This document shows positions 1-64,000 of a stretch of 64,000 nucleotides of DNA, piece after piece. The position numbers were made by a program, and so were the translations under genes. Under the pieces are notes generated by a model that was given only the letters and a program-made list of their open reading frames with translations, did no database searches and had not been told where the DNA came from. Each line of letters starts with the position of its first letter. Positions within the stretch are counted from its first letter, which is position 1. This DNA comes from an uncultured Clostridia bacterium (lineage in GTDB: Bacteria; Bacillota; DTU025; MWDF01), in the NCBI GenBank assembly GCA_964577435.1, contig CAZNZD010000001.1, positions 7,247 to 71,246 of the forward strand, read 5' to 3'.

Positions 1-580
1 TGACCGGCATGATCGCATGTTTCGCGACACTCGCGATCATCTCCCAGCTCATCATCTGAAGGCCCCGGTCCATCATGCCAAAGGGCGGCAGCCACCTCAG
101 AGTGAAGCCGAAGATGAGGATGAGCACCATGGCAAACCAGAAGCTGGGTATGGCGGTCATGACGATAGCCGCTGACAGCAGGGCGGAGTCGGCGAAGCGG
201 CCCCTCCTCCAAGCGGCATATGACCCATATAGTATCCCGCCCAGTATGGATATGAGCTTAGCCGAGACGGTCAGCACCAAAGTCCAGGGAATCTTGCCGG
301 CAATTACATCTATCACCGGCCTTCGGTAGGCGAACGACACGCCTAGGTTTCCCTTGGCCAGCTCCTTCAAGTATACGAAGAACTGCTCGATTAGCGGCTT
401 ATCTAGGCCATACTGCGCCCTTATCTCCTGCTTCATCTCGGGGCTTAGCCTCGGGTCCTCCACAAGGTGCTTGGCGGGGTCTCCCGACACCACCCTGGGG
501 AGGAAGAAGTTCAGGGTCAGCACTATGGCCATGATAAGGGCCATCTGTGCGAGCCGTTTCACGAAATAGGCTAAGCTCAT
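1..580 (-). CDS. ABC transporter permease (DppB/OppB-like), 3' part runs off window start
   Basis: Minus-strand frame is open from ATG at 580 (GGAGGG 3 nt upstream; alternative GTG at 562) to the window edge. The translation MSLAYFVKRLAQMALIMAIVLTLNFFLPRVVSGDPAKHLV... is a typical N-terminus of a peptide ABC permease. It lies 16 bp downstream of the SBP gene stop. It is absent from the ORF table because it is edge-truncated. Confidence 0.7.
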   Translation of the reverse strand, partial: MSLAYFVKRLAQMALIMAIVLTLNFFLPRVVSGDPAKHLVEDPRLSPEMKQEIRAQYGLDKPLIEQFFVYLKELAKGNLGVSFAYRRPVIDVIAGKIPWTLVLTVSAKLISILGGILYGSYAAWRRGRFADSALLSAAIVMTAIPSFWFAMVLILIFGFTLRWLPPFGMMDRGLQMMSWEMIASVAKHAIMPV

Positions 581-595
581 CTGCCCTCCTGAATG

Positions 596-2200
596 CTACT
601 TGACCGGCGTGAGGTTGCGCATGGTGTGGGAGTTGAGGATTGTCAGACCCTCCACGCTGGTCCACCCCTTGAACCTGTCGTCCCTGTAGAGCGATATGTT
701 ATAAGCTGCGTATATGGGAACCTGATAATAGGCGCCCGCCACTATCTCCTGCAGCCTTCGAAGCTGGGCAAACTGCTTATCCTCGTCGTTTTCCGAGCGC
801 ATCGCGGTTGAGACCTCGTCGAACTCGGCGTCCTTGAAGCCGCCGTAGTTGAAGCCCGAGACCCTTCCCTCGCCGAGCTCTCCTCTGGAGGAGTGGAAGT
901 AGTAAAAGTACATGTCCCTGGGCTCGGAAAAGCCCATGGAGGTAAGCCCGAGGTCGAACTGCCCTCCCTTGTACTCGTTTAAGAGAGCGTCCGCCGTCAT
1001 CGGGGTGTGCACGGCGTTTATGCCGATGCTCCTTAACCCGTATGCGAGATACTCCGCAGTTGTCATCGAGGTTCCTGCGTTCGGGCATAGCAGCGACACC
1101 TTAAGCTTCTTTCCGTCAGGCATCTCCAGGAATTTGTCATTGTCCACGTCCTTGTAGCCCGCATCCGCCAGGAGCTTCTTGGCCGCGGCAAGGTCCGCCT
1201 TGATCGGCTTGATCGCCTTGTTCGCCCACTCGACGAAGGGCATGACAAGCGACGGGCTCGCAACTGTCCCGTATCCCATAAGCACGGTCTTGATGAGCTT
1301 CTCGGAATCGATGCTGAGCGCAACCGCCTTCCTGAAGCTTATGTCGCTGAACGGGGCCTTCCTCAAATTGAACATGAGCGTAGTGATGGATGTGGTGTTG
1401 TTCACGTCCACCTTCACACTCTTATACTGCCCGGGATTGCTCTTGATATCCTCGGCGATCTGAGGCGGGATCCTGTCGTCGAAGAAGTCGAAGGCTCCGT
1501 CTCTTAGCGAAAGTATGCCCATGGTCTGGTCCCTTACCACGATGAGCTCCATCGTATCGAAATTGTACTTCCTGGTGGGGTGGTCCTTCCTCACCTCCAT
1601 CACGATGTACTGGCCGTCCACCTTCTCCTTGAGCACCATGGGTCCCGACCCTACTGGATTCAGGTTCGCAAAGGCCCTCGGCTGCTTGATGGCCGACCAT
1701 ATGTGCTCGGGGATGATCAGGATGGCCGTTCCCGCGAAGCGCAGGTTGGACACCGCCGGCGTAGTGAAGGTCATGTCGAAGGACTTGTCGTCCACCTTCT
1801 TGACCGATTTGAACGTGGCAAGAATCGCCATCTGGCCCGGGAACTTGTTCTTCATGATCATCTCATAGGTGTAGACCACGTCCTCGACCCTGAGGGGTTT
1901 GCCGTCCGACCACTTGAAGTTGGGGTTAATTGTCATCCTCCAGGTATAGCTGTCCTTGGTCTCCCACTTGGACACTATGTTGCCCTTCAGCTTCTTCTCG
2001 ACCTCGTCGTAGTTGAACAGCGTATCATATATCTCCCCGGTGACAGTCGTCTCCGTCCCCTGGAAGCCGAAGTAGGGGTTCAGGTTCTTCGCGTCGGTAA
2101 GGACGCCAATCCTGAAAATCCGTGAATCGTCCTTGGCGGCTAAGGCTCCTGTTGTCATCAGTAAGCCGATGAGCAGCAGCGCCAGTGCGACGCGCCTCAT
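596..2200 (-). CDS. ABC transporter substrate-binding protein, family 5 (peptide/nickel, OppA/DppA-like)
   Basis: 534 aa with an N-terminal signal peptide (MRRVALALLLIGLLMTTGALAA). Overall family-5 SBP architecture. Followed by a permease gene. Stop codon is TAG. Confidence 0.85.
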   Translation of the reverse strand: MRRVALALLLIGLLMTTGALAAKDDSRIFRIGVLTDAKNLNPYFGFQGTETTVTGEIYDTLFNYDEVEKKLKGNIVSKWETKDSYTWRMTINPNFKWSDGKPLRVEDVVYTYEMIMKNKFPGQMAILATFKSVKKVDDKSFDMTFTTPAVSNLRFAGTAILIIPEHIWSAIKQPRAFANLNPVGSGPMVLKEKVDGQYIVMEVRKDHPTRKYNFDTMELIVVRDQTMGILSLRDGAFDFFDDRIPPQIAEDIKSNPGQYKSVKVDVNNTTSITTLMFNLRKAPFSDISFRKAVALSIDSEKLIKTVLMGYGTVASPSLVMPFVEWANKAIKPIKADLAAAKKLLADAGYKDVDNDKFLEMPDGKKLKVSLLCPNAGTSMTTAEYLAYGLRSIGINAVHTPMTADALLNEYKGGQFDLGLTSMGFSEPRDMYFYYFHSSRGELGEGRVSGFNYGGFKDAEFDEVSTAMRSENDEDKQFAQLRRLQEIVAGAYYQVPIYAAYNISLYRDDRFKGWTSVEGLTILNSHTMRNLTPVK

Positions 2201-2224
2201 GATAACACCTCCCTGGGGGTTGGC

Positions 2225-2860
2225 TCAGTCCTTTATCGTCTCCGCCTTCGTGCCGAATCCCGACTTAGTGGCCGAGTTGTCGAATATCTCCTCTATGTGG
2301 ACGATGTACACCGGCCTTGATTCCCATCGCTCGGGATGCGGCTGGTGGTATACATCGTGCTGTGCGTTGACGAGCTTATGCAGGATTCCATCGTGCACGA
2401 TCTCGATTTTTCCCCTCACCTCGTAATGGATCACCGGGGGTTCGAAGAAGCTCAGCGTCACGGCATTTCCCGCGTTGAAGTTCTCCCAACTGTGCTTCTT
2501 GGCAAGCTCCATGGAGCTCATCACCGTGAAATCTATCCTCTTCTCGCAGCCCTCTCCGTACAGAAGGTCAACAAGCAGCTTAAGGCCATCGTCGCTGTAG
2601 CCTTCCCTCCAGCCGGATTCGATGTGCTTGAGGTAGGCATCCAGGGTCTCCTGCATGTATTCCTTCCTGGGAAGCCAGCCTATGCCCTTGACCGAGGCAT
2701 TAAGGCCTGCAGGGCCGTCGGATATGAATGTGGGGCAATGGGTGGTGAAGCTTAGGAACATCTTCGAAGGGTCTACCTTCTCGCCCGACGCGAGCCTTCT
2801 TACCATGTCGGCCCTCTTTCCGTAGGCCCATTTGTAGAAACTGGACGGCATATCCATCAT
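2225..2860 (-). CDS. hypothetical cytoplasmic protein
   Basis: Long ORF with no recognisable motifs. Start chosen at the ATG with GGAGG 8 nt upstream; the table ORF extends to 3028 but has no RBS there. Confidence 0.45.
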   Translation of the reverse strand: MMDMPSSFYKWAYGKRADMVRRLASGEKVDPSKMFLSFTTHCPTFISDGPAGLNASVKGIGWLPRKEYMQETLDAYLKHIESGWREGYSDDGLKLLVDLLYGEGCEKRIDFTVMSSMELAKKHSWENFNAGNAVTLSFFEPPVIHYEVRGKIEIVHDGILHKLVNAQHDVYHQPHPERWESRPVYIVHIEEIFDNSATKSGFGTKAETIKD

Positions 2861-3121
2861 GTGAAAAACCTCCATCCGAGCGTGGGTTCGATGCAAATAG
2901 CTAATATGGCCTGTACTGGGGGACAATGCCGGACTCGGCGACGGTTCCCAGAACGGGCAGTCGGGAAACGATATGCCTTTTTTTTCACCTGAGGGCTTGT
3001 AGACGGCTTCCGCAGTAGTGACAGACAAGTCGCCCAGACCCGCAGATTGGATGATCTGATGACTGCCGGGGCTAGAGACAAGCCAAGCCCCGCAATCCCG
3101 GCTTTGTTGAGCGAATAAGCC

Positions 3122-3718
3122 CTACTGCTGCTTAAGCTCGAAGAACCTCATGTCGGTCCTTGGTGTGCCGTCGTCGTTTAGCATGGGCTCGTTCAGGTAA
3201 TAGTAGATGTTGAGCACTCCGCCCTGGCCGGTCTTCAGCCTCACTCCGGCAAGCACGCCTTCCACCAGCATGTAGTAGATCTCGCCGCGGTACTGTCCCA
3301 TGATCTTCCCGTAGATCTCATCCATCAGCTTGTTGTAAGCTGTGGCAAGCTTCTCAGCGGAAAGGCCGGTGGCAGCGCTTAAGACCATGCCGTGGTCGTC
3401 GCCGTATGAGTACCAGTCATAGGTCATGAAGTCATTCATGCTTATGGCATACTCGGTCTGGACGCAAGCCAGCTTATCACCTTCGTAGGCGAGCCTAAGG
3501 AGCACTGCGGCCTTGTCGCGGGGTATGCTGGTCTCGACGCTCTTCCAGCCTCCCACAGGAGTACTTTCGGTGAACGTTACCCCCACGATGTTCGCAATGG
3601 TAGCCTGGGCAGCCACGAAAGTTACCGGCAGCTCCGCATTCATCTTGAATGCCATGGCTGATGCGGACAAAGCAAGGATTGCCATAAGTGCCGCAATTAC
3701 TGTGAATGACCTTCTCAT
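3122..3718 (-). CDS. secreted hypothetical protein (signal peptide)
   Basis: 198 aa. The N-terminal region MRRSFTVIAALMAILALSASAMA is a classic Sec signal. No known motif. Confidence 0.55.
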   Translation of the reverse strand: MRRSFTVIAALMAILALSASAMAFKMNAELPVTFVAAQATIANIVGVTFTESTPVGGWKSVETSIPRDKAAVLLRLAYEGDKLACVQTEYAISMNDFMTYDWYSYGDDHGMVLSAATGLSAEKLATAYNKLMDEIYGKIMGQYRGEIYYMLVEGVLAGVRLKTGQGGVLNIYYYLNEPMLNDDGTPRTDMRFFELKQQ

Positions 3719-4269
3719 CGTCTTCTGCCTCCCTGTATCGAATATGCATTAGGGGCGCATTTGCCCCGGTTGCGCTTTCCCGAAGGGGCATCTCCTCCAC
3801 ATTAAGCCTTCCTACGCCGCCCAGCAGGATGCGGTTTGTCAAATTCTCCTTAAGTAATTCTATGAGTGGCTGCACTGTCCTTCCGGCTTTCGTTGTTTTT
3901 TAAGCATAATTTTGCAATTTCTTGTCAGCCTGGGGGGTTCGCCCTAGCTGAAAGGCAATATCCTGCAAGCAGCCTATTATATGCAATAGTGCTCCAATTG
4001 GCCGTCCGTCCCCCTACGCTGTTTCTCATCTTATCCGACGAGACTCCTTGATTGCTGTTACGGGGAAGGCCATGTCAGGCTTATGCGCCCAGCAGTCCCG
4101 GGTACTGCCCCCCAGGCTTCTGCACACAACTTACATCCTCTGCCTGTTTAGGAATCACACTTGGCGTGCGCTAAGGGCCCTCTTCAGGCATTCATGCACT
4201 GCTGCATATTCTGCCTTCTTCAATAATTGATGCATCACATCGCATTAGCGTGTTAAAATATCTATCAAT

Positions 4270-4298
4270 ATACGCACATGTAGAAACAATATGCGTAT
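4270..4298. promoter_or_regulatory. inverted repeat ATACGCAcAT-N9-ATaTGCGTAT immediately upstream of the SBP RBS
   Basis: Arms of 10 bp with one mismatch, ending 3 bp before the GAGGAGGG RBS of the 4313 gene. Candidate operator or translational control element. Confidence 0.3.
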
Positions 4299-4312
4299 CG
4301 AGGAGGGCGGCA

Positions 4313-5890
4313 ATGAAGAGGACGTTAACGGCATTAGCACTTAGCCTGCTGCTCATAGCTGCGTTCGGCGCCACCGTACTGGGCGCTACACCGGTGAAGG
4401 GCGGAACACTAAAAGTCGCAGTCACCAGCATACAGCAGCTCGGGCTGTACAAATCGGCCAGCAACGATGAGAATGACGCGACCAGCCTTATCTTCGACCA
4501 GCTTTTCATCATCGGCAAGAACGATTTCAAACCGGTGCCGCACCTGGCGGAAAGCTGGAGCAACCCTGACCCTCTGACATGGGTCTTCAAGCTCCGCAAG
4601 GGGACGATGTTCCATGACGACAACGCTGTATTCCCCAAGGGCAAGAGCCGCGAAGTCACCGCGGACGACGTCGTATACTCGGTCAACAGGATGATAAAGA
4701 ACTCCACATCCTTCGTGCTGGGCCCCATCACCAGCGTTAAGGCCCTCGACCGCTATACTGTGGAGATAAAGACCGAGACCCCGCAGCCTTTCCTCGTAAA
4801 CGATTCCAACAGGCTTGCCAGGATGTCCGTAGTTCCCAAGGAGGCTATAGACAAGCTTGGAGAAGACGGTTTCGCAAAGACCCCCATAGGTAGCGGCCCG
4901 TTTAAGTTCAAGAGCTTCTCCCCCGATTCGGGTCTTCTTATCGTAAGAAACGAGCTCTACTGGCTCCCCGTGTACCTTGATGCGGTAGAGTTCGTCACCA
5001 TACCGGACCCCGCGGTACAAACATTGGCCCTGCAGTCTGGGGAAGTGCATGTGGTGAAGCACCTGTTCAACCTGGAAGTCGCCCAGACTTTCGAGAAGAA
5101 CCCGAACTTCAACCTCTATTCCAGGGGTGGATCCTACCGCGGCCTCGGCTTTAATGTGACGGTGCCCCCTTATGACAACTGGGAAGTTCGTGACGCCATC
5201 TCCAAGCTGCTTGACATCGATTCAGCCTTCAAGGCCGTAATCGGTGCGCACGGAGAGCGCGCATACGGCCAGTGCCCCCCGTGGGTCCCCCATGGTTACG
5301 ACCCGACGTTGAAATCCCTCTGGAGCTATGATCCCGCGGCAGGGCTTAAGCTCCTTGAAAAGAACGGCTTCAAGGACACCAACAGCGACGGCTTCCTGGA
5401 GTGGAACGGCAAACCCTTCAAGGTCGAGATAAAGACGCTTGCTGGCTCGCAGGTGAAGGTCCTTACGATTCTTGCTACGCAGTTGAGGGAGAAGGGCATC
5501 AACGCCGGAGTCCTCCAGCAGGATACGGCGGTTTGGGCTGACGACCTCGTGCAGGGTAAAACGACCTTGTTCTTCGATTACAGCTTCGCGGGGACCACAG
5601 GCTTCCACTCGCTCTTCCACAGCTCAATGATCGGCAAGTCCAACACTCACTACTTCAAGAACGCTGAAGTGGACAAGCTCCTGGACGAAGCGCTTACCAA
5701 GACGAACTTCAACGAGCTCTCCACACTGTGGAAGAAGGCGCAGAAGATAGTGTTCGAACAGAGGGCAGGCATCCCGATGTACTTCGAATGGAGCTACATG
5801 ATAGCCAACAAGAAGGTGAACGACATTGTCCCGCCGTGGGGCGGCTTCAACCTCGTGACCATAGAGAACAACGTCTGGCTCAGCAAGTAG
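4313..5890 (+). CDS. ABC transporter substrate-binding protein, family 5 (oligopeptide/dipeptide)
   Basis: Start at MKRTLTALALSLLLIAAFGATVLG (signal peptide) with GAGGG RBS. Family-5 SBP architecture. Stop codon is TAG. Confidence 0.85.
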   Translation: MKRTLTALALSLLLIAAFGATVLGATPVKGGTLKVAVTSIQQLGLYKSASNDENDATSLIFDQLFIIGKNDFKPVPHLAESWSNPDPLTWVFKLRKGTMFHDDNAVFPKGKSREVTADDVVYSVNRMIKNSTSFVLGPITSVKALDRYTVEIKTETPQPFLVNDSNRLARMSVVPKEAIDKLGEDGFAKTPIGSGPFKFKSFSPDSGLLIVRNELYWLPVYLDAVEFVTIPDPAVQTLALQSGEVHVVKHLFNLEVAQTFEKNPNFNLYSRGGSYRGLGFNVTVPPYDNWEVRDAISKLLDIDSAFKAVIGAHGERAYGQCPPWVPHGYDPTLKSLWSYDPAAGLKLLEKNGFKDTNSDGFLEWNGKPFKVEIKTLAGSQVKVLTILATQLREKGINAGVLQQDTAVWADDLVQGKTTLFFDYSFAGTTGFHSLFHSSMIGKSNTHYFKNAEVDKLLDEALTKTNFNELSTLWKKAQKIVFEQRAGIPMYFEWSYMIANKKVNDIVPPWGGFNLVTIENNVWLSK

Positions 5891-5914
5891 GCTCAAGCCA
5901 GGGCAGCTCATTAA

Positions 5915-5942
5915 GGCCGGGCCCTGTGAAAAGGGCCCGGCC
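5915..5942 (+). promoter_or_regulatory. perfect 10-bp stem hairpin (GGCCGGGCCC-N8-GGGCCCGGCC) between SBP and permease
   Basis: Seen directly in the sequence. No U-tract follows. Typical intra-operon attenuator or mRNA stabiliser that raises SBP:permease stoichiometry. Confidence 0.4.
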
Positions 5943-5964
5943 AATCATGAAATAGGGGTTTGAA

Positions 5965-6912
5965 GTGGGCAAATATCTTATTAGGCGCATCTTGATAACC
6001 ATACCCGTGCTTTTCGGCATAACTTTCATAGTTTTCGCCATGGTGTCCTTCGCTCCGGGAAGTGCAATAAGCCTTATGCTCAGCAACGAGAACGTAAACG
6101 TCGCAAACGTCGACACTCTCGCCGAGGAGCTTGGGCTGGAGCTTCCGTGGTACCAGCAGTACGCGAAGTACATGGGCAGGCTCCTTAAAGGCGACATGGG
6201 GCGCTCCATCCAGTACAACAGGCCCGTCGGCGAGATGATATGGGAGAAAGTGGGGAACACTGTCCTGCTGTCAGTAAGCGCGATGCTTGTCGCGGTCCTC
6301 ATATCCATACCTCTCGGGGTTCTGGCTGCGGCGAAGCGGCGGTCGGCCATCGACTACCTTGCGACCGGCTTAGCCCTCGTCGGAGTTTCCATCCCCGGAT
6401 TCTACCTTAGCCTTATTCTCATAATCGTCTTCGGGCTCAAGCTCGGCTGGCTGCCGATAAGGGGCCTGCCCAGCTACGATGTGACCTTCGTGAAGATGGT
6501 GAGGCACCTTACCCTTCCTTCAATCGCCCTAGGGTCGATGCTGTCGGGCGTGCTGACTCGCCTGACAAGGGCATCCGTGCTGGAGGCGATGTCCCAGGAT
6601 TACGTAAGGACGGCAAGGTCGAAGGGGCTTTCGCAGACTTCGGTGCTGTTCAAGCATGCCTTGAGAAATGCGCTGCTACCAGTGCTTACGACGATTGGCA
6701 TGCAGTTCGGCTCCCTTCTCGGAGGCGCGGTGATAATTGAGACAATATTCTCGCTTCCCGGCCTGGGGATGCTTTCGATGAACGCAGTGAAATTCAGGGA
6801 CATACCGCTGATCCAGGGGACGGTGCTTGTGTTCGCAGTGGCATTCGTAATCGTCCAGCTGATAGTGGATATGCTGTATGTGCTGGTTGACCCGAGGATC
6901 AGATATGAGTGA
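5965..6912 (+). CDS. ABC transporter permease (DppB/OppB-like)
   Basis: GTG start. 315 aa polytopic membrane protein carrying an EAA-loop region characteristic of peptide permeases. Confidence 0.85.
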   Translation: MGKYLIRRILITIPVLFGITFIVFAMVSFAPGSAISLMLSNENVNVANVDTLAEELGLELPWYQQYAKYMGRLLKGDMGRSIQYNRPVGEMIWEKVGNTVLLSVSAMLVAVLISIPLGVLAAAKRRSAIDYLATGLALVGVSIPGFYLSLILIIVFGLKLGWLPIRGLPSYDVTFVKMVRHLTLPSIALGSMLSGVLTRLTRASVLEAMSQDYVRTARSKGLSQTSVLFKHALRNALLPVLTTIGMQFGSLLGGAVIIETIFSLPGLGMLSMNAVKFRDIPLIQGTVLVFAVAFVIVQLIVDMLYVLVDPRIRYE

Positions 6913-7786
6913 GAAGATCGGCGGCAAGGTATCGTTGCTACGGAAGAACAGGGTAATCAGGTCCTTCGCGAGGCATAAGCTTGGCTTGCTGGGGGTGTTC
7001 ATGCTGCTGGGGTTCGTGCTCATAGCTGCCCTGGCGCCTGTCATCATCCCCGCGGACCCTTACACGATGAAGCTGGAGGAGCCCTTCCTGCCCCTAGGAA
7101 GCCAAGGGCATCCTCTGGGCACGGACAATTTCGGAAGGGATATGCTCGCAAGGCTGGCTTATGGGGCGAGGATCTCCCTTCTAATAGGCATAGTGGTAGT
7201 CTCGGTGGCGGCAGTGCTGGGGACCGTGCTGGGCCTTCTGGCAGGCTACTACGGCGGCTGGGCAGACTTCGCGGTCATGAGGCTTGTGGAGGTGTTCCAT
7301 TCTTTCCCCTTCCTCATACTTGTTATAGCGGTCATGGCAATACTCGGTCCCAGCATATTCAACGTGATGTGGGTGCTGGGCGTGGTCAGCTGGCCGTCTT
7401 ATGCAAGGATAGTGCGCGCCCAGGTGCTTTCCCTCAAATCACAGGACTTCGTATCGGCCGCAAAGGCGACAGGCTGCGGGGATGCCAGGATAATCTTCCG
7501 GCATATCCTGCCCAACACTCTGACTCCGATAATCGTTCAGGCGACCCTAGGGATTCCAGGTGCCATACTCTCGTCTGCGAGCCTGGGTTTCCTAGGGTTC
7601 GGTGTGCAGCCCCCCACCCCTGAATGGGGCTCCATGGTATCTGAGGGTAAGGACTTCATAATGCTCAACTCTAACCTGATCATATGGCCGGGCCTGTGCA
7701 TCTTCATGGTGGTCCTTAGCTTCAATTTCATCGGGGATGCGCTGAGGGACACCCTTGACCCAAGGCTTGCAAGGGAGCTTAAATAG
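6905..7786 (+). CDS. ABC transporter permease (DppC/OppC-like)
   Basis: Start MSEKIGG overlaps the upstream stop (ATGAGTGA). N-terminal extension plus six TM helices, typical of OppC/DppC. Stop codon is TAG. Confidence 0.85.
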   Translation: MSEKIGGKVSLLRKNRVIRSFARHKLGLLGVFMLLGFVLIAALAPVIIPADPYTMKLEEPFLPLGSQGHPLGTDNFGRDMLARLAYGARISLLIGIVVVSVAAVLGTVLGLLAGYYGGWADFAVMRLVEVFHSFPFLILVIAVMAILGPSIFNVMWVLGVVSWPSYARIVRAQVLSLKSQDFVSAAKATGCGDARIIFRHILPNTLTPIIVQATLGIPGAILSSASLGFLGFGVQPPTPEWGSMVSEGKDFIMLNSNLIIWPGLCIFMVVLSFNFIGDALRDTLDPRLARELK

Positions 7787-7834
7787 GAAGCTTCGGCAGC
7801 GGCAGGAGCCGTGCCGATAGATGGAGGTAATCGG

Positions 7835-9184
7835 ATGACTATCGACGAACGGCTGGCCAAAGTGCCGGATTTCAAGGAATTCTACGGTGTCGACGAGCTC
7901 TACGGGCACGCAAGGCGGGTGGCCGAGCAGAATCCCGGCCTTTGCAGGCTCAGCTATGTTGGAAGCTCCAAGTCCGGCGAACGGATCCCGATGGTGAGCG
8001 TGGGCGACGGGCCGGAATCCATACTGCTTTTCGCCTCCCCGCACCCGAACGAGCCGATAGGCGCGATGATGGCATACTTCGTGCTGGACGAGGTCGTGTC
8101 GGACGCCTCCATGAGGACCGGGCGCACCTGGCATTTCATACCCTGCATAGACCCTGACGGAACCAGGCTCAACGAGGGCTGGTTCAAGGGCCCCTATACC
8201 ATCAAGAACTATGCAAAGCACTTCTATAGGCCCAAGGGTGACGACCAGGCTGAATGGACCTTCCCCATAGAGTACAAGACTTTCAAGTTCGACAAACCCA
8301 GCCCCGAGACGCGGGCGCTTATGAACGCAATCGAGACGACGAGGCCGTCTGTGATGTATTCGCTTCACAACGCAGGCTTCGGCGGGGCCTATTACTATAT
8401 ATCCTACCCGCTTGAGAAGGCATATCAGACATTCCACAAGCTGCCTCAAGAGAGGGGGCTCCCGCTGTCCTTAGGCGAGCCCGAGGTGCCATACTGCGAG
8501 CAGTACGCCCCGGCGATTTATCGAACGAACCTAGTGACGGATGCATATGACTATTACGAGAAATTCGGCAAGGGCGACCCGGCGCAGTACATGTTCGGAG
8601 GCGCCTCCAGCAGGGACTTCGCGGACAGGGTGAGCAAACCGTTCACTATCATCACCGAGGTGCCCTACTTCAAGTCCCCCAAGATAGGTGACCTTTCCAA
8701 GTGCGGCAGGAGCAGGAAGGAGATCATCCTTGCCGGTGTAGAGCGGTCGAGGCAGATGCTGTCCTTCGTCCAGTCAGTAATAGACGAGACCATATCCGAG
8801 GTTAAGGAGGGGGCAATCCTCAGGGATGCCGCCGCCAAGTTCGCGCTGACTCTCGCCAAGCAGCTTGAAGGCGAGACCAAGTGGGCGAACGAAGAACCAG
8901 GCATGGACGAGGAGGCGACCGTCGCTCAGGAAGCGGATGCGCTATACATAGGAGTCTTCTACAAGATGCTCATCGTCTCCATGTACAGAAGAGCGCTCGG
9001 CATGCAGATTGCCAAAGGCGCATCAGAGAAGCTGATGCAAGCTTACGCACAGCTCGATTTGGCAATTGACGGCTGGGCTGAGGAGATAGAGCGCGAGCTG
9101 AATTACGAGGTCGTCGCTATCAGGGACCTTGTGCAGATACAATACGGCGCGCTGCTGGCTGTACTTGAGGCTCTTGGGAAGTAG
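7835..9184 (+). CDS. M14-family zinc metallocarboxypeptidase-like protein, cytoplasmic (no signal peptide)
   Basis: Zn-ligand motif HPNEP (HxxE) and a second His in SLHNAGFGG. Start MTIDERL has GGAGGT 6 nt upstream. Translationally coupled to the permeases. Confidence 0.7.
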   Translation: MTIDERLAKVPDFKEFYGVDELYGHARRVAEQNPGLCRLSYVGSSKSGERIPMVSVGDGPESILLFASPHPNEPIGAMMAYFVLDEVVSDASMRTGRTWHFIPCIDPDGTRLNEGWFKGPYTIKNYAKHFYRPKGDDQAEWTFPIEYKTFKFDKPSPETRALMNAIETTRPSVMYSLHNAGFGGAYYYISYPLEKAYQTFHKLPQERGLPLSLGEPEVPYCEQYAPAIYRTNLVTDAYDYYEKFGKGDPAQYMFGGASSRDFADRVSKPFTIITEVPYFKSPKIGDLSKCGRSRKEIILAGVERSRQMLSFVQSVIDETISEVKEGAILRDAAAKFALTLAKQLEGETKWANEEPGMDEEATVAQEADALYIGVFYKMLIVSMYRRALGMQIAKGASEKLMQAYAQLDLAIDGWAEEIERELNYEVVAIRDLVQIQYGALLAVLEALGK

Positions 9185-9228
9185 CTTGTCAAATTGAGCC
9201 ACCCACGGTGAAGAAGTTCCGATTCTAA

Positions 9229-9265
9229 GGTTAAGGGTCAGTGCAACGGCATCTGGCCCTTAACC
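9229..9265 (+). terminator. possible terminator hairpin after the M14 gene
   Basis: GGTTAAGGG-N19-CCCTTAACC followed by ATTCTCCTT. Confidence 0.3.
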
Positions 9266-9389
9266 ATTCTCCTTAATTGGAGTCCAGTCCTATTCGGTGC
9301 TTTCTCCCTTGCAAGCCTTTTTGAAATCATAGGCGACTATTAGCGGCATAGGAACAACCGTCCTCAAGAAACCCCCTATAGGCGCGCTC

Positions 9390-10988
9390 TTATCTTACCG
9401 GCTCGAAACTGATTCCATCCCATTCGGCGCTCGTCTGCGCATATGAGCCGCTCTCACCCATGATTACAATCTCCGGGCATTCCGCGAAGGCGTTATACCC
9501 GATTCCCTTAACGCTCGGCGGTATGAATATCCTTTTCAGGCTCTTGCAGCCGTTGAAGGTGTTTCTTCCGATGTACTCGACGCTGTCGGGTATGTTGACC
9601 TCTTTTAGGGAAACACATCCCGAAAAAGCCCTGTCGTTAACTTCTTCCACAGTGTCGGGTATGGAGAACGACTTCAAGCTGATGCAATCCATGAACATTC
9701 CACCTCTTATGCTTGAAGTGCGGGCGAAAGCACTTGCCGGGAGCACAATGCTTTCCAGCCTGCTGCAGCCTGCGAACAGCTTCGTGCCGATATAAGCGAT
9801 GCCATCGTGAAGCTCCACCGCAGTAAGTGACGTGCATCCTGAGAACACCCCGTCTTCCAGCTCATCTACGCTGTGCGGCACGGCAATATCGCTAAGGCTC
9901 GTGCAATCCGCGAAAGCAAATGCACCTATCCTAGTAATTCCGGCAGGAAGGACGATTTCTATAAGCGAGGCGCACCCTCTAAATGCATCCGCACCCACAG
10001 TGAATGGAGGCTGGTGGATTTCATAGGATGGAAAGTCATTCGGCGAGAAGCACCCCGTAAAAGGCAAGGCCTCAAGAATGTAGCTACGACTATTCATGGG
10101 ATCTCTGGTTTCATCATTCATATAATCACAATAAGAATCGGAGATGCTGTCAGGGTAGTCGACAATCGAGATCCGCCTTAGTCCGGCACATCCGTTGAAC
10201 GCGCCTTCCCCAATGTAGTTCACCGTCTCAGGAAGTGCGACCTCCTCAAGGCTCCCGCACCTGCGGAATGCTCCATCACCAATGTAGTAGAGGCCACGCG
10301 GGAACACGACCTCACGAAGCTTCCCGCATCCCTGGAATAGACGTTCCGGTACCTTCATCATTGCTTCCGGCAAATAGGCGGATTCGAGGCTGGAACAGCC
10401 TTCGAAGGCAGAATACCCTATTGAAGCCACATCCTTCATAGAGCCCACAGATATCAGGCTGGAGCAATACATGAAAGCTCCGCTTCCGATTATTGCTCCT
10501 TCCTCGGGAAGTACAATTCCCTCTAGGTTTTCGCACTCGTAGAAAGCCGATCTTCCGATTCTCTTCAACCCGTTAGGCAGATTGATCTCTCTTAGCTTCC
10601 TGCAGGCAAGGAAAGCTGCATCTCCAATAGAAACCACTGTCTCGGGTAAAGACACCGTCTCAAGGTTGATGCAGTATTCGAAGGCCGAAGCGGAAATGTA
10701 GGTGACTCCGAAGGGGACCTCTACATGTCTTAAATAGCCGTGGTACTTGAAAGCATCTTCCCGCAATCCCCTGACCCTGATTCCATCAATCTCCCAAGGG
10801 ATGTAGAGCTTCTCGCTTTCTCCGTCGTAACCTAATATCTCCCCGGTAGATGGGTCGAATCGGTATTCCCGCACATTGTATGAAACCTCTCCTACCGGGA
10901 TAGACAGCATCAGGCATAACAGAAGCGATACGGCAAACGATTTCACTGGAACACCTGCTTCCGATAAAGATAGAGGGCTAGTTTGCAA
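9390..10988 (-). CDS. BspA-type leucine-rich-repeat (LRR_5/TpLRR) cell-surface protein
   Basis: Signal peptide followed by many ~23-aa repeats of the form IGxxAFxxCxxLxxIxIPxSVxx (for example IGDGAFRRCGSLEEVALPETVNYIGEGAFNGC). Confidence 0.75.
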   Translation of the reverse strand: MQTSPLSLSEAGVPVKSFAVSLLLCLMLSIPVGEVSYNVREYRFDPSTGEILGYDGESEKLYIPWEIDGIRVRGLREDAFKYHGYLRHVEVPFGVTYISASAFEYCINLETVSLPETVVSIGDAAFLACRKLREINLPNGLKRIGRSAFYECENLEGIVLPEEGAIIGSGAFMYCSSLISVGSMKDVASIGYSAFEGCSSLESAYLPEAMMKVPERLFQGCGKLREVVFPRGLYYIGDGAFRRCGSLEEVALPETVNYIGEGAFNGCAGLRRISIVDYPDSISDSYCDYMNDETRDPMNSRSYILEALPFTGCFSPNDFPSYEIHQPPFTVGADAFRGCASLIEIVLPAGITRIGAFAFADCTSLSDIAVPHSVDELEDGVFSGCTSLTAVELHDGIAYIGTKLFAGCSRLESIVLPASAFARTSSIRGGMFMDCISLKSFSIPDTVEEVNDRAFSGCVSLKEVNIPDSVEYIGRNTFNGCKSLKRIFIPPSVKGIGYNAFAECPEIVIMGESGSYAQTSAEWDGISFEPVR

Positions 10989-11181
10989 GGCTCAAGATAG
11001 GAGTGCAGCCTAACCGCTGCTATTCATTAAACGTCAGCAGACGATGGGCAATTCCAGTGTTTTCCTTATTGAGTGCAAATCTCTAATCCATCGATCATAC
11101 ATAAAAAGGATAAGCGGTAGTTCGTGTGCCCGAGAAAGCCTATAATAGTTACATTTGGCAATGCTAACGGAGGATATCAGT

Positions 11182-11379
11182 ATGAGCCACAAGGATTTCG
11201 TCAAGAGCTTCTTCACCCTGTCCGCACTGTCTTTGGTTGCCTCAGCCGCCGTCAGTTACCTCTACAATCTGCTTATCCATGGAGCTGGTTTCGTGGACTG
11301 GCAGACGTCCTTCCGCTTCTCCATCCTATTCGGGTTAGTTCTGACGTGGATAAGAAACAGTAGGGGGAAGAAGGCCTGA
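11182..11379 (+). CDS. small two-TM membrane protein (hypothetical)
   Basis: GGAGGA sits 7 nt upstream of the ATG. 65 aa with two hydrophobic helices. Confidence 0.3.
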   Translation: MSHKDFVKSFFTLSALSLVASAAVSYLYNLLIHGAGFVDWQTSFRFSILFGLVLTWIRNSRGKKA

Positions 11380-11451
11380 TTTACGTATCCGACAGCGCTG
11401 CTACGACTTATCCTCCAAATGCGGTTCGATATCTTTCGCCTTCTCATCGAC

Positions 11452-12927
11452 CTAGTTGCCCATATCAGGCTTGTCAGCCTCGCCTATGATGCTTCTTGCG
11501 ACATACCAAGAGGTGATCATGGCAGTAGGCACCCCGCCCGGGTTGTGGACATAATGCCCTACGGGATAGAAGCGCTTAATGGGCAGGTCCTCATCGAACT
11601 TGAAGCGTGGAGCCTTCGACGGATCCCAATTCCAGCCCGCAGTGGCACCTTTGCTGTTTCCTGTATACCTCTCGTAGGTAAGCGGTGAGGCGGCCTCCCG
11701 GACCAAGATGCCCGCCCGCAATCCCGGCAGGAACTCCTCGGCGCGAGCGATCAGCTCCTCTGCGGCTTCCCTTTTACGAACCAGGTAAGCCGCCCTGTCG
11801 TCCTTCAACCCCTCCCAGTCCTCATAGGGACTCAGTATGCCGACGAAAAGCGCATGCTTGCCTTCCGGTGCCACCGACGGGTCATCCTTGCTGAGAAGGA
11901 CCAACTGTATGTATTTGCCGTCGGCGCAGGTGAAGAAGACGTGGCTTCCTTGAAACCTCTTCAGGCCCGCAGATAGCCCCGGGTTCCCATCCAAGCCCAG
12001 GAACAGGGAGAATATTGATTCCGACGGCTTGGCTCTCTCAAGCTTCTCTGCCATTGTTCCGGGCAGATTGCCGCGCCCGATCAGATTAAAACATGTCTTC
12101 CTCAGGTCGGCAGCCGAAACCACCCAGTCGGAAGGGATGAAGCCTCCCTCCGAAAGCTCCACACCTTTCGCCCTTCCACCTTCTGTCACGATTCTCCGAA
12201 TCTCCTCCCCAAGGTGGATCTCACCGCCATGCTCTCTCACATAGCGGGCCATCAGGTCTGCAAGCTCCTGCAATCCTCCTTCGGGGACCCAGGCGTCGCC
12301 GTAGTAGGAGGCCCACATACCCAGCGTGTTCTTCCCGGTCATGACCGGATATCCCAGCTGGTTTAGCATCTGCCGTAGAAGCCTATCCTTGAAGAGGCTG
12401 TCGTGAAGGCTGCGGTTTGTGTTGCGTCCTGCGACAAGCGCCGCCCAGGGGAAAAGAGGATGCCTTACGATAAGCTTGAGCATGCTTATAGGCACGCCTT
12501 GCCCGAACATCATGCCGCTTTCCAGCATGTCCCGGAAGGCGCTGCTGCCGATTCCCACCCAGCGGAAGTACCGCCTGAGCGCCTGCTTCTCACCCGGAAA
12601 GTGCCCTGCAAGAAGCCTTTCGGTCTTACTCGGCCCATCTAGTAGGATGTCGTTTGGTCCCCAGCTCATCTGATGCTTAACCGGAATGAACCTCAAACAT
12701 TCCTTAAGGCCCAGCTCCTTGAGTATCGGAAAGATGATGCCGTTCGACCCGAAGGAGGTCGGACCGGCCGGGAAGGTGAAGCCTTCCCTCCTGAATGACG
12801 ACATATATCCTCCGGGCACTTTATGCTTCTCATACACTGCTACGGAGAAGCCTTGCCGGGCAAGATACGCAGCGATGGTAAGCCCCGCCATCCCCCCGCC
12901 GATTACCGCAACTGTCCTATCCTTCAT
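11452..12927 (-). CDS. FAD/NAD(P)-dependent oxidoreductase, phytoene-desaturase (CrtI/CrtN)-like family
   Basis: N-terminal dinucleotide-binding motif VAVIGGGMAGL. 491 aa with family-typical architecture. Confidence 0.8.
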   Translation of the reverse strand: MKDRTVAVIGGGMAGLTIAAYLARQGFSVAVYEKHKVPGGYMSSFRREGFTFPAGPTSFGSNGIIFPILKELGLKECLRFIPVKHQMSWGPNDILLDGPSKTERLLAGHFPGEKQALRRYFRWVGIGSSAFRDMLESGMMFGQGVPISMLKLIVRHPLFPWAALVAGRNTNRSLHDSLFKDRLLRQMLNQLGYPVMTGKNTLGMWASYYGDAWVPEGGLQELADLMARYVREHGGEIHLGEEIRRIVTEGGRAKGVELSEGGFIPSDWVVSAADLRKTCFNLIGRGNLPGTMAEKLERAKPSESIFSLFLGLDGNPGLSAGLKRFQGSHVFFTCADGKYIQLVLLSKDDPSVAPEGKHALFVGILSPYEDWEGLKDDRAAYLVRKREAAEELIARAEEFLPGLRAGILVREAASPLTYERYTGNSKGATAGWNWDPSKAPRFKFDEDLPIKRFYPVGHYVHNPGGVPTAMITSWYVARSIIGEADKPDMGN

Positions 12928-13816
12928 GGGCTTGAACCTCCTGGTTAACTACCTGCCTTCTAGCAAGGAGGATGGCTCCCAATATTACCAAGGCGATACC
13001 CGCTAGTGCTAATGCTGTAGATATGGCAGATTCCGGGCGAAGCAAGAATACGAGAAAGTATGCGGCAATTGGCAACACCTGCGAGGGGAAGTACTGGATC
13101 GGAACCAGCCTTGACACGTTCCCGCAGCTGAGCGCATGCTGTGTCTCCGAAATGCCCAGGATGCTACCGGCAAGCACAATGCCTGTCGCTGTCGCGGCAT
13201 AAAGAAGGTCGGCTGCCGAAAACCTTCCCGAGCTCCACCTGGCCGGCAGGGCCATAAGTATCCCCAGCCAGAGATTCGATTGGGAGAACAGCAATCCTGC
13301 GTTCAGGATCCTGAGAATGCCCCTCATGCGCCTATTTGCCTTCTGCAATGCATGGCAAGCCGATGAAAGCGCGGCTACAGATGCGGTGAAGAGGCCCAGG
13401 CGCAGAATGAAGGCAGTATCGTACAAGTCGATCGACCGGACATCTATCGACATGCGGCTTAGGCCGAAGGACGTGACAGCTGCCATTACAAGGGCTATGC
13501 CGGCTACTTCTCCCGCATTCAGCTTCTCTCCTGCGAGCCTGGCCGCACCTATAGCGAGAGGTATCAGGCCGATGGCCATAAGCCCGGGGAGCATGGCCGG
13601 ACCGATCATTGCCTGAGCCAGCACATTAAGCGGCACCCCGACGAGAAACTGAAGTGCGAACCCGGCAAGCCACAATGGATTGCGGATAACACGGCGCATA
13701 AGGCTCCCATCATGCGGCATCTTCATGATCGCCAGCTTCTGGACCAGTACGCCTATGTTGAAAGCCGTCCCCGCCGCCAAGGCGGCCGCCACTCCCGCCC
13801 AATAGGAACCGAGCAT
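12917..13816 (-). CDS. polytopic membrane transporter, DMT superfamily (EamA/NIPA-like)
   Basis: Start MLGSYWAG has GGGAGGG 5 nt upstream. About 10 TM helices with internal two-fold repeat character. Overlaps the downstream oxidoreductase start, implying one operon. Confidence 0.55.
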   Translation of the reverse strand: MLGSYWAGVAAALAAGTAFNIGVLVQKLAIMKMPHDGSLMRRVIRNPLWLAGFALQFLVGVPLNVLAQAMIGPAMLPGLMAIGLIPLAIGAARLAGEKLNAGEVAGIALVMAAVTSFGLSRMSIDVRSIDLYDTAFILRLGLFTASVAALSSACHALQKANRRMRGILRILNAGLLFSQSNLWLGILMALPARWSSGRFSAADLLYAATATGIVLAGSILGISETQHALSCGNVSRLVPIQYFPSQVLPIAAYFLVFLLRPESAISTALALAGIALVILGAILLARRQVVNQEVQAHEG

Positions 13817-13868
13817 CGTAACCCTCCCGCCGGGAAGGCCCAATAAGCGGGCCTTCCCCGATAAGCAC

Positions 13869-14564
13869 CTATACCTGAGCCGTCTCCAGCTTGCTTTCAT
13901 CTATCCCCCGCTTTAGAAGCCAGCCGAGGAAGGCGAACTCCGCGAACATGCCGGGGATTAGAAGGAACGCCTCCACGGACCCGCCGAAGCCCAGGAAGTG
14001 AGCCGCTACGGAAAGCAGCCCGCAGGCCGCCTCCACAATGAACAGCACGCCGTATCCTTTGGGGATGAACTTCGAGCGCCAGATCAGAAGCCCGAGCGGC
14101 AGCACCCAGAGCGCGAAGAAAGACTGCCCTATCATATATCCATGATTGTAGGCGTCGAAGCTGGACATGGCCAGCGCCTGCAGCTGAGCTTCGGAGAACG
14201 CCCCCATGTATGAGCCGGAGGTCAGTATCGTAAGCGGGGCGAGCTCGTTTAGCACATTCGACAGCAGAAGCACGGAGCCTGCCGCGGCGAAAAGGACCAT
14301 CATCTGAGCCAGGTTCTTGTTCACTGAGACCAGAAGCCTGTACAGCGCAATCGCAGTGAACAGGTAGCAGAGGGACATGAGTATGTCGCTAAGGATTCCG
14401 AAGCGGTACAGAAGCCCGTTTGCCAGGATGTTGCCCGCGGTAACCGCGGCGTCGCCCGGTATGAAGATGCCCTGACGGAAGAATAACTCCGCGAAAAGTC
14501 CGAATGCGGCCATGAGCAGGAAAAATATTCCGGCAAGCCTTGCAATTCCCTTAGTAGGATTCAT
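13869..14564 (-). CDS. DUF4386-like integral membrane protein
   Basis: 231 aa multi-TM protein. It is a paralog of the 15142-15876 product, with similar length, hydropathy and shared motifs. Confidence 0.55.
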   Translation of the reverse strand: MNPTKGIARLAGIFFLLMAAFGLFAELFFRQGIFIPGDAAVTAGNILANGLLYRFGILSDILMSLCYLFTAIALYRLLVSVNKNLAQMMVLFAAAGSVLLLSNVLNELAPLTILTSGSYMGAFSEAQLQALAMSSFDAYNHGYMIGQSFFALWVLPLGLLIWRSKFIPKGYGVLFIVEAACGLLSVAAHFLGFGGSVEAFLLIPGMFAEFAFLGWLLKRGIDESKLETAQV

Positions 14565-14992
14565 CTCATTGCCCTTCTTTCATAGGTTGTTACAACGGTT
14601 TCGGGCTTCGGGCCCTTCCAGGTCCAGGCAGCCCAGATCATATAAACCATGGCAGCGACCTCTGCCGTGGCGAAGAACAGGTAGTGAAGGTCCAGCGACC
14701 CGCCAGCGACGACGAATGCTATGGTTATCACGGATGCGGCTATGTTCGCAAGCCTGTTTGCCCTGTGGCCAAGCACCCTTGACAGTATTATCATTGCTAT
14801 CGGGATTTCGATTACGACCGCGAATGCCAGCATCATCTCCTGGCTCACATGCACCTGCGCCTTCTGCGCGCCGGCTTGAAGCATGAAGGAGAAGATGTCA
14901 GCAGCCAGTATGTTGACCATCACGAATACCCATAGGGTCGAAAGGCGCGCTTTCATCTCTTGAAGTCCGGTCTGGGGCTTGAAGGTTCTCAT
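14561..14992 (-). CDS. small integral membrane protein (hypothetical, 4 TM)
   Basis: 143 aa. Overlaps the downstream gene by ATGA. Confidence 0.5.
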   Translation of the reverse strand: MRTFKPQTGLQEMKARLSTLWVFVMVNILAADIFSFMLQAGAQKAQVHVSQEMMLAFAVVIEIPIAMIILSRVLGHRANRLANIAASVITIAFVVAGGSLDLHYLFFATAEVAAMVYMIWAAWTWKGPKPETVVTTYERRAMR

Positions 14993-15141
14993 TCTCGTAT
15001 CTCCTTTTCGTTGCCCGGGGCAGCCCCCCCGATGAGGCCGGACTGCTCCGGATTATCTTAGAAATCGCCTTTTGGGTCGCACTTCATCAAGGCATGGTGA
15101 TTCCCATGTCATCTGCGCCTGGTTTTCCGTTGTCAGGGGGG

Positions 15142-15876
15142 TTAGATTACGGAGGCCTGTACTGTGATGCCCGCCTGCTTGTTGAACCCCTTTGCGATGA
15201 GCCATACGGCAAGGACCATCTCCTGCAGCAGCATCGGCATCGTCATAAGGCATTCAGCGTCGGATCCGCTTCCGATTGCACCGAACAGGACCAGCATCCC
15301 CGACAGGAAGTAGGAGACGGCCGAGACAAGGCCCCAAACCGAGATCCACCTGGGTACGAGCCTTGCGCGATACAGCACCGAGTAGAGCATGACAGCCCCG
15401 ATGATGAAGAAGAGCATCGTTATGGCGCTTCCCGCCCTGGGGTCCGTAAGCGCCTTGCTCACAGCGCTCAGCACCGCGGCATCTGCGCCGACTTGGCCGG
15501 CGGCCCTGCCCAGCGCCACGGAGATGAGCCAGCAGAACGCCGTTATCATGTAAGTTGCAGTCTCAAGAGCGCCTCTGAATACCACGTAACCGGTCGCCAC
15601 AGCCGGGTTGTGCTTCCTGAGCACGGGATAGAGACAGACAGACATCATCGCAAGCGCTATTCCCATCGTCAGTATGAGAAGCGCACCGATTATCACGGGA
15701 GCCGGGTTGCCTACCACGTTGCCAAGATAGTTCGGATCGTCCAGGATGAGCTTTGCGACAACCGAGCAGCAGCCTGCCACAGTGCCGATGATGTAAAGCG
15801 TTCCTACCTTAGCTGCTGTACGGCGCAGCTGTTTCGCCTCTGTCATCTCCGCCTTGGTCGCCATTAACTCATTCAT
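15142..15876 (-). CDS. DUF4386-like integral membrane protein (paralog of 13869-14564)
   Basis: 244 aa multi-TM protein. The antisense 257-aa ORF on the plus strand is Arg/His-rich junk. Confidence 0.55.
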
Positions 15877-16102
15877 TTACGTTCCCTTCTTTCTGATAGC
15901 TGAATACTTCCCCTATGGCCACGCCGAACGCATCGGCGATCTTGAAAGCCAACTCCAGCGAAGGTGAGTACTTGCCCGCCTCAATGGAGATTATGGTCTG
16001 CCTGGATACCCCAGTCCTCTCAGCAAGCTCCTGCTGCGTCATCTCGTTGGCGAAGAAGCGCAGCCTTCTGATGTTGTTCTTGACCTCGAAACCCTTGCTC
16101 AT
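15869..16102 (-). CDS. XRE-family helix-turn-helix transcriptional regulator
   Basis: HTH_3 signature [37 protein letters not shown]. Start MSKGFEV with GAGAGGAG RBS. Confidence 0.75.
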
Positions 16103-16152
16103 ACCAAGCACTCCTCTCATGATGGCTTCTGGCTATCGGTGGACAGGTCAGC

Positions 16153-16650
16153 TCAGATGCCCTTCATGTAGTAGTAGATATGGGCGACGCCCTCGATCAT
16201 CGCGCCTATAGCAAAGGAGCCGAAAAGGATGTTGAGCATCACCGCGGGCGCCCAGTTAAGCACGAGTGAGCCAAGTGCCGCGACGAAGCCTATGCCCACT
16301 ACGGTGAACCCTATCCTGGTGGACTTAAGCTCGATCATCTTGTCCATCTCGTCTTCGACCATCTCCAGCTCGATCGACTTCTCGACCTTCTTGTCGTCGC
16401 ATGTGCCGGTCTTGATCTGCTCGTTGACCGCCGCCGCTATCGAAAGAAGGATGTGGAAGATGATCTGAATAACTATCATGGCCGCCACTCCAATTCCGAT
16501 GAACAGCAGTATCGTCACCGCCCAGAACCTCATGTCGTCCATCGCAGCTGCTCCCGAGTTCACCTTCCCGAAAGCATAGATGCAATAGAAGGCAAGAAGG
16601 GCTATGCCGGTGAGCAATGACAGTATCGTTCTCTTGATCTTGTATGACAT
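16153..16650 (-). CDS. membrane protein (DUF2975-like, commonly paired with small XRE regulators)
   Basis: 165 aa, 4 TM helices, immediately upstream of the XRE gene in the same operon. Confidence 0.5.
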   Translation of the reverse strand: MSYKIKRTILSLLTGIALLAFYCIYAFGKVNSGAAAMDDMRFWAVTILLFIGIGVAAMIVIQIIFHILLSIAAAVNEQIKTGTCDDKKVEKSIELEMVEDEMDKMIELKSTRIGFTVVGIGFVAALGSLVLNWAPAVMLNILFGSFAIGAMIEGVAHIYYYMKGI

Positions 16651-16911
16651 TTCAGTACGCCTCCTGTATTAGTAAATTCTACAGTTCTATTTGTAATACT
16701 TACTTATCTTTATGTCAAGTATATTTTACATAGAAACCGAAATTCTGCACTTCTGTGGAATCAACCTGCATTTTGCATGAATTGCTTACATTGGAAAGCA
16801 GCGCATCCAAAACAATCCTCAAGATGATCGACATGTGACATGAAAGAGAATTGCCGGCGGTTCCCCCGCCGGCAGCGCTGTTGGATATTCCGAAGCGCGA
16901 TGCTGTCGCTC

Positions 16912-17601
16912 TTACAGGATGTTTTCTAGCCCCTTCCGATCCAGGATGCGTATCCTCCTCTGCCCCTCAAGCTCTATTAGGCCCTGCTCCTGAAAGCTTG
17001 AAAGCTTCCTCGAAAGGGTCTCCTGGCTCATGCCGATCTGCGAGGCGAGGTCAGACTTCCTCATGCCGAGCACGATTTCGTCGCCTTCGCCCGCAAGCTT
17101 CAGGAGCGCCTGGGCCAGCCTCTGCTCCACCGACAGAAGGTTGATGTCCTCGATTAGCTCCTCCACACTTCCCAGGCGTCTGCTCAGCTCCTCTATTATC
17201 TTCAGCGCGATGGAAGGGCTTTCGAGCATCAGCTTCTTGAGCTTACTGCCATCTATCATGCACATCGTGGTAGCCTCGAGGGCTTCCGCATTGTCGGACA
17301 TGGGAACTGGGTTAAGAAGGGACAGCTCTCCCATGAACGAACCGGGGCCCAGCACCCTGATGACCTGTTCTTTGCCCGATGTGCCGAGCCTGGTTACCTT
17401 CACCCCGCCCTTATGGATCACATAGAGCTTCCCGCCCTCGTCTCCCTCAAGATAGACCATCTCGCCCTTCTGATAGGTCCTGTCAGTGGTGATGGCCGCG
17501 ATCTTCAACATCTCCTCTTCGGTCACGCTGCTGAAGATCGGAACCGACTCTATGCAGTTGGAGCTCTTATGCAAGGAGCAATTTCCGCTCATTCCGGTCA
17601 C
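16912..17601 (-). CDS. Crp/Fnr-family transcriptional regulator
   Basis: cNMP-binding beta-roll (GEMVYLEGDEGGKLYVIHKGGVKV) followed by a C-terminal HTH (RKSDLASQIGMSQETLSRKL). Confidence 0.8.
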   Translation of the reverse strand: MTGMSGNCSLHKSSNCIESVPIFSSVTEEEMLKIAAITTDRTYQKGEMVYLEGDEGGKLYVIHKGGVKVTRLGTSGKEQVIRVLGPGSFMGELSLLNPVPMSDNAEALEATTMCMIDGSKLKKLMLESPSIALKIIEELSRRLGSVEELIEDINLLSVEQRLAQALLKLAGEGDEIVLGMRKSDLASQIGMSQETLSRKLSSFQEQGLIELEGQRRIRILDRKGLENIL

Positions 17602-17603
17602 CT

Positions 17604-19463
17604 CTAATCCTCAAGGGGCTTTCTCCGTCCGTAGCCCAGAAGCCTCACTGCATTGATTATAACAAGCAGGACCGACATCTCGTGAACCAGCATGCCGAAA
17701 GAGAGGTTCACGGTCTTGATAAGCACCCCCGCCAGAAGCAGACCCGCCACCAGCAGGGCGAAGTATATGTTCTGCTTCATGTTGCCGACGGTGGCCCTGG
17801 CGAGCCCTATTGCATATGACAGCTTGCCCAGCTCTGAGGAGATAAGCACGACATCTGCGGTCTCGATGGCGACATCGGTGCCGCCGCCACCCATTGCGAT
17901 GCCAAGGTCTGCTGCAGCAAGAGCGGGCGCATCGTTTATGCCGTCTCCAACCATTGCGACCTTGACGCCCCCTTCTCTCAGCTCCTCGAGCACCCGGACC
18001 TTGTCCTCCGGCATGAGCTCCGCATAGAAGCCGTCAAGGCCAAGCTCGTCGGCGATAGCACTTGCAGACCTTTCGTTGTCGCCAGTGAGCATAACCATCT
18101 TCCTTATGCCCTGAGACCTTAACTTCCCGATAAGTGCCCTTGCCCCGGGCCTAACCGTATCCGATATGGAGAGAACGCCTAGCACGCCGCCTTTATTACC
18201 TACTATTACTGCCGTGCGCCCCTTGCCCTCCTCGGTTGCTATGTAATCCTCCTGACCGCTAAGCGCTACGCCTTCCTCATCGAAGAGCCTTCTGTTGCCT
18301 ATGAGATACCCCTTGCCCTCAAGTTTGAACTTCAAGCCCTGGCCCTTAACGAACTCCGGGTCCTCCGGCTTGTTCGTCACCGTCCCGATGCGAGCCCTCG
18401 CCCCATCAGTTATCGCCCTGGCGAGCGGGTGCTCCGAATAGGCCTCCCCCACCGCCGCTATATGAAGAAGCTCTTCCTCTGTGACCCCATATGCCCTTAT
18501 GCCCACAAGCTTGGGCTTTCCCGCAGTAAGGGTGCCTGTCTTATCGAATGCCACGGTCCGGACCGCGCCTAGCTTCTCCACGGTCTCGCCGCCTTTGACC
18601 AGCACGCCGTTTTTAGCGCCGTTTCCGATGCCGGCAACGATGGATACCGGCGCTGAGATGACGAGCGCCCCCGGGCAGGCGATGACCAGAAGTGTGAGGG
18701 AAAGCCTCAGGTCCCTGGTGATGAGATACATCATCAGCGAGAGGACGATCACAGCGGGGGTATAGTACCTCGAGAACCTTTCCAGGAACTTCTGCGTTTT
18801 CGCCTTCTTGTCCTGGGCCTCCTCGACCATATGCAGGATCCTTGCAAACGTCGTGTCATCGCCGACCCTGTCCGCCCTAATAATCAGATACCCGGATTCT
18901 ACGATGGTCCCGGAGAAGGCCTTATCGCCCGGAGCCCGCTCCACCGGGATGGGCTCCCCTGTTATCGCTGCCTGGTCTATGAATGCCGAACCTTCAGCGA
19001 TGGTGCCGTCGACGGATATCTTCTCGCCGGGCTTCACCACTACCAGGTCGCCCTTCACGACTTCCTCAGGGGCCAATATGAGCTCCGTGTCGCCCCTTCT
19101 CACCCTGGCGGAATCCGGGGCTGTCGCAAGCAGCGCCTTTATGGAAGAGCGGGTCTTCTCTATGGTCAGTGCCTCAAGATAGTCGCCGAAGGTGAATAGG
19201 AAGGTGACTGCGGCTGCCTCCCAGTACTCGCCGATGACAAGGGCCCCCGCGACCGCGATGGTGACAAGGGCGTCTATCCCCACGATGCGGTATCTGATGG
19301 CGCCGAACGCCTTCATGAAGATCGGGGCCCCCGCGACGAAAGTCGACACAAGCATCAACAACACAGTTGCCGGCGCGTACCCTAGGAGCCTCTTCAGGAT
19401 GTAGGAGGCGGCAACAAGCGCCGCTGCCAGCAGTATCCTTCTTCCTTTTGCATTCCTGAGCAT
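17604..19463 (-). CDS. heavy-metal-translocating P1B-type ATPase (no fused N-terminal HMA domain)
   Basis: DKTGTLT phosphorylation motif and the GDGINDAPAL hinge. The TM6 ion motif reads CPG rather than CPC/CPH/SPC. Confidence 0.9.
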   Translation of the reverse strand: MLRNAKGRRILLAAALVAASYILKRLLGYAPATVLLMLVSTFVAGAPIFMKAFGAIRYRIVGIDALVTIAVAGALVIGEYWEAAAVTFLFTFGDYLEALTIEKTRSSIKALLATAPDSARVRRGDTELILAPEEVVKGDLVVVKPGEKISVDGTIAEGSAFIDQAAITGEPIPVERAPGDKAFSGTIVESGYLIIRADRVGDDTTFARILHMVEEAQDKKAKTQKFLERFSRYYTPAVIVLSLMMYLITRDLRLSLTLLVIACPGALVISAPVSIVAGIGNGAKNGVLVKGGETVEKLGAVRTVAFDKTGTLTAGKPKLVGIRAYGVTEEELLHIAAVGEAYSEHPLARAITDGARARIGTVTNKPEDPEFVKGQGLKFKLEGKGYLIGNRRLFDEEGVALSGQEDYIATEEGKGRTAVIVGNKGGVLGVLSISDTVRPGARALIGKLRSQGIRKMVMLTGDNERSASAIADELGLDGFYAELMPEDKVRVLEELREGGVKVAMVGDGINDAPALAAADLGIAMGGGGTDVAIETADVVLISSELGKLSYAIGLARATVGNMKQNIYFALLVAGLLLAGVLIKTVNLSFGMLVHEMSVLLVIINAVRLLGYGRRKPLED

Positions 19464-19485
19464 CCTGAATCCCCCTTCCTTCTAG

Positions 19486-19701
19486 CTACTTCTCTCCTAG
19501 CACGCTGTAGCCGAGCCTGGTTATGCTGTTCTTGATGGCCTCGCTGCTGATTACGCCCTCGTCGAAAGAAACCTTAACCCTAGAGGTGTTGAATGCCACT
19601 TCCGCTTCCGCTACGCCTTGGGTCCTTCTGAGCATGCCCTCTATCTTGGCTATGCAGCTGGGGCAGCTTACAGTCTCCAATTGGTAAGTCTTGCTTATCA
19701 T
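19486..19701 (-). CDS. heavy-metal-associated (HMA) domain metallochaperone (CopZ-like)
   Basis: 71 aa ferredoxin-like fold with a metal-binding CxxC (VSCPSCIAKIEG). Confidence 0.8.
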   Translation of the reverse strand: MISKTYQLETVSCPSCIAKIEGMLRRTQGVAEAEVAFNTSRVKVSFDEGVISSEAIKNSITRLGYSVLGEK

Positions 19702-20030
19702 CTCTGTCGCCTCCTTTTAACCTTGTGTCTTCATTTTGCCCCATGACTTGTTGGATTACCTTGATGTGCATCAAATTTCTGCAGTCCCGCTGAGAAACTG
19801 CAAGGCGCTTGATGCGCCCTGCCCGTTTGGGTCGGCAGGTAATCGTGACCTTGTTAACTAAGCGGCCTGCGAATAGAATTATGCTAAAAGGGAAATGCCG
19901 GCGGGTACTTATCTCCTCGACTATCACGATGCGACAAAGAAACAGCGGATGCCCAGCAGCTGTAGCCTCGGGACACGAGCTTGGCTGAAAGCGGATGCCG
20001 TCCCGGGATTCAGCTTAAGAAGGAGATCCC

Positions 20031-21794
20031 ATGGAACAAGTTGTCCTGACTGCTTTGTTCAATAACGCTGCGCTGCTTCTGGTGTTGTCAGTCATCTACG
20101 AGGCTACCTATAACCTGCCGCCGAGATACCGCCGCTTTGAGCCGTACTTCAGCGGCATGCTCATCGCCCTCATCTGCACTGCCGTCATGGTGATGCCCTT
20201 CACGCTGCAATCGGGGATAATCTTCGACACAAGGTCTATTTTGCTCAGTGTGACCGCCCTCATTTTCGGCCTGATTCCGACTGCAATCGCGGCGATTGTC
20301 GCCGCCATAGTCAGGCTGGTCATCGGAGGGACCGGGGCTCTGCCTGGCATAGCCGTCATCACGACAAGTTCTCTAATCGGCCTGGCATGGAGGCGCTGGT
20401 TGTATCCTAGGTCTAAGAAATGGCGCATGGTTAGCATCTATCTGATGAGCGTCTGCGTCCATGTAGTGATGCTGGCCTGCATGCTCCTTATCCCTTATCC
20501 GGACAACTTCACCGTTATTCGCGCCATCGCCTTCCCGGTGATGCTAGTCTACCCGATAGCGACCGTGCTTTTGAGCATGCTGCTTATTCGCCAGCAGGCC
20601 TTCAAGCATGCTCAGGAGCAGCTGATGCAATCCGAGGAGAGGTTCAGGCTGCTTTTCGACAGGGCCCCGCTCGGTTATCAATCCCTGGATTCTGAAGGAT
20701 ATTTCATAGACATCAATCAGCAATGGTGCGATACTCTTGGATATTCACGCGAAGAGGTCATCGGCAAGTGGTTCGGAGATTTCCTTTCCCCAGACAACAG
20801 GGAGGCATTCCGTAAGAGGTTCCCCGTATTCAAAGCTCAAGGTCATATCCATAGCGAATTCGAGGTGCTTCATAAAAGCGGCAAGCCTATATTCATCGCA
20901 TTCGAAGGGAGAATCGGTTACAACCTGGACGGGCAGTTCAAGCAGACTCACTGCATCCTGCAGGACATTACCAGCCAGAAGGCCGCCGAGGCGGCGCTAG
21001 CGGAAAGTGAGAGGACATACAGGAACATCACCGAGAACATGTCGGATGTAGTCTGGCAGACGGACCTGAACCTGAAGACCACTTATGTCAGCCCGTCGGT
21101 GCAAAGGCTCCTGGGAGAGACCCCGGAGGAGCATATGAAAAGGAGCCTGCAGGAGAAATTCTCGGCTCAGACGCTAAACGAGATAAGCTTCATGCTCTTC
21201 GAGGAGATGGAGAAGGAAAGCGATCCGAAAGCGGATAAGAACCGTTCCAGGAAGCTGGTTGTGGAGCATTTCAAGGCGGATGGCACTTCCGTATGGGTTG
21301 AGATGAACATATCTATAATGCGGGACAAGGCGGGCAAGGCGGTCGGACTTGTCGGAGTCTCCCGCGATGTCTCGCAGCGCAAGGCTGCGGAGCTGGCATT
21401 GGAGGAGAGCGAGCGCAGCAAGTCCGTCCTTCTGTCGAACCTTCCGGGAATGGCCTACAGGTGCAGCCTCGACAGAAAGAGGAGCATGCAGTTCGTCTCG
21501 GCCAGAAGCCTGAATCTCACCGGATATGCGCCGGAGAGCCTTATCGGCAACAAGGTGCTTTCCTATATTGACCTGATTGCACCCGAATTCCGAGAACCCA
21601 TTCGAAAGGAATGGGAGCGCATCCTCTCAGAGAGGCTGCCCATGAGCCTCGAATACGAGATAATTACCGCCTCAGGCCAAAGGAAATGGGTCATTGATAT
21701 GGGGCAAGGGGTATACAAAGAGAGCGGGGAGGCAGAGGCCTTCGAGGGAATCGTCCTTGACATCTCGGACAGGAAAAGGATGGAAAGCCCTTAG
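20031..21794 (+). CDS. membrane sensor: N-terminal 5TM (5TMR-LYT-like) domain plus three PAS domains, no output domain
   Basis: Five N-terminal TM helices, then three segments with PAS character separated by coiled linkers (e.g. ...QKAAEAALAESE...). The protein ends after the third PAS. Confidence 0.75.
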   Translation: MEQVVLTALFNNAALLLVLSVIYEATYNLPPRYRRFEPYFSGMLIALICTAVMVMPFTLQSGIIFDTRSILLSVTALIFGLIPTAIAAIVAAIVRLVIGGTGALPGIAVITTSSLIGLAWRRWLYPRSKKWRMVSIYLMSVCVHVVMLACMLLIPYPDNFTVIRAIAFPVMLVYPIATVLLSMLLIRQQAFKHAQEQLMQSEERFRLLFDRAPLGYQSLDSEGYFIDINQQWCDTLGYSREEVIGKWFGDFLSPDNREAFRKRFPVFKAQGHIHSEFEVLHKSGKPIFIAFEGRIGYNLDGQFKQTHCILQDITSQKAAEAALAESERTYRNITENMSDVVWQTDLNLKTTYVSPSVQRLLGETPEEHMKRSLQEKFSAQTLNEISFMLFEEMEKESDPKADKNRSRKLVVEHFKADGTSVWVEMNISIMRDKAGKAVGLVGVSRDVSQRKAAELALEESERSKSVLLSNLPGMAYRCSLDRKRSMQFVSARSLNLTGYAPESLIGNKVLSYIDLIAPEFREPIRKEWERILSERLPMSLEYEIITASGQRKWVIDMGQGVYKESGEAEAFEGIVLDISDRKRMESP

Positions 21795-21903
21795 ATGCAT
21801 CAGCAAGCCTCTTAATGTAGGCATACGTTTATGTCCTGTGATAAGTGGAGTCCCGCTTCAGATTTTTCCGATCAATATCCTCCATCAGATAATAGGTACA
21901 ATA

Positions 21904-21933
21904 GAGGGCCGATGTCTATTTGCGACGGCCCTC
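21904..21933 (+). terminator. hairpin GAGGGCCG-N14-CGGCCCTC downstream of the PAS gene
   Basis: 8-bp perfect stem followed by AGGCTTTGC; the U-tract is weak. Confidence 0.3.
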
Positions 21934-21981
21934 AGGCTTTGCTCAAGCGACATGCGACCTGCCCCCTATATCAACTTCTGT

Positions 21982-22023
21982 TTGACTATATGGAATAAAT
22001 ATACTAAGTTTAGTGTATATAAT
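21982..22023 (+). promoter_or_regulatory. argG promoter region with ARG-box-like AT-rich imperfect palindromes
   Basis: TTGACT at 21982 with TAAGTT 17 bp downstream, and a perfect TATAAT at 22018. TGGAATAAATATAC resembles the TGAAT-N4-ATTCA ArgR operator. Confidence 0.3.
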
Positions 22024-22049
22024 TCACATAATCCTTGGAGGTTGCTCAT

Positions 22050-23270
22050 ATGGACAAGAAGGGCTTCAAGAAGATCGTCCTGGCATATTCAGGCGGGCTG
22101 GATACTTCCATAATAATCCCCTGGCTCAAGGAGAACTACGATGGTTGCGAGGTAATCGCAGTTACAGGCGATGTCGGCCAGGCAGACGAGCTGGAGGGCC
22201 TTGAAGAGAAGGCCCTTAAGACCGGCGCATCCAAGCTTTATGTGCTGGATCTGACCGACGATTTCGTGAACGGATACATCGTGCCTACCTTAAAGGCCGG
22301 TGCTGTATACGAAGAGTATATGCTCGGAACAAGCCTTGCCCGTCCCTGCATCGCGAAGGGCCTTGTGGAAGTGGCCCTCAAGGAGGGAGCGGACGCCGTA
22401 TGCCATGGCTGCACCGGGAAGGGCAACGACCAGGTGCGCTTCGAGCTTGCCATCAAGCACTTCGCCCCGACAATGCCGGTGATCGCCCCGTGGAGGGAGT
22501 GGAGCATCGTCTCAAGGGAGGAGGAGATCGAGTACGCAAGGGCGCACAATGTGCCCCTTAAGATAACCCATGAGACGAACTACTCGAAGGACAAGAACCT
22601 ATGGCACCTTTCGCATGAGGGGCTTGACCTTGAAGATCCCGGCAACGAGCCTCTATATGACAAGGAGGGCTTCCTTGAGATAGGAGTCTCCCCCGCAAAA
22701 GCCCCGGATGAACCCTCATATGTCGCGTTGGAGTTCGAAAAGGGAGTCCCAGTAGGCCTGGACGGCGCGCGGATGAGCGCAAAGCAGATCATCTACAAAC
22801 TGAATGAGATCGGCGGGGTAAATGGCATAGGACTTCTGGACCTGGTGGAAAACAGGCTCGTCGGTATGAAATGCAGGGGCATATACGAGACGCCGGGAGG
22901 GGCTATCTTATATAGGGCCCACACTGTCCTTGAGACGATCTGCCTCGACAAGATGACCATGCATGAGAAGCAGCGGTTGGCGATCACCTTCGCCGAGCTT
23001 GTCTACAACGGCTTGTGGTTCACCCCTCTCAGGGAGGCGCTCTCCGCTTTCGTGGACAAGACGCAGGAGCAGGTTACAGGCACAGTAAGGTTGAAACTAT
23101 ACAAGGGAAACATCATAAACGCCGGGGTGTGGAGCCCGTACTCCTTGTACTCGGAGAGCATTGCGACTTTCGGCAAGAGCGACTACAACCAGAAGGACGC
23201 GGAGGGCTTCATAAACCTATATGGGCTGCCGATAAAGATCCAGGCCATGATAGACAGGAAGAAGTCATAG
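22050..23270 (+). CDS. argG: argininosuccinate synthase
   Basis: [11 protein letters not shown]-loop and full-length similarity to ArgG. GGAGGT RBS. Stop codon is TAG. Confidence 0.9.
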
Positions 23271-23290
23271 GGCTTAACGAGGTGTGAACG

Positions 23291-24682
23291 ATGGGCAAGA
23301 TATGGGCCGGCAGGCTCGGCGGCTCCCTTGATGAAAGGGCGGACGACTTCAACTCCTCGATAGGCTTTGATTGCAGGCTCTATAAACACGACATCGAGGG
23401 TTCGATCGCCCACGCCGGCATGCTTGCCGCCAAAGGGATAATCCCCCAGCAGGACGCAGATGCCATCATCGAGGGGCTTGCAGGAATCCTGGAGGACCTT
23501 GAGCATGGAAGACTCGAGGTCGATATGGCTTGTGAAGACATCCATACCTTCGTTGAGCAAGTGCTTACGGCCCGCATCGGAGACGCCGGGAAGAAGCTTC
23601 ATACGGCGAGAAGCCGCAACGACCAGGTGGCGCTCGATCTGCGCATGTATCTGCGAGATGAGGTCCTGGCGATAATCAAGCTTATCGAGGGCCTGTTGGA
23701 TGCCATTGCCACCAAAGCGGACGCTCACAAGGCAACAATAATGCCCGGTTATACGCATCTGCAGCGCGCACAGCCTGTAACCTTCGGGCATCATCTGATG
23801 GCATACGCCATGATGCTCATCAGGGACATAGGCAGGTTGAAGGACGCATACGCAAGGATGAACGTTTCACCGATCGGCTGCTGCGCGCTTGCGGGAACCA
23901 CCTATGATATCGACCGTGACACGGAGGCAAGGCAGCTGGGCTTCGAAGGAGTTGCCCTAAACAGCATTGACGCGGTGTCCGACAGGGACTTCTGCATCGA
24001 GATCCAAGGCGCATTTGCTATCTTGATGATGCACTTGTCACGATTCTCGGAAGAGATAATACTCTGGTCCTCGCTGGAATTCGGCTTTATCGAGCTGGAT
24101 GCCGGTTTCTCTACGGGCTCATCCATAATGCCGCAGAAGAAGAACCCCGATATTGCCGAGCTTGTCCGCGGAAAGACGGGAAGAATCTATGGAAACCTTA
24201 CTGCGACACTCACCATGATGAAAGGGCTTCCGCTTGCCTATAACAAGGATATGTAGGAGGATAAGGAGGCAGTCTTCGATAGCGTGGAAACTGTAAAGAA
24301 GAGCCTCTCTGTCTTCGCTCCGATGGTTGCGACCATGCATGTCAATGCGGATAGCATGATGGCGGCAGCGCAGGCAGGTTTCATTAACGCCACCGACTTG
24401 GCTGATTACCTTGTGAGGAAGGGGTTGCCCTTCCGAAGCGCATACAAGATCGTTGGGCAGATAGTTGCCAGGTGCCTTGCCGAAGGCAAGGTGCTGGATA
24501 CGCTGCCACTTGATGTGTATAGGCATTATAGCGGCCTATTCGATGTGGATCTTTACAGCGATATCGACCTTGGCGCATGTGTCGGGAGGCGCGTCTCGAA
24601 GGGCGGCACATCCCAACAATCTGTCGATATGCAGATAGCATACATTCGAGATTTCCTTAATAAATGTGTTCAAAAGGTCTAA
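23291..24682 (+). pseudogene. argH: argininosuccinate lyase interrupted by an in-frame TAG at 24254-24256 (a Gln codon elsewhere in the family)
   Basis: ORFs 23291-24256 and 24284-24682 are in the same frame and together reconstitute a full-length ArgH. The junction reads ...AYNKDM*EDKEAVFDSVETV versus the conserved ...NKDMQEDKE. Confidence 0.6.
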
Positions 24683-25007
24683 TGAGGATAGATGAGTGAT
24701 GCCAGTCAGCAGCGACATGAATTGCCAAAGCAAGATCTCTCCGTAGCGCCACTTGCTCCGAAGCTTCCGCATCCCTTCCTGGCAATGCCTTCCTGCTTGT
24801 TTTGGCCTTGCACTTATCGCAGCATCCCCACCCTAGCGTCAAAGGGCTGAAATACCGTGATGCCTAGAAGGATGCCCCTGAAAGCCCCTGGGCAACAGGA
24901 CAAAGCGCTATCTCAACCTGTCAGCTGCAACGGATCCATAAGTCCTCGGTGTTGCATTTCACCCATCTCGTTCTCGATAAGACGAGGGGGATCCGCCTGC
25001 TCAAGAA

Positions 25008-25038
25008 CAACAAAGGGGCTGTCCATATCTTGGGACGG
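25008..25038 (-). terminator. terminator hairpin downstream of the esterase gene
   Basis: On the minus strand, GGGGCCGTCC-N8-GGACAGCCCC followed by TTTGTTGTT. Confidence 0.35.
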
Positions 25039-25166
25039 CCCCTTGCCTAGTTAGAATACGGCCCGCTTTTTAACTGGACAATCAGCCTATACTGGTCCAG
25101 CGAACCAGTTCCTTCTTTCAGTAGGGTTCGAAATCATGACGGACCATCTCAGGCTTCTATAATCCG

Positions 25167-27317
25167 TTACGGGCGCGCGATGACCTTCGCATCGTTAGCC
25201 TTGAATGCCGATTCGCTGTAATAACGGATGCCCGTCTTCAGATCCAGGCTGTAGTGCTTCATGAAGTCCCACATGATCTCCGCGTGGCCGGCTATGTTGT
25301 TGTGGGCTTCATATAGGGTGAAGACGTATTCCAACACAGGGTACCCTTCGTTATTGGCCCAGGTGAAGGTGCGGAAACGCGCCATGCTGGTGTTCCAGTC
25401 GGAGATATCCCCCACCTTGTTACCCATTGCGCCACCATTTAAGGCATTCCCCCCGCTGTACTCGATAGCGGCAAGGAGGTTCCCCTTTCCTAGCGAATTT
25501 GCGGTGGTGTAGTAATTCATCCACTTGGTTATGCCTGTAGGGGCGGCAGCGGTGCCTATGCTGTCCCAGATGATGTCTGCACCGGCGGCCTTGGCCTCCT
25601 CGGCGGTCGCATAACCAGGTATGCCGCGGTTCGAGTAGTTGCCCTCGCCGATGACCAAGCCGACTGGGATGAAGCTGTTGCTCGCTCCGTCGGTACCCAG
25701 GTTGCCCGGGAAGTTGCTTGGATAAGCCGCAGCCAGTTGTTTGTTGGTCGTGGCGTCCATGGCCAGGTTGTTGGTGGCGCCGCCGCCGGCCGACTGACCG
25801 GTAGCATATATCCTGTTCATGTCAAAGCGGCCATCAGCTGCCAGGAAGTCCCTCATGGCCGTGAACATGACCGTATTGCTGATGCTTGGCAGATTGCCTG
25901 TTCCAGGGGAGGCGGTGCGAGTCTGAAGGAAGATCGCAAAGCCATTCTCTGCCGCGACCTGCCACCACATTGTGGAATCCATGAACAGGTTGGAAGTCTG
26001 AGAAGCGCCATGCCATACCGTGACTACTGGTATATTGCTGTTTCCTGCAGTCTCAGGCACATACAGCAGAGTATCCATTACGTAGCCGCTGGGCAGTGTC
26101 AGGGTCTTGATGGTTATCGTGCCCTTAACCGGCTCCTTGTAGTTGCGTACTTTGGCCGATACGATGCCTGAGGCCTCCTTCTTCGCAGAGGTGAACCTTT
26201 CTACCTGGATTGCAGTGTAATCCAGGCGGTAATTGAGGGCGTTGCCGTAGCTGATGGACACGTCATACCGTGAGTAATCCGTCAGCTGGTCGCGCAGCTC
26301 CCGGTTGAAGGCATAAGTACTGGTAGCGTCGCCCGCTATGGTTACAGTCGTAACCTTGGAGATGGGACCGGCGAACTCCGTAGCCCATGTGTCCTTCTTC
26401 TGGGCAAACACGCTGCCGGTGGCGGTGATGCTGCCGAAAGCAGTCAACGTGACGTCGGCCGCAGCACCGGTGGCCTTATTGACTGTCCTCCAGTAATTGA
26501 GGCTGTCCGTACCCTTGTAGTTCACAAGCCATGTCGGTACGGGCATGTCGTCCTTCTCCAGCAGGCCCTCGAAGTCGCGGTGATTCTTGTTGACGATGTC
26601 CTGCAGCCGGGTGGCCATCTGGATCAATGCCTGCTGACGGTCGATGACTAGATTCCTGTCGCCGTCTGTCATGTGAGCCCAGCCGAAGGAGACGGAACCG
26701 ATATCCGTAAGGGCGCTCGCCCCGACGGATGCTCCGTTCACGAAAGCCTGCGAGATGACCAGATTCGGATTCTCGGCAGCCCATGCTTCCAGAGCAGCTG
26801 CACCTTCGCCGTAACCTTCCAGGTAGAAGACCCCGAAGGTGGTGAAATATGTCCCGACGCCGCCATGCTTGGCCTTGGCCGCATCGATATAAGCCTTCTC
26901 GTCCGGTATGCTGCCCCAAGTGCCGGTTGCTTTATCCGGCAACAGCAGGTAGAGACACTCGCCAGTCTCATCGGCTATGCGCTTCCAGCCGCTGCTTATA
27001 AGCCAGCTGTCCACGTCCGACTTGTTGGGGACAGCTATGAAATGGAAGTAGGGACGAAGCACCGCAGTCGCGGGAATATACCAGCGGACCTCGCGGTTGG
27101 CGAAGCTTCCATCCAGTGCGGAGTAGAAATATCCGGTGGTGGGAAGCTGATTGGCTTCAGTAACGTCACGCACGGGAACCGGTTCATCAGCTAAGTTCTT
27201 GGCTTTCAACTCACTCTCGGGCGCAGCATCGCCAACTGTAATGTCGGCAGACGTGGAGACCGCAGCCGCCATGGCCAGGATAAGCGCCAGAAGCACGACA
27301 AACCATCTCTGTTTCAT
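25167..27317 (-). CDS. secreted tandem alpha/beta-hydrolase (esterase / PHB-depolymerase-like) protein
   Basis: Signal peptide, then two GxSxG nucleophile elbows (NGASVG in the N-half, GQSAGG in the C-half). 716 aa. Confidence 0.6.
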   Translation of the reverse strand: MKQRWFVVLLALILAMAAAVSTSADITVGDAAPESELKAKNLADEPVPVRDVTEANQLPTTGYFYSALDGSFANREVRWYIPATAVLRPYFHFIAVPNKSDVDSWLISSGWKRIADETGECLYLLLPDKATGTWGSIPDEKAYIDAAKAKHGGVGTYFTTFGVFYLEGYGEGAAALEAWAAENPNLVISQAFVNGASVGASALTDIGSVSFGWAHMTDGDRNLVIDRQQALIQMATRLQDIVNKNHRDFEGLLEKDDMPVPTWLVNYKGTDSLNYWRTVNKATGAAADVTLTAFGSITATGSVFAQKKDTWATEFAGPISKVTTVTIAGDATSTYAFNRELRDQLTDYSRYDVSISYGNALNYRLDYTAIQVERFTSAKKEASGIVSAKVRNYKEPVKGTITIKTLTLPSGYVMDTLLYVPETAGNSNIPVVTVWHGASQTSNLFMDSTMWWQVAAENGFAIFLQTRTASPGTGNLPSISNTVMFTAMRDFLAADGRFDMNRIYATGQSAGGGATNNLAMDATTNKQLAAAYPSNFPGNLGTDGASNSFIPVGLVIGEGNYSNRGIPGYATAEEAKAAGADIIWDSIGTAAAPTGITKWMNYYTTANSLGKGNLLAAIEYSGGNALNGGAMGNKVGDISDWNTSMARFRTFTWANNEGYPVLEYVFTLYEAHNNIAGHAEIMWDFMKHYSLDLKTGIRYYSESAFKANDAKVIARP

Positions 27318-28202
27318 TGAATCGCCCCTTTCGATTGAGTGTTACATCTGCCGGCATCAGCGGGGGATTCACCTGGATGGCGGTTCCGCTCGCATCGCAA
27401 TGGCAGAGTGCGTCTGATAGCGTGCCAGCTTGCCACAAGATCCTTCATGCATCTCCTGATCTAAGCTATGATAAGTCAGGCCAACTGGGAGGTCCCTTGG
27501 GTCTTGGATTTCCTTGCATCCATTCCTTATATAGTGCCGAGAGTGCCGTCTCGGCGCATCACCTCCCTTAATATGTGGAATCGCTCCGGTTGTATATTTG
27601 TCGTTCTACCAGGCATGTTTTGCGCTTCTTGCACAGTAGAATTCGAGTCTAAATTTCATCTCTTATCTATCCAAGAGCTTCTCCGTGCTCTACCAGCTTA
27701 GGGAATTGCCCGTCTTCCTTTCGAGCGATCCGCAAGTGATATACTGATGATATATCAACGATATAATAATTACTTCGACACACGATGGTCGTTTCCCTCG
27801 TTAATGCAACCATTAGATTTTAGAATATTTTCGCCAGGGCGATCTTGCCTGGCTGCATCTTGCGAGTATGCTGACAATTTGCTGTTGGGATGCCGTACAG
27901 GGCAAAACAGCACGCACCAACGCGCGCTGCCTAGCTTATCCTTCTATGCTTCATTAGAACGCCTGATAGATTACAGATGGCATGTTGAAGCCTAATGTTA
28001 TCCTTACCAATTCCAACTTCCATCGAGTCGCATCTACCGAAGCCCCGTTAGAATCGCTCGCCCCTCTTGCTGCCCTCTGACTCCAGGAATCATCAGATCC
28101 CATCGCATCGCCGTCTGCACCCCTGTTTCTGACAGGCAGTAATCTATTAGCTGCCCGTAGCCTTCAGGCAACGGGCAGCTCGGGTTTCCTGCCAGGCGAT
28201 CA

Positions 28203-29249
28203 TCACCTACAAGCTTCACAAGTCCTTCTTATCGCATCGAAGCCTATAAGCCTTACATCGGGCGACTTGAAACCATCCTTAATCGGTTCGATCTTCATCA
28301 GGTCAGTGCTCAGGTACTTCTTGTTGTCGTCGGAGAATACGGTTACTACGTTTGCATCCTTGCCTATGATGTCCTGTACCGCAAGTGCGCCGAGGAAGTT
28401 GGCACCAGAGGATATGCCGACTGCGAGTCCCAACTCCTTGGCAAGCTTCTGCGCCATGATTATGGAGTCACCGTCATCAACGTCGATTACTTCATCAAGC
28501 TCTTCGACTTTAAGAATCGGAGGTATGAACTCATCCGAAATGCCCTGGATGCGATGCTTGCCCACCTTGTACCCGACGGAGATGGTCGGTGAATTAGATG
28601 GTTCCAGGGGATGTAGTCTGATCCGAGGGTTCATGCTCCTTAGATATCTGCCTGTGCCCATTACTGTCCCGCCAGTTCCGACGCCTGCGACAAACGCGTC
28701 TGGCATCAAACCCCTGGACTGCATCTGGAACCAGATTTCCGGCCCCGTATGCAAGTAGTGGGCTTCCGGATTGTCGATGTTTGAGAACTGGTGCGGAAGG
28801 AAAGACGAACCGATGCTCTTTGCAAGCTCATCGGCAGCGGCAATGCTTCCCAGAAACCCGCCTTGCTCTTTGCTTATAAGCACTATGTCCGCCCCCAGGC
28901 TGCTGATTAGGTTCTTCCTTTCGGAGCTCATCCAGTCGGGCATGAATATTGTAACGGGATGTCCAAGCGCCCTGCCGATGGCGGAAAAGGAGATCCCCGT
29001 ATTTCCGCTTGTCGCCTCAATTATCATGTCACCCGGCTTCAGATTGCCGGTCTTGTATGCCTTAGAGATGACATGCAGGGCCATGCGGTCCTTTATGCTT
29101 CCCGTCATATTCAAGTTCTCGGACTTCGTGTATACTGTCCTCTTTTTACCCCTGTATTCGCACTCTATTGCCAGAAGGGGGGTGTTGCCAATGTATGCCG
29201 AAAGATTCTCTATGGCGGTGCTGGTTCGAGCTGCATACCCCATTTTCAT
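28203..29249 (-). CDS. cysteine synthase-family PLP enzyme (CysK/CysM paralog) with ~45-aa C-terminal tail ending in CxxC
   Basis: PLP-lysine motif SIKDRMA, glycine loop GTGGT, and SSGAN. The extra C-terminal tail reads ...[16 protein letters not shown]. Confidence 0.8.
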
Positions 29250-29500
29250 ATACCCCCACGAACTTAAGTCTATGAAGGCGGACTTTGAGCTGCTCCGTCT
29301 GCCCCTTACAATACTGCTGGCCCTCATGGATGCCCGATCCGCTTTCTTTGTTCAGCTCATGCTTATGGCAACCCGGACATCCCTTCGGCCTAAGCTACCA
29401 ATCATCCCATCCAGGCCCTGAGAGATGCCGCTATGAGGCCAGGAAGGCATGCGGCATCTTCCCTGAAAAAGGAGGATGCCGCGTCCATGTGAAATCTCTG

Positions 29501-30868
29501 CTACTTGGCGATGGCCGCCAGCTGCCCGAAGAGGGCGTCAAGCGCTTCTGTGTAAGCCTTGTTGTTGACGCCTGTCCCACCGTTCTTGTCGACGTAGCCC
29601 GGCTGTATGTTCTCCCATGTGAACATAAGCTCTATCTGGCCGAGGATCGGGTCGGGATTGCCCTTGGCGTCCTTGCGGTCCTTGTTGTAGACAAAGACAT
29701 AGGGCACCTGGAGTTTGTTTGCGGTCACAACTTTTCCTGCAGCGTCTGTGTACTGGACGTTGTTCTTGTCGATTGCATAGGCTGTCTCTATGCCGGGGAA
29801 GTACTTGAGGACAAGGTCTACATACATGTTCGCATACGCGTTCTTGGTATCGCGGACCTGAAGCACGTTGGAATCAAGCCTTGTGTCCCAAGTGTAGATC
29901 TTATCGATGTTGTACTTCTTTGCGTACTGGTTGACAAGCTTCACCACAGCCTGGGTGTTCGGGCACCATGGTCCGCCGAACATGAAGACGAAGTTGCCCG
30001 GGCTTTCCAGGATCTTGGTGAGCTCGTAATAGGATGTAGTCTGCATCACCCAGGGTTCATCCTTCGCATCTAGTATCGTAGCCTTCGCCCTTGCGTTGTA
30101 AGCAGTGCTGAAGTACTCGAAGTCGGTGAAAGTGTCAAGCTTGGCAGTCTTCTTGCCAAGTATGGACTTCGTCGATATCAGGTCGAATAGTGGGCGGATC
30201 TCCTTCTTGTAAGCTTCGATTTTAGCCGGGTCGTCCTTTCCGTTGGTCTGGAAGTCGGCCTCCCACCTCAGCATCTTCTCATAAGAGGCGAGTATGGGGG
30301 CGGGCTTGCCGTCAGCGGTGACGCCCTTCTTGTTGTAGATGAACAGGAAGGGCACCTGCAGCTTGTTGGCTACTACGGTCTGACCCTCCGCGTTCACGTA
30401 ACTTACATTGTTGACGTTCTTGTCATACAGGGTGACTATGTTGGGCAGGTACTTATTCACAAGGTCTACATAAAGGTTGGCGTATGGGTTTTTGGTGTCG
30501 CGGATGTGCATGGAGGCTCCATCAAGCTTGAAGTCGAAGTTGTATATTGCCTCGACCCCATACTCCTTCGCCACATCGTTGATCTGACCGATTACAGCCT
30601 GGGTGTTGCCGCACCAAGCTCCCCCGAACAGTATCATGTATGTGCCTTCGCTTTCGAACAGCTTTATCAGCTGGTCGTATGAGACCGTCCTGAAGACGGG
30701 TTCAGGGTCTGTCAGGTGGGGGAAATTGGCGCTGTTGAAGAACTGGTACGTCGCATTGATTCCGGTCTTAGCCGCGGCTTCCGCGCCCGTTCCGACCCAC
30801 AAGCTGGCTCCTATTGCCACAATGCAAAGCAGCAACATGGCCGCCCTAGTTAATCTCCTTGCCATCAT
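29501..30868 (-). CDS. secreted protein with two tandem thioredoxin-like single-Cys modules (WCGNTQAV / WCPNTQAV)
   Basis: Signal peptide, then two ~200-aa repeats about 45-50% identical. Both carry FGGxWCxNTQAV, RDTKNxYANxYVDLVxKY and NKLQVPxxFxYNK. Confidence 0.6.
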   Translation of the reverse strand: MMARRLTRAAMLLLCIVAIGASLWVGTGAEAAAKTGINATYQFFNSANFPHLTDPEPVFRTVSYDQLIKLFESEGTYMILFGGAWCGNTQAVIGQINDVAKEYGVEAIYNFDFKLDGASMHIRDTKNPYANLYVDLVNKYLPNIVTLYDKNVNNVSYVNAEGQTVVANKLQVPFLFIYNKKGVTADGKPAPILASYEKMLRWEADFQTNGKDDPAKIEAYKKEIRPLFDLISTKSILGKKTAKLDTFTDFEYFSTAYNARAKATILDAKDEPWVMQTTSYYELTKILESPGNFVFMFGGPWCPNTQAVVKLVNQYAKKYNIDKIYTWDTRLDSNVLQVRDTKNAYANMYVDLVLKYFPGIETAYAIDKNNVQYTDAAGKVVTANKLQVPYVFVYNKDRKDAKGNPDPILGQIELMFTWENIQPGYVDKNGGTGVNNKAYTEALDALFGQLAAIAK

Positions 30869-30910
30869 CTTGCTCCCCTTTCGTTGAGTGCTGTAGTCCA
30901 GTGTGAATGA

Positions 30911-31156
30911 TTACGGGCACACTGCCCCGTCTGAGGATGGCGATTCCGCCTGAGGCGCAGCAACGCTGCCCGTATCTGGCGCCGCACCTGTAGCCGGAAG
31001 AAGTCCTCCTGGCAGTACATTGATTACCAGCCCTCCGCCAGAGCTTGGCGCGGCTGGTGCGAATGCATTCTTTTTCTGAAAATTGACCATGGTGAAAAGC
31101 CCGAAGCCGATGGCGACGAGCACTATAAAAAGTGCCACTGAATGCCTGTTTATCAA
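30911..31156 (-). CDS. small single-TM membrane protein with Pro/Gly/Ala-rich tail
   Basis: TTG start with AGGAGG 7 nt upstream. One N-terminal TM helix (VALFIVLVAIGFGLFTMV) followed by a low-complexity tail. Confidence 0.45.
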   Translation of the reverse strand: MINRHSVALFIVLVAIGFGLFTMVNFQKKNAFAPAAPSSGGGLVINVLPGGLLPATGAAPDTGSVAAPQAESPSSDGAVCP

Positions 31157-31375
31157 CTAGTTACCTCCTCTCGAAAGGCAGATGCCAATCTCGCTTAGCT
31201 GCCGGCGTCAGGGTCGTATACTAGCTTGACTGACGCTTCCTCCTGTCCCGGCCGGCAATTCATGTGATCTTTGTCCACTATTGACACAGCATTGTATGTT
31301 CTAGCTTCTTTCGTGACTCTTAGCGGCTTGGCCGCTGAACTCATGCCAGCCGCCACTCCACCGATGTCAGTATCC

Positions 31376-32782
31376 TCATGCCGCCTCAGTCGTTTCCACG
31401 TCAGCCTTAGGATTGTCATATACAGTCTGATCTACTTCCTTCAGGATCCTGGCAGAGACCGCTCCCGCCACAAATGCATCTGATACGTTAAGCGCGGTGC
31501 GGCCCATGTCTATCAATGGCTCAATCGAGATCAGCAGGCCGGCGAGGGCTATGGGCAGGTTGAGCGCTGAAAGCACTATCAAAGCAGCGAACGTCGCCCC
31601 TCCTCCGACTCCGGCAACCCCGAACGAGCTAATGGCTGTTACTATCGCGACCGTAAACAGGAAGCCTATTCTAAACGGATCAATCCCGACTGTTGGTGCT
31701 ATCATGACGGCCAGCATCGCAGGATAAATCCCGGCGCAGCCGTTCTGTCCGATAGCAATCCCGAAGGTGGCGGCGAAGTTCGCCACGCCCTCGGATATGC
31801 CCAGCTTCTTGGTCTGGGTCGAGACGGTCATAGGCAGCGTTCCTATGCTGGTGCGGGACGTGAATGCGAAGGCAAGCGTCGGGAACGCTTTCTTCAGGTA
31901 AGTCCATGGATTGTACTTGAACACAGCGAGAATGAACAGATGGACGATGAACATGATTATGATTGCCGCATACGAGGCAATTACGAATTTTGCCAGATTC
32001 ATGATTGCGTTAAAATCTGTGCCTGCAACCATTGAAGCCATCAAAGCCATAACACCGAACGGCGTGAGCTTGAGGATCATCGTTGTCATCCTCATAGTCA
32101 CTGCATAAGCTGCGTCCACAAGCTTCTGAACCAAATCGGTCTCGGCCGGGTATTTCTTCCTTGCTCCAAGAGTTGCCAGCCCGATGAAGGCTGAGAACAC
32201 CACCACTGCTAACGTGGAAGTGTTTCTTGCCCCTGTCATGTCCTTAAACGGGTTTGTGGGAATGATCTCAAGAATCTTGTCAGGCAGCGATGTTGTTGCC
32301 TGTGCGGATGACTGCTGCAGCACTGCGGCCCTTTGTGCCTCGGCGGCACCGACAGTCAGCTCCCTTGCGTCAAGGCCGAAGGCCAGTGCTGAGACCTCGC
32401 CCACCATGGCTGCCACGCCGGCAGTAAGCACCAGCGTAAGGATTACGCTCAGGCTCATCTTGCCCAGGTTCTTCGAATCCTTGAGCTTCAGTATTGCCGA
32501 TATGATTGAAACCATGACCAATGGAATGACTATCATGCGGAGAAGGTTCACATACCCATTTCCCACCAGCCCATACCACGGAAGCGTGCCATCGATGACT
32601 TCCTGTTGCCCTTTGAAGGCGAACTGCAAAGCAAGGCCTAGTACTATTCCCAGGCCGAGCGCAATCAGCACACGCTTCGTGAATGACGCCTTCTTCACCT
32701 GCATCCAGTAGACAATTCCTAGCAATACTGCAAGTACGACGACGTTTATCACAATATACAGATTTACCATGAGTTCCTCCAA
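31376..32782 (-). CDS. dicarboxylate/amino acid:cation symporter (DAACS) family transporter, TcyP-like by length (specificity unknown)
   Basis: 468 aa with 8 TM helices plus two re-entrant loops, typical of DAACS/GltP proteins. GGAGG RBS. Confidence 0.8.
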   Translation of the reverse strand: MEELMVNLYIVINVVVLAVLLGIVYWMQVKKASFTKRVLIALGLGIVLGLALQFAFKGQQEVIDGTLPWYGLVGNGYVNLLRMIVIPLVMVSIISAILKLKDSKNLGKMSLSVILTLVLTAGVAAMVGEVSALAFGLDARELTVGAAEAQRAAVLQQSSAQATTSLPDKILEIIPTNPFKDMTGARNTSTLAVVVFSAFIGLATLGARKKYPAETDLVQKLVDAAYAVTMRMTTMILKLTPFGVMALMASMVAGTDFNAIMNLAKFVIASYAAIIIMFIVHLFILAVFKYNPWTYLKKAFPTLAFAFTSRTSIGTLPMTVSTQTKKLGISEGVANFAATFGIAIGQNGCAGIYPAMLAVMIAPTVGIDPFRIGFLFTVAIVTAISSFGVAGVGGGATFAALIVLSALNLPIALAGLLISIEPLIDMGRTALNVSDAFVAGAVSARILKEVDQTVYDNPKADVETTEAA

Positions 32783-33559
32783 TACCCTTAGTAGTGTTAG
32801 ACCTTGGTGTTTCCTTTATCCTCCGCTTCCTCCCCGCCTCTCCGAACCGGGCTCCCGGCTGCATCTATAATGGCTTCCACTTCGGATGCAGACCGCAAAG
32901 CGCCTATCTTGGCCGCCTCCATCACCTTCTTTCGGACTCATCAAACGAACGATGTATTTGAATGTATCAATATTCGCCCATTAGATTGGAAATCCTTCTG
33001 CAGGGATACTATTCTATCCCTGTCAAATCATTGTATTCATATGCCATCTCATAGGAGGATGGGTATCTTCTCCCTGATGTGCGAATAACCACAAGAAGGT
33101 GCGCGCAATCGGATGCGGCAATTACGACCGCCTCCCAATTTCTGTGAAATATGGGTGTCTCTCACGCCCGAAAGCAGCAGGAGGGGGCCTAAGCGCTCCA
33201 TCTCATCCAGGCCATGTATGAGCCTCCGGTCTCTAACACGGAGAGGGGAAATGCACCTGAGTCCTTACTTAGAGCGCGCTCCTAGAAGCGACAATATCGC
33301 TTCTGCCAAGATTCTGTGAGAGAGGCATATCGGGCGGTGAAATATATATTTACTTTCACCCTTAATAAGGTGGACAGACTGCTTCTTACCATTTATTATC
33401 ATTTACAGATTGTATCTATTTGCTTCGAGCAGATCGTTGGGCGACTCATCACCTAAGCCGCCTCATCCTCCGGGAGCAGGGTTGCTACTGGTCGCCTGCC
33501 CCGGCCCCAACCTCTCAAGGCGCAATACTCTTCTCACCATCTGACAAAGGGGTGCGCAT

Positions 33560-36268
33560 ATGATATCATGGCTTTCTTGCCTGTGGGCTAAGACACCCAC
33601 GGACGAAACGGCTGCCACCTATCACCCGCTTCTTCTTCACATGCTGGATGCCGCCGCCTGTGCAAGAGCCTTGCTTAAAAGGGAGCCTCAAAGCACCTCT
33701 CGCATGCTGGCCGCTGCTTTGATGATGGACCCAGACGAGCTCCCCTCGCTGCTCAGCTTCCTAGTCGCCTGCCACGATATCGGAAAGGCGGCGCCCGGGT
33801 TTCAGCTGAAGTGGCCTCCTTTCAACAGGATGGCCGCTGCTGAAGGGATAACGATTCCGCATCACCCGGATACCAGCTTCAATCATGCCTTCCTTAGCCA
33901 GTCAGTGCTTGAGACAGAACTGCCTTCCCTTGGTTGGGATCCAGGCAGGGCAAGGCTACTTTCATATGCCGTTGGTTATCATCACGGGGTTCGCCCCTCT
34001 TTCAGCACAATCCTTGAACTGGAGTCGAATAGAGGCGCCATAGGGGATAAAAGCTGGTCTGAAGCCAGATGTGACATCCTTCGCCTGTTAGCCGGTTTCT
34101 TCAAGGTGAAGCCGCCCACATCGGAATATCCCCACGATCCCGCCGGTGAGGACTTCGCTATGCTGGCCGGATTCATCACCATATCGGACTGGATAGCCTC
34201 CGATACCAGGATGTTCCCCTACGGTACGGCCGATGACTGCCTTGATCTTGAGACATGGTACAAGATCAGATGCAAGCTTGCTGCAGCAGCTTTGGATCGA
34301 ATCGGTTGGAATGTGAAGTCCCCTCTTACTGAAATGCCTTTATCCTTTACAGATGTCTTCAGCAAGTATTCCCCGCGACCCCTTCAGTCTGCGATGGCTC
34401 AAGCCACGCTCGCCACTGAGACCCCCTCCGTTTTCGTAATAGAGGCCCCGATGGGCGAGGGAAAGACGGAGGCCGCACTCTTCTCATACCTCGTCCTGCA
34501 GGCTCGCCTCGGGCATAGAGGCCTTTACATGGCGATGCCGACAAGGGCTACTGGAAATGCCATGTATGACAGAGTACGCGAATTCCTGGATGGCCTGAAA
34601 CTTGACAGGCCGATCGACCTCCAGCTCGTGCACGGAGCGGCAGTCAGGCAAAAGCCTGAAGGCGATGTAAGAGCTTTCACAGCTAACAGCGAAAGCCATC
34701 CATCCTCTGCTCCGGCTGCTGACATCGAGGCGTCGGAGTGGTTCGGAAGCAGGAAGAAGGCGCTGCTGTCCGAAACGGGTGTAGGAACCATAGACCAGGC
34801 TTTGATGTCCGTGCTGAGCGTCAGGCACAATTACCTCAGGATGTGGGGACTGGCCAATAAGGTGGTCGTCTTCGATGAAGTGCACGCCTACGACGCTTAT
34901 ACCGGCACGCTTCTTCTGGAGCTTATACGTTGGCTCCACTACCTTAACTCCTCTGTGGTGATCCTCTCTGCCACATTGCCGGACAAGTTCAGGTCCGAGC
35001 TGGCTTCCGTCACAGGAAGCGATAAGCTTGTGACCACTTTGCCGCAGGCAAAAGCCGAATACCCGAGAATCACAGTGATGGACAGGCACGGTATGAAAGA
35101 GTCAGGCTTCCCGTATGACGAAACCCTCTCAAGGGAGATTGCGATAATCGGCGCATCTGTGGATGCAGACGCTCCGAGGTTGATCATAGAAAGCCAGTTG
35201 GAGAACAGTGGCATGGCCGCTGTCATCGCTAATACCGTCGACCGGGCCCAAGCGGTCTATCGCGCATTTGGCCCGGGGGATGCCATACGCAAAGACGGGG
35301 AGACTGTCGGCAAGCTCCTTCCGGATGGCACAGAGATCTACTTGTTCCACGCCAGATTCCCCTCGGATTCAAGGAGGGTAAGGGAGGGCAATGCACTCGA
35401 TCTATTCTTCAGCAAGAACGAGACAAGGCAAGGGCGCAAGGTGATAGTCGCCACTCAGGTCATCGAGCAAAGCCTGGACCTGGACTTCGACCTTATGATA
35501 ACCGACCTTGCTCCGGTAGACCTCCTTCTGCAGAGGGCAGGAAGGCTTTGGAGGAAGCCTCGCAATGCAAGGCCGACGGAGAAGCCACTTCTTTACGTGG
35601 CCGGATTGTACGAAAGGCTGTTTGACTTCGGACGGCCTCTCTGGTGGAGCGCAGTATACAGGGAGGACATCCTGATTAAGACATGGGCGCTGCTAAGGAA
35701 CCGGACTGCAATCCGGATGCCGGCCGATATCGACCTTCTTGTGCAGGCGGCATATGGAGAGGATATTACGATGCTTGGGGATATTACGGAGGCTGAGCGG
35801 CAGCGCTATGAGAGGGCCGAACAAGAGAGCCAGGGAACCGTATCGGCGATGAGGTGCGCCGCGAGGAGTACTGCCATAGGCCACCCTGATGACGGGTCGT
35901 GGGAAGACCCCAGCCGGCTGTGTCTGCTTGAGGAGGCTTCTCCGGAAGTAAATCGGATGCTGGTCGCTAAGACGAGGAGTTCGGACAGCAGCATGACTGC
36001 AGTATTGATCCGGCCCGATTCAATCTCATCGCTCACCGAAGTGAAGGATTCCCAGACCTTGAAGGACCTTATAGGCAGAAGCATCGGCATTTCCCGCAAG
36101 TCCGTTATCTCCGCTCTTGGCAGGGCAGGGGTTCCGGAGGCATGGAAGAAGGAGCCCGTCTTGAGATTCTGTTATCCGATGCTTCTTGATGATGATGGGA
36201 GGTGGCAGATGGACCGCAACGTCAGGCTGGATGATGAACTCGGACTCGTTTATGGTCAGGAGGTATAA
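33560..36268 (+). CDS. cas3: Cas3 HD-nuclease/helicase (type I-E)
   Basis: N-terminal HD domain (HMLDAAA...CHDIGKAAPGFQ), DEVH box (VVVFDEVHAYD) and a helicase C-terminal domain. 902 aa. Confidence 0.9.
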   Translation: MISWLSCLWAKTPTDETAATYHPLLLHMLDAAACARALLKREPQSTSRMLAAALMMDPDELPSLLSFLVACHDIGKAAPGFQLKWPPFNRMAAAEGITIPHHPDTSFNHAFLSQSVLETELPSLGWDPGRARLLSYAVGYHHGVRPSFSTILELESNRGAIGDKSWSEARCDILRLLAGFFKVKPPTSEYPHDPAGEDFAMLAGFITISDWIASDTRMFPYGTADDCLDLETWYKIRCKLAAAALDRIGWNVKSPLTEMPLSFTDVFSKYSPRPLQSAMAQATLATETPSVFVIEAPMGEGKTEAALFSYLVLQARLGHRGLYMAMPTRATGNAMYDRVREFLDGLKLDRPIDLQLVHGAAVRQKPEGDVRAFTANSESHPSSAPAADIEASEWFGSRKKALLSETGVGTIDQALMSVLSVRHNYLRMWGLANKVVVFDEVHAYDAYTGTLLLELIRWLHYLNSSVVILSATLPDKFRSELASVTGSDKLVTTLPQAKAEYPRITVMDRHGMKESGFPYDETLSREIAIIGASVDADAPRLIIESQLENSGMAAVIANTVDRAQAVYRAFGPGDAIRKDGETVGKLLPDGTEIYLFHARFPSDSRRVREGNALDLFFSKNETRQGRKVIVATQVIEQSLDLDFDLMITDLAPVDLLLQRAGRLWRKPRNARPTEKPLLYVAGLYERLFDFGRPLWWSAVYREDILIKTWALLRNRTAIRMPADIDLLVQAAYGEDITMLGDITEAERQRYERAEQESQGTVSAMRCAARSTAIGHPDDGSWEDPSRLCLLEEASPEVNRMLVAKTRSSDSSMTAVLIRPDSISSLTEVKDSQTLKDLIGRSIGISRKSVISALGRAGVPEAWKKEPVLRFCYPMLLDDDGRWQMDRNVRLDDELGLVYGQEV

Positions 36269-36269
36269 G

Positions 36270-37805
36270 ATGGGCAGTTTCAACCTTTTAGACGAGGCAT
36301 GGATCCCGGTGAGCATGCTCGACGGGACAAAACGAAGCCTGGGGCTGAAGGATATTTTTCGGAATGCAGGTTCAATACTGGCAATCGAGCACACCTCTCC
36401 GCTTATAGTCGGATCAGTATACAGGCTGTTGCTTGCTGTGCTCTACAGGGCTTTTGACGGACCCTCCTCGCTCGGCGAGGCTTCACGGATATATGAGGAC
36501 GGGTTAAGCAGAAGGTTGCCCGACATCCATGATTACCTGGAGAGATGGCGGGAGAGATTCTACCTATTCGATGACGCGCACCCCTTTTTCCAAGTCCCGG
36601 ATTATATGCCCAAGTCCAGGCGATACTGGACTGCACTGGCCGCCGAGATGAACGACGACAACTCGAAAGTCTTGTTCGACCACACAGGCTTTGAGGGCTT
36701 ACAGGAGGACTTCATGGCCCTTGACCCAATAAACCACGCAGAAGCGGCATTATTCCTGCTTGCCACTCAGGCATTCTCAGTATGCAAGGGAAAAAGCGAG
36801 TTCCAATATACCAAGGGTGCGCCCATAGCCTCTTCAGCGGCTTTCATTGTTCAAGGGACATCCTTAGAGGATTCCCTGTTACTCATGTTGCATCCATATC
36901 CCAACAAGGAAGTGCAGCAGGCCGACTTGCCTGTCTGGGAGCGGCCCCCACTATCGTCATGCCAGCTGAAGGAGGGGATATCCCGCGAGATCTCTGGTTA
37001 TGCCGACCTTTACACATGGATGAGCAGGTCCGTGAAGCTACTCGCCGAGAACGATGGGAAGGTGCATTCTATCGGCCTAGCATCAGGGGTAGTAGATGAT
37101 AACACCCTCAATCTGGAGGATCCAATGTGCGGTTTCAGGACCGACCAGAAGTTCGGGCGGCTTCCGCTTCAATTCGGCGAAAGGGGTTTGTGGAGGAACT
37201 TCGATTCGCTGATTCCATCAAGCTCTGCAGATTGTGCCCCTAAAGTAGTAGAGAATGCCATTGCACTAATGAGAAGGAGTGGTAAGCATTCCGTATTCAG
37301 CCTTCTTGCAGTCGGCCAGAGTAACGACAAGGCCAAGATCGAGTTCTGGCGGCAGGAGAGGTACTCCATGCCGGAAGCCATGCTCTCCGACCTCGACGCA
37401 AGAGGTATCGTGCAATCGGCAATACGGCTGGCGGAGGATTACAGCCAACCGATAATCGGCGCCTGCAGGACATATGCAAAGAAGATGCTCTCCGGAGGCG
37501 ACCGGGATCCTGACATGAAAGACGTCACCTCCTTCTTAAGAAGCGCGACGGCGATCCAGGATTATTGGACAGGGGCCGAAAGGGGATTCCATGAGCTTTT
37601 ATCCGCGATGGATACGCAGTTCGACCCTGATGAAGTAGAAGACGCCTGGAGAGACCACCTAAGACGAACAGCCCTTAAGTCCTGGGATGACTATATGGCA
37701 TCACAGACCGGCATAAGGTCCATAGTTGCTCAAGCTCACGGCAAGCGCACTCTAATGGTAAAGCTTAATCATCTATCTCCACAGCAAGGGGGGACGGTAT
37801 CATGA
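36270..37805 (+). CDS. cse1: Cse1/CasA (Cas8e) large Cascade subunit
   Basis: Starts 1 nt after the cas3 stop with a GGAGGT RBS. N-terminus MGSFNLLDEAWIPV is typical of CasA. 511 aa. Confidence 0.85.
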   Translation: MGSFNLLDEAWIPVSMLDGTKRSLGLKDIFRNAGSILAIEHTSPLIVGSVYRLLLAVLYRAFDGPSSLGEASRIYEDGLSRRLPDIHDYLERWRERFYLFDDAHPFFQVPDYMPKSRRYWTALAAEMNDDNSKVLFDHTGFEGLQEDFMALDPINHAEAALFLLATQAFSVCKGKSEFQYTKGAPIASSAAFIVQGTSLEDSLLLMLHPYPNKEVQQADLPVWERPPLSSCQLKEGISREISGYADLYTWMSRSVKLLAENDGKVHSIGLASGVVDDNTLNLEDPMCGFRTDQKFGRLPLQFGERGLWRNFDSLIPSSSADCAPKVVENAIALMRRSGKHSVFSLLAVGQSNDKAKIEFWRQERYSMPEAMLSDLDARGIVQSAIRLAEDYSQPIIGACRTYAKKMLSGGDRDPDMKDVTSFLRSATAIQDYWTGAERGFHELLSAMDTQFDPDEVEDAWRDHLRRTALKSWDDYMASQTGIRSIVAQAHGKRTLMVKLNHLSPQQGGTVS

Positions 37806-38284
37806 ACGGTTTCATCGACCGGCTCGAGGAGCTTAATGAAGGTGACCCCAAAGTCAGGGCAGAGCTGAAAAGGAGCCTTTCATTCGACCCCGGCACATAT
37901 CCGAGGGTATTCGGATTTGTTGAGCCCTGGGTGCAGAAAACGCAGCTGAATGATTCGAGGCGCATAGCCTACTACCTAGTTGCAGGACTATGGGCGATGA
38001 ACTGGAGCGAGGCGACGGGAAGGGGTGGCAATTCAATCGGAAAAGCCTGCCTCCTACTGAGAAACCAGAAGGACTCCTCGAGCATGGATGCCCGGTTCAT
38101 CAACCTTTTGGAGGCTGATGAGGGGCAGCTTCCCAACAGGCTGCGGCAGATTGTGTCCCTTCTGAAGGAGATACCTATAGACTTCAGACAGCTGCTGGAT
38201 GACGTAGTCTTTTGGGGCTTCGAAGACAAGCGCATCCAGATAAGGTGGGCCAAGGAATACTTCGGTGGAATTGAAATCCAATAA
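37802..38284 (+). CDS. cse2: Cse2/CasB (Cas11e) small Cascade subunit
   Basis: 160 aa alpha-helical protein in the position and size expected for CasB. Overlaps cse1 by ATGA. Confidence 0.85.
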   Translation: MNGFIDRLEELNEGDPKVRAELKRSLSFDPGTYPRVFGFVEPWVQKTQLNDSRRIAYYLVAGLWAMNWSEATGRGGNSIGKACLLLRNQKDSSSMDARFINLLEADEGQLPNRLRQIVSLLKEIPIDFRQLLDDVVFWGFEDKRIQIRWAKEYFGGIEIQ

Positions 38285-38297
38285 AGGAGGTAGGAAA

Positions 38298-39449
38298 GTG
38301 AACAGACTGCTAGTTGAAGTGCATGTCCTTCAGAACTTCGCCCCGTCCAATCTTAACAGGGATGATACCGGAGCACCCAAAGATGCGATTTTCGGGGGCT
38401 CCAGAAGAGCCAGGATATCGAGCCAGTGCCTTAAAAGGTCAGTACGGGAGTACTTTAGGGAAAAGGCAGAAGATGGAGTTATTGCCGTCGATGATTTAGC
38501 CATAAGGACTAAGAGGCTGCACGCCATGCTTCTTGATTCTCTTGAGCCTTTGGGAAGGAGGCCTGAGGAATCGGAGGGTAAAATCAAGACCGCATTGTCG
38601 TGGATAAACCTGTCTTTGGACGAAAAGAATGAGAATAAGAGCCAGTATCTTCTTTTTGTAGGGCCAAGGGAAGTAAGCGACATAGCCAGGATCATCAACG
38701 ACAAATGGGACCTTATCCTAGTGGCTGAGCTAGGCGGCGAAGAGAAGAAAGCCAAGAAGAAGGATGCAGCAAAAGCTTCAGACCCCAAGGTGGCAGATGC
38801 ACTCCGTAAGGCATTAGACGGCGGCAAGGCTATAGATCTGGCTTTGTTCGGAAGGATGCTTGCCGACATGCCCGGTAAGAACGCCGATGCCTCATGCCAG
38901 GTGGCGCACGCGATCTCAACTCATGCAGTTGAAAGGGAGTTCGACTTCTATACCGCGATCGACGACCTAAAGCCGGATGACACCTCAGGGGCTGATATGA
39001 TGGGTACCGTGGAGTTCAACTCCGCCTGCTTCTATAGATACGCCGTTCTGGATTGGGAGAAATTTCTTAGTAACCTTCAAGGGGATGCTGAGCTGGCCAG
39101 GAAGGCCGCTCGTTTATTCATTGAGAGCTTCGTGATGGCGGAGCCGAGCGGAAAGCAGAACTCCTTCGCAGCCCATAACCCACCGGAGTTCGTCATGGTC
39201 TCATTGGTTACGAAAGGACAACCCCTCAACCTTCTTAACTCATTCGAAAGGCCTGTGTATTCGAAGAAGGGGCTCACTGCAGCCTCTGTAGACGCCCTAA
39301 CGGATAAGGCCAAAGCTTTAAATACAGCCTATTCCAGGGCTTCTGATAATTTCATTCTGAACCTGACAAGCTCCGACGCCGAAGGCCTCGGTATCAAGGT
39401 TGGCACCCTTAACGACCTGCTTGATAAGACAGCCAGCAGACTGGCTTAG
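38298..39449 (+). CDS. cas7e: Cas7e/CasC Cascade backbone subunit
   Basis: GTG start with AGGAGG 7 nt upstream. Motif HVLQNFAPSNLNRDDTGAPKD is diagnostic of CasC. Confidence 0.85.
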   Translation: MNRLLVEVHVLQNFAPSNLNRDDTGAPKDAIFGGSRRARISSQCLKRSVREYFREKAEDGVIAVDDLAIRTKRLHAMLLDSLEPLGRRPEESEGKIKTALSWINLSLDEKNENKSQYLLFVGPREVSDIARIINDKWDLILVAELGGEEKKAKKKDAAKASDPKVADALRKALDGGKAIDLALFGRMLADMPGKNADASCQVAHAISTHAVEREFDFYTAIDDLKPDDTSGADMMGTVEFNSACFYRYAVLDWEKFLSNLQGDAELARKAARLFIESFVMAEPSGKQNSFAAHNPPEFVMVSLVTKGQPLNLLNSFERPVYSKKGLTAASVDALTDKAKALNTAYSRASDNFILNLTSSDAEGLGIKVGTLNDLLDKTASRLA

Positions 39450-39459
39450 GAGTGATAGA

Positions 39460-40131
39460 ATGCCTACAGTCCTACTGAAGTTGATAGGACCGATGCAGTC
39501 CTGGGGCGTTGTCAGCCGGTTCGATCAAAGGGATACTTTCCGTGAACCCAGCAAGTCAGGTGTCATCGGCCTTGTCTGCGCAGCTATGGGGATAGACCGC
39601 TCGGATTATGGAAGGCAGTCGCCCTTGTATAGGGCAAGAATGGGAGTTAGGCATGACAGGCCCGGTACCCTAAGGTATGATTTCCAGACCGCTGCATGCA
39701 AGAAGGCGGATGTGATCATCCGAGCTGATGGCAAGCTGGCTACTGACGGCGGAGTCATCTCAAAAAGGTACTACCTAGCCGACGCCGCTTTCCTGGTTGG
39801 CCTTGAACTAGATGACCGGCTACTATTAGAAGCGATTTGTGTAGCGCTAGATAATCCCGTATGGCCTCTGTACCTGGGCAGGAAATCATACGTGCCGTCC
39901 GAGCCCGTTACTTGCAGTGACCGACCCGTTGACATGCCGTTGGTGGAGGCATTAACGAGTCATCCTGCTCTAGATGGCAGGATTGGAAGCCCGGCTGACA
40001 AGACCTTACTGCTGTCCATTGAGAATGATAGGCAGGAGGGGCTCCTAGTAATGGACCAACCGCAGGGTGCTTTGGAGGAGCGGCGCTTTTCCGCGCGCTA
40101 CCTAAAGACAGAAACAATTGTGTTGTGCTGA
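39460..40131 (+). CDS. cas5e: Cas5e/CasD
   Basis: N-terminus MPTVLLKLIGPMQSWG matches the CasD consensus. Confidence 0.85.
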   Translation: MPTVLLKLIGPMQSWGVVSRFDQRDTFREPSKSGVIGLVCAAMGIDRSDYGRQSPLYRARMGVRHDRPGTLRYDFQTAACKKADVIIRADGKLATDGGVISKRYYLADAAFLVGLELDDRLLLEAICVALDNPVWPLYLGRKSYVPSEPVTCSDRPVDMPLVEALTSHPALDGRIGSPADKTLLLSIENDRQEGLLVMDQPQGALEERRFSARYLKTETIVLC

Positions 40132-40140
40132 GGTGGAGAT

Positions 40141-40766
40141 ATGTATCTATATAGGGCGGTTCTGAATCTTAGATGCAAGGAAGTCCGAAGAGACATCTCC
40201 GATGCTTATCAGATGCATTCGACCTTATGCAGGGTTTTCTCGGAACCATCTCAGAAATGCAAGCCAGGTACTATGCTGTGGAGGCTGGAGCCCGAGAATA
40301 GCCCCAATGGAAATCCTGTTGTGCTGGTTGTTAGCAGTGAGCTCGCCAACTGGAAACGGTTGGGGATTTCAGATTGGTTGGATGGTACTCCAGATGGACC
40401 TGTTAACTTATCGGAGAGGTTCAGCAGCAGTTATTACGACAACGGATCGTTATTAAGGTTCCGGCTAAGGGCCAATCCGAGTTACTGCTCTGTGGGAAAG
40501 AGACATGCATTAAGAGCGCCTGAGAAGCAGGCTGACTGGATGAACAGGCAGGCAGAGAAATGGGGATTTGAGATTGTCAGCCAATTAGTCAGCCATCAGG
40601 CTGATATCCGAGGCGGAACCCGGGCGGGCGACCCGATTATAGTGTTCTCTGCATTATATGACGGTATGCTCAGAGTTCGTGACAAGGATAGGTTGGTCGA
40701 GGCCATGCTGCATGGAATTGGACACGGCAAGGCTTTGGGATTGGGCCTCTTAACGGCGGCTCCACA

Positions 40767-40770
<4 letters not shown>
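40141..40770 (+). CDS. cas6e: Cas6e/CasE crRNA endoribonuclease
   Basis: C-terminal glycine-rich loop GIGHGKALGLGLL. 209 aa. Confidence 0.85.
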
Positions 40771-41979
<1,209 letters not shown>

Positions 41980-42007
41980 GTTGTTATGCAGGCGATATTC
42001 TCTAAGA

Positions 42008-45000
42008 GCTTTCCCCGCAGGCGCGGGGATGAACCGCAATATGTGTAAAAACTGCAATTACGAAGTTAGCTTTCCCCGCAGGCGCGGGGATGAACCGGTC
42101 AGCGAAGAGCTCCTGGCTGATGCCAAGTAGCTTTCCCCGCAGGCGCGGGGATGAACCGTCTTTGGCGTACTGTTTGACTCCTGCGTAGTCGCTTTCCCCG
42201 CAGGCGCGGGGATGAACCGGCTAGGTCCGCATTAGCATGATCCAGCCCGCCGCTTTCCCCGCAGGCGCGGGGATGAACCGCATGAACTCCAGGTTCGAGC
42301 ACTTCGTTCAGAGCTTTCCCCGCAGGCGCGGGGATGAACCGTACACGGCCTCCCATCACGCTGGTGACAATCCGCTTTCCCCGCAGGCGCGGGGATGAAC
42401 CGTGATTTCGAGCGTCTCCCCGTCTGCTATCTCCGCTTTCCCCGCAGGCGCGGGGATGAACCGGCCGTGTCAGTCCTTCCAGGGATAGCTGAGGCGCTTT
42501 CCCCGCAGGCGCGGGGATGAACCGTCAACAACCCCAACGACGCAGGCGGGGAAACGGCTTTCCCCGCAGGCGCGGGGATGAACCGTACTCGCTTGCGGAA
42601 GCGTTAGGCATAGAGGAGCTTTCCCCGCAGGCGCGGGGATGAACCGCCTTACAACAAACTTTACGACTATATGTATAAGCTTTCCCCGCAGGCGCGGGGA
42701 TGAACCGGGGAATGAGATAGCTGCCGTCGCGGTCATGACGCTTTCCCCGCAGGCGCGGGGATGAACCGCAGTGTTGCTTGTTAGTAGAAAATGGGGAAAA
42801 GCTTTCCCCGCAGGCGCGGGGATGAACCGATCTCTCCAACCTTCTCTGCCATTCGGACCGCGCTTTCCCCGCAGGCGCGGGGATGAACCGGAAATTGACG
42901 CCTGCGCCACGGACCTGGCGGAGCTTTCCCCGCAGGCGCGGGGATGAACCGATTTCGAAACTCACGCCGTAGTAGTTGTAGAGGCTTTCCCCGCAGGCGC
43001 GGGGATGAACCGATTATCAACTTGTCCATACTCTGACCACCTCTGCTTTCCCCGCAGGCGCGGGGATGAACCGTCGCTTTACACCAGCAACGACGGCACT
43101 AACGAGCTTTCCCCGCAGGCGCGGGGATGAACCGTAGCGGTCTGCCGTTGGCTTGTCTATCTTCCAGCTTTCCCCGCAGGCGCGGGGATGAACCGACCGG
43201 CTTCAGGAACTCGGTAAGCCCGAGCCCGCTTTCCCCGCAGGCGCGGGGATGAACCGGGCAGGATGCCTGGATTGGTGGAGCTGTCAGGGCTTTCCCCGCA
43301 GGCGCGGGGATGAACCGCGGATAGTCGTATGGAGGGGGTATTCGGGCGCGCTTTCCCCGCAGGCGCGGGGATGAACCGGGTGGCGCAGGTATGCCTGAGG
43401 CCGTGGAACTGCTTTCCCCGCAGGCGCGGGGATGAACCGGCACGCTCAGCACAACATAGCAGGCAAGGCCAGCTTTCCCCGCAGGCGCGGGGATGAACCG
43501 TCCTTCTCCAACTCGGTCATCGTGTCGCCTCCGCTTTCCCCGCAGGCGCGGGGATGAACCGCGGACCGCCGGAAGCCTGTGCCTGTGGATTTCGCTTTCC
43601 CCGCAGGCGCGGGGATGAACCGGCCTTGACTATTTCGACCCTCGCCCCGGTCGTGCTTTCCCCGCAGGCGCGGGGATGAACCGCAATGAAGGAGGCGACG
43701 ACATGAACGGGCTCCGCTTTCCCCGCAGGCGCGGGGATGAACCGAACACAGGATAGACGGAGATCTGACGAAGGTGGCTTTCCCCGCAGGCGCGGGGATG
43801 AACCGTTCTTCAACGCCGTCTTCTGCGCCATCGCGTCGCTTTCCCCGCAGGCGCGGGGATGAACCGTTGGACTTTGCGATTGCGTTATACAGCCTGCCGC
43901 TTTCCCCGCAGGCGCGGGGATGAACCGTAAACGTAATCACCTGCAGGCACAGGGTCAGTGCTTTCCCCGCAGGCGCGGGGATGAACCGGTTCCTGCGCCG
44001 TCGCTCTTTATCAGCCCTGTGCTTTCCCCGCAGGCGCGGGGATGAACCGTATTGCCGCCACCTTGCACCCCTTCAGCGCATGCTTTCCCCGCAGGCGCGG
44101 GGATGAACCGAGGGGAGCGCCGATACCTTGATCTGACGCAGAGCTTTCCCCGCAGGCGCGGGGATGAACCGTCGTTGTTTTCCTCGAAAGCCTTCGCCCT
44201 GTTGCTTTCCCCGCAGGCGCGGGGATGAACCGCAAGCACTACTTCCGTAGCGATTACTGGGCTTGCTTTCCCCGCAGGCGCGGGGATGAACCGATCACGC
44301 TGAGCGGCTGAGTTCTTGCACCCTGGCTTTCCCCGCAGGCGCGGGGATGAACCGACGCTCATGGCCATACTGAAAATGAAGGCGAAGCTTTCCCCGCAGG
44401 CGCGGGGATGAACCGGTCAGTACGATGTTGACTGCCGTCGCCTGGTTGCTTTCCCCGCAGGCGCGGGGATGAACCGTACGCTGTCGGGGGAGTCGACCTC
44501 GCAGAAACGCTTTCCCCGCAGGCGCGGGGATGAACCGAGCAGATCATGAGGCGGCTGATAGAGGTTGAGGCTTTCCCCGCAGGCGCGGGGATGAACCGGC
44601 ACGAGTCGCAGAGCTGATGCTGGAACGATAGCTTTCCCCGCAGGCGCGGGGATGAACCGCTGGAATAATTCTTTATGCAACTCCTTCGCCAGCTTTCCCC
44701 GCAGGCGCGGGGATGAACCGTGTCGAAAGGCGCCCCTATTGGTACGTGGCGGGCTTTCCCCGCAGGCGCGGGGATGAACCTGAGGGGAGGTCGCCGCTGA
44801 TGGCTGATGAAAGAGCTTTCCCCGCAGGCGCGGGGATGAACCGATGAGAATGGCAAGCCCAACTACGTGACAGGCGCTTTCCCCGCAGGCGCGGGGATGA
44901 ACCGAAACTTGCCGACTTCTTCGCTGCCGCAGGGACGCTTTCCCCGCAGGCGCGGGGATGAACCGGGATTTCCGATGCCTTCTTGGACACGGCAGAAGCT

Positions 45001-48000
45001 TTCCCCGCAGGCGCGGGGATGAACCGAATTAGGCAGTCGCGAGGATTTAACGAATTGGGCTTTCCCCGCAGGCGCGGGGATGAACCGTCATTAAGCAGCC
45101 CGATGAAAGAGTTCCGCTCGCTTTCCCCGCAGGCGCGGGGATGAACCGTTGATTGCGGTTCGGATCTCTGGTATCGAGTAGCTTTCCCCGCAGGCGCGGG
45201 GATGAACCGGAGGCAAGGGCGAAGCATGGAAGACCAAGATTGCTTTCCCCGCAGGCGCGGGGATGAACCGGTTTAGCCCGATATGCTGGATGTGCTGCCA
45301 ATGCTTTCCCCGCAGGCGCGGGGATGAACCGCCCTCATACGCCCTAATTGCCTCAATCGCCGCGCTTTCCCCGCAGGCGCGGGGATGAACCGTACTTTGC
45401 GGCCTGCGTCTTTGGATTGAAAATGCTTTCCCCGCAGGCGCGGGGATGAACCGTCTGTGACGGACCAATGGTCCGCAAGTCCGAGGCTTTCCCCGCAGGC
45501 GCGGGGATGAACCGTCGGATTGTTCATCCCGACGGGTCCGAACCTAGCTTTCCCCGCAGGCGCGGGGATGAACCGGTGTACTTCTCTAGCATCAGCTCTG
45601 CCACCCTGCTTTCCCCGCAGGCGCGGGGATGAACCGGGGCGATATAATCGTGCCTGCTAAATTGAGGCGCTTTCCCCGCAGGCGCGGGGATGAACCGTAC
45701 GCAAAGGAAGGTAATCTTTGAGGTAAGTCGCTTTCCCCGCAGGCGCGGGGATGAACCGGGCGAGTAAACACCCGCCCCGTTTGCTTTATTGCTTTCCCCG
45801 CAGGCGCGGGGATGAACCGGGCATCGTAAATGCGTGACTTGGCTATTCCTTGCTTTCCCCGCAGGCGCGGGGATGAACCGGGATAGGATCTGACGGGGCG
45901 GAGGGCGGAGGCGCTTTCCCCGCAGGCGCGGGGATGAACCGTTGTGCAGACAGCAGCCGCCCGTTATCTGCTCGCTTTCCCCGCAGGCGCGGGGATGAAC
46001 CGGTAGCCATAATTACACCCCCACTATCTCGTCGGCTTTCCCCGCAGGCGCGGGGATGAACCTTGACGTAGTTCGCCACTATCTCAAGGCCATACGCTTT
46101 CCCCGCAGGCGCGGGGATGAACCGGAGCTTGTCGACGTTGGCCTTGTTGCAGGCGTGCTTTCCCCGCAGGCGCGGGGATGAACCGTGGTCTGCGGCACGC
46201 TCCTTCTCGGTGTGGTTGCTTTCCCCGCAGGCGCGGGGATGAACCGTCCTCGCCACCTGCTGAACTGAAAGCTCCGGGGCTTTCCCCGCAGGCGCGGGGA
46301 TGAACCGGTGCTGGACAGCAGGAGCAAGGGCGGTGCGGTGCTTTCCCCGCAGGCGCGGGGATGAACCGGGTTCGACCTGCCTCAGCTTCTCGTTGCCGTT
46401 GCTTTCCCCGCAGGCGCGGGGATGAACCGTTGAACGGCGTGAACCGCGACACGCCGAGCTCGCTTTCCCCGCAGGCGCGGGGATGAACCGATGGAGGATT
46501 TGCAATTTCGGGGATTATCAATGCTTTCCCCGCAGGCGCGGGGATGAACCGGTTCCTCCCGCACGCTTCGCCTGCCACGCAGCGCTTTCCCCGCAGGCGC
46601 GGGGATGAACCGATTATAATAGGGTTAGATGCTATGAGAAGGAGGCTTTCCCCGCAGGCGCGGGGATGAACCGTGGGATGCAATCGTGGCCACCATCGGG
46701 GGCAAGCTTTCCCCGCAGGCGCGGGGATGAACCGGATGTTCGTAGTTCACGTGACGCCTAAGCACTGCTTTCCCCGCAGGCGCGGGGATGAACCGGGCAG
46801 GTCCTTCTCAGAACCTGCCCTTGAGTCGCTTTCCCCGCAGGCGCGGGGATGAACCGTCCCTTAATCAGATAACGGACCTCCAGAAGCAGCTTTCCCCGCA
46901 GGCGCGGGGATGAACCGTGCAGGGAAAAGAAAAAGGCAGGGGTTGACCCGCTTTCCCCGCAGGCGCGGGGATGAACCGTATCTTTCCTTCTTCTCCCTTC
47001 CCCATTGTTCGCTTTCCCCGCAGGCGCGGGGATGAACCGCTCTCTATTTGTATTTCAGACGACTCCATCAGGCTTTCCCCGCAGGCGCGGGGATGAACCA
47101 GCTGCATCGCACGCTGATACAGCGGCACCCACGCTTTCCCCGCAGGCGCGGGGATGAACCGCACTCTAGGAAAGGCTCTGGCAGGGGCAGCCCGCTTTCC
47201 CCGCAGGCGCGGGGATGAACCGCATTGGAAACCTCCTTAATTCTGCATCTGATTGCTTTCCCCGCAGGCGCGGGGATGAACCGACCCGAGGCGACAAACA
47301 GGTTGAACTGAAAAAGCTTTCCCCGCAGGCGCGGGGATGAACCGGGAAAAGACGGAGCTGGAGCTCAAGCGCGAGGGCTTTCCCCGCAGGCGCGGGGATG
47401 AACCGGCGGGCAAACTCGCAGCAGCCAGCCCTGGCACGCTTTCCCCGCAGGCGCGGGGATGAACCGATGCTGAATAATGGCGTTAACCCTGCGGACCGGC
47501 TTTCCCCGCAGGCGCGGGGATGAACCGCACTAAAAGCAGAGCCCTTGAACATTGCTCAGGCTTTCCCCGCAGGCGCGGGGATGAACCGGCTTCAGGGATG
47601 GCCACTGCCAGGAACATGTCGCTTTCCCCGCAGGCGCGGGGATGAACCGATGCTCTTCGCCCATTCGAGATGAAAATCGACGCTTTCCCCGCAGGCGCGG
47701 GGATGAACCGCTCCTTCTGACCTTCATCAAGCAGCAGGGCTGGCTTTCCCCGCAGGCGCGGGGATGAACCGGCCCCGCCGGAGAGCAGGGGCCACAGGGC
47801 ATAGCTTTCCCCGCAGGCGCGGGGATGAACCGCTCACGGACGCTGGGTACGTAACGGGCGGGCAGCTTTCCCCGCAGGCGCGGGGATGAACCGTTACCTC
47901 CCTAAGCATGATGCCCTCTGTGCCGGCTTTCCCTGCAGGCGCGGGGATGAACCGGAGGTGCAGGCATGTCAACCTATAACGCCCTTGCTTTCCCCGCAGG

Positions 48001-48381
48001 CGCGGGGATGAACCGCTGCTGTCTAGCCTGTACTTGGGCTAGCCTGTGCTTTCCCCGCAGGCGCGGGGATGAACCGTCCCCTCTTTTTCATATCGGCAAC
48101 TTTGGTGTGCTTTCCCCGCAGGCGCGGGGATGAACCGTGTAAATCTTCGCCGCGGCATCCCAGCTTGCAGCTTTCCCCGCAGGCGCGGGGATGAACCGAG
48201 GAAATTTCGGCGCAAGCCGATACGGGAGGGGCTTTCCCCGCAGGCGCGGGGATGAACCGTGCCGAGGCCGCTTCTTTCGCCGTGACGCCTGGCTTTCCCC
48301 GCAGGCGCGGGGATGAACCGATGACAGCGGCGCAGTTGGGCTTAGACCTCACGCTTTCCCCGCAGGCGCGGGGATGAACCG
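42008..48381 (+). CRISPR. Type I-E CRISPR array: 105 repeats of 29 bp (GCTTTCCCCGCAGGCGCGGGGATGAACCG) and 104 spacers (103 of 32 bp, one of 33 bp)
   Basis: Every repeat start was located by hand. The period is 61 bp throughout, except 62 bp between 44753 and 44815. The repeat has the I-E palindrome CCCCGC...GCGGGG and the 3' ...GGGGATGAACCG. Orientation follows the cas operon, so the leader is on the cas2 side. Confidence 0.97.
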
Positions 48382-48433
48382 AGGAACAGCTGACTCTTAA
48401 TCAGTAGCTCTTGCTTCTTGGTAATCTCTGTAC

Positions 48434-48472
48434 AAAAAACAAGTGAGTCGAGGTATTAACTCGACTCACTTG
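48434..48472 (-). terminator. rho-independent terminator of the tRNA-Met/tRNA-Lys transcription unit
   Basis: Perfect 13-bp stem CAAGTGAGTCGAG / CTCGACTCACTTG with a 7-nt loop. On the minus strand it is followed by TTTTTTGT. Confidence 0.55.
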
Positions 48473-48487
48473 TCTTGCTTCTATTAC

Positions 48488-48563
48488 TGGTACGCCACCG
48501 GGGACTCGAACCCCGGACCCACTGATTAAGAGTCAGTTGCTCTACCAACTGAGCTAGTGGCGC
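48488..48563 (-). tRNA. tRNA-Lys (anticodon CTT), CCA encoded
   Basis: Cloverleaf folded by hand. D-arm GCTCAGTTGGTAGAGC, anticodon stem-loop ACTGA-CTCTTAA-TCAGT, and T-arm CGGGGTTCGAGTCCCCG. Confidence 0.8.
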
Positions 48564-48639
48564 ATGAAAACTTACCTTCTTAAATTACCACAATACTTAC
48601 TTGATTATCAACATCAACCGGTTCCCCGGAGAATTATCT

Positions 48640-48715
48640 TGGTAGCGGCGACTGGATTTGAACCAGTGACACTGCAGGTATGAGCCGCATGCTCTGCCAA
48701 CTGAGCTACGCCGCC
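48640..48715 (-). tRNA. tRNA-Met (anticodon CAT; elongator, initiator or Ile-lysidine type not resolved), CCA encoded
   Basis: Cloverleaf with anticodon loop CTCATAC and T-arm ACTGGTTCAAATCCAGT. Confidence 0.75.
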
Positions 48716-48729
48716 ACAGCGCAAAAACT

Positions 48730-48758
48730 ATGTTACCGAATCACCGAAGATAAGTCAA
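48730..48758 (-). promoter_or_regulatory. sigma-70-like promoter for the tRNA operon
   Basis: On the minus strand, TTGACT-17 bp-TAACAT located about 15 bp upstream of the tRNA-Met 5' end. Confidence 0.4.
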
Positions 48759-48812
48759 TCAATGCCAAGCTGGGATTGTGCTATTTATCCAAATGAACTG
48801 GCTTTCTCCCGC

Positions 48813-50003
48813 CTATATCAACCCTAGTTCCCTACCAACCTTCTCGAACTTAGAAAGCGCAAATTCCAGATCCGCCTTGGTATGCTCAGCCGTGACAATA
48901 GTCCTTACCCTCTCCTTGCCCACCGGCACAGTCGGGAAAGCTATGCCAACAACGAAGACGCCTTCCTCGAAGAGCCTATCGGAGAGCTTCATCGTCTTCG
49001 CCCCGTCGCCCACCATAACGGGCGTAATCGGAGTCTGGCTAATGCCAGTGTCGAACCCAAGTTGCTTAAGCCCCGCCTTGAAGAGTTTAGCGTTATCCCA
49101 CAGCTTCTCGATATGCCAGGGCTCCTCCTCCAGCAGCCTGAACGCCTCCATGCAGGCCGCAGTCACAGCCGGTGGCGCCGAAGTTGAGAATAGGATAGGC
49201 CTCGCCCTCATTATCAGGTAATCTATCAGAGTCCTGGACCCGGCCACATATCCACCCACGACTCCGATTGCCTTTGACAGAGTGCCGACTTGTATGTCGA
49301 CTTGGCCATGTATGCCGAAGTGGTCAACCGTGCCGCGCCCGTTCTTCCCTAATACGCCGCTCGCATGCGCATCGTCCACCATCGTAATCGCGCCATATTC
49401 CTTCGCTATCACACACATCTCGTCCAGCTTTCCGATGTCTCCGTCCATCGAGAACACACCGTCCGTGATGACGAGCACATGAGCTCCCGCCGCCATCGCA
49501 TCCTTGCACTCTTCGAGCCTCTCCCTTAGATGCCCCATGTCCCCGTGCCTGAACACCTTTATCTCGGCCCTGGACAGCCTGCAACCGTCGATGATGCTCG
49601 CATGGTTCAGCTCATCGCTTATGATGATGTCATTCTTCCCAAGCACCGCGGAGACGGTCCCTGCGTTAGCCGTGAAACCCGACTGATACACCAGAGCGGC
49701 TTCCGTATGCTTGAACTCCGCGATCTTCCTCTCAAGATCGGTATGCCCCTCCATGGTTCCGGCGATGGTCCTCACCGCACCGGAGCCCACGCCCAGCTCC
49801 TTTACGGCCTTGTCTGCCGCTTCAATAAGCTTCGGGTGCGTGGCAAATCCCAGGTAGTTGTTTGAGGAGAGGTTCACAATCTCCTTGCCGTCGAAGATGC
49901 ACTTCGCCATCTGCCTTCCCGAAAGCACCCTCGGGTATCTGAAGAGCTTCTGCTCCTTCATCTTCGCAATCTCGTTTTCCAGGTAACCAAGTGAATAGCT
50001 CAT
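48813..50003 (-). CDS. kbl: glycine C-acetyltransferase (2-amino-3-ketobutyrate CoA ligase)
   Basis: Class-II aminotransferase-fold enzyme with the PLP-lysine context GTLSKAIG. Immediately downstream of tdh. Confidence 0.9.
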   Translation of the reverse strand: MSYSLGYLENEIAKMKEQKLFRYPRVLSGRQMAKCIFDGKEIVNLSSNNYLGFATHPKLIEAADKAVKELGVGSGAVRTIAGTMEGHTDLERKIAEFKHTEAALVYQSGFTANAGTVSAVLGKNDIIISDELNHASIIDGCRLSRAEIKVFRHGDMGHLRERLEECKDAMAAGAHVLVITDGVFSMDGDIGKLDEMCVIAKEYGAITMVDDAHASGVLGKNGRGTVDHFGIHGQVDIQVGTLSKAIGVVGGYVAGSRTLIDYLIMRARPILFSTSAPPAVTAACMEAFRLLEEEPWHIEKLWDNAKLFKAGLKQLGFDTGISQTPITPVMVGDGAKTMKLSDRLFEEGVFVVGIAFPTVPVGKERVRTIVTAEHTKADLEFALSKFEKVGRELGLI

Positions 50004-50056
50004 ACCAGCGACCCTCCCAGTCCGATTTATTCCTATCCATTACCGCCAGATTGCGC

Positions 50057-51094
50057 TCACGGGTAAAGAATGACTTTACCGCACTCCCCCGCCTTCATGA
50101 GCTCTAACCCCTTTTCTATCTCCGCAAGCGGCATCCTGTGAGTGATAAGCTGACTCAGGTCGATCCCCTTCGCCAGAAGAGCCTGCCCCTTATACCATGT
50201 ATCCCATATATGGCGGCCGTTGATGCCCTTGACCTCGATGCTCCTGAAGACTATGTCGTTTGCGATGTCAAACTCCACAGGCTTGGAAGGTATGCCAAGA
50301 AGCGCGGCCTTGCCCGCCTTCCTCAATGCCGCGAAGCCCTGCTTTATGGCGCCTGCGTTGCCGCTCATCTCAAGAAGTACATCGGCACCTCTGCCCTGCG
50401 TCATCTCCCTGACTATCGCCACTGGGTCCTTCTCCTTGGGATTGATCGCCACATCCGCGCCCAGCTTCTTTGCCAGCCCCAGCCTGTACTCGGATATGTC
50501 GGTCGCAAACACCCTCTTCGCCCCGGACAGCTTCGCCACGGGTATCGCCGCAAGGCCGATAGGACCCATGCCGGTTATCAGCACGTCCGCACCCACCAGG
50601 TCCTGCGCCAGCGCGGTGTGCACCGCGTTTCCGTAAGGGTCCTGTATCGCCGCTATCTCCGGCGACACCTCTATCTCCCACGGCCAGCATGCGGTCTCAG
50701 GCACCGCCACATACTCTGCGAAGCAGCCGTCCCTGTCCACTCCGATTATCTTCATGGTCTCGCAGATGTGCCCCATGCCCTGCCTGCAGTAGAAGCAGTG
50801 CCCGCAGGTGATGTGCGTCTCCACCGAGACGAACTGCCCCATCTTAAGCGACGCGACGCCCTCTCCCACCTCGACCACGTTCCCGCAGAACTCATGGCCG
50901 AATATAAGGGGAGTCTTTATCCTCTTCTGAGACCATTCATCCCATTCGTATATGTGTACGTCTGTGCCGCAGATTGCGGCCGCCTTCACCTTGATGAGGA
51001 CCTCGCCTCTTCTAATGCCCGGAATGGGCGCCTCGATAAGTGAACAACCTTGGCCGGGCTTAAGCTTAGCCACGGCCCTCATAGTCCCCTCCAC
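50057..51094 (-). CDS. tdh: L-threonine 3-dehydrogenase (Zn-dependent)
   Basis: MDR/ADH fold with CGTDVH and GHEFCG zinc motifs, and a GxGxxG NAD-binding site (ITGMGPIGL). Confidence 0.9.
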   Translation of the reverse strand: MEGTMRAVAKLKPGQGCSLIEAPIPGIRRGEVLIKVKAAAICGTDVHIYEWDEWSQKRIKTPLIFGHEFCGNVVEVGEGVASLKMGQFVSVETHITCGHCFYCRQGMGHICETMKIIGVDRDGCFAEYVAVPETACWPWEIEVSPEIAAIQDPYGNAVHTALAQDLVGADVLITGMGPIGLAAIPVAKLSGAKRVFATDISEYRLGLAKKLGADVAINPKEKDPVAIVREMTQGRGADVLLEMSGNAGAIKQGFAALRKAGKAALLGIPSKPVEFDIANDIVFRSIEVKGINGRHIWDTWYKGQALLAKGIDLSQLITHRMPLAEIEKGLELMKAGECGKVILYP

Positions 51095-51306
51095 AGGAGA
51101 TTCCCCCCAATCACCCTTTACAGGTTATTTGGCCTCTGCGATACCGCTTCCTCGAGACGGCGTGCCGCGGCGGGCTCCCCCGGAAGTTCGTCCAGCCGGT
51201 ATATCCCAAACCGCGCACACCTTATGGTCAACCGGTTCACTACCGTTTCACAAACTTCGCATAACAGAACAGAGCCGGCGCTTTTCATGCGCCGGCCCTT
51301 CTTTGT

Positions 51307-51531
51307 TTACTGTACCGCCTCTACCGAGACGATCTCGGGTATATGCTTCTTGAGGAGCCTCTCGATTCCCATCTTCAAAGTCATCTGGGACATCGGGCAT
51401 CCCTTGCACGCACCCTGAAGCCTGACCTTGACTATGTTCTCGGGCGTCACCTCGACTAGCTCCACGTCCCCGCCGTCCGCTTTTAGGCTGGGCCTGATCT
51501 GATCGAGGACAGCCTGTACCTTTTCAAGCAT
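51307..51531 (-). CDS. NifU-like (Nfu-type) Fe-S cluster assembly domain protein
   Basis: 74 aa with CKGCPMSQ (the CxxC motif of Nfu C-terminal domains). Confidence 0.8.
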
Positions 51532-51609
51532 GTCTATTCCTCCGTTTCCGTCGCGCCGCTAATGATGGCGCTTGCCACTTATTATTTTATCACCATCCGG
51601 CTCCTTTTC

Positions 51610-52668
51610 CTATTTGCTCTGGCTGAATCTGAAGTTCATTATGTCGCCGTCGGCTACTACGTACTCCTTGCCTTCGAGCCTGAACAGCCCGGCATTCCTG
51701 GCCCCGGCTATGCCTCCCAGCCTCATGAAGTCGTCGTATGCCACGGTCTCGGCCCTTATGAAGCCCTTCTCGATGTCTGTATGGATCTTTCCGGCAGCTC
51801 CTCTTGCGTTAATGCCCGCAGGTATGGGCCATGCCCTCACCTCGTCCTCGCCCACAGTGAAGAAGGATATAAGACCGAGTCCCTCATAGACCGCCCTTGC
51901 GATCTTGCCCACACCGCTCTCGCTTATGCCGTAGTCCGCCATAAGCTGCGCCCTGTCGGCCTCGTCCAGCTCGGCCAATTCCGCCTCGACGCCTGCGCAA
52001 AGCTCCACAAGCGGCATGCCGTAAGACGAGCAGTGCTCACTGACCTTCTCCATGCCCTCGTACCTGCCCTCGAGAAGCTCACCTTCCCCCAGGTTCACGC
52101 ACATGATCATCGGTTTCACCGAAAGAAGCCCGTAACCGATGAGCCTCTGCCTGTCATCCGCGCTAAGCTCAACCTGCCTAAGGCTCTTCCCCTCGCCCAG
52201 CTCATTGCTGAGCCTTGTCATGAGCTCCAGCTCAGCTTCCTCCTCGGGCTGCCTCTTCTTCTGGGAAGTCAGCCTTTCGACGCGCACCTCGGCGGTCGCC
52301 ATGTCGGCCAGTATCAGCTCGTCGGTTGCATGAAGCGCGTCAGCATAGGCCGCTTTGCCTCCGTCTCCGGCATCGAAGGCCTTCACAACATTTATAAGGG
52401 CGTCCATGGTCCTCATGTGGTTCACAAATTTGATTAACGCCTTCTTGTCCATGGCTTCGGATCCCGAACCGGCAAGGTCCAGGACCTCGACTTGGGCGTA
52501 TGTCGTCTTCTTCGGCCTGAACATGGCCGAAAGCTCATCTATCCTCTTGTCGGGCACCCTCGCCATGCCGATTGCCGCCTCCTGCCTACCCGAGTCGGCC
52601 TTGCCGGTAAGCAGCCTGAACAGCGTGGTCTTGCCCGATGCGCCTTTTCCTATGATTCCAACTTTCAT
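51610..52668 (-). CDS. YchF/Obg-family GTPase-like protein (divergent)
   Basis: Start MKVGIIGKGASGKTTLF (P-loop) with GGAGGG RBS. C-terminal TGS-like tail ...GKIHTDIEKGFIRAETVAYDDF...EGKEYVVADGDIMNFRF matches YchF. Confidence 0.65.
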   Translation of the reverse strand: MKVGIIGKGASGKTTLFRLLTGKADSGRQEAAIGMARVPDKRIDELSAMFRPKKTTYAQVEVLDLAGSGSEAMDKKALIKFVNHMRTMDALINVVKAFDAGDGGKAAYADALHATDELILADMATAEVRVERLTSQKKRQPEEEAELELMTRLSNELGEGKSLRQVELSADDRQRLIGYGLLSVKPMIMCVNLGEGELLEGRYEGMEKVSEHCSSYGMPLVELCAGVEAELAELDEADRAQLMADYGISESGVGKIARAVYEGLGLISFFTVGEDEVRAWPIPAGINARGAAGKIHTDIEKGFIRAETVAYDDFMRLGGIAGARNAGLFRLEGKEYVVADGDIMNFRFSQSK

Positions 52669-52886
52669 CCGATGCCCTCCGAATGCGGCATGCCTTGTTA
52701 TCCGATGCCCTATCATTATGCTAAGAAAATGCCGCTTAGTCAAAGAGGCCGGTTCAGCCCCGAAAAACCTTTCTTCCAGAAGCCGGAAGCCTGGTGCTTG
52801 TCCGCATAGAATGGCGGAGCGCCTAGATTGGGCGTATCCTTGATAGTAAAAGAAGCTCTCCCAATTCCCCCAGGAGGCCACCACGC

Positions 52887-53606
52887 TTGAAGATTGCCAT
52901 CATCGCTGACGTACACAGCAACCTTCCGGCCCTTGAGGCCGTGCTCGGCATCCTAAGCCGGGAAAGGTGCGACGAGATCATCTGTTGCGGCGACATGATC
53001 GGAATCGGTCCGTATCCGGACGAGACGATGCTTAAGATCATGTCCCTGGATAACACTATCTGCGTCCTGGGAAACCATGAGGGATACCTGCTTTGCGGGA
53101 TGGACCCGCCGTCTACTTCCTTCATGGGCGAGGAGGAGAAGCGCTTCCACATCTGGGAGCACGCAAGGCTCAGCCCCGAAAGCAGGCATTTCATCGAGTC
53201 GCTCCGTCCTTCTGCGTCCATAGCGAGAGAAGGCTTTCGGATTTCCGCCATGCACTATAGGATGGAGCCGGACGGCCGCTACTCGCCGATTATTTGGCGG
53301 CCAGGGCCAGATGACTGGGACTACCTATTCGCCGGGATTGATGCGGATATCCTAATCCACGGCCACGACCACCGCCCTTCTTTCAGGCGGAAGGACGGGA
53401 AGTTATACATAAATCCCGGGTCTCTTGGCTGCCCCCATTCGGAAGGGGGGCCCGCTAGGGCGGGGATACTGGAGATTGCGGACGGCAGGATAGAATACCG
53501 CCGCGTAGAGGCAGAATATGATGTCGGGGCGGTGCTCGCCAGGATGGATGAGCTTCAGTGCCCCGCCGGGGGGATAATAAAGCGTATCTTCTTCGGCACT
53601 TCATGA
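52887..53606 (+). CDS. metallophosphoesterase (calcineurin-like, YfcE-type)
   Basis: Motifs DVHSN, GDMIGIG, GNHE and HGHDH are all present. Confidence 0.8.
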   Translation: MKIAIIADVHSNLPALEAVLGILSRERCDEIICCGDMIGIGPYPDETMLKIMSLDNTICVLGNHEGYLLCGMDPPSTSFMGEEEKRFHIWEHARLSPESRHFIESLRPSASIAREGFRISAMHYRMEPDGRYSPIIWRPGPDDWDYLFAGIDADILIHGHDHRPSFRRKDGKLYINPGSLGCPHSEGGPARAGILEIADGRIEYRRVEAEYDVGAVLARMDELQCPAGGIIKRIFFGTS

Positions 53607-53644
53607 CCTCATCCTTTGATTAAGGCCTTTCAGCAAAAAAGGAC

Positions 53645-53682
53645 CCGCATCCTTCGATAGGATAGCGGGTCCGCCCTTTATC
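53645..53682 (-). terminator. rho-independent terminator downstream of hsp20 (between convergent genes)
   Basis: GGACCCGC-N16-GCGGGTCC; on the minus strand it is followed by TTTTTTGCTG. Confidence 0.5.
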
Positions 53683-53695
53683 GCTCATTATTATC

Positions 53696-54139
53696 CTATT
53701 CGGCGTTTACCTTAAGCTTGAACGACGGCGCCTCTTCCTTGGCCTTCTTCGGTATGATCAGCTCCAGCACCCCGTTCTTGTAATTCGCCTTCGCGTTTAC
53801 GGTGTCAAGGCCCTCTGCCAGCTCGAATGCCCTGTAGAACGAACCGCACCTGCGCTCGCGCCTGATGTAGCTCTTCTCGGCCTTCTCCTCCTCGACCTTG
53901 GTCTCTGCCTTAATCTCGAGCCTGTCCTCCTTGAGGTCTATGTCGATCTCCTCCGGTGAGAAGCCTGGCATCTCTGCCTTCAGGACTACCTGCTTTTCGT
54001 CCTCCTCGATGTCCACTGCCGGTGCCCAGCAGCCCTTCTCCCTAGTGTAGGGCCTGGGCATGTCGTCATCCATCAGCCTGTTCATCGTCCTCATCATGTC
54101 AGTCACTTCCCTGTACGGGTTCCACCTTACGATGTTCAT
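53696..54139 (-). CDS. Hsp20/alpha-crystallin small heat-shock protein
   Basis: Alpha-crystallin domain with characteristic AxxxnGVLxl (NGVLELIIPK). Start MNIVRW has GGGAGG 8 nt upstream. Confidence 0.85.
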   Translation of the reverse strand: MNIVRWNPYREVTDMMRTMNRLMDDDMPRPYTREKGCWAPAVDIEEDEKQVVLKAEMPGFSPEEIDIDLKEDRLEIKAETKVEEEKAEKSYIRRERRCGSFYRAFELAEGLDTVNAKANYKNGVLELIIPKKAKEEAPSFKLKVNAE

Positions 54140-54364
54140 TATCATTACCTCCCTCATGTGAGAAGTTTTATTTTCGGTTTCATTATAAGTTTCCTCTAAT
54201 GTATTGTCAATATCTTCTGCCTATGCTTGTTATGTTATATGCTTCGTTTCATATAACGCGCCTCACTTCAATTGAGTTCCAAGCCGCCCTGTACTGCGTG
54301 AAGGATAATGATATACAATGTCGAATAGGTTTTATGAGGATAATAATCATGGGAGGTGTATTTA

Positions 54365-54814
54365 GTGTTCGCTGAGTTCAAGAAGTTCGTGATGAGAGGG
54401 AATGTCATCGACCTGGCAATCGGCATAATCATCGGCGGCGCCTTCGGCAAGATAGTCGCATCATTCGTTAACGAGGTGCTCATGCCGGTAGTAGGCCTGC
54501 TATTGGGCAAGGTGGATTTCAAGAACCTGTTCATCCCGCTTGACGGCAACAGTTATGCGACACTGGCAGAGGCTCAGGCAGCGGGCGCTGCAACCCTCAA
54601 CTACGGCAATTTCATCAGCACCGTGATAGACTTCCTGATCATCGCGTTCGTGATCTTCCTCATGGTGCGCGCCATCAACAAGGCAAAGGAAGCGGCGGCG
54701 AAGAAAGAGGAGGCCGCTCCAGCCCCCGCGCCTACGACCAAGGAGTGCCCGCACTGCTTCACCCAGATAGACCTCAGGGCGAAGCGCTGCCCCAACTGCA
54801 CCTCCGAGCTATAG
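54365..54814 (+). CDS. mscL: large-conductance mechanosensitive channel MscL with C-terminal Cys4 zinc-ribbon extension
   Basis: GTG start 8 nt after GGGAGG. N-terminus [30 protein letters not shown] is the canonical MscL start. C-terminus carries a [16 protein letters not shown] linker then [18 protein letters not shown]. Confidence 0.8.
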
Positions 54815-54880
54815 GCCCATAACACCCTCATATGAATAATGGCCCGGCATCCTAAGCCGGGCCATTTACGTTTTTTACAT

Positions 54881-56005
54881 CTACTTCTCGTAGACAAGGA
54901 TGGCGTTCGGTATCTGCCTTCCCGGCTTCGTCACGTATTCGCCGTCGAACCATAATCCGCTTGATGCCCCTCCATCGAAGCTCATCGCGTCCTCAGAGCC
55001 AAGAGCCAGCATAAGGGCCGCAAGCTCCTGCATCTTAAGGGCGCTCGTGGTCACCATGAGAAGCCTTCCGTCCTTCGTGACTCCCACAGCGCTTCTGGCA
55101 AGGCTCTGCGACAGCACCTTAGCCTCCGTGAAGCCCTCGCTCATGGCGCTGCTTATGTTAAACGACGCCTTGCCGTCCCAAACTAGCCTCGGCCCAGCTC
55201 CTATCGCCTCATCCGCTTCGGCCCAGAAACCCTTAAGGGGGGCACCCGATGCCTGCATGAGCTTCCATTCCACGGCAGATCCAACCCTGAACCTGGACAG
55301 AAGCGATTTCTCGCTGCCTCTTAGGTGAAGGGCGAAACCATCCTTCGGTATCTTGACCGCAGCATCGGTAATCATAGTCACCCTGCCCGCTGATGCCACC
55401 ACGGTCGACCCGCCGTCTCCTCCGACGTCCCTTCCCCATTCGGGGGTATAGAGGACTGCGGAGTCCCTTGCCGTACTTGCCCTGTTAATATGATGCGCAT
55501 ACCAACTATGAGGATAGCTGTAAGAGCCCTCGGTCGCGCCCACGATCTTGAAGCGGGCTGCCTCCATGTGGACGGAGTTGCCGTCTCCGAAGCCTATCAC
55601 GGTGCCGGTGCCACCCTTATGGACCATTTTTCCCCCCGTAATTATCGTACCCACGGGGTTCCATACCGGCCCGTCGCTGTAGGCGTCGAAGTACGTGCCG
55701 TTGATCGCAGCGACGGCGCCCTTTCTGTCTGCAAGGGACGACAGGTCCTCCATTGCACCGACGATATCATCCGCGAGGCCGATTTCTATGCGGGTCCTCT
55801 TGTCCGATAAGTCCACTTCCACTATGTTAACCGTCACCTTGCTCTGCCCTACCTGCATGACCTTCGCGATGAGGCTCACCGGCCTCTTCTGCGCGCCGAA
55901 GCCGGGAGCTGAAAGAGCCAGCATGAATGCTGCAGCAAGCCCTATGTACCCTAGCAGGCTATGCGAGTTGCCCCGTTTCACTCGTCCACCTCCGAATATG
56001 CTCAT
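54881..56005 (-). CDS. secreted phosphodiester glycosidase-family (NAGPA/DUF2233-like) protein
   Basis: Signal peptide. Motifs AAINGTYFD ... DGRLLMVTTSA...ELAALMLALGSEDAMSFDGGASS match this family. Confidence 0.55.
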   Translation of the reverse strand: MSIFGGGRVKRGNSHSLLGYIGLAAAFMLALSAPGFGAQKRPVSLIAKVMQVGQSKVTVNIVEVDLSDKRTRIEIGLADDIVGAMEDLSSLADRKGAVAAINGTYFDAYSDGPVWNPVGTIITGGKMVHKGGTGTVIGFGDGNSVHMEAARFKIVGATEGSYSYPHSWYAHHINRASTARDSAVLYTPEWGRDVGGDGGSTVVASAGRVTMITDAAVKIPKDGFALHLRGSEKSLLSRFRVGSAVEWKLMQASGAPLKGFWAEADEAIGAGPRLVWDGKASFNISSAMSEGFTEAKVLSQSLARSAVGVTKDGRLLMVTTSALKMQELAALMLALGSEDAMSFDGGASSGLWFDGEYVTKPGRQIPNAILVYEK

Positions 56006-56098
56006 AAGAGGATTATAACCTTTCGGGAGCTCACAACAAAAAGCAGGGCGCGGCTTTCGCCGTGCCCCACCTGATATACGCTTTTAGCTTGCTTTGGA

Positions 56099-57430
56099 CT
56101 ATCTGAACCTCTTCGGCATCAGCTGCGGCCTCATTATGTCTGCATAGGTCTCGCGCCTCGCCACAAGCTGGGCCCTTCCGCCGCGGACGAAGACTACGGG
56201 CGGCTTCGGATGCATGTTGTAGTGCGACGACATTATGTAGTTATATGCTCCGGTGGTCAGCACCGCCAATATGTCGCCGGCCTCAAGCTCTGGAAGGTTA
56301 ATGTTCCAGATGAGCATGTCGCCGGATTCGCAGGCGTTGCCGGCTATCGAATAGAGCTTGGCGGGCTTCTTGTTGGCCTTGTTGGCGACTATCGCATCAT
56401 ATTCCGCCTGATAGAGTGCCACCCTGGGGTTGTCGGTCATGCCGCCGTCGACGGAGGCGTATGTCCTTATGCCAGGGATCTCCTTTATGGCGCCTACGGT
56501 GTAGAGGGTGATGCCGGCCTCGCCGACTATGGACCTTCCGGGCTCCACCATGAGCTTTGGAAGCGGCATCTTGTGCCTGGCTGCTTCCGACTTCACAGTC
56601 GAGCAGATTGCGTCAGCAAGCTGCTCAATGGTGCTGGGCTCGTCTTTCTCCGTGTAGCGCACGCCGAGGCCGCCGCCTAAGTTAAGCTCCTTCATGACGA
56701 AGCCGGTGCGCTTCTTGGCCGAAGCGGCAAACTCCACCATCTTCTGGACTGCAAGGCGATATGCCTCTATGTCGAAGATCTGTGAGCCGATGTGGCAGTG
56801 GAAGCCATGCAGTATGATGTTCTTCTTTGAAAGGGCCATGTCGAGGGCCTTGTCGGCCCTTCCATCGGCAATGCCGAGGCCGAACTTGGAGTCGGTCTGC
56901 CCCGTCTGTATGTATTTATGGGTGTGCGCTTCGACTCCGGGTGCGAGCCTCAGCATTATGTGGGCCTTGACACCGGCCTTCCCCGCAAGCCCATCCATGA
57001 GGTCCAGCTCGTCGAAGTTGTCCACTATGAAGCGGCCTATCCCGGCCTTCAAACCCTGGGTTATCTCCTCGGCGCTCTTGTTGTTGCCGTGGAAGTGGAT
57101 GTTCTCCGGCTTCATTCCGGACGAGAGCGCAAGGGCCAGCTCGCTTCCGGATACGACGTCGATCGACAGGCCCTCCTGCCTTACGAGAGCTGCCATCGCC
57201 TTCATAAGAAACGCCTTGGAGGCGAAGAGGACCTCTATGTTCTCATACCTCGACTTGAAAGCCTCAAGGTATCTCCTGCACTGCGAGCGCATATAGTCCT
57301 CGTCCATCACGTAAAGCGGGGTGCCGTACTTCCCGGCAAGGCCAACCAGGTCCACCTTATTTAGCTTGAGGTGCCCGTCGCGCCCCGACCTGAGGTTATC
57401 TCTTCTATGCATAAACATACCTCCATACAA
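56099..57430 (-). CDS. lysA: diaminopimelate decarboxylase
   Basis: Fold-III PLP decarboxylase. Carries YASKAF (PLP-Lys), the GSELA region, HIGSQ, and a C-terminal CESGD active-site Cys motif. Confidence 0.85.
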   Translation of the reverse strand: MYGGMFMHRRDNLRSGRDGHLKLNKVDLVGLAGKYGTPLYVMDEDYMRSQCRRYLEAFKSRYENIEVLFASKAFLMKAMAALVRQEGLSIDVVSGSELALALSSGMKPENIHFHGNNKSAEEITQGLKAGIGRFIVDNFDELDLMDGLAGKAGVKAHIMLRLAPGVEAHTHKYIQTGQTDSKFGLGIADGRADKALDMALSKKNIILHGFHCHIGSQIFDIEAYRLAVQKMVEFAASAKKRTGFVMKELNLGGGLGVRYTEKDEPSTIEQLADAICSTVKSEAARHKMPLPKLMVEPGRSIVGEAGITLYTVGAIKEIPGIRTYASVDGGMTDNPRVALYQAEYDAIVANKANKKPAKLYSIAGNACESGDMLIWNINLPELEAGDILAVLTTGAYNYIMSSHYNMHPKPPVVFVRGGRAQLVARRETYADIMRPQLMPKRFR

Positions 57431-57549
57431 AGGATATGAGAAAAAGATACCATTGACGGGCGGGGGCTAGCAAGCCTGGCGGCCGCCAAATCTTCGGCGG
57501 CAATGTGCCTACTCCAGCCCCGTATTGTATAATGTCGGTGTGCATCCGT

Positions 57550-57634
57550 GCCGGAGTGGCGGAATGGCAGACGCACGAGACTTAAAATCTTGCGCCCTCA
57601 AGGCGTGCGGGTTCGAATCCCGCCTCCGGCACCA
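57550..57634 (+). tRNA. tRNA-Leu (anticodon TAA), long variable arm, CCA encoded
   Basis: Acceptor stem GCCGGAG/CTCCGGC, anticodon loop CTTAAAA, variable arm CGCCCTCAAGGCGTG, and T-arm CGGGTTCGAATCCCG. Confidence 0.85.
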
Positions 57635-58020
57635 ACCTAGATGGAAGTCTCTCTGAAAGATGAGCATCGTACTTTCCGGTAATGCATATAACGATGATGA
57701 CGAAATGAAGGGAGGTGCGAACATCCTCCTGTTTAGCTATTGTCCGGGATTTTGTCCGCACCTACCATGGCTTGATTCTAGCCGTCATTGACAGTGTTCT
57801 TGGCGCTCATATGCTTCTATACGATACAGGTGCCTATAAAAGATACAGTAAGGAATTATCGCGGTTATGCTGTCATACTTGAGCAAAGCTCAAATAACCT
57901 GATTGCCAGCAGTAGATACAAGGTTTTATAAAGAGAAGGGGTAAGGGGAACAGATAGTATCTGATATGTAGTGATCGAATTTATCACGTCAAACGCCAAT
58001 ACACTGCAGGAGGTGCTAGT

Positions 58021-59175
58021 TTGACTGGTTTTCTATATGCAGAGATCAATGTTATAGGTATCGTGCTGCTGTTGCTTTTCCTCAATAATATGAATAGAGG
58101 CGGCCATAAAAGGATACCGGTCGATCAGCATATATTCAATTCATGTATGATTATGAACATATTGATTTTCTTGTTCGACACCGGGATGTGGATGGTCGAC
58201 GGGAATCATCTTGCGATTTCGAGAACTGTAAACTATGTCGTGACCATGTTGTATTATATTTCTTATCCACTCATTTGCCTTCTATGGCTAATGTATACTG
58301 ACTATAAAATAAACGAAAGCAGGAATGGGCTGCTGAGACGCACCCGCCTCTATGTAATCCCGTGCGCAATAAGCACCGTTTTGAGCCTTTTAAGCCCTTT
58401 TACAGGTTGGCTGTTTATTATAGATGCTAATAACAACTATATGAGAGGGCAGTACTTCTGGGTCATGGCTTTTGTCGCGCTGCTCTATTTGGCAATCTCC
58501 TTTGGGATGTCGTTGAGGGATGTCCTTCTTAACGGTTGGGAAGAGAATAAGAACGTAAATATCCACTTGGTAATCTTCCCTATTGGTATCATTGCAGCTT
58601 CTGTCATACAAATCATGTTTTTTGGCGTTTCTATTATCTGGGTTTGTGCAATGATCGCATTTGCAAGCATTTATATAAATATTCAGAACGGCGAAATATC
58701 AACCGACCATCTAACAGGCCTGTATAACCGACGCCGGCTTGATGAGCATTTTCTAAGAAGAATGAAGTTGCGTAAAAAAGAGCACCTGTTTTTTGCGATT
58801 ATGATCGATTTGGATGACTTTAAGAAGATCAATGACGAACATGGCCACGCAGTCGGGGACAATGCTCTTATAGAGATGTCGGAGCTGCTTCGAAATGTTT
58901 GTAAGGGCAGCGATGATTTTATTGCCAGAATGGGGGGCGATGAGTTCGTCGTATTGGGAGAGCGGACTAAAACCGAGGAAATCATAAAATTGATGAACGA
59001 TATATCGTCCGCAGCTAAAGATAATAATAGCAGGCGCATGCTTGGTTATCTTCTGCAGCCCAGCATGGGTTATTCCGTATTTAAAAATGATGATACAAGA
59101 AATTCTTTCTTTGCGGCTGCAGACCAGGCAATGTACCGCAATAAACAAGAACGGAAATTGGCGCAGAGCAGATAG
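58021..59175 (+). CDS. membrane-anchored GGDEF-domain diguanylate cyclase
   Basis: TTG start 6 nt after AGGAGGTG. About 7 N-terminal TM helices, then RxxD I-site context and the GGDEF motif. AT-rich codon usage. Confidence 0.85.
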   Translation: MTGFLYAEINVIGIVLLLLFLNNMNRGGHKRIPVDQHIFNSCMIMNILIFLFDTGMWMVDGNHLAISRTVNYVVTMLYYISYPLICLLWLMYTDYKINESRNGLLRRTRLYVIPCAISTVLSLLSPFTGWLFIIDANNNYMRGQYFWVMAFVALLYLAISFGMSLRDVLLNGWEENKNVNIHLVIFPIGIIAASVIQIMFFGVSIIWVCAMIAFASIYINIQNGEISTDHLTGLYNRRRLDEHFLRRMKLRKKEHLFFAIMIDLDDFKKINDEHGHAVGDNALIEMSELLRNVCKGSDDFIARMGGDEFVVLGERTKTEEIIKLMNDISSAAKDNNSRRMLGYLLQPSMGYSVFKNDDTRNSFFAAADQAMYRNKQERKLAQSR

Positions 59176-59260
59176 TGCAATTACTTGACGGCGTGCTCTG
59201 AGAAACTGGAGGACATGCTTCACTAAATGTTCCAATGAGTTTAATAGGGGGGATTTTGTA

Positions 59261-59803
59261 ATGGGAAAAGCCACACAAGACCTTCGGAAGGAACACGAGG
59301 CAATTCTTTATGTTCTGCAGATAATAGACAAAATGATCGGCTCTAAAAGGCACGATGCTGAAACCGTGCTTCGTTATTACGGCGAGGTGGTCTATTTCCT
59401 CAAGATATTTGCGGATAAATGCCACCATGGCAAGGAAGAGAACTATCTGTTCAAAGAACTGGTTAATAAAGGAAGCGCTAATGAGGGTGGACCAGTCGGC
59501 TTAATGCTGCAAGAACATGCTCAAGGTAGAGACTACATTGCACAGATGGCTGAAAGCGTGGAAGATCAGGACATCAGTGGTTTTAACCGCGCTGCGATTC
59601 ATTACCGCGACCTGCTGCGCATACATATAGACAAGGAAAACAACGTGCTTTTCATGATGGCGGATAAAGTGCTTGACGAACAATCACAGAGCCTTATGTT
59701 TGAACAATTCGAGCAGTATGAAGAGGGTGTCATAGGATATGGTGTCCATGAGAAACTGCACGCCTCAATTGATGCATGGGCAGAAGCTTTTAACGTGAAA
59801 TGA
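59261..59803 (+). CDS. hemerythrin-like (HHE cation-binding domain) protein
   Basis: 180 aa with spaced His/Glu ligands (HEAI..., HHGKEE..., H..E) of the hemerythrin four-helix-bundle family. Confidence 0.75.
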   Translation: MGKATQDLRKEHEAILYVLQIIDKMIGSKRHDAETVLRYYGEVVYFLKIFADKCHHGKEENYLFKELVNKGSANEGGPVGLMLQEHAQGRDYIAQMAESVEDQDISGFNRAAIHYRDLLRIHIDKENNVLFMMADKVLDEQSQSLMFEQFEQYEEGVIGYGVHEKLHASIDAWAEAFNVK

Positions 59804-59831
59804 AATGTCTATAGATGACAAAGGAGGTTAA

Positions 59832-59984
59832 GATAAAACCTGTAAAAACGTTGTTTTCCCTGTAGGTGCATATGAACCGGAAATCGTCGATCCCGATGGT
59901 GGGATCGCGCCTGTTACTGCGTATGAAGATGTCCTTGATGATTGGCAATGCCCGATTTGCTCTTTAAGCAAGGATGGATTATGA
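59832..59984 (+). pseudogene. decayed rubredoxin gene (no start codon, first CxxC lost)
   Basis: Frame reads DKTCKNVVFPVGAYEPEIVDPDGGIAPVTAYEDVLDDWQCPICSLSKDGL*, against the rubredoxin consensus ...CxxCGYIYDPExGDPDNGVxPGTxFEDxPDDWxCPxCGxxKDxF. An AGGAGG RBS is intact at 59822, but a TAA lies two codons upstream and no ATG/GTG/TTG is present. Confidence 0.4.
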
Positions 59985-60581
59985 ATCTGTTGAAGAATAA
60001 TTGGAGGAAAATGAAACCCGGGTGCTTCGGTATTGATGATGTGGTGTCCCTCCGTTAACGATTCATCTGGCAATGAACACTGCATCAAGATCATCAGCCT
60101 TTTGCAATATTAGAACGCTAACATTGATTCAATGAGCGTCAACATTAGCGTTCTCTCGTCTTGTTAAAAGCCTTTATATAAGGCGTTTGAGATTTTATGC
60201 TTAGCGCTGTGACATTTGACCGTTGAACACCAGCGATTCCCACCGAAACGGCGCCATCCTCTTTACATGCGCTTTCGATTACTCGAAATGCCTTCATTCT
60301 CTCCTATGGTTTCATTTGCCGCAAGAATCATCTCATGCCCGCGCTTCCGGTTTATCCGGCCAGTTGCAGATGCCCACATCCAGCGCCCGTGGCTTGTCCA
60401 AATGAAAGTCTGCATAGATGCAGTACCAACAAGTTCTTTCTGCAGCACCGCCGCGCGCTGTGAAAACGGTGCAAGTCTGTTTCGGCCAGACATTGCCGCC
60501 CGAGTTGGGAGCGTTCAATGCCATATCCTCCCGTCGCCTCGAAGGCTTATCCATTATAATCGCTCCCTTCGAATAATGGCC

Positions 60582-61895
60582 CTATTCTTTGCTTACGCGC
60601 ACACTGATGTCCCATAGCTCTCCGGATTCCTCATAGCTGAACAGCTTGATCTCGTCCTTCTCGCCGGTCTTGATCACAACAAACGTGCGCGTTGCGTCGG
60701 GGTATGTCGTGTTGTGGTCAACCCATGTTCCGCTATTGACATAGAAAGACCCATTTCCGAGATCTTGAAGCGTGGGCACATGAGTATGTCCGAACACTAC
60801 GATGTCTACGTTCTCGTCCGGGTTATCCAGATACTGCGCCTTGGCCTGCCGCGCGAAATAGCTCCAGTCCAGCGTGCCGGATACCGCCTCTATAAAAGTA
60901 GTTTTCACATTGACGTTATTTATCTCCTGACGCTCATCCCATGTGCGCTGGATGTTACGGAATAGCACCGGTGCTGAGATTGTGCCGTCCTCCTGTTCAC
61001 CGGGGTAGAAATCGAGATAGGAATAGGCGTCGTCGAAGCCCGCGATGCGAATGTCAAATATCTTCTCTCCCAGACCCTCCTTGGGTGTTATCTTCTCTGA
61101 GATGCTTTTCAGGATTGAATGGTAGATGTATGCTCCGTACTGGTCGGTATCGGTTTGTTTCGGCACGGTCGTAACAACAGGCAGGTTCTTCGCCACTTTT
61201 GGGCGGCCCTCAAGGACCCATGTGGCGGCGTACCTGGCATAGAAGTATCCGGCGGGGAATATGGTGTCATCGTTTCCGCACAACTCTGCATTGGAGAGGG
61301 TATCCGGTGCGGAGAACACGTCGTAGCGGTGGCCGTGCTCGATGGCGATTTCGTGCCTGTCTCCTGTGTAGTAGTAGCCGAGCCCCTCGGCGTCTCTCGT
61401 CTGCTTGATCTTGGGTATGGCTTCCTGCAGAACCTCCGCCTCCAGCGTCATATCGTGGTTTCCGATTACATAGACGAGGTTTATTCCGCAGTCGGTGACA
61501 TTATTCAGTTCATCTATCACAGTTTGGTTGTTGGCAATAACGTCTCTATAGAACTTTGCCTGGTCCGTATAGGATGGGTAATAGACAGGCAAATACCATT
61601 CGTCCAGGAAATCGCCCGCTATGACCAGCTCTCGAACGTCCTTAGTGTATTGCAGCCGCTGCAGGAATTCGACGAGCGGCGGGCGGTTTGCCAAAGTCTC
61701 GGTGTAATCGTCCTCGATGCCGAGGTGGATATCGCTGATGATAACTATTTTGTTCCGCTCGCTGCCTGCCTCCCACAAAGGCCTCGGCTCGTCCTGCGTT
61801 TCTGGTCTCGTTCCGGTCTGAGCCGCGCCAACGCTGAAGGACAGCATCATGGCGATTGCGATAAACATAGCCGCCAATCCTTTGATTCTTCTCAT
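60582..61895 (-). CDS. secreted metallophosphoesterase (calcineurin-like)
   Basis: Signal peptide, then motifs DIHLG, GDFLDEW, GNHD and HGH. Confidence 0.75.
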   Translation of the reverse strand: MRRIKGLAAMFIAIAMMLSFSVGAAQTGTRPETQDEPRPLWEAGSERNKIVIISDIHLGIEDDYTETLANRPPLVEFLQRLQYTKDVRELVIAGDFLDEWYLPVYYPSYTDQAKFYRDVIANNQTVIDELNNVTDCGINLVYVIGNHDMTLEAEVLQEAIPKIKQTRDAEGLGYYYTGDRHEIAIEHGHRYDVFSAPDTLSNAELCGNDDTIFPAGYFYARYAATWVLEGRPKVAKNLPVVTTVPKQTDTDQYGAYIYHSILKSISEKITPKEGLGEKIFDIRIAGFDDAYSYLDFYPGEQEDGTISAPVLFRNIQRTWDERQEINNVNVKTTFIEAVSGTLDWSYFARQAKAQYLDNPDENVDIVVFGHTHVPTLQDLGNGSFYVNSGTWVDHNTTYPDATRTFVVIKTGEKDEIKLFSYEESGELWDISVRVSKE

Positions 61896-62046
61896 GGGTG
61901 ATTGCTCCTTTCAATTTGGTCTTTCCCTATGAAAGGATAGCGCCAAAGTTAAGTGAGCTGCCTTATTCTACTTAAAAGGCGTGTTTTTGTGCTCAATGTT
62001 GTGGTTTTCGTGAGAGTTCCCATTACTAATGGAGGTTGCCTTTTCG

Positions 62047-63309
62047 TCACACCATCATGCGCACTTTGAAAACGCCGCCCGCTGTTTCATAGACCAGCTC
62101 GCCGCCGCACTTGCTTACAAAGTCCGAAACGCTCTGGCTGCCCTTGCCGTGACCTTCCTTTGCGGAAACTGGCAGGCCCTTTTCGTCCAGGATCACCTCG
62201 CCCTCGTAGAGATTGGCCAGTTCAAGGATTAGCTGGCCGGCGCTGACCGCGGTGAAACGCAGCTCCCGTTTTTCGGCGGGCAGGGCGGCAACGGCTGTTA
62301 TGCTGTTTTCCATCAGGTTAGAGACCGCCATCGCAAGCTGAAGATCGTCAATAGAGAGCTTCTCTGGGATATCCAGACGCAGGTGGCATCTTATGCCCTG
62401 CTGACTGGCCAGCTCTGCGTAATAGGAGACAGCGGCGTTCACCGGCACGTTGCGGCAATAGCTGCGCGGCTTCTGCGGAAGCGCCTCGCTCTGCCGGTGG
62501 ATCAGCTCGGCGGCCTTGTCCGTATTCCCCTCATGCAACAAGGAGAGCAGTGTGTTGTTGAAGTGGCGGCGGTCATGCTGCACTATGCTCATCTGCCGCA
62601 CCGCCTTGTCCATCAGTGCTAGACGCTGACGGGTAAGCTCCCGGTCGGACTGGATTTTCAGATTCTCTACCCGCAGCGCCGCCTCCCGCAGTGTTTTCCT
62701 CAAGGAGAGGAAGATGGCAAGATACATTAGCACCGTTAAAAGCATAAGCAGCATAAGCGGAACAAATCCATCCGTCAGTGTCTGCTTCACATCGTCTCCG
62801 AAAACGAAGTAATATGCAAAGTTGGCAAAGAGTGCGGCGGCTACGAACAGGTAGACGCTCCAATTATCCGCCGCCTGGCGGTAGAGAGGGCGCAGGCGCT
62901 TACGGAAAAGCAAGATGGCAGCAGAAAACATGAGCGCTCTCAATGCAGTATTTGCATAAACCGGATAAGGGAGATAGTCAGAGAGAAAATAACTTATGAC
63001 CACAGTTATAGCGTAGATATTCATGACTGTGAAGCAGTTGAATAACCACTGCATCAGCGTTTCCCTAAACATCGGTTTTGTGGCCACACCCACTAGAATG
63101 AAAAAAACGATATCCAACGCTGCCAGCGTGGTATAGTCGCCGCGCAGATAGAAAAACATATTCAGCGCCAAGTTCACAATCACGATGGCGATCAGCGTTA
63201 TCCACAGCGTACGCTTTCGGGCTTTCGGCCGCGCCAGCGTGAACAGCAGCCCGACCAGCATGGCGTTTGTAACAAGGGCACGGAGTATATCGTATAGCTG
63301 CATCGTCAT
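62047..63309 (-). CDS. membrane sensor histidine kinase of the AgrC/LytTR-cognate (GHKL, HATPase_c_5) type
   Basis: About 6 N-terminal TM helices, a His-containing dimerisation segment (SIVQHDRRHFNNTL), and a C-terminal ATP-binding domain with N-box (NLMENS) and G-box (EGHGKGS). Confidence 0.7.
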   Translation of the reverse strand: MTMQLYDILRALVTNAMLVGLLFTLARPKARKRTLWITLIAIVIVNLALNMFFYLRGDYTTLAALDIVFFILVGVATKPMFRETLMQWLFNCFTVMNIYAITVVISYFLSDYLPYPVYANTALRALMFSAAILLFRKRLRPLYRQAADNWSVYLFVAAALFANFAYYFVFGDDVKQTLTDGFVPLMLLMLLTVLMYLAIFLSLRKTLREAALRVENLKIQSDRELTRQRLALMDKAVRQMSIVQHDRRHFNNTLLSLLHEGNTDKAAELIHRQSEALPQKPRSYCRNVPVNAAVSYYAELASQQGIRCHLRLDIPEKLSIDDLQLAMAVSNLMENSITAVAALPAEKRELRFTAVSAGQLILELANLYEGEVILDEKGLPVSAKEGHGKGSQSVSDFVSKCGGELVYETAGGVFKVRMMV

Positions 63310-64000
63310 GCCCCCCCAAGCCGATAGCTCATGTAGGCGTTACGCACAGCCGTGTACTGCTTGCCGGACACCGGCACAAAAGAGCCGCTCTTGAGGGTGA
63401 AGCCGTCTTTATCCAGCCTTTCCACGAGGCTCATGTTGACAGCATAGGCGGCATGCGGCTGAATGAACCGCCTATCTTGAAGCAGTAGGGCGATATGCTC
63501 AGAAAAGCTGCCGGCAATGGTGGTCGTCTCTACCGTCTCCTTGTTGATGAGCGTATAGATAACGGCGTGGCGGCTATACTTGCACAGAGCAATCTTATCG
63601 GTCGATATAGTGCGCAGTCCATCTCTGGTCTTTACGGTGATGGTGGCTTCTTTGCCGTAGCCCACTTTCTCTGCCGCCAAATCCAGGACAGCAAATAGTG
63701 CCACCTTGTCCACGGGCTTTATCAGATAGTGCAGGGGGTTAACCGCATAAGCGTCCAGCGCAAAACCTGGCTCGGTGGTGATGTATATGATCTGCGCATC
63801 GGTGCCTATGCGGCGTATCTCCCGACCCAATTCCAAGCCGCTGACCATGGGCATGACCATATCCAGCAGGAAAATATGATAGCTCTCCTTCTCGCAGGCT
63901 GTCAGCAGCGCGTCCGGATGAGAAAATTCCCGCAGCTCAGCGCATATGCTGCGCGTGGTTAGATACTCATCTACAAGCTCAACAATACGCCGAAGCTCTG
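63306..64000 (-). CDS. LytTR-family response regulator, 5' end runs off window
   Basis: The frame stays open upstream of the listed ORF (…YHIFLLDMVMPMVSGLELGREIRR is the receiver domain), with the LytTR DNA-binding domain in the C-half. Overlaps the kinase gene by ATGA. Confidence 0.8.
   Translation of the reverse strand, partial: ELRRIVELVDEYLTTRSICAELREFSHPDALLTACEKESYHIFLLDMVMPMVSGLELGREIRRIGTDAQIIYITTEPGFALDAYAVNPLHYLIKPVDKVALFAVLDLAAEKVGYGKEATITVKTRDGLRTISTDKIALCKYSRHAVIYTLINKETVETTTIAGSFSEHIALLLQDRRFIQPHAAYAVNMSLVERLDKDGFTLKSGSFVPVSGKQYTAVRNAYMSYRLGGA

Follow-up and report, generated by a model that had tools for sequence, protein, structure and literature searches.

Which function could be served by seven co-oriented genes, five of which code for integral membrane proteins and the last of which codes for a carotenoid desaturase-like flavoenzyme, in an uncultured Clostridia bacterium? 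These genes lie within a 64,000-nucleotide stretch of contig CAZNZD010000001.1, hereafter the window, and a first-pass annotation had proposed that they form a membrane-lipid or isoprenoid modification or export module. Our analysis favours instead an inducible accessory operon assembled from reusable modules, with a proposed role in the transformation of an exogenous or stress-related compound.

Organization and boundaries of the operon

Seven open reading frames (g1 to g7), all on the minus strand at positions 11452-16650, are located behind an AT-rich leader (16651-16911; GC content: 0.39), exactly as originally described. Each has strong homologs elsewhere, indicating that the seven ORFs are real genes, and they are confirmed as an operon-like unit, the linkage of which recurs in relatives. 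A Pfam scan of the products yielded matches for g2, g3, g4, g5 and g7, while g1 and g6 gave none, and comparison against the PADLOC anti-phage defence models returned generic HTH matches alone for g2 and N-terminal or partial matches to two entries for g7. The gene upstream of the leader (16912-17601) encodes a Crp-family protein with cNMP_binding and HTH_Crp_2 domains, and its terminator-like hairpin (16852..16874, minus strand), in which a T-rich tail comes after a 9-bp stem with eight GC pairs, delimits the operon on its upstream side.

Neighbouring reading frames overlap by 8 bp (g2/g3), 4 bp (g4/g5; ATGA) and 11 bp (g6/g7), as read directly from the sequence. The 4- and 11-bp overlaps noted earlier are thus present at the latter two junctions, while g5 and g6 are most likely separated by 52 nt. 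A 149-nt spacer between g3 and g4 and a hairpin between g5 and g6 divide the operon into three blocks, such that internal promoters are possible, and no intrinsic terminator is predicted above chance expectation between these blocks.

A portable head cassette and its candidate operator

The first gene, g1 (16153..16650, minus strand), encodes a 165 aa protein with four predicted TM helices and an acidic central loop. Its family comprises 549 clusters and has no Pfam model. The initial description of g1 as DUF2975-like had to be abandoned, with neither the window protein nor any of 38 family members matching DUF2975 (PF11188), and with hhalign comparison of the g1 family against the DUF2975 protein of a related locus (L036) giving a probability of 0.6%. 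Weak matches to DUF2178 (PF09946) were observed in 3/38 family members (best e-value: 5e-4), window g1 having none, and a precomputed DUF2178 match of the family member P0287 is likewise graded as weak.

The adjacent g2 (15869..16102, minus strand) codes for a 77 aa Cro/C1 (XRE) protein with an HTH_3 domain (PF01381; Bitscore: 61.2; cut-off: 23; e-value: 9.4e-17). Its most likely start is at 16102, where GAGGAG, a plausible ribosome-binding site, precedes the ATG and which agrees with homologs of 75-76 aa; the longest possible ORF starts at 16120. Homologs sharing 64-73% amino acid identity are present in L006, L016 and L036, and in these three loci and L043 a small HTH_3 gene always directly follows the g1 homolog. 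The g1-g2 cassette lies immediately upstream of the g7 homolog in L036, heads an SDR gene instead in L043, and is accompanied by a nitroreductase gene in a related locus. Judged by gene arrangement, the pair is a portable head cassette. The earlier view of g1 and the XRE gene as a known recurring pair holds for the architecture, which is of the YoaS-YozG type with an HTH_3 partner, and fails for the identity of the membrane protein.

A 20-bp imperfect palindrome in the leader (ATGTAAAATATACTTGACAT; 16712..16731, minus strand) represents a candidate operator for g2. It overlaps the -35 box TTGACA (16718-16713), from which a likely -10 box, TACAAA (16695-16690), is separated by a 17-nt spacer. 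The palindrome occurs only once in the window, where no chance matches are expected, and is common to four loci, being found upstream of the g1 homologs in L006, L016 and L036, the flanks of which have diverged. We infer that g2 binds this element, and g2 is presumed to be the autorepressor of the operon.

The DUF4386-DUF6326-DUF4386 membrane cassette

Both g3 (15142..15876, minus strand), the start of which overlaps the g2 stop, and g5 (13869..14564, minus strand) encode DUF4386 membrane proteins, as had been suggested, with full-length matches to PF14329 (Bitscores: 129 and 156; cut-off: 27.6; e-values: 2.5e-37 and 1.5e-45). The g3 product belongs to a divergent subfamily with approximately six TM helices, while that of g5 is predicted to form a bundle of six long helices. 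They share only 21% amino acid identity and are therefore old paralogues, such that the presumed duplication is not a recent one. The protein encoded by g4 (14561..14992, minus strand), previously described simply as a 4TM protein, does have four predicted TM helices and can now be assigned to DUF6326 (PF19851; Bitscore: 73.6; cut-off: 24; e-value: 2.5e-20). Copies of g3 are found in L001 (77% identity) and L042 (37% identity), and DUF6326 and DUF4386 proteins are partnered in the latter locus and in L041 (57% identity to g4). No mention of either family was found in the literature.

The g3-g4 spacer (14993..15141, minus strand) is 79% identical to that of L001 and contains the dyad CATGG-N6-CCATG (15108-15093), while no T-tract terminator, significant fold (z-score: -0.13) or Rfam family was detected in it. 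The g5-g6 hairpin, GGGGAAGGCCC-loop-GGGCCTTCCC (13832..13859, minus strand; -25.9 kcal/mol; z-score: -2.2), also lacks a T-tract. A comparable G+C-rich hairpin is found in the same place in L001, while L016, where the genes overlap at this junction, has none. This hairpin may serve as an RNA stabiliser or processing site.

The g6-g7 core

The 299 aa product of g6 (12917..13816, minus strand), with approximately ten TM helices, is a probable distant relative of the NIPA/DMT clan. The window protein has no Pfam match at E<=0.1 and no Foldseek match in the PDB, and the DMT/NIPA label given to it earlier finds support at the family level, with 8/37 close homologs matching NIPA (PF05653; best e-value: 1.2e-7) and 1/37 matching EamA (PF00892). 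Translation most likely starts at 13816, downstream of the putative ribosome-binding site GGGAGGG and in keeping with homologs of 295-299 aa; it is this start that leaves the 52-nt gap and precludes an overlap with g5.

The final gene, g7 (11452..12927, minus strand), encodes a 491 aa FAD-dependent oxidoreductase of the CrtI/CrtD/CrtISO superfamily, with matches to Amino_oxidase (PF01593; residues 13-481; Bitscore: 95; cut-off: 19.8; e-value: 7e-27) and, at its N-terminus, NAD_binding_8 (e-value: 4.5e-16), a GGGMAG motif and no predicted TM segment. The family profile aligns over its full length with the CrtI-type structures 4REP (e-value: 2e-33) and 4DGK (e-value: 4e-31), while alignment with amine oxidases and PPO is confined to the N-terminal FAD-binding part, in agreement with the initial placement of g7 in the phytoene desaturase family. 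Its best NCBIfam matches are crtI_fam, CrtD and carotenoid isomerase. Membership of crtI_fam (TIGR02734) was rejected at 136 bits against a curated cut-off of 238.1, as was equivalence to CrtD, CrtISO, CrtO, HpnE or PPO, every score falling far under the respective cut-off. Orthologs sharing about 60% identity are distributed over at least six phyla (Bacillota, Chloroflexota, Fusobacteria, Ignavibacteria, Bacteroidota and Spirochaeta), and a neighbour-joining tree resolves one g6-linked and one g6-free clade. From these comparisons, the g7 clade is a separate, uncharacterised and highly conserved one within the superfamily.

Modular recurrence and redox neighbours

Homologs of g6 adjoin g7 in eight of the eighteen independent related loci (L001, L002, L004, L005, L006, L008/L037, L016 and L018), usually as overlapping or closely spaced ORFs, with overlaps of 8-11 or 4 bp in several cases and an IS element interrupting the pair in L004. 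In L002, L004, L008/L037 and L018 the pair occurs without the other modules, standing alone beside ribosomal protein genes in L037, and DUF4386 genes, with or without DUF6326, are found on their own in L039-L042. The genes are nevertheless not scattered. L001 is collinear with the window from g3 to g7, L006 contains pieces of the operon in rearranged order, and L016 harbors a tight eight-gene operon (g1-g2-DUF6326-ZnADH-DUF3795-DUF4386-g6-g7) in which no gap exceeds 116 nt and g6 shares 4 bp with each of its neighbours, DUF4386 and g7. The L016 proteins share 38-64% identity with those of the window, its g7 homolog 55%. The same families co-localise in 5/18 independent g7 loci (L001, L005, L006, L016 and L036), and for minor families such as DUF4386 and DUF6326, an encounter by chance inside a 10-kb interval is expected to be uncommon. 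Since these genes and the g6-g7 pair are also found apart, the functional connection is only statistical (5/18 loci). The conserved linkage, as read from gene order, is modular, with separable head, DUF4386/DUF6326 and g6-g7 modules.

Several related loci also harbor redox genes. An MDR Zn-dehydrogenase gene is present in 6/18 of them, overlapping g6 by 4 bp in L002, a Flavodoxin_5 gene is present in L003, where it overlaps the g7 homolog, and in L015, FMN_red flanks the g7 homolog in L007 and L009, and L010 contains an F420H2_quin_red-like gene. In sister loci lacking g6, the enzyme is instead paired with a flavodoxin or FMN reductase. TetR, PadR and MalT-LuxR type regulators are encoded at the related loci, and class-I methyltransferases with UbiE-like matches are encoded near g7 in L004, L011 and L038. 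A locus-level search of the operon and the eighteen independent related loci revealed no phytoene, dehydrosqualene, squalene or polyprenyl-diphosphate synthase and no lycopene cyclase, the sole isoprenoid-synthase linkage being a cis-prenyltransferase gene divergently adjacent to g7 in L017/L038. The window operon itself is without flavodoxin, FMN_red, F420H2_quin_red, MDR, CMD/AhpD or nitroreductase genes.

Proposed function and alternatives

We suggest, with a probability of about 45%, that the three reusable modules form one inducible accessory operon, the products of which act at the membrane to transform an unsaturated, lipophilic compound. Binding of g2 to the palindrome over the -35 box would repress the operon, and g1 may act as a membrane-side sensor or modulator which lifts this repression. 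The DUF4386-DUF6326-DUF4386 cassette would constitute a second module, and the core would consist of g6 translationally coupled to, and probably cooperating with, the peripheral enzyme g7. For the latter, the substrate may be a hydrophobic molecule that partitions into the membrane and is attacked at its C=C or allylic C-H bonds; g6 would deliver, remove or present this molecule, unless g6 rather docks g7 at the membrane. The hosts of the operon and its relatives appear to be anaerobes, and together with the flavodoxin and FMN reductase partners and the recurrent MDR enoyl/quinone-type reductases this favours reductive or isomerase chemistry. For g7, a reductive (saturase) reaction or a reduced-flavin isomerisation of the CrtISO/RetSat kind is thus more likely than O2-dependent desaturation, a direction based only on neighbours in other genomes and an assumed anaerobic lifestyle. 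Given also its patchy occurrence among phyla and the regulators of xenobiotic type, the module is most likely concerned with a lipophilic unsaturated compound of exogenous or stress-related origin, as opposed to being a housekeeping lipid pathway. In at least one lineage, that of L017/L038, the cis-prenyltransferase gene speaks for an isoprenoid substrate made by the cell itself.

That lineage, the UbiE-like methyltransferases and the predominance of membrane proteins among the products (5/7) would be in keeping with an operon that modifies or exports a lipid or isoprenoid of the cell itself, such as a polyprenol, quinone side chain or C30/C40 polyene, in which the membrane proteins would handle lipids and g7 would serve as a desaturase or saturase. 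Carotenoid desaturases are, furthermore, the only full-length solved relatives of g7, and carotenoid enzymes its top NCBIfam matches. However, g7 falls far short of the crtI_fam cut-off (136 versus 238 bits), its patchy distribution with about 60% identity across phyla suggests an accessory, horizontally moved gene, and beyond the one cis-prenyltransferase lineage no synthase or cyclase of carotenoid, squalene or polyprenyl metabolism accompanies it in the operon or the related loci. The partners are generic reductases and XRE, TetR, PadR and MalT regulators, the modules are separable and also found alone, and the tie to endogenous lipid or isoprenoid synthesis put forward in the first-pass annotation has no direct backing; we regard it as unlikely. 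An electron exchange between g7 and a membrane quinone or quinone-like xenobiotic, the membrane proteins and reductases serving quinone detoxification or recycling, is somewhat less probable still. CrtI and PDS use quinones as electron acceptors, characterised members of the Flavodoxin_5 (HemG-type), FMN_red and F420H2_quin_red families found at related loci act on or through quinones, and MDR ADH_zinc_N_2 (quinone oxidoreductase type) and CMD/AhpD genes are among the neighbours, as is the nitroreductase beside the g1-g2 cassette. These neighbour Pfam families are, however, broad, with roles read from sequence, none of the genes is present in the window operon, and the g7 substrate domain resembles those of enzymes acting on polyene chains.

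The operon may also have no single function and comprise three independent cassettes in a variable accessory region, sharing a strand and perhaps read-through transcription. The occurrence of every cassette without the others (L002, L004, L008/L037 and L018; L039-L042; L043), their partition by the spacer and hairpin, and the different gene orders of the window, L006 and L016 argue for this. The meeting of the families in five independent g7 loci, the compact L016 operon with its two 4-bp overlaps and the lack of above-chance terminators between the blocks argue against it, and we consider it as improbable as an endogenous lipid role. What is shown comprises gene structure, family assignments, the recurrently linked modules and conservation of the operator-like palindrome, while repression by g2, sensing by g1, cooperation of g6 with g7, the catalytic direction and the substrate class are proposals.

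Comparison with known systems

The YoaS-YozG operon combines a DUF2975 membrane protein and a Cro/C1 HTH repressor behind an AT-rich inverted-repeat leader (bioRxiv 10.64898/2026.09.15.751765). The g1-g2 cassette similarly encodes a small 4-TM protein followed by an HTH_3 protein of about 75 aa, and the window leader is AT-rich with a conserved palindrome at the promoter, but g1 is not homologous to DUF2975 and the cassette heads a long cargo operon instead of standing alone. A genuine DUF2975 and HTH pair is located elsewhere in L036. With the NIPA/EamA DMT transporters (LicB, 7B0K; SLC35B1, 9GRY), g6 shares its approximately ten TM helices, and part of its family matches PF05653 or PF00892, whereas window g6 passes no Pfam model. 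No DMT member is known for which translation is coupled to that of a CrtI-like enzyme, and no paper describing one was found.

In comparison with the CrtI superfamily (Pantoea CrtI, 4DGK; gamma-carotene desaturase, 4REP), g7 is alike in its full-length alignment, N-terminal GxGxxG FAD-binding fold and size of about 490 aa, and with no TM helix it is expected to be of the membrane-peripheral type. It differs in forming its own clade under the TIGR02734 cut-off, in never being found beside a phytoene or squalene synthase at the loci compared here, and in occurring in apparently anaerobic, non-pigment contexts, paired with a NIPA-like protein or flavodoxin. The limonene dehydrogenase CtmAB and sterol delta-24 desaturase are COG1233-type flavoenzymes which act on hydrophobic isoprenoid-derived substrates without O2 (PMC11061730, PMC4109377). 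They are alpha-beta heterodimers of two paralogous subunits encoded side by side, the flavin being covalently attached to a conserved His (PMC11061730). By gene organization and family description g7 is set apart from these enzymes, being a single gene with no second paralogue in the window or beside its homologs. CtmAB and the delta-24 enzymes show that anaerobic metabolism also employs this superfamily for purposes other than carotenoid conversion.

Operon organization and boundaries

Seven minus-strand open reading frames, numbered g1 to g7 in order of transcription, extend from position 16650 down to 11452, exactly where the first-pass annotation had placed them, and they display the layout and overlap geometry of a translationally coupled operon. 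Pfam searches of the window proteins assign five of the seven products, all encoded on the minus strand, namely g2 (HTH_3; 9e-17), g3 (DUF4386; 2.5e-37), g4 (DUF6326; 2.5e-20), g5 (DUF4386; 1.5e-45) and g7 (Amino_oxidase; 7e-27), with no Pfam match for g1 and g6. Hydropathy profiles predict four transmembrane (TM) segments in g1 and g4, about six in g3 and g5, about ten in g6 and none in g2 and g7. The reading frames of g2/g3, g4/g5 and g6/g7 overlap by 8, 4 and 11 bp, respectively. The most likely start of g2 is at 16102, preceded by the ribosome binding site GAGGAG, giving a product of 77 aa (homologues: 75-76 aa), and that of g6 at 13816, preceded by GGGAGGG, giving 299 aa (homologues: 295-299 aa).

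The 52-nt g5-g6 spacer contains an 11-bp G+C-rich hairpin lacking a T-tract (-25.9 kcal/mol; z-score: -2.2), and folding of the 149-nt g3-g4 spacer revealed no significant structure. The latter spacer is 79% identical to that of L001, the only close relative that a genome scan with a single protein returned, which is collinear for g3 to g7. It also holds a dyad, CATGG-N6-CCATG (15093-15108, minus strand), which is kept in L001 with N5. As previously remarked, the leader is AT-rich (GC: 0.39); it starts past a terminator-like hairpin belonging to the upstream Crp-family gene. The flanking genes are unrelated to the operon, comprising an HMA-domain protein, a heavy-metal P-type ATPase and a Crp/Fnr-family regulator upstream (16912-19701, minus strand) and, on the downstream side, an LRR protein of the BspA type. 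No evident intrinsic terminator follows g7, and no Rfam riboswitch or sRNA family was found in the leader or spacers, one sub-threshold chance match aside. A 74-aa candidate ORF with two hydrophobic segments and no Pfam match (11155-11379, plus strand) converges on the end of g7.

The g7 flavoenzyme and its g6 partner

The NCBIfam entry nearest to g7 is the phytoene-desaturase family, for which g7 scores 136 bits (cut-off: 238 bits). A profile of the g7 family can be aligned over its whole length with the two solved CrtI-type desaturases (2e-33 and 4e-31). With amine oxidases, L-amino-acid oxidases and protoporphyrinogen oxidases the similarity is confined to the N-terminal FAD-binding region, and for this reason a grouping with amine or retinol oxidases, which the first-pass annotation had named as the outcome that would overturn its proposal, does not apply. 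A HemY/PPO-like role, an idea derived from a HemG-type flavodoxin neighbor, was likewise rejected, as the match to PPO does not extend beyond the first ~115 residues. The clade is strongly conserved (mean column identity: 69%; 18 sequences) and spans at least six phyla at ~60% identity, with members in the Bacillota, Chloroflexota, Fusobacteria, Ignavibacteria, Bacteroidota and Spirochaeta thermophila. A search for plasmid carriage of g7 revealed no plasmid association, its sole match being a Paraburkholderia protein of 27% identity. A role as a defence system was considered and rejected, no defence association having been found. Our literature search returned nothing on this CrtI-like clade in anaerobes.

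The predicted model of g6 is confident (pLDDT: 88; pTM: 0.85), with about ten TM helices. Its earlier description as DMT/NIPA-like is reasonable at the family level, where the NIPA model is matched by eight of 37 close homologues (best E-value: 1.2e-7), but putative for the fold; Foldseek comparison against the PDB gave only ABC-exporter noise at TM-scores of ~0.2. Membership of g6 in the DMT clan is marginal.

Modular conservation across related loci

A set of 18 independent loci with a g7 homologue and its upstream context was searched with the seven window proteins, with L008 and L037, L017 and L038, and L007 and L027 each counted once as the same locus. The g6 gene adjoins g7 in eight of these, with overlaps of 11, 8 or 4 bp in L001, L002 and L016, and in L037 g6 and g7 occur by themselves, next to genes for ribosomal proteins. 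In a rough NJ tree the g6-linked and g6-free g7 enzymes fall in different parts of the clade. A flavodoxin-type protein tends to adjoin g7 in the g6-free loci; in L003 the start of g7 is overlapped by a Flavodoxin_5 gene, L015 also has Flavodoxin_5, FMN_red is adjacent to the g7 homologue in L007 and L009, and L010 carries an F420H2-quinone-reductase-like gene. MDR Zn-dehydrogenases of a single subfamily (34-55% mutual identity) occur in 6/18 loci, overlapping g6 by 4 bp in L002, and none is found near the window operon. DUF6326 and/or DUF4386 genes are present in five of the g7 loci (L001, L005, L006, L016 and L036). The whole combination recurs as a tight eight-gene operon in L016 (g1, g2, DUF6326, ZnADH, DUF3795, DUF4386, g6, g7), with gaps of at most 116 nt, two junctions with 4-bp overlaps and 38-64% protein identity to the window, and L006 carries it in shuffled form. 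The operon is real, conserved and modular: its families are linked as three modules, each of which is also found apart, and their co-occurrence is far above chance for such minor families.

Several further features were observed in these loci. An IS element with an rve-type transposase lies between the g6 and g7 homologues of S. thermophila (L004, 6779-7934). A 4-TM family with the motif WHFF.P.AW.WYSYI recurs in L005 (8405-9100), where it overlaps the g6 start, and in L006 (8784-9200). A heliorhodopsin gene adjoining two flavodoxin genes is located ~2 kb upstream of the g7 homologue in a member of the Fusobacteria (L003, 5382-6161), which may be a coincidence. In a single lineage, the g7 homologue has a divergently oriented cis-prenyltransferase gene (PF01255) as its neighbor (L017, 9151-10038, minus strand; L038, 8152-8841, minus strand), with TetR and UbiE-like methyltransferases nearby; no other isoprenoid-type neighbor was seen. 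The ORFs that overlap g7 upstream in L012 and L013 (187 and 196 aa) appear to be spurious or of low complexity and were discarded.

DUF4386 and DUF6326 membrane proteins

The proteins g3 and g5 share only 21% amino acid identity, and L042 carries both DUF4386 subtypes in tandem. They are paralogs, as had been proposed, but ancient ones rather than products of a recent duplication. The predicted g5 model is confident (pLDDT: 92) and shows six long helices packed into a bundle. DUF6326 was rejected as a fragment of DUF4386 (hhalign probability: 0.2%). Where g5-type DUF4386 genes were selected irrespective of g7, the two families again occur together: in L041 the DUF4386 gene is accompanied by a DUF6326 gene whose product is 57% identical to g4, and in L042 three DUF4386 copies and a DUF6326 gene follow a GntR-ABC unit. 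No mention of DUF4386 or DUF6326 was found in the literature searched.

In L039 and L041 the DUF4386 gene is preceded by genes for a MalT-like LuxR regulator and for a soluble protein of ~65 aa. The latter belongs to a family with the consensus YEIVI.G....WFE.L....T.L.G..VDQAAL.G.L..I.DLG..L.SVN, which is not present in the window and is encoded in L002 (4985-5185), L005 (5464-5781), L006 (1007-1201 and 6625-6843), L029 (9718-9918), L039 (6725-6922) and L041 (6750-6953). The two members scanned, from L005 and L006, have no Pfam match. In L002, L005, L039/L040 and L041 the gene has a MalT-like LuxR regulator on one side and cargo genes on the other, and in all listed loci cargo (DUF4386, DUF6326, Zn-ADH or CrtI-like) is located downstream of it.

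Control region and the g1-g2 head cassette

When the leaders that precede g1 homologues were aligned for four loci, a single conserved block, ATGTAAAATATACTTGACA, emerged within diverged flanking sequence. The window copy forms an operator-like palindrome matching at 16 of 20 positions, ATGTAAAATATACTTGACAT (16731-16712), at the promoter; the -35 box TTGACA falls inside it, and a conserved TAC 17 nt downstream stands where the -10 box would begin. The palindrome at this position in L036, ATGTATATTATAATATACA, is nearly perfect. The site occurs once in the window, and a sequence search found no second operator copy within the operon. In YoaS-YozG operons, inverted repeats of diverse sequence in an AT-rich leader have been proposed to serve the neighboring Cro/C1 repressor as operators (bioRxiv 10.64898/2026.09.15.751765). 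The leader of g1, with its conserved palindrome in an AT-rich promoter region beside a Cro/C1 gene, matches this description, and it is therefore well founded to infer by analogy that g2 represses its own operon through the candidate operator. That g1 may act as the sensor is speculation.

The g1 family is large (549 clusters at 50% identity) and has no Pfam model. DUF2975 is matched by none of 38 members, the family profile aligns with a genuine DUF2975 protein from L036 at a probability of 0.6%, and DUF2178 is weakly matched by 3/38 members. We therefore reject the assignment of g1 to DUF2975; the earlier label reflects an analogy of architecture and not homology. The g1-g2 pair is present in L006, L016 and L036, immediately preceding g7 in the last, where g6 is absent. 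In L043, for which the g1 homologue was picked independently, the cassette is followed by an SDR gene, and a nitroreductase is encoded divergently. The L036 genome also carries a genuine DUF2975 and HTH_26 pair followed by DUF4153 (15065-15745, minus strand), 5 kb from g1-g2-g7, and both kinds of membrane-protein and HTH cassette thus coexist.

Proposed function

On the basis of its superfamily and membrane partners, g7 would act on a hydrophobic unsaturated chain, and g6 may supply, remove or present the substrate, or dock the enzyme. Low-potential flavoproteins and MDR reductases that use NAD(P)H recur as additional or alternative neighbors and the hosts look anaerobic, so that reductive or redox-neutral chemistry with reduced flavin, as in CrtISO and RetSat, would be likelier than O2-linked desaturation. 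The patchy occurrence combined with high identity between phyla, the nature of the regulators (XRE, TetR, PadR and MalT) and the absence of an isoprenoid-backbone synthase from 17 of the 18 loci favor an accessory, inducible function, which would be directed at a lipophilic compound of exogenous or stress-related origin and would not form part of a housekeeping lipid pathway. We assign a probability of about 0.45 to this composite reading, in which an inducible accessory module acts on a lipophilic unsaturated compound through the cooperation of g6 and g7.

The same near-absence of backbone synthases argues against the endogenous membrane-lipid or isoprenoid role first put forward, which we consider unlikely, although the divergent cis-prenyltransferase in one lineage keeps an isoprenoid substrate in play. 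It is equally improbable that the cassettes are adjacent yet functionally separate, and a variant centered on quinones or electrophiles is somewhat less probable still. A further, more specific reading is doubtful, namely that g6-g7, with the help of the DUF4386/DUF6326 proteins, form an unrecognised membrane system of anaerobes, which would saturate or isomerise double bonds of long-chain lipophilic molecules with low-potential electrons. Its substrates could include polyenes, polyunsaturated fatty acids and polyprenyl chains. If true, it would represent a bacterial counterpart of RetSat/CrtISO chemistry and provide the first functions for two DUF families.

Should the accessory reading hold, a widespread CrtI-like clade of anaerobes would have a role other than carotenoid synthesis, and the operon would offer a genomic entry point to three membrane families (DUF4386, DUF6326 and NIPA-like g6). 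Nothing in the operon contradicts current understanding, and although it is one of many function-open conserved operons, it is a good target for expression and lipidomic studies.

Comparison with known systems

Among CrtI-superfamily systems, the coupling of a distinct clade to a NIPA-like protein and two DUF membrane families is new. By sequence, g7 is related to CrtI, CrtD and CrtISO, which it may resemble in action, and falls below the curated family threshold; unlike those systems, its loci lack the defining pathway context. It is also unlike CtmAB and delta-24-SD, anaerobic enzymes of COG1233 that consist of two subunits and bind their flavin covalently (PMC11061730). The head cassette would work like YoaS-YozG with a membrane component, g1, that is non-homologous to DUF2975, and, should the accessory reading hold, would represent a second, unrelated example of a small membrane protein and Cro/C1 repressor cassette with a defined candidate operator.

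Follow-up and report, generated by a model that had tools for sequence, protein, structure and literature searches.

The window, a stretch of 64,000 nucleotides (64 kb) that was analyzed as a whole, contains argG followed by argH, the gene for argininosuccinate lyase (ASL), in which a single amber codon interrupts an otherwise continuous reading frame. The features of this locus, all on the forward (+) strand, are the following:

22050..23270, +, argG (argininosuccinate synthase), intact, with its TAG stop at 23268-23270
23279..23284, +, Shine-Dalgarno-like GAGGTG, 6 nt 5' of the argH ATG, read from the sequence
23291-24682, +, whole argH frame, one frame with a single in-frame TAG at 24254-24256
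23291..24253, +, 5' part of argH, codons 1-321, Lyase_1 domain including the GSSIMPQKKNP signature loop
24254..24256, +, in-frame amber TAG at the codon of an invariant Gln (Q322 in E. coli ASL)
24257..24682, +, 3' part of argH, 141 sense codons and TAA in the same frame, ASL_C2 domain
24257..24316, +, imperfect 60-nt hairpin beginning at the base after the TAG; GAGGAUAAGGAGGC..GUCUUC pairs with GAAGAGCCUCUCUGUCUUC
24263..24286, +, Shine-Dalgarno-like AAGGAGG (24263-24269) and GTG (24284-24286), the first in-frame start-capable codon past the TAG

The ATG-started ORF (23291..24256) encodes 321 aa and is terminated by the TAG, after which the frame stays open until TAA 24680-24682. No second stop, frameshift or other lesion was found in these 141 codons. 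The translation across the junction reads LAYNKDM*EDKEAVF, in agreement with the earlier note, which had placed two argH segments in one frame with the junction NKDM-TAG-EDKE.

When Gln was placed at codon 322, the product comprised 463 aa (junction peptide ...AYNKDMQEDKEAVFDSVETVK) and matched the argH equivalog model TIGR00838 from end to end, with 628.5 bits over model positions 1-454 of 455 and a curated cut-off of 279.5 bits. The 5' part alone scored 474.7 bits over positions 1-319 of 455, and the fragment starting at GTG 24284 matched positions 331-454. The read-through product was also aligned with E. coli ASL (PDB 1TJ7) at E = 1e-129, and identical genes in the Logan collection carry the domains PF00206 (5' part) and PF14698 (3' part). 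Within the fumarase/aspartase superfamily, the likeness to ArgH thus covers the whole length, the fumarate-lyase signature GSSxMPxKxN (present as GSSIMPQKKNP), the YNKDMQEDKE motif and the usual argG-argH operon order. In contrast to ArgH proteins such as the E. coli enzyme, the Gln codon of the motif is TAG, so that the frame does not pass uninterrupted through YNKDxQEDKE and the annotated product ends at residue 321. The locus is argH by descent, but it is disrupted as written.

The neighboring argG gene had been described as intact, and full-length matches to NF001770 (573.6 bits, model positions 4-398 of 401) and TIGR00032 (460 bits) support this. The mechanically called ORF begins at TTG 22035, while homologs align from ATG 22050; in the alignment to two relatives argG was free of lesions. 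Genes for two family-5 solute-binding proteins (SBP_bac_5), two Opp-type permeases and an M14 carboxypeptidase lie 5' of argG, and the sister genome GCA_964545975 shows the same synteny of this block with argGH.

Ancestral codon and age of the lesion

The closest argH relatives were found in the sister genome GCA_964545975 (88% amino acid identity) and in ERZ25039513 (78%), which served as the outgroup; identity to ArgH of Oscillospiraceae MAGs was about 70%. Together, the similarities of ArgH and YchF assign the organism, a gut-type Firmicute, to an uncultured Bacillota/Clostridia lineage. The argH TAG is one base away from CAG, and both closest relatives carry CAG in this column. The comparison of alleles with relatives that the earlier note had proposed therefore bears out its reading of the amber codon as a single CAG-to-TAG change.

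Conservation at this column was complete. Gln is encoded in all 161 other argH loci with a locatable motif, taken from GTDB genomes and metagenomes, of which 146 were recovered with a strict motif pattern and 15 with a looser one (one further locus could not be resolved). The codon is CAG in 128 and 14 of them, respectively, and CAA in 18 and 1. The same position is occupied by Gln in the solved E. coli and Arabidopsis enzymes, and we take it to correspond to Gln328 of duck delta-2 crystallin, a substrate contact. The literature was searched for what this Gln does in the ASL active site and yielded nothing directly usable, so that its observed invariance carries the argument. Since CAG is the preferred Gln codon of the window (225 CAG against 54 CAA), CAG-to-TAG changes have a large mutational target.

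For the age of the lesion, substitutions were assigned by parsimony to the lineage of the window and to the sister lineage, with ERZ25039513 as outgroup. The resulting dN/dS values are as follows:

argH codons 1-321: window lineage 0.117, sister lineage 0.130
argH codons 323-463: window lineage 0.313, sister lineage 0.576
argG: window lineage 0.097, sister lineage 0.075

The C-terminal domain of ArgH evolves faster in both lineages, and replacement changes downstream of the TAG were not in excess in the window lineage (Fisher p = 0.30). Neither multiple lesions nor a downstream dN/dS approaching 1, as expected in a pseudogene at an advanced stage of decay, was observed. Because the downstream ratio is not raised relative to the sister and argG is strongly constrained, the lesion would be young. 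Purifying selection therefore acted on the arginine pathway during practically the whole period after the split from the sister. The nonsense mutation must then be very recent, unless argH is still read through; if argH is a pseudogene, the substitution pattern would make it a very young one.

TAG as a stop codon in the window

In bacteria, TAG is normally the rarest stop codon. Among 38 credible gene ends in the window, TAG was used 20 times, TGA 12 times and TAA 6 times. TAG gene ends were also common at the related loci, with 11 of 19 in the outgroup and 5 of 14 in the sister, and a preference for TAG stops appears to characterize this uncultured Bacillota lineage. A G follows the stop (+4 base) at 12 of the 20 genuine TAG ends, and the argH TAG is likewise followed by G. 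The claim that TAG is a genuine and frequent stop was thus well founded. The list of TAG-ended genes in the earlier note is right for both solute-binding protein genes, argG, the M14 gene and the permease 6878..7786, whereas the second permease (5965..6912) has a TGA stop.

All frames were scanned with TAG as a sense codon, and no other gene with an in-frame TAG was found in the 64 kb (about 40 genes). The two best candidates were inspected and rejected. The stretch 2225-3748 consists of a lipoprotein gene, non-coding-looking sequence and a new start, and so represents two genes. The gene at 60333-61910 was not extended past its TAG, as the sequence beyond it looks non-coding. The permease 6878-7786 and the M14 gene 7811-9184 are two separate genes in the sister genome too.

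The tRNA content of the window, determined with ARAGORN and Rfam, was limited to tRNA-Lys(CTT), tRNA-Met(CAT) and tRNA-Leu(TAA). Neither program found a tRNA-CUA in the window, Rfam reported no other family, and no Pyl-related or methylamine-methyltransferase domain was present among the approximately 40 window proteins scanned. The search for a suppressor tRNA or pyl genes that had been suggested was therefore negative within the 64-kb window. As far as 64 kb shows, TAG as the majority stop, together with the lack of any other TAG-interrupted gene, excludes genome-wide recoding, and the earlier argument against UAG being decoded as sense throughout the genome gains further weight.

Explanations of the amber codon in argH

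The most probable explanation, favored with good though not complete confidence, is that argH carries a real and recent CAG-to-TAG null mutation and has become an incipient pseudogene, with arginine auxotrophy as the probable result. A recent C-to-T transition would have converted the CAG codon of the invariant Gln of argininosuccinate lyase into amber TAG. As TAG is the most used terminator here, release factor 1 would be expected to end ArgH translation after residue 321. Both the remainder of the central helix bundle and the entire C-terminal domain would be missing from the 321-aa product, which should be inactive. ArgH activity should be lost, and from such a null allele arginine auxotrophy of this uncultured Bacillota anaerobe is predicted. 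With peptide scavenging, which the adjacent peptide uptake genes suggest, the organism would be able to tolerate its failure to make arginine. Truncation by a single CAG-to-TAG change was one of the options originally offered, and it is the one that remains once error and genome-wide recoding are set aside.

Of the rival explanations, a leaky or suppressed but functional allele fares best, although it is unlikely. UAG would be read as Gln by a near-cognate tRNA-Gln(CUG) or by a supE-like tRNA-Gln(CUA) encoded elsewhere, with the 3' hairpin possibly helping, and the gene would function at a reduced level with wild-type ArgH as its product. An intact run of 141 codons (downstream dN/dS 0.31) next to an intact argG is also what a functional, read-through gene looks like. 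In bacteria, UAG mistranslation inserts Gln through tRNA-Gln, which forms a G-U pair with the first base of the codon (PMC9481147). As this is the ancestral residue, any read-through product would be wild-type ArgH, and in this respect the locus resembles supE-type suppression or near-cognate Gln read-through. Unlike in supE-type suppression, however, the window holds no suppressor tRNA, TAG is the dominant stop and basal read-through is of the order of 1 in 10,000. The measured values for E. coli and two Pseudomonas species are only about 0.005-0.02% (PMC9481147). An efficient amber suppressor would moreover extend about half of all proteins, given that TAG is the majority stop, and would thus come at a very high cost, and the +4 base G is the one found at most genuine TAG stops of the window. 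A suppressor tRNA or a second argH may possibly lie outside the 64 kb. Of amber suppression as the earlier note had raised it, a site-specific or low-level form is what is left as a possibility, and nothing in the window supports it.

The hairpin after the TAG was evaluated as a possible contributor to read-through. A 120-nt segment containing it folded with an MFE of -43.4 kcal/mol (z = -2.53). The 66-nt hairpin segment reached -25.5 kcal/mol and ranked 2-4 among 149 homologous segments (mean -14.3, SD 4.6), and is thus one of the most stable, which speaks for read-through. However, the same hairpin is present in the CAG-bearing sister at -23.7 kcal/mol and, in weaker form, in the outgroup (-16.2), so that it did not evolve for read-through. 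Its stem is formed by the conserved GAGGAYAAGGAGG (E-D-K-E) paired with CCUC...GUCUUC (S-L-x-V-F).

A stable hairpin directly after an in-frame stop resembles PYLIS, which follows UAG in mtmB, and bacterial SECIS, which follows UGA. In contrast to these elements, the argH hairpin is conserved coding sequence found also in the CAG sister, and no Pyl or Sec machinery is evident. As the structure pre-dates the mutation, a role as a dedicated TAG recoding signal was rejected; it was inherited from the CAG-bearing ancestor and is probably incidental. On the window lineage, the replacement Ala340Ser (GCC to TCT) added two base pairs to the hairpin.

A stronger form of the read-through explanation, in which UAG-322 is maintained and read as Gln by a near-cognate tRNA-Gln or a weak suppressor tRNA encoded elsewhere, promoted by the stable hairpin, is a good deal less probable still. 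If it were true, low and possibly condition-dependent production of wild-type ArgH would act as a translational throttle on arginine synthesis in an organism that uses UAG as its main terminator.

An artefact of sequencing, assembly or DNA damage, with C as the true base at 24254, is very unlikely. A single C-to-T change is the commonest type of error and of damage. However, exact look-up retrieved the 321-aa product and the 132-aa downstream fragment both from the NCBI contig (106,909 bp) and from separately assembled Logan contigs of three runs (SRR10083292, SRR10083293 and SRR10083294), all three of which read GATATGTAGGAGGAT at the TAG site. In the contig of SRR10083293, argH has one A-to-C change (D57A) relative to the window, at a site away from the TAG. 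At 90% identity, the 321-aa product falls into a cluster of three, made up of two 321-aa forms and a 469-aa protein of the sister species, and an intact argH allele of this species was absent among approximately 15 billion proteins. Metagenome contigs, scanned by exact pattern and with protein guidance, and GTDB species genomes likewise yielded no further argH locus of the same species, with best identities of 68-71%. No comparable lesion is present in any other gene of the 64-kb window.

Since independent assemblies of three runs contain the same T, the option of a sequencing or assembly error raised in the earlier note can be largely set aside. No allele other than the TAG form turned up for this species in the public data that were covered. 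The three accessions are consecutive and probably represent one study rather than independent populations, a point that leaves some room for an artefact; a text search for them returned no paper. Because the runs almost certainly share one study, these data do not demonstrate fixation of the allele in nature at large.

A split enzyme is slightly less probable again. Translation would stop at the TAG and re-initiate at GTG 24284, and the 321-aa and 132-aa fragments would form an active lyase. An SD-like sequence and an in-frame GTG do lie 7-30 nt past the stop, the two fragments are each annotated as a gene (Lyase_1 and ASL_C2 domains, respectively), and GTG 24284 could possibly serve as a re-initiation site for a 132-aa C-terminal fragment, though a poorly spaced one. 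Its SD-to-start distance is 14 nt, and the AGGAGG is conserved E-D-K-E coding sequence that relatives share and that is buried in the hairpin stem. Neither fragment would contain residues 322-331 (QEDKEAVFDS; model positions 320-330) from the invariant YNKDxQEDKE motif. The spacing, the buried SD sequence and the missing residues make a functional split enzyme unlikely, and no natural split ASL was seen among approximately 160 loci.

Pyrrolysine insertion or genome-wide UAG reassignment, for which nothing speaks beyond the in-frame TAG itself, is effectively refuted, as 20 of 38 genes are TAG-terminated, the argH position is an invariant Gln, and the window contains neither the signs of pyrrolysine decoding (pylT/pylSBCD, rare UAG stops, UAG in methylamine methyltransferases, a tRNA-CUA) nor those of reassignment as in some phages and ciliates (many in-frame TAG codons, TAG no longer a terminator).

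The preferred explanation, a recent null allele, has close counterparts in classical amber auxotrophic alleles and in young pseudogenes of biosynthetic genes in host-associated or community-dependent bacteria. The common traits are one transition in an otherwise intact gene that was constrained until recently, an intact pathway neighbor and adjacent peptide uptake genes, and no difference in kind was noted. Everything points to an event of an ordinary type, with no special decoding of the stop codon, and nothing new is learned about the genetic code or recoding unless the improbable read-through explanation is true.

For annotation, the two ORFs represent one disrupted argH and the pathway is to be scored as broken: the MAG is to be counted as lacking a functional argH, despite both halves being called as proteins with ASL domains. 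The locus would offer a clean case of a biosynthetic gene just after inactivation, as it has a single lesion, nothing downstream has decayed and the operon partner is intact. A young loss of argH fits gene loss in cross-feeding or peptide-rich communities.

Surroundings of argGH and other features

A block of about 13 kb between the M14 gene and argG is missing from the syntenic locus of the sister genome. The gene at 20031-21794 (+) encodes a sensor that combines a 5TMR-LYT membrane domain with three or four PAS domains. Its TAG follows directly after the last PAS domain, there is no output domain (GGDEF, HisKA or similar), and the gap to argG is 240 bp. This gene may have been truncated through rearrangement or insertion.

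A complete type I-E CRISPR-Cas locus (cas3, cse1, cse2, cas7, cas5, cas6e, cas1) was found at 33560-41678. It is followed by a very large CRISPR array (about 42007-48350, approximately 6.3 kb) with at least 103 repeat units at 61-nt spacing and the repeat core GCTTTCCCCGCAGGCGCGGGGATGAACCG. Several of the listed ORFs at 43.4-46.7 kb lie inside this array and are not genes.

In the outgroup ERZ25039513, proB (AA_kinase) and proA (Aldedh), located at 5797-7760 upstream of proC-argG-argH, are each present as two short fragments. These are probably either frameshift errors of long-read assembly or real pseudogenes; the contigs bear 'contig_' naming.

Three ORFs of the window, all on the minus strand, had no Pfam match: 25167-27317 (716 aa), with a signal-peptide-like N-terminus, 29501-30868 (455 aa) and 12917-13900 (327 aa). 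For YchF (51610-52884, minus strand), the mechanical ORF comprises 424 aa, whereas homologs have about 352 aa and cover 83% of it, which places the true start approximately 70 codons downstream of the first GTG. Its best named match, at 79%, was annotated as 'Firmicutes bacterium'.

Follow-up and report, generated by a model that had tools for sequence, protein, structure and literature searches.

In a 64,000-nucleotide stretch of DNA from an uncultured Clostridia bacterium (GCA_964577435.1 CAZNZD010000001.1:7247-71246; hereafter the window), a gene for a TcyP-type transporter lies beside genes for two exported proteins with single cysteines, and we give a probability of about 0.45 to the reading that this locus is a module for acquiring sulfur amino acids, with an extracellular front end in which a monothiol disulfide-exchange relay would feed a cystine-type importer. 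The architecture is well established, and the chemistry is what we infer from it. No paper describing the pair of exported proteins, here called the tether and the tandem protein, was found in the literature, and the module may be a novel means by which cells capture sulfur amino acids extracellularly.

The first-pass annotation had placed four consecutive open reading frames on the minus strand at 28203-32782 and described them as a tightly spaced operon. All four genes are real, but some starts and the spacing had to be revised, and fewer genes make up the conserved unit. The transporter gene most likely starts at ATG 32770, which is preceded by a GGAGGA Shine-Dalgarno sequence, and not at TTG 32782; the public protein P0121, with 100% identity to the window transporter, is also 464 aa long. 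The fourth gene is read from ATG 29249 rather than 29327, and its 97% identical relative P0241 likewise has 348 aa. The TTG start assigned to the small membrane protein stands, with a GAGGAGG Shine-Dalgarno sequence before it. Consecutive genes are separated by 219, 42 and 251 nt, so that only the second gap is short. The 251-nt gap opens with a hairpin that has no U-tail, so the fourth gene may or may not be co-transcribed with the others; as a whole, the structure of this spacer is not unusual (z = -1.28). A search of Rfam for a sulfur riboswitch or T-box upstream of the transporter gene found none (no match at E <= 1 across the divergent non-coding region), and promoter-like sites in this region were no commoner than in shuffled sequence (Table 1).

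Table 1. Features of the locus, in positions of the window
Feature	Position	Strand	Remarks
Non-coding stretch, 885 bp, 3' of the CysK2-like gene	27318..28202	.	
CysK2/Fn1055-like PLP enzyme, 348 aa	28203..29249	-	C-terminal TCEAC motif; Pfam PALP 5e-67
Hairpin	29451..29482	-	Just past the stop codon of the tandem gene; GCGGCATC...GATGCCGC; no U-tail; read directly from the sequence
Exported tandem monothiol thioredoxin-fold protein, 455 aa	29501..30868	-	Signal peptide, two modules
Module 2 motif, W301-C302-P-N304-T305	29954..29968	-	Alignment of 27 diverse members
Module 1 motif, W85-C86-G-N-T89	30602..30616	-	Alignment A1
Tether protein, 81 aa	30911..31156	-	N-terminal membrane anchor, Gly/Pro/Ala-rich linker, C-terminus ...SSDGAVCP
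Deletion scar (pseudogene remnant) of a CoA-disulfide-reductase-family flavoprotein gene	31210..31365	-	tblastn
tcyP, TcyP-type cystine:cation symporter (DAACS/SDF), 464 aa	31376..32770	-	Pfam SDF and orthology
Divergent non-coding region between tcyP and cas3, presumed promoter region	32771..33559	.	

If the four genes formed a conserved set, they would be expected to co-occur in other genomes, but linkage of the CysK-like gene to the others is confined to the close relatives L005 and L088, and its homologues at 77% identity occur in unrelated contexts. By comparison of loci, the conserved unit is the three genes for transporter, tether and tandem protein, a trio that recurs across several phyla. 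Of 78 loci, about 66 have a TcyP-like SDF gene within some 5 kb, and 12 lack one in the fetched flanks, a point against the acquisition reading. The linkage is found in four gene orders, in Spirochaetota, Paenibacillaceae, rumen Clostridia and an actinobacterial-type contig.

That the first gene encodes a DAACS symporter, and one resembling TcyP, was upheld. An SDF domain (PF00375) spans residues 35-445 (Pfam, 4.4e-100). Along its full length the protein shares 45% identity with E. coli TcyP (362 bits; b1729, whose annotation reads cystine/sulfocysteine:cation symporter), and its identity to proteins named L-cystine transporter by PGAP is 56-59%. A glutamate or C4-dicarboxylate carrier was rejected, since both the tree and the scores place the transporter with TcyP: it falls inside the TcyP clade, apart from GltP and DctA, in a neighbour-joining tree without bootstrap, and scores 134, 87 and 68 bits against the GltP, DctA and SstT models, all far under their cut-offs. 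On this evidence it is a TcyP orthologue, and cystine-type transport is predicted from the orthology. With the TcyP proteins of E. coli and Bacillus subtilis (YdjN/YhcL; DAACS, TC 2.A.23) it shares its length and the motifs DMGRT and QNGCAG; unlike them, it is coupled to genes for two exported thiol proteins, as are three further TcyP-like subfamilies at 27-35% identity. The TM7 substrate-site motif holds a cysteine in all of these transporters and in TcyP itself (QNGCAG, FNGCGG, MPGCTC). Characterised TcyP proteins, including that of E. coli, are known to function alone; because E. coli TcyP needs no partners, a point against the acquisition reading, the tether-tandem pair would be accessory at most.

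The small membrane protein has a feature missed in the first-pass annotation: the sole cysteine of the tether is its penultimate residue. The protein has no family match in Pfam or NCBIfam. In 79 of 81 cases, the open reading frame immediately 5' of the tandem gene ends in an acidic stretch and a cysteine. These frames fall into six sequence-unrelated clusters; against a base rate of 7% for such endings among other open reading frames of the same loci, the probability of such pairing by chance is about 1e-7 when each cluster is taken as one event. Related tethers are exported: behind an N-terminal anchor comes a disordered linker, 80-350 aa long, and then an acidic C-terminus with cysteine at its end, and this terminal cysteine in its acidic context is the only feature conserved between them. 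In the actinobacterial-type locus L083 the order is permuted, with a mature N-terminus DTGDICDIC followed by the linker and a C-terminal anchor. From the signal-peptide-like N-termini of its relatives, the C-terminus of the 81-aa tether is predicted to lie outside the cell. The length of the tether tracks the placement of the tandem protein: tethers have 81-99 aa alongside free tandem proteins, 168-201 aa in the rumen Clostridia, whose tandem proteins are free or TM-anchored, and 232-355 aa alongside those that SLH domains attach to the wall. SoxY of the Sox system carries its cysteine on a flexible C-terminal GGCGG swinging arm that is serviced by partner enzymes, and the tether resembles it in being an extracytoplasmic protein with one functional cysteine, placed at the tip of a flexible C-terminal peptide. 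The likeness is one of principle only, and assignment as a SoxY-type sulfur carrier was rejected: the tether has neither a folded SoxY domain nor a SoxZ partner, a long disordered linker joins it to its membrane anchor, its linkage is to an amino-acid transporter, and its motif is [DE][DE]x-Cys(-Pro) (DGAVCP in the window) instead of GGCGG.

The third gene had been described as encoding a secreted, tandem single-Cys thioredoxin-like protein whose CxxC is reduced to Cys-x-Asn-Thr, and this description fits: a signal peptide precedes two thioredoxin-fold modules with WCGNT (85-89) and WCPNT (301-305), that is, CxxT in both, and the mature protein has exactly one cysteine per module. It has the thioredoxin fold; it stays below the Pfam thresholds (Thioredoxin, 16.6 vs 23.5 bits; Thioredoxin_8, 18.3 vs 27), and its NCBIfam matches are far under the cut-offs. 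In module 2, residues W301, C302, N304 and T305 do not vary among 27 diverse members, and neither do R339 and P389 (QVP motif); a CxxC dithiol active site is absent, with threonine at the second cysteine position in all 27, and the distant L083 member keeps the motif as WCHNT. In module 1, W85 is invariant in alignment A1, and C86 is replaced by serine in most Paenibacillaceae members and by aspartate in L022; the entire motif is lost in others and in L083, which indicates that some lineages can do without module 1 or have a degenerate form of it.

A thioredoxin fold that retains only the N-terminal active-site cysteine is also the common trait of monothiol glutaredoxins, ERp44 (CRFS) and the CxxS variants of PDI and DsbA, and the chemistry of such single-Cys proteins is limited to the formation and exchange of mixed disulfides. 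The tandem-domain layout is similar to that of PDI and QSOX. The reducing pathways formed by CcdA/DsbD and ResA/TlpA likewise involve membrane-associated thioredoxin-fold proteins outside the cytoplasm, but they use CxxC proteins and an electron-transferring membrane protein, whereas the window system includes no CcdA/DsbD and its core pair no CxxC.

The neighbours in every clade point to the role in sulfur amino-acid or disulfide metabolism that had been suggested for the locus. Cytoplasmic neighbours vary between clades, and all are sulfur or disulfide enzymes: the CoA-disulfide-reductase (CoADR) family (NF007123, 641 bits), TrxB-like proteins, class-V aminotransferases, Cys/Met PLP enzymes, ThiF and JAB, and in the window the Fn1055-like enzyme. 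A ResA-like gene lies beside the module in at least seven Cohnella/Paenibacillus loci, and an AhpC/Redoxin gene adjoins it in L001; Sox, rhodanese or DsrE-type genes were not among the recurrent neighbours. The window cluster has no intact CoADR gene (NF007123), only two fragments of one in the 219-nt gap between the transporter and tether genes. Residues 6-27 of the L001 reductase match 31365-31300 at 59% identity, the GGVAAGMS FAD motif included, and residues 349-383 match 31314-31210 at 54% identity (E 4e-8). An intact gene of this family holds the same position in about ten related loci (L001/L004, L002, L006-L011 and L021; 621-641 bits vs a cut-off of 458). The scar is a trace of the ancestral gene order, and the reductase gene has been deleted in the window.

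The acquisition reading starts from what sequence and fold show: two exported proteins with single reactive cysteines, that of the membrane-anchored tether at the free end of a flexible linker and that of the tandem protein in a site where the nucleophilic cysteine and the cis-proline motif are retained but the resolving cysteine is not. Since CxxT lacks this residue, as in monothiol glutaredoxins and CxxS PDI variants, the tandem protein would only swap disulfide partners, with no net electron flow and no need of an electron supply. Its targets would be environmental disulfides that contain cysteine, whether cystine or protein-bound or thiol-bound cysteine; the tether cysteine would act as partner or carrier thiol, and the product would be a form accepted by the adjacent transporter. 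The TcyP orthologue would then import the cystine-type substrate. In relatives, the CoADR-family or TrxB-like flavoprotein encoded beside the transporter would reduce the disulfide, a step whose gene has been deleted in the window genome; the Fn1055/CysK2-like enzyme encoded downstream in the window would convert cysteine to serine and H2S or carry out a related beta-replacement. The hosts of the module are often anaerobes, to which free cystine should be scarce, and the real substrate may therefore differ.

Several other explanations would account for parts of this pattern. The genes might be chance or hitch-hiking neighbours with unrelated functions, as the CysK2-like gene, a lineage-specific neighbour only, and the 219- and 251-nt spacers, which permit separate transcription, would allow; but tether-tandem pairing is essentially universal and the SDF linkage persists through four gene orders in four deep clades, so that the conservation data already weigh against chance for the three-gene core and make it very improbable. 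An unlikely alternative is that the pair serves in defence outside the membrane, as thiol antioxidants or protein-repair factors re-reduced by exported cysteine; TcyP would take back the cystine formed, for reduction by the CoADR-like or TrxB-like enzyme. E. coli has a cysteine/cystine shuttle, a disulfide reductase gene lies beside the transporter in two clades, the AhpC/Redoxin and ResA-like neighbours would suit this role, and CxxT is reminiscent of the Cys-Gly-x-Thr site of glutathione peroxidases.

It is improbable that the tether cysteine instead holds a persulfide or thiosulfonate, loaded or unloaded by the tandem protein in the manner of SoxY, to yield S-sulfocysteine or persulfide-type substrates for the transporter. 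The hallmark of SoxY is likewise a flexible arm with a terminal cysteine, the E. coli TcyP annotation includes sulfocysteine, and many hosts come from sulfidic, anoxic habitats, as judged from record titles; but the recurrent neighbours lack any gene of the Sox, rhodanese or DsrE types, the tether motif is acidic-x-Cys(-Pro), and a route from protein-bound sulfur to a free, transportable amino acid is hard to envisage. Nor do we favour a non-catalytic receptor, in which the tandem protein would bind substrate, or dock on the transporter as a solute-binding protein does, and its cysteines would be structural or regulatory. Strict pairing with the transporter gene, an internal two-fold duplication that could fit a symmetric ligand such as cystine, and many invariant Tyr, Asn, Asp and Arg residues typical of ligand sites all agree with a receptor. 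However, the invariant residues occupy exactly the catalytic positions of thioredoxin (Trp-Cys where helix 1 begins, QVP), the partner conserves only a terminal cysteine in acidic context, and we know of no DAACS transporter that uses a binding protein; this explanation is accordingly improbable.

A bolder and unlikely extension of the acquisition reading is that tether and tandem protein represent a kind of accessory system not recognised before among secondary transporters, in which a thiol carrier works as a covalent swinging arm. It would capture cysteine or some other sulfur species outside as a disulfide and hand it to the TcyP-like elevator transporter, perhaps even to the cysteine of its TM7 substrate site. 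If so, uptake would proceed through covalent intermediates and not by diffusion of free substrate.

The fourth gene encodes, as proposed, a CysK-like PLP enzyme with a CxxC tail (...RRTCEACR), but this tail is not special to the operon, the KRTCxxC ending being a general trait of a large CysK2-like subfamily. Assignment as an O-acetylserine sulfhydrylase was rejected because the NCBIfam equivalog cut-offs are not reached (cysK, 303 vs 351; cysM, 239 vs 394; cysKM subfamily, 313 vs 344). The best solved relative is Fn1055 (5b53/5b55), at 408 bits vs 236 bits for ordinary CysK, and the alignment to 5b53 runs end to end (query residues 41-361, chain residues 12-331), the extension beyond CysK included. 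FN1055 converts L-cysteine and water to L-serine and H2S (PMC9600241); the reaction is established for the Fusobacterium enzyme only, and is predicted for that of the window. The 885-bp gap proposed to follow this gene is indeed non-coding: it contains only short open reading frames, none credible, without an Rfam match or any trace of the flanking genes found at the L005 cluster, and the syntenic scaffold L088 has this gap as well. The window enzyme shares its C-terminal extension with Fn1055/CysK2 of Fusobacterium nucleatum (PDB 5b53, 5b55, 5z5c), to which it and its subfamily add the KRTCxxC tail, which does not align to the final 9 residues of the Fn1055 chain; longer relatives add CxxCCxxxxC...CPRR.

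In four deep lineages the genes of TcyP-like carriers stand next to those of a conserved pair of exported proteins with single cysteines, which suggests that an unstudied thiol reaction takes place at the cell surface. Uptake of cystine and cysteine controls the sulfur nutrition, redox balance and H2S output of gut, rumen and soil bacteria, and the carriers belong to DAACS, a family that also includes the human glutamate and ASCT carriers and whose members are not known to need extracellular partner proteins. The pair consists of a double thioredoxin-fold protein with one active-site cysteine per half (the tandem protein) and a small anchored protein with a terminal cysteine (the tether).

The four consecutive minus-strand open reading frames of the first-pass annotation are present as it described them, and the TTG start and Shine-Dalgarno sequence that it assigned to the small protein were confirmed. 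A public protein identical to the gene 1 product (P0121; 100%, 464 aa) supports ATG 32770 as the likely transporter start. Because the spacers between the genes measure 219, 42 and 251 nt, the tight spacing claimed earlier is true of one junction (42 nt) and not of the other two; the 885-bp non-coding gap is real. A search for an upstream sulfur-responsive riboswitch or T-box had also been suggested, and none was found: an E-value scan of 27000-34000 matched no Rfam family, and eight related loci scanned at the gathering thresholds yielded a tRNA only. Predicted promoter and terminator sites were not enriched relative to shuffled sequence, RNA structure in the 251-nt spacer before gene 4 was not significant (z = -1.28), and the non-coding gaps of the window held no remnants of the genes (a serpin and others) that flank the module in the related locus L005.

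Features of the window discussed in the text
Feature	Position	Strand	Remarks
Gene 1, SDF/DAACS transporter (tcyP)	probable start ATG 32770	-	GGAGGA Shine-Dalgarno precedes ATG; 464 aa
CoA-disulfide-reductase-family (CoADR-family) gene fragments	31210-31365	-	in 219-nt gap between tcyP and tether gene
Gene 2, 81-aa ORF (tether)	30911-31156	-	TTG start, GAGGAGG Shine-Dalgarno
Internal tether motif	30990-31040		GG(L/I)(V/I)I(N/K)
Gene 3, tandem protein	29501-30868	-	455 aa; signal peptide, WCGNT and WCPNT
Gene 4, CysK-type PLP enzyme	start ATG 29249, not 29327	-	347-349-aa homologues and solved-structure alignment
Non-coding gap	27318-28202		885 bp
Secreted protein	25167-27317	-	716 aa; downstream of the 885-bp gap
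Complete type I-E CRISPR-Cas locus	33560-41678	+	cas3, cse1, cas7/CT1975-like, cas6e-like, cas1
CRISPR array	42009-48379		very large; 105 repeats, 61-bp period, core CTTTCCCCGCAGGCGCGGGGATGAAC

The amino-acid:cation symporter of TcyP-like length that had been proposed for gene 1 was borne out. Its product contains an SDF/DAACS domain (Pfam, 4e-100). It is 45% identical to E. coli TcyP (a cystine/sulfocysteine:cation symporter by annotation) across 460 residues and 56-59% identical to Paenibacillus proteins named L-cystine transporter by PGAP, and by these comparisons is a TcyP orthologue. A glutamate/aspartate or dicarboxylate carrier was rejected on this identity, on scores far under the GltP, DctA and SstT models, and on the tree. 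The SDF genes linked to tandem genes comprise TcyP proper and three more subfamilies (mutually 27-35% identical), all of which join TcyP in a neighbour-joining tree, rooted with SstT and built without bootstrap, that leaves E. coli GltP and DctA outside the group. The TM7 motif of TcyP and of every linked subfamily holds an extra cysteine (QNGCAG, FNGCGG, MPGCTC, MPGCAG), the corresponding positions being NLDG-S, NLDG-T and NMAG-A in GltP, DctA and SstT. This cysteine, which lies at residues ~344-349 (QNGCAG) of the window tcyP and is also present in the SDF genes of L018, L061 and L083, falls in the substrate/ion site region, at the N-x-D-G of GltP, DctA and SstT.

The tandem protein gave only sub-threshold thioredoxin matches. 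From an alignment of 27 sequences AF2 produced a confident model of it (pLDDT 91.8, pTM 0.87), and since the Foldseek matches are multi-thioredoxin proteins (e.g., PDI, QSOX and ERdj5), with no structural family closer, each module of ~200 aa is a thioredoxin fold with insertions; together with WCGNT and WCPNT, this upholds the two CxNT-bearing modules recognized at first pass. About 200 relatives, lacking any precomputed Pfam domain, were found among 5.8 billion proteins, and the family is rare, in that only 418 of 1.84 billion cluster representatives matched its profile (E <= 1e-3). In its mature form the window protein contains two cysteines in all, one in each module. The alignment shows W301, C302, N304, T305, R339 and P389 (in QVPY) to be invariant in module 2. 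In most Paenibacillaceae members the module 1 cysteine is replaced by Ser (Asp in L022), the motif has been lost from several others and from the distant L083, and the Arg counterpart of R339 is replaced by Ala in the aligned Paenibacillaceae members. An extracytoplasmic location is confirmed by those relatives that have SLH domains at the C-terminus or a TM anchor. The TM-anchored proteins of rumen Clostridia (L061, L063, L067, L068, L071) have, after a Lys-rich stop-transfer, short acidic tails ending Gly-Cys-Cys (e.g., ...GGDDSGCC) that are presumably cytoplasmic.

The window tether matches no Pfam or NCBIfam family. When all ORFs of the loci were clustered, the gene directly upstream of the tandem gene fell into six unlinked BLAST clusters among the clades, all of one design, in which a signal-anchor at the N-terminus is followed by a low-complexity linker and then by an acidic C-terminus that ends in cysteine. 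The chain ends in ...DGAVCP in the window, ...AAACP in spirochaetes, ...EEEVCP, ...EEEIC or ...SEEEC in Paenibacillus, ...EEICPPEEEICP in Cohnella and ...EEIELC in rumen Clostridia. A systematic check found an upstream terminal-Cys ORF for 79 of 81 tandem genes, a count that includes L013, where a wrong-frame ORF was picked (the true tether has 92 aa, and that of the near-identical L014 ends ...AAADGAACP); the two misses are a truncated locus and L006, whose small ORF was unselected though tblastn detects it. Among other ORFs of the same loci, 7% have a cysteine in the last four residues, and the chance of the pattern is ~1e-7 if each cluster is counted as one event.

Further evidence comes from L083, a distant, high-GC locus whose middle gene encodes a permuted tether (signal peptide, mature N-terminal DTGDICDIC, Pro/Thr linker and C-terminal TM anchor), and from tether length: 81-99 aa where the tandem protein is free, 168-201 aa where it is free or TM-anchored (rumen Clostridia), and 232-355 aa where it is wall-anchored by SLH domains. 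Frequency, permuted form and length correlation speak for a terminal cysteine that has to reach the tandem protein physically. Such a design, with a lone cysteine and a linker length that fits the distance to the partner, would be an unusual and simple way to stop a thiol cofactor from diffusing off. A heme-regulatory role for the Cys-Pro ending was set aside, as in many tethers Cys is the last residue. The short tethers found in the window/spirochaete clade (the window, L004, L007, L009 and L012) share an internal GG(L/I)(V/I)I(N/K) that may form a docking strand in the otherwise disordered linker. Paenibacillus glycinis (L042) has two tether-tandem pairs side by side (8001-9287 and 12219-13436), with tethers ending ...DEDCGIEDCG and ...EEEVCP and a single downstream SDF gene.

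Scanning one genome per species gave 78 loci, from Spirochaetota MAGs, Paenibacillus and Cohnella, rumen/gut Clostridia MAGs, and two Firmicutes/Clostridia MAGs close to the window, L005 (93%) and L004 (84%). In about 66 of the 78, tblastn places an SDF gene no more than about 5 kb from the tandem gene, in four different arrangements. The spirochaete/Firmicute clade has a CoADR-family flavoprotein gene between tcyP and the tether gene (NF007123, 621-641 bits, above cut-off). Two fragments of this gene in the corresponding 219-nt gap of the window, covering residues 6-27 with the N-terminal FAD motif and residues 349-383 (E 4e-8), mean that the reductase gene was deleted there, leaving an internal deletion scar; the intact gene occupies the same position in related loci. 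In rumen Clostridia the genes that precede the module encode a class-V aminotransferase, a Cys/Met-metabolism PLP enzyme, ThiF, JAB and a TrxB-like reductase, a set that resembles protein-thiocarboxylate-dependent sulfur assimilation, and at least 7 Cohnella and Paenibacillus loci add a ResA-like CxxC redoxin. The theme common to every clade is the handling of sulfur amino acids or disulfides.

The four genes are not the conserved unit first envisaged: across the 78 loci and L088, a scaffold fully syntenic with the window, gene 4 adjoins the module only in L005 and L088, and homologues at 77% identity stand in unrelated contexts. Its product (97% identical to P0241, one of the 347-349-aa homologues) is a PLP enzyme of CysK type, as proposed, but canonical CysK or CysM was rejected because it scores under both NCBIfam equivalog cut-offs. 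The best solved relative (5b53/5b55/5z5c; 408 bits vs. 236 for the next cysteine synthase) is Fusobacterium nucleatum Fn1055. FN1055 has been named CysK2 and yields H2S and L-serine from L-cysteine (PMC9600241). The terminal CEAC is the KRTCxxC motif conserved in a large subfamily, and does not align with the end of the Fn1055 chain. Longer Fn1055-like members (365-401 aa, e.g., from Aminicenantes; P0263, P0269, P0277, P0287, P0297, P0339, P0359) have Cys-rich tails of the form CxxCCxxxxC...(L/I)PxCPRR, suggestive of a metal or Fe-S site; only the first CxxC is present in the window enzyme.

Sequence and modelling show an exported monothiol double thioredoxin-fold protein, a predicted exported and tethered terminal cysteine, a TcyP-type importer in the locus, and lineage-specific cytoplasmic sulfur enzymes that accompany them. 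Monothiol glutaredoxins and the CxxS forms of PDI establish that an attacking cysteine alone permits partner exchange and not net reduction. By analogy, the tandem protein would swap disulfide partners without an electron supply, a reaction therefore suited to the cell exterior. The tether would provide the second thiol, either taking the place of a diffusible thiol cofactor with one held at the membrane or serving, as in SoxY, as a carrier arm. The product, cystine or a related disulfide, would be imported by the TcyP-like carrier and reduced, in relatives, by CoADR-like or TrxB-like enzymes; in the window organism, cysteine could pass to the Fn1055-like enzyme for conversion. We give this reading of extracytoplasmic monothiol exchange with TcyP import a probability of about 0.45.

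The same components could instead form a shuttle of cysteine and cystine in redox defence, which we consider unlikely. That they carry sulfane or oxidised sulfur is harder to credit, a passive receptor slightly more so, and, given the recurrence of the SDF linkage, we regard adjacency of the genes by chance as very improbable. Extracytoplasmic exchange coupled to TcyP import has precedents in its parts, since TcyP, the Fn1055-type enzyme, extracytoplasmic thiol:disulfide systems and cystine uptake are already known. We found no Pfam model, NCBIfam model or paper, in the literature searched, for the tether/tandem pair or its coupling to a TcyP-like carrier, and nothing relevant on a TcyP-linked thioredoxin-like protein or a terminal-Cys carrier; a Moorella 'cystine reductase' paper deals only with a crude-extract activity. 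We consider it unlikely that the module is a truly new class of covalent, carrier-assisted uptake. The exchange hypothesis is testable in culturable Paenibacillus and Cohnella strains that carry the module, such as Paenibacillus macquariensis ATCC 23464 (L041), P. silagei DSM 101953 (L028) and Cohnella thailandensis DSM 25241 (L065).

The work defines a protein family for which Pfam has no model, together with a type of small gene that annotation can overlook: the tether gene of L088 (5992-6378) was left out by the public gene caller. The 716-aa secreted protein encoded beyond the gap, kept in L088 and not in L005, has a weak, sub-threshold likeness to PHB-depolymerase-type esterases. On the other side of the module, the type I-E CRISPR-Cas locus and the array that follows it account for a block of 63% GC.

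Follow-up and report, generated by a model that had tools for sequence, protein, structure and literature searches.

The window, that is the whole 64,000-nucleotide stretch of contig CAZNZD010000001.1 that was analyzed, contains a gene, named TRX2 in this report, which encodes a secreted tandem thioredoxin-fold protein. It is preceded by the gene of a small membrane protein, referred to as the tether, and by a symporter gene, and is followed by a gene for a CysK/CysM-like enzyme. The following features are assigned.

28203..29327, minus strand: gene for a CysK/CysM-like PLP enzyme; probable true start Met27, at 29249
29501..30868, minus strand: TRX2 gene, an ORF of 455 aa with exactly these bounds
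29612..30058, minus strand: thioredoxin-fold domain 2 (aa 271-419), with W301-C302-P-N304-T305, Cys codon at 29963-29965, and cis-Pro loop Q-V-P389
30059..30259, minus strand: interdomain linker subdomain (aa 204-270), helices and short strands in predicted secondary structure
30260..30703, minus strand: thioredoxin-fold domain 1 (aa 56-203), with W85-C86-G-N-T89, Cys codon at 30611-30613, and cis-Pro loop Q-V-P173
30773..30868, minus strand: N-terminal Sec-type signal peptide (about aa 1-32), putative cleavage site ...GTGAEA|AAK
directly 5' of the TRX2 ATG: ribosome-binding site AAGGGGAG
30911..31156, minus strand: tether gene, encoding an 81-aa single-pass membrane protein, immediately upstream of TRX2
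31376..32782, minus strand: symporter gene, SDF (DAACS) family (PF00375, E = 4e-100), probably TcyP-type

An internal tandem duplication of a module of ~200 aa had been claimed for 29501-30868 in an earlier note on this DNA, and self-comparison of the TRX2 protein bears this out. In local alignment, residues 56-203 match residues 271-419 over 149 columns with one gap and 52% identity (77/149), the BLOSUM62 score being 409 as compared to 34.2±5.4 (maximum 52) in 200 shuffles. The repeat period, measured from Cys86 to Cys302, is 216 aa, and since it is composed of a conserved core of ~150 aa and a linker of ~65 aa, the module size had been fairly stated. Each of the three motifs quoted at that time is found in both halves, as the pairs FGGAWCGNTQAV / FGGPWCPNTQAV, RDTKNPYANLYVDLVNKY / RDTKNAYANMYVDLVLKY, and NKLQVPFLFIYNK / NKLQVPYVFVYNK. 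Chance or an artefact of assembly was rejected as the source of the duplication, because the tandem layout is kept across hundreds of homologues. The mature protein contains exactly two Cys residues, one in each domain; a third, Cys15, falls within the signal peptide. In the AlphaFold model, an N-terminal helix is followed by a segment with pLDDT <50. Residue numbers in this model and in alignment A1 are one below those of the full ORF because Met1 is absent from both (C85 and C301 of A1 are C86 and C302 of the ORF).

Structure prediction with AlphaFold and a fold search with Foldseek assign a thioredoxin-like fold to TRX2, the best matches being PDI, ERdj5, and QSOX (E about 1e-4, TM-scores 0.15-0.2). 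The core has the β-α-β-α-β-β-α order of the thioredoxin-fold superfamily; its active site lies where the first long helix begins, and β4 is preceded by a cis-Pro loop. The retained Cys is situated between a β-strand that terminates in FGG and the long helix, at the place of WCGPC in thioredoxin and the position that had been proposed from spacing; the Pfam models Thioredoxin and Thioredoxin_8 align at the same site, below threshold. The active-site motifs are WCGNT in domain 1 and WCPNT in domain 2. Two of 264 family members carry WCxNC and otherwise the second Cys is a Thr, which identifies this Thr with the position of the resolving Cys. Because of this replacement, TRX2 alone would be limited to forming and exchanging mixed disulfides, i.e., to monothiol chemistry. 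Retention of only the first active-site Cys, one per domain, had been seen in the single protein and is a feature of the whole family; its conservation indicates that it is under selection. The Cys of domain 2 is near-universal, the Cys of domain 1 is lost in about half of the family, and in a 43-sequence alignment WC-x-N-T and the cis-Pro of domain 2 are invariant at a sequence identity of roughly 35-40%. Conservation extends to the cis-Pro loop (QVP), and the single reactive-site Cys is accompanied by an invariant Arg (R338 in A1) and a conserved Thr. Domain 2 is probably the catalytic domain. Dithiol variants, namely CSWC and WCxNC, have re-emerged within the family.

From the well-known thiol–disulfide proteins TRX2 differs in several respects. 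Classical thioredoxins (PF00085) are matched with 16.6 bits at a cutoff of 23.5, and the TrxA/TrxC models of NCBIfam with ~13 bits at cutoffs of 125-138; instead of the dithiol site WCGPC, TRX2 has WC-x-N-T, with Thr for the resolving Cys. Compared to TrxA, it is secreted and tandem and contains ~45 additional residues, a helix and a β-hairpin, between β3 and the cis-Pro. In a sequence alignment with TrxA, reliable in the first half only, the position of the buried Asp26 is presumably taken by Leu. Ordinary thioredoxins are not retrieved by the TRX2 domain profile. PDI-family proteins contain several thioredoxin folds in one secreted or luminal polypeptide, with one domain often catalytically degenerate, and their CxxS variants Eug1p and ERp44 act through mixed disulfides. 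TRX2 shares with them secretion, multiple thioredoxin folds, and a frequently degenerate domain, but the low TM-scores of the Foldseek matches imply a different domain arrangement. Neither the a-b-b'-a' architecture nor CGHC is present, and TIGR01126 (pdi_dom) is matched with 14 bits at a cutoff of 107; moreover, TRX2 is bacterial, and its proposed partner Cys would be located on a separate membrane-tethered peptide. Monothiol glutaredoxins form a mixed disulfide through their one active-site Cys and depend on an external thiol to resolve it, and equivalent chemistry is proposed for TRX2. The latter, however, has no CGFS/CPYS, no GSH-binding motif, and no match to Glutaredoxin models of Pfam or NCBIfam, and its external thiol would be either free cysteine or the Cys of a flexible protein tail. 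The CcdA–TlpA/ResA/Etrx systems contain thiol–disulfide oxidoreductases that, like TRX2, work outside the cytoplasm, at the external side of the membrane. As opposed to TlpA/ResA/DsbE, TRX2 has no CxxC and no Redoxin or AhpC-TSA match, the true TlpA-like neighbor in L052 being recognized with 98-99 bits.

Homology and profile searches recovered a rare family, comprising 347 clusters among 1.84 billion representative proteins, which is nearly always tandem. Its members contain the domain twice in succession, the second copy having W-C-x-[N/D/Y]-[T/S] and the cis-Pro, and occur in Paenibacillus, rumen Clostridia, and spirochaetes. Source annotations call them "hypothetical", "SLH domain protein", or, generically, "thiol-disulfide isomerase/thioredoxin". 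The impression in the earlier note that this is not a described family has held. Scans against Pfam and NCBIfam gave only sub-threshold thioredoxin matches, and full-length and single-domain HMM profiles found nothing significant among PDB sequences, the best thioredoxin having E = 0.29; a match to AIM2 (E = 0.05) in the latter search was regarded as spurious. No description of the family emerged from a literature search with motif strings, with TcyP combined with thioredoxin-like, with cystine transporter combined with CoADR, and for monothiol extracytoplasmic thioredoxin folds and TcyP accessories. Signal peptides, lipoboxes, SLH domains, or C-terminal TM anchors are predicted in the members and place the family outside the cytoplasm. 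Judged from sequence, TRX2 represents a rare, undescribed family of tandem WCxNT thioredoxin-fold proteins that is associated with a Cys-tailed tether.

The tether, whose gene starts with TTG behind a strong ribosome-binding site (GAGGAGG), consists of an N-terminal TM helix, a linker of Pro, Ala, Gly, and Ser, and the C-terminus ...SSDGAVCP, with the codon of Cys80 at 30917-30919. In 78 of 79 loci, the gene immediately upstream of the TRX2 homologue has a product of the same build, in which a TM helix and a variable linker lead to a tail that ends in Cys. Such tails (e.g., ...ACP, ...EEVCP, ...EEIC, and ...EIELC) span three clades with otherwise unrelated linkers, and the genes of the relatives had already been predicted, independently, in public annotations. 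What unites the tether "family" is architecture rather than sequence; a search for homologues of the tether retrieved 9 close relatives only, all without a name. The C-terminus would be oriented outwards, as suggested by other clades and by the link to CcdA/TlpA; the positive-inside rule leaves the topology in the clade of the window unsettled. The numbers of tail Cys and active-site Cys do not covary.

A version in cis is provided by 13 representatives that are fused to an M1 aminopeptidase. These possess an invariant Gly-Cys-Gly in an acidic, predicted-disordered linker just downstream of the tandem module, ~190-240 aa past the active Cys, and in two near-identical contigs encoding one such protein no tether gene is called upstream. 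In a mediocre AlphaFold model of the fusion (13-sequence alignment, pLDDT 70), the Cys-containing arm is disordered (pLDDT 22-31) and gives no docking signal. The TM-anchored versions from the rumen have the C-terminus ...GGGCC, which was also considered as a source of the resolving Cys. It was dismissed, since its position behind a TM helix and a Lys-rich stretch makes it probably cytoplasmic.

Genes for CcdA and a TlpA-like redoxin, which supply reductant, follow directly downstream of TRX2 in 13 loci, all of Paenibacillaceae. Tails with two Cys residues occur in 13 loci as well, and 12 loci show both features. The association is significant by Fisher's exact test (p = 4.5e-12, calculated without correction for phylogeny), and the co-occurrence supports a redox activity of the tail. 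The locus in the window has neither CcdA nor TlpA.

The symporter encoded upstream of the tether shows 50-57% identity to proteins annotated by PGAP as L-cystine transporters and has no equivalog match in NCBIfam; it is predicted to be TcyP-like, with L-cystine as the probable type of substrate. TcyP (YdjN/YhcL) is an L-cystine symporter involved in a cysteine/cystine shuttle. The likeness to the TcyP system extends to close relatives, in which a tight operon of SDF, CoADR, tether, and TRX2 genes includes a homologue of cytoplasmic CoA-disulfide reductase (CoADR), whose family membership was confirmed. To our knowledge, neither an extracytoplasmic thioredoxin-fold accessory nor a Cys-tailed tether has been described for TcyP, and the literature search found none either. 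An SDF gene is present in 60/79 loci and lies within 6 kb in 59 of the 78 genome loci; about a quarter of the loci have none within this distance. In the clades of Paenibacillus and of rumen Clostridia, the SDF proteins are DAACS members of a generic kind, not clearly TcyP.

The best explanation of these data, to which we assign a probability of roughly one half, is that TRX2 would be a secreted monothiol protein exchanging with the tail Cys of the tether and coupled to TcyP-like uptake of cystine. The base of this reading is established, namely two thioredoxin folds in tandem, a single Cys that is conserved, a location outside the cytoplasm, and linkage of the genes. To this, a Cys–Cys partnership, a substrate, and a direction of electron flow are added by us as inferred elements. 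The nucleophilic Cys of WC-x-N-T would form and exchange mixed disulfides, and the partner thiol would be contributed by a flexible acidic peptide with a single Cys, in the window the ...GAVCP tail of the tether. Together, the two would constitute a "split" active site and would relay thiols between the membrane and either the periplasm or the cell surface. Substrates would be encountered outside the cytoplasm in the form of cystine, cysteinyl mixed disulfides, or disulfide-linked peptides, and the exchange would be functionally coupled to uptake via the adjacent SDF transporter. Imported cystine would then be reduced or used in the cytoplasm; in close relatives this would be the task of the CoADR homologue, and in the window possibly that of the CysK-like enzyme. 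TRX2 would thus act as an extracytoplasmic thiol–disulfide exchanger tied to acquisition or recycling of cyst(e)ine. Points against this reading are the absence of a docking signal for the disordered arm of the M1 fusion, the lack of covariation between tail and active-site Cys, the generic SDF proteins of two clades and the loci with no SDF gene nearby, the missing riboswitch, the ambiguous topology of the tether in the clade of the window, and the restriction of the CysK-like neighbor to the nearest relative.

Extracytoplasmic thiol chemistry of bacteria is explained at present mainly by CxxC proteins, such as DsbA/DsbC, CcdA/DsbD, and TlpA/ResA. If the proposal is true, the TRX2 family would add a monothiol thioredoxin-fold enzyme with its second thiol placed elsewhere, on a flexible peptide that is tethered to the membrane or part of a fusion protein, and the gene context suggests an undescribed thiol-exchange system outside the cell. 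Persistent linkage to SDF amino-acid/cystine transporters, M1 aminopeptidases, CoADR homologues, and CcdA/TlpA points to a route through which cyst(e)ine could be acquired or recycled from oxidised or disulfide-bonded sources in anaerobes and soil Firmicutes; bacterial handling of extracellular disulfide nutrients is poorly understood. The Cys-tailed tether, the SDF/CoADR linkage, the two-Cys tails with CcdA/TlpA, and the Gly-Cys-Gly of the M1 fusions are new findings. The hypothesis is directly testable, as the family is present in cultivable Paenibacillus species and each partner has one or two Cys residues.

A more far-reaching proposal, which we consider rather unlikely, is that tether, TRX2, and SDF transporter would form a three-part covalent capture system of a new kind. 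TRX2 at the surface would draw on disulfides in the environment, trap cysteine or another thiol nutrient from them in a mixed disulfide, and hand the cargo over to the Cys of a membrane-anchored "fishing-line" peptide, from which it would be released at the membrane for uptake by the SDF protein. If true, the DAACS family would gain its first extracytoplasmic accessory system, and a thioredoxin active site would be divided between two polypeptides.

TRX2 might also be an extracytoplasmic thiol peroxidase or antioxidant, in which the domain Cys would be oxidised to sulfenic acid, by peroxide or a different oxidant, and resolved by the mobile tail Cys, as in 2-Cys peroxiredoxins. The disulfide so formed would be re-reduced by CcdA/TlpA or at the expense of cysteine, which would return via TcyP and CoADR in a cysteine/cystine shuttle. 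The single reactive Cys beside the conserved Thr and the invariant Arg is in line with this, as are the 13 loci with CcdA/TlpA, which typically serve in repair of oxidative damage to the envelope, and a TcyP-type transporter and a flavoprotein disulfide reductase in one operon would fit recycling of cystine as an oxidised by-product. We regard the explanation as improbable. As to family membership, TRX2 does not qualify as a peroxiredoxin or glutathione peroxidase, which are recognized by a match to the AhpC-TSA or GSHPx profile together with PxxxTxxC and Arg, or with Cys/Sec-Gln-Trp-Asn.

Comparably low probability is given to a sulfane-sulfur or thiol carrier relay of TRX2 and tether. The CoADR family includes persulfide and polysulfide reductases, which would suit a relay in which the arm Cys holds a persulfide, polysulfide, or cysteinyl group that is loaded and unloaded by TRX2 in a SoxY-like manner. 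In the SoxYZ carrier, the Cys is located on a peptide swinging arm (PMC5336275). The TRX2 system resembles it in that a single extracytoplasmic Cys, surrounded by Gly-rich or acidic sequence (GGCG in cis versions, NGCGD, GAACP), is borne by a flexible peptide, and in the proposed covalent S–S adducts. Yet the arm is TM-anchored or part of a fusion linker, without a folded SoxY-like domain or the SoxY/SoxZ fold, and Sox genes are lacking; SoxZ, SoxB, rhodanese, TusA, and DsrE are absent from the recurrent neighbors, and the hosts are not typical sulfur oxidisers. The resemblance is to be taken as a lead only.

Least probable is a redox-inactive binding, chaperone, or scaffold protein like PDI b/b' or calsequestrin, with structural or metal-binding Cys residues and mechanistically unconnected neighbors: many thioredoxin-fold domains are non-catalytic, and the loss of the domain-1 Cys in about half of the family implies that at least one domain works without thiol chemistry, but the invariance of the domain-2 site at such sequence divergence, the almost constant Cys-tailed partner gene, the correlation of two-Cys tails with CcdA/TlpA, and the re-emergence of dithiol variants all argue against it.

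Returning to the preferred reading of thiol–disulfide exchange coupled to cystine uptake, most of the interest of the finding derives from the partner genes, which had been missed in the earlier note. Scanning of the operon for Rfam riboswitches and T-boxes, in the window and 11 related loci, gave no hit, and hence no sulfur-responsive riboswitch upstream; promoter and terminator counts were close to the shuffled expectation. The CysK-like protein encoded downstream of TRX2 contains PF00291 and scores 312.6 bits with TIGR01136, under the cutoff of 344. As a neighbor it is common only to the closest relative, L007, with 83% identity.

TRX2, its upstream membrane tether, an SDF-family (DAACS) symporter and a CysK/CysM-like enzyme are encoded on one strand in the following upstream-to-downstream order:

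31376..32782, minus strand, upstream of the tether: SDF-family symporter (PF00375, E = 4e-100)
30911..31156, minus strand: tether, an 81-aa ORF with a GAGGAGG ribosome-binding site
29501..30868, minus strand: TRX2, 455 aa
28203..29327, minus strand, downstream of TRX2: CysK/CysM-like PLP enzyme

The TRX2 ORF coincides exactly with the interval flagged in the earlier note, where an internal tandem duplication had been proposed. The duplication is borne out and is real, far above chance, since residues 56-203 pair with 271-419 on local self-alignment (149 columns, one gap, 52% identity), with a BLOSUM62 score of 409 versus 34±5 (maximum 52) in 200 shuffles, and since all three motifs quoted at that time are found in both halves. 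Counted along the ORF, the cysteines of the two domains are C86 and C302, one higher than in the 43-sequence family alignment and the AlphaFold model, both of which lack Met1; a third, C15, lies within the signal peptide. In the model, W-C-G-N-T opens a long helix right after the strand ...ILFGG, which is the position of the thioredoxin WCGPC, and NKLQVP precedes the next core strand, matching the place of the cis-Pro loop; an insertion of ~45 residues (helix and β-hairpin) is found between β3 and this loop. The Pfam models Thioredoxin and Thioredoxin_8 align over the WCGNT stretch below threshold (16.6 and 18.3 bits versus cutoffs of 23.5 and 27), the NCBIfam scan of TRX2 gave no meaningful match, and HMM searches of all PDB sequences gave no significant match to the whole-protein or the single-domain profile. 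TRX2 is a secreted protein of two tandem thioredoxin folds, with one conserved Cys per domain and Thr at the resolving position.

A word-indexed search retrieved 199 relatives, whose thioredoxin part in no case has a precomputed Pfam domain and which are named "hypothetical", "SLH domain-containing" or, generically, "thiol-disulfide isomerase/thioredoxin" in their sources. Among them are two-domain proteins of ~450 aa (MAGs of Spirochaetota and Clostridia), proteins of ~560 aa anchored by a C-terminal TM segment (rumen and gut Clostridia) and SLH-anchored proteins of 740-1030 aa (Paenibacillus and Cohnella). The signal peptides, lipoboxes, SLH and copper-amine-oxidase-like domains and C-terminal TM anchors among family members place TRX2 outside the cytoplasm. 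The ~560-aa homologues (e.g., P0074, P0078, P0099, P0108, and P0112) have, after the TM helix, a stretch rich in Lys and, at the very end, a conserved ...GGGCC or ...GKCC, both Cys of which probably face the cytoplasm. When 1.84 billion representative proteins were searched with the single-domain profile (HMMER, E ≤ 1e-3), only 347 clusters were found, nearly all with two matched stretches and some with three to five, and ordinary thioredoxins were not retrieved; the tandem arrangement is accordingly ancestral and the family distinct as well as rare. This family lacks a covering entry in Pfam, NCBIfam and PDB, and no description of it was found in the literature searched. It is undescribed, yet clearly belongs to the thioredoxin superfamily and relies on known types of chemistry.

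The domain-2 motif W-C-x-N-T-x-A does not vary within the 43-sequence alignment, where the domain-1 Cys position is occupied by Cys (36), Ser (6) or Val (1). Across a set of 264 proteins, the domain-2 motif is W-C-x-[N/D/Y]-[T/S] in almost every case, and the domain-1 Cys is retained in ~45%, with Ser, Asp, Asn or others elsewhere. Judged from this conservation, domain 2 is likely to be the catalytic one and domain 1 is often degenerate, which resembles the catalytic and non-catalytic domains of PDI. That Thr occupies the resolving-Cys position is confirmed by two members with WCxNC (P0171 and P0202). In a Paenibacillus subclade (L042, L044, L051, and L061), domain 2 reads FG-C-S-W-C-PNT, so that a dithiol (CxxC) is re-created in another register, one turn upstream of the usual site.

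TRX2 is almost invariably linked to a gene whose product is a Cys-tailed membrane protein. Comparison of 78 genome loci of TRX2 relatives, 79 with the window, revealed a tether-type gene immediately upstream in 78 of the 79, covering all three clades; the sole exception is L064, whose sequence stops ~400 nt upstream of the motif. In the window tether, a Pro/Ala/Gly/Ser linker joins the N-terminal TM helix to the C-terminus ...SSDGAVCP. The clades differ as follows:

Window clade: 81-93 aa; C-terminus ...A/S-C-P
Rumen Clostridia: ~170-200 aa, including a helical domain; C-terminus ...EEIELC, ...EIEIC or ...ELCPA
Paenibacillaceae: 190-340 aa, Ala/Pro/Thr-rich; C-terminus ...EEVCP, ...EEDCPE, ...DEEIC or ...EEDC

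Apart from their architecture the linkers are unrelated between clades, and by sequence the window tether has only nine relatives, none of them named; conservation extends to architecture and the terminal Cys, not to sequence. Tether genes are listed independently in public gene calls. At L008 (4975-5200), a MAG locus, a Trp codon replaces the stop codon directly after ...APCP (...AAPCP) and reading continues, where relatives stop, owing to a TGA-to-TGG change or else to a sequencing error. The linker lengthens with envelope thickness and with the anchoring mode of TRX2, being short beside a soluble TRX2 and very long beside one that is SLH-anchored on the wall, a trend that would fit a tail which must physically reach TRX2.

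Further neighbours suggest a redox function for the tether tail. At 13 Paenibacillaceae loci, TRX2 is closely followed, on its own strand, by genes for CcdA (DsbD_TM) and a TlpA/ResA-like redoxin, a pair that is the canonical route of reducing equivalents to the external side of the membrane; some loci have the two fused as one 408-aa protein. Tether tails with two Cys residues (DEENCDIEEEGC, DEDCAVDGEESC, EEICPPEEEICP, and DEDCGIEDCG) are likewise found in 13 loci, 12 of which are among the CcdA/TlpA loci (Fisher's exact test, p = 4.5e-12, kinship ignored), and comprise at least four distinct types. This co-occurrence speaks for a tail Cys that is redox-active and lies outside the cytoplasm. 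The CSWC subclade also has the fused CcdA–TlpA protein and the two-Cys tail DEENCDIEEEGC.

Independently, the idea of a flexible arm with a partner Cys is supported by 13 representatives in which TRX2 is joined to Peptidase_M1 domains (aminopeptidase N family) whose HExxH…E motif is intact. These fusions (P0185, P0187, P0190, and ten others; loci L084-L086) are secreted proteins of 900-2350 aa with one or two Peptidase_M1 domains and, in some, Big_2 or Big_3 domains; on two near-identical contigs, both encoding P0188, no tether gene was called upstream. Twelve of the 13 contain exactly one further Cys per TRX2 unit, 190-240 residues past the active Cys, in an invariant G-C-G of an acidic low-complexity linker (e.g., SDNGCGDDNDP, TGGCGTG) before the M1 N-terminal domain. 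The segment is predicted by AlphaFold to be disordered (pLDDT 22-31), which is consistent with a flexible arm, and the model gives no sign of docking.

TRX2 is also frequently linked to SDF transporters, with an SDF gene within 6 kb in 59 of the 78 genome loci, placed co-directionally upstream, divergently or downstream. The window SDF protein is TcyP-like and shares 50-57% identity with proteins named "L-cystine transporter" by PGAP and 65-96% with those of its clade; in the other two clades, the SDF genes encode generic DAACS proteins that cannot clearly be assigned to TcyP. A gene of the CoA-disulfide reductase (CoADR) family (641 bits versus the NF007123 cutoff of 458) lies between SDF and tether, just upstream of the latter, in eight SDF-retaining loci, its start overlapping the SDF stop codon at L001, and just upstream of the tether at a ninth, L013, on a truncated contig. 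The links to CoADR, CcdA/TlpA and M1 aminopeptidase are additions of individual lineages. A riboswitch was not detected at the window operon or at 11 related loci.

According to the proposed mechanism, the arm Cys would form an intermolecular redox pair with the Cys of domain 2, that is, a split active site, for thiol–disulfide exchange. The substrates would be disulfides outside the cytoplasm, namely cystine, cysteinyl mixed disulfides or disulfide-linked peptides. The exchange would feed the SDF transporter or be recycled through it, and reducing power would be supplied by cytoplasmic reduction of imported cystine (TcyP and CoADR) or by CcdA/TlpA. Split-site exchange coupled to SDF transport is given a probability of about one half, and the specific physiology is more tentative. 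Rival explanations are a thiol peroxidase resolved by the arm Cys, a SoxY-like sulfur-carrier relay of TRX2 and arm (PMC5336275) and a redox-inactive scaffold. The arrangement of tether and monothiol domain, coupled to a secondary transporter, appears to be undescribed.

Elsewhere in the window, 25167..27317 (minus strand) encodes a secreted 716-aa protein without a Pfam match, whose C-terminal half shows a weak similarity, below cutoff, to PHB-depolymerase-type esterases (NF050058, E = 8e-11); no related locus has this gene conserved beside TRX2. A complete type I-E CRISPR-Cas locus occupies 33560-41700 (Cas3, 33560..36268; Cse1/CasA, 36186..37805; further cas ORFs) and is followed by a very large CRISPR array at 42067-48261 (~100 units, 61-bp period, repeat GCTTTCCCCGCAGGCGCGGGGATGAACCG), which accounts for the block of 63% GC between 42 and 48 kb. 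Directly downstream of an intact argG (22035..23270), the argH ORF (23291..24256, plus strand; 321 aa) looks truncated or frameshifted, because it covers only positions 1-319 of the 455-position model TIGR00838. Finally, the region 58001-60000 may be an integrated element, given its low GC content (42.6% versus ~54% for the window) and the tRNA gene just upstream (57550-57631).
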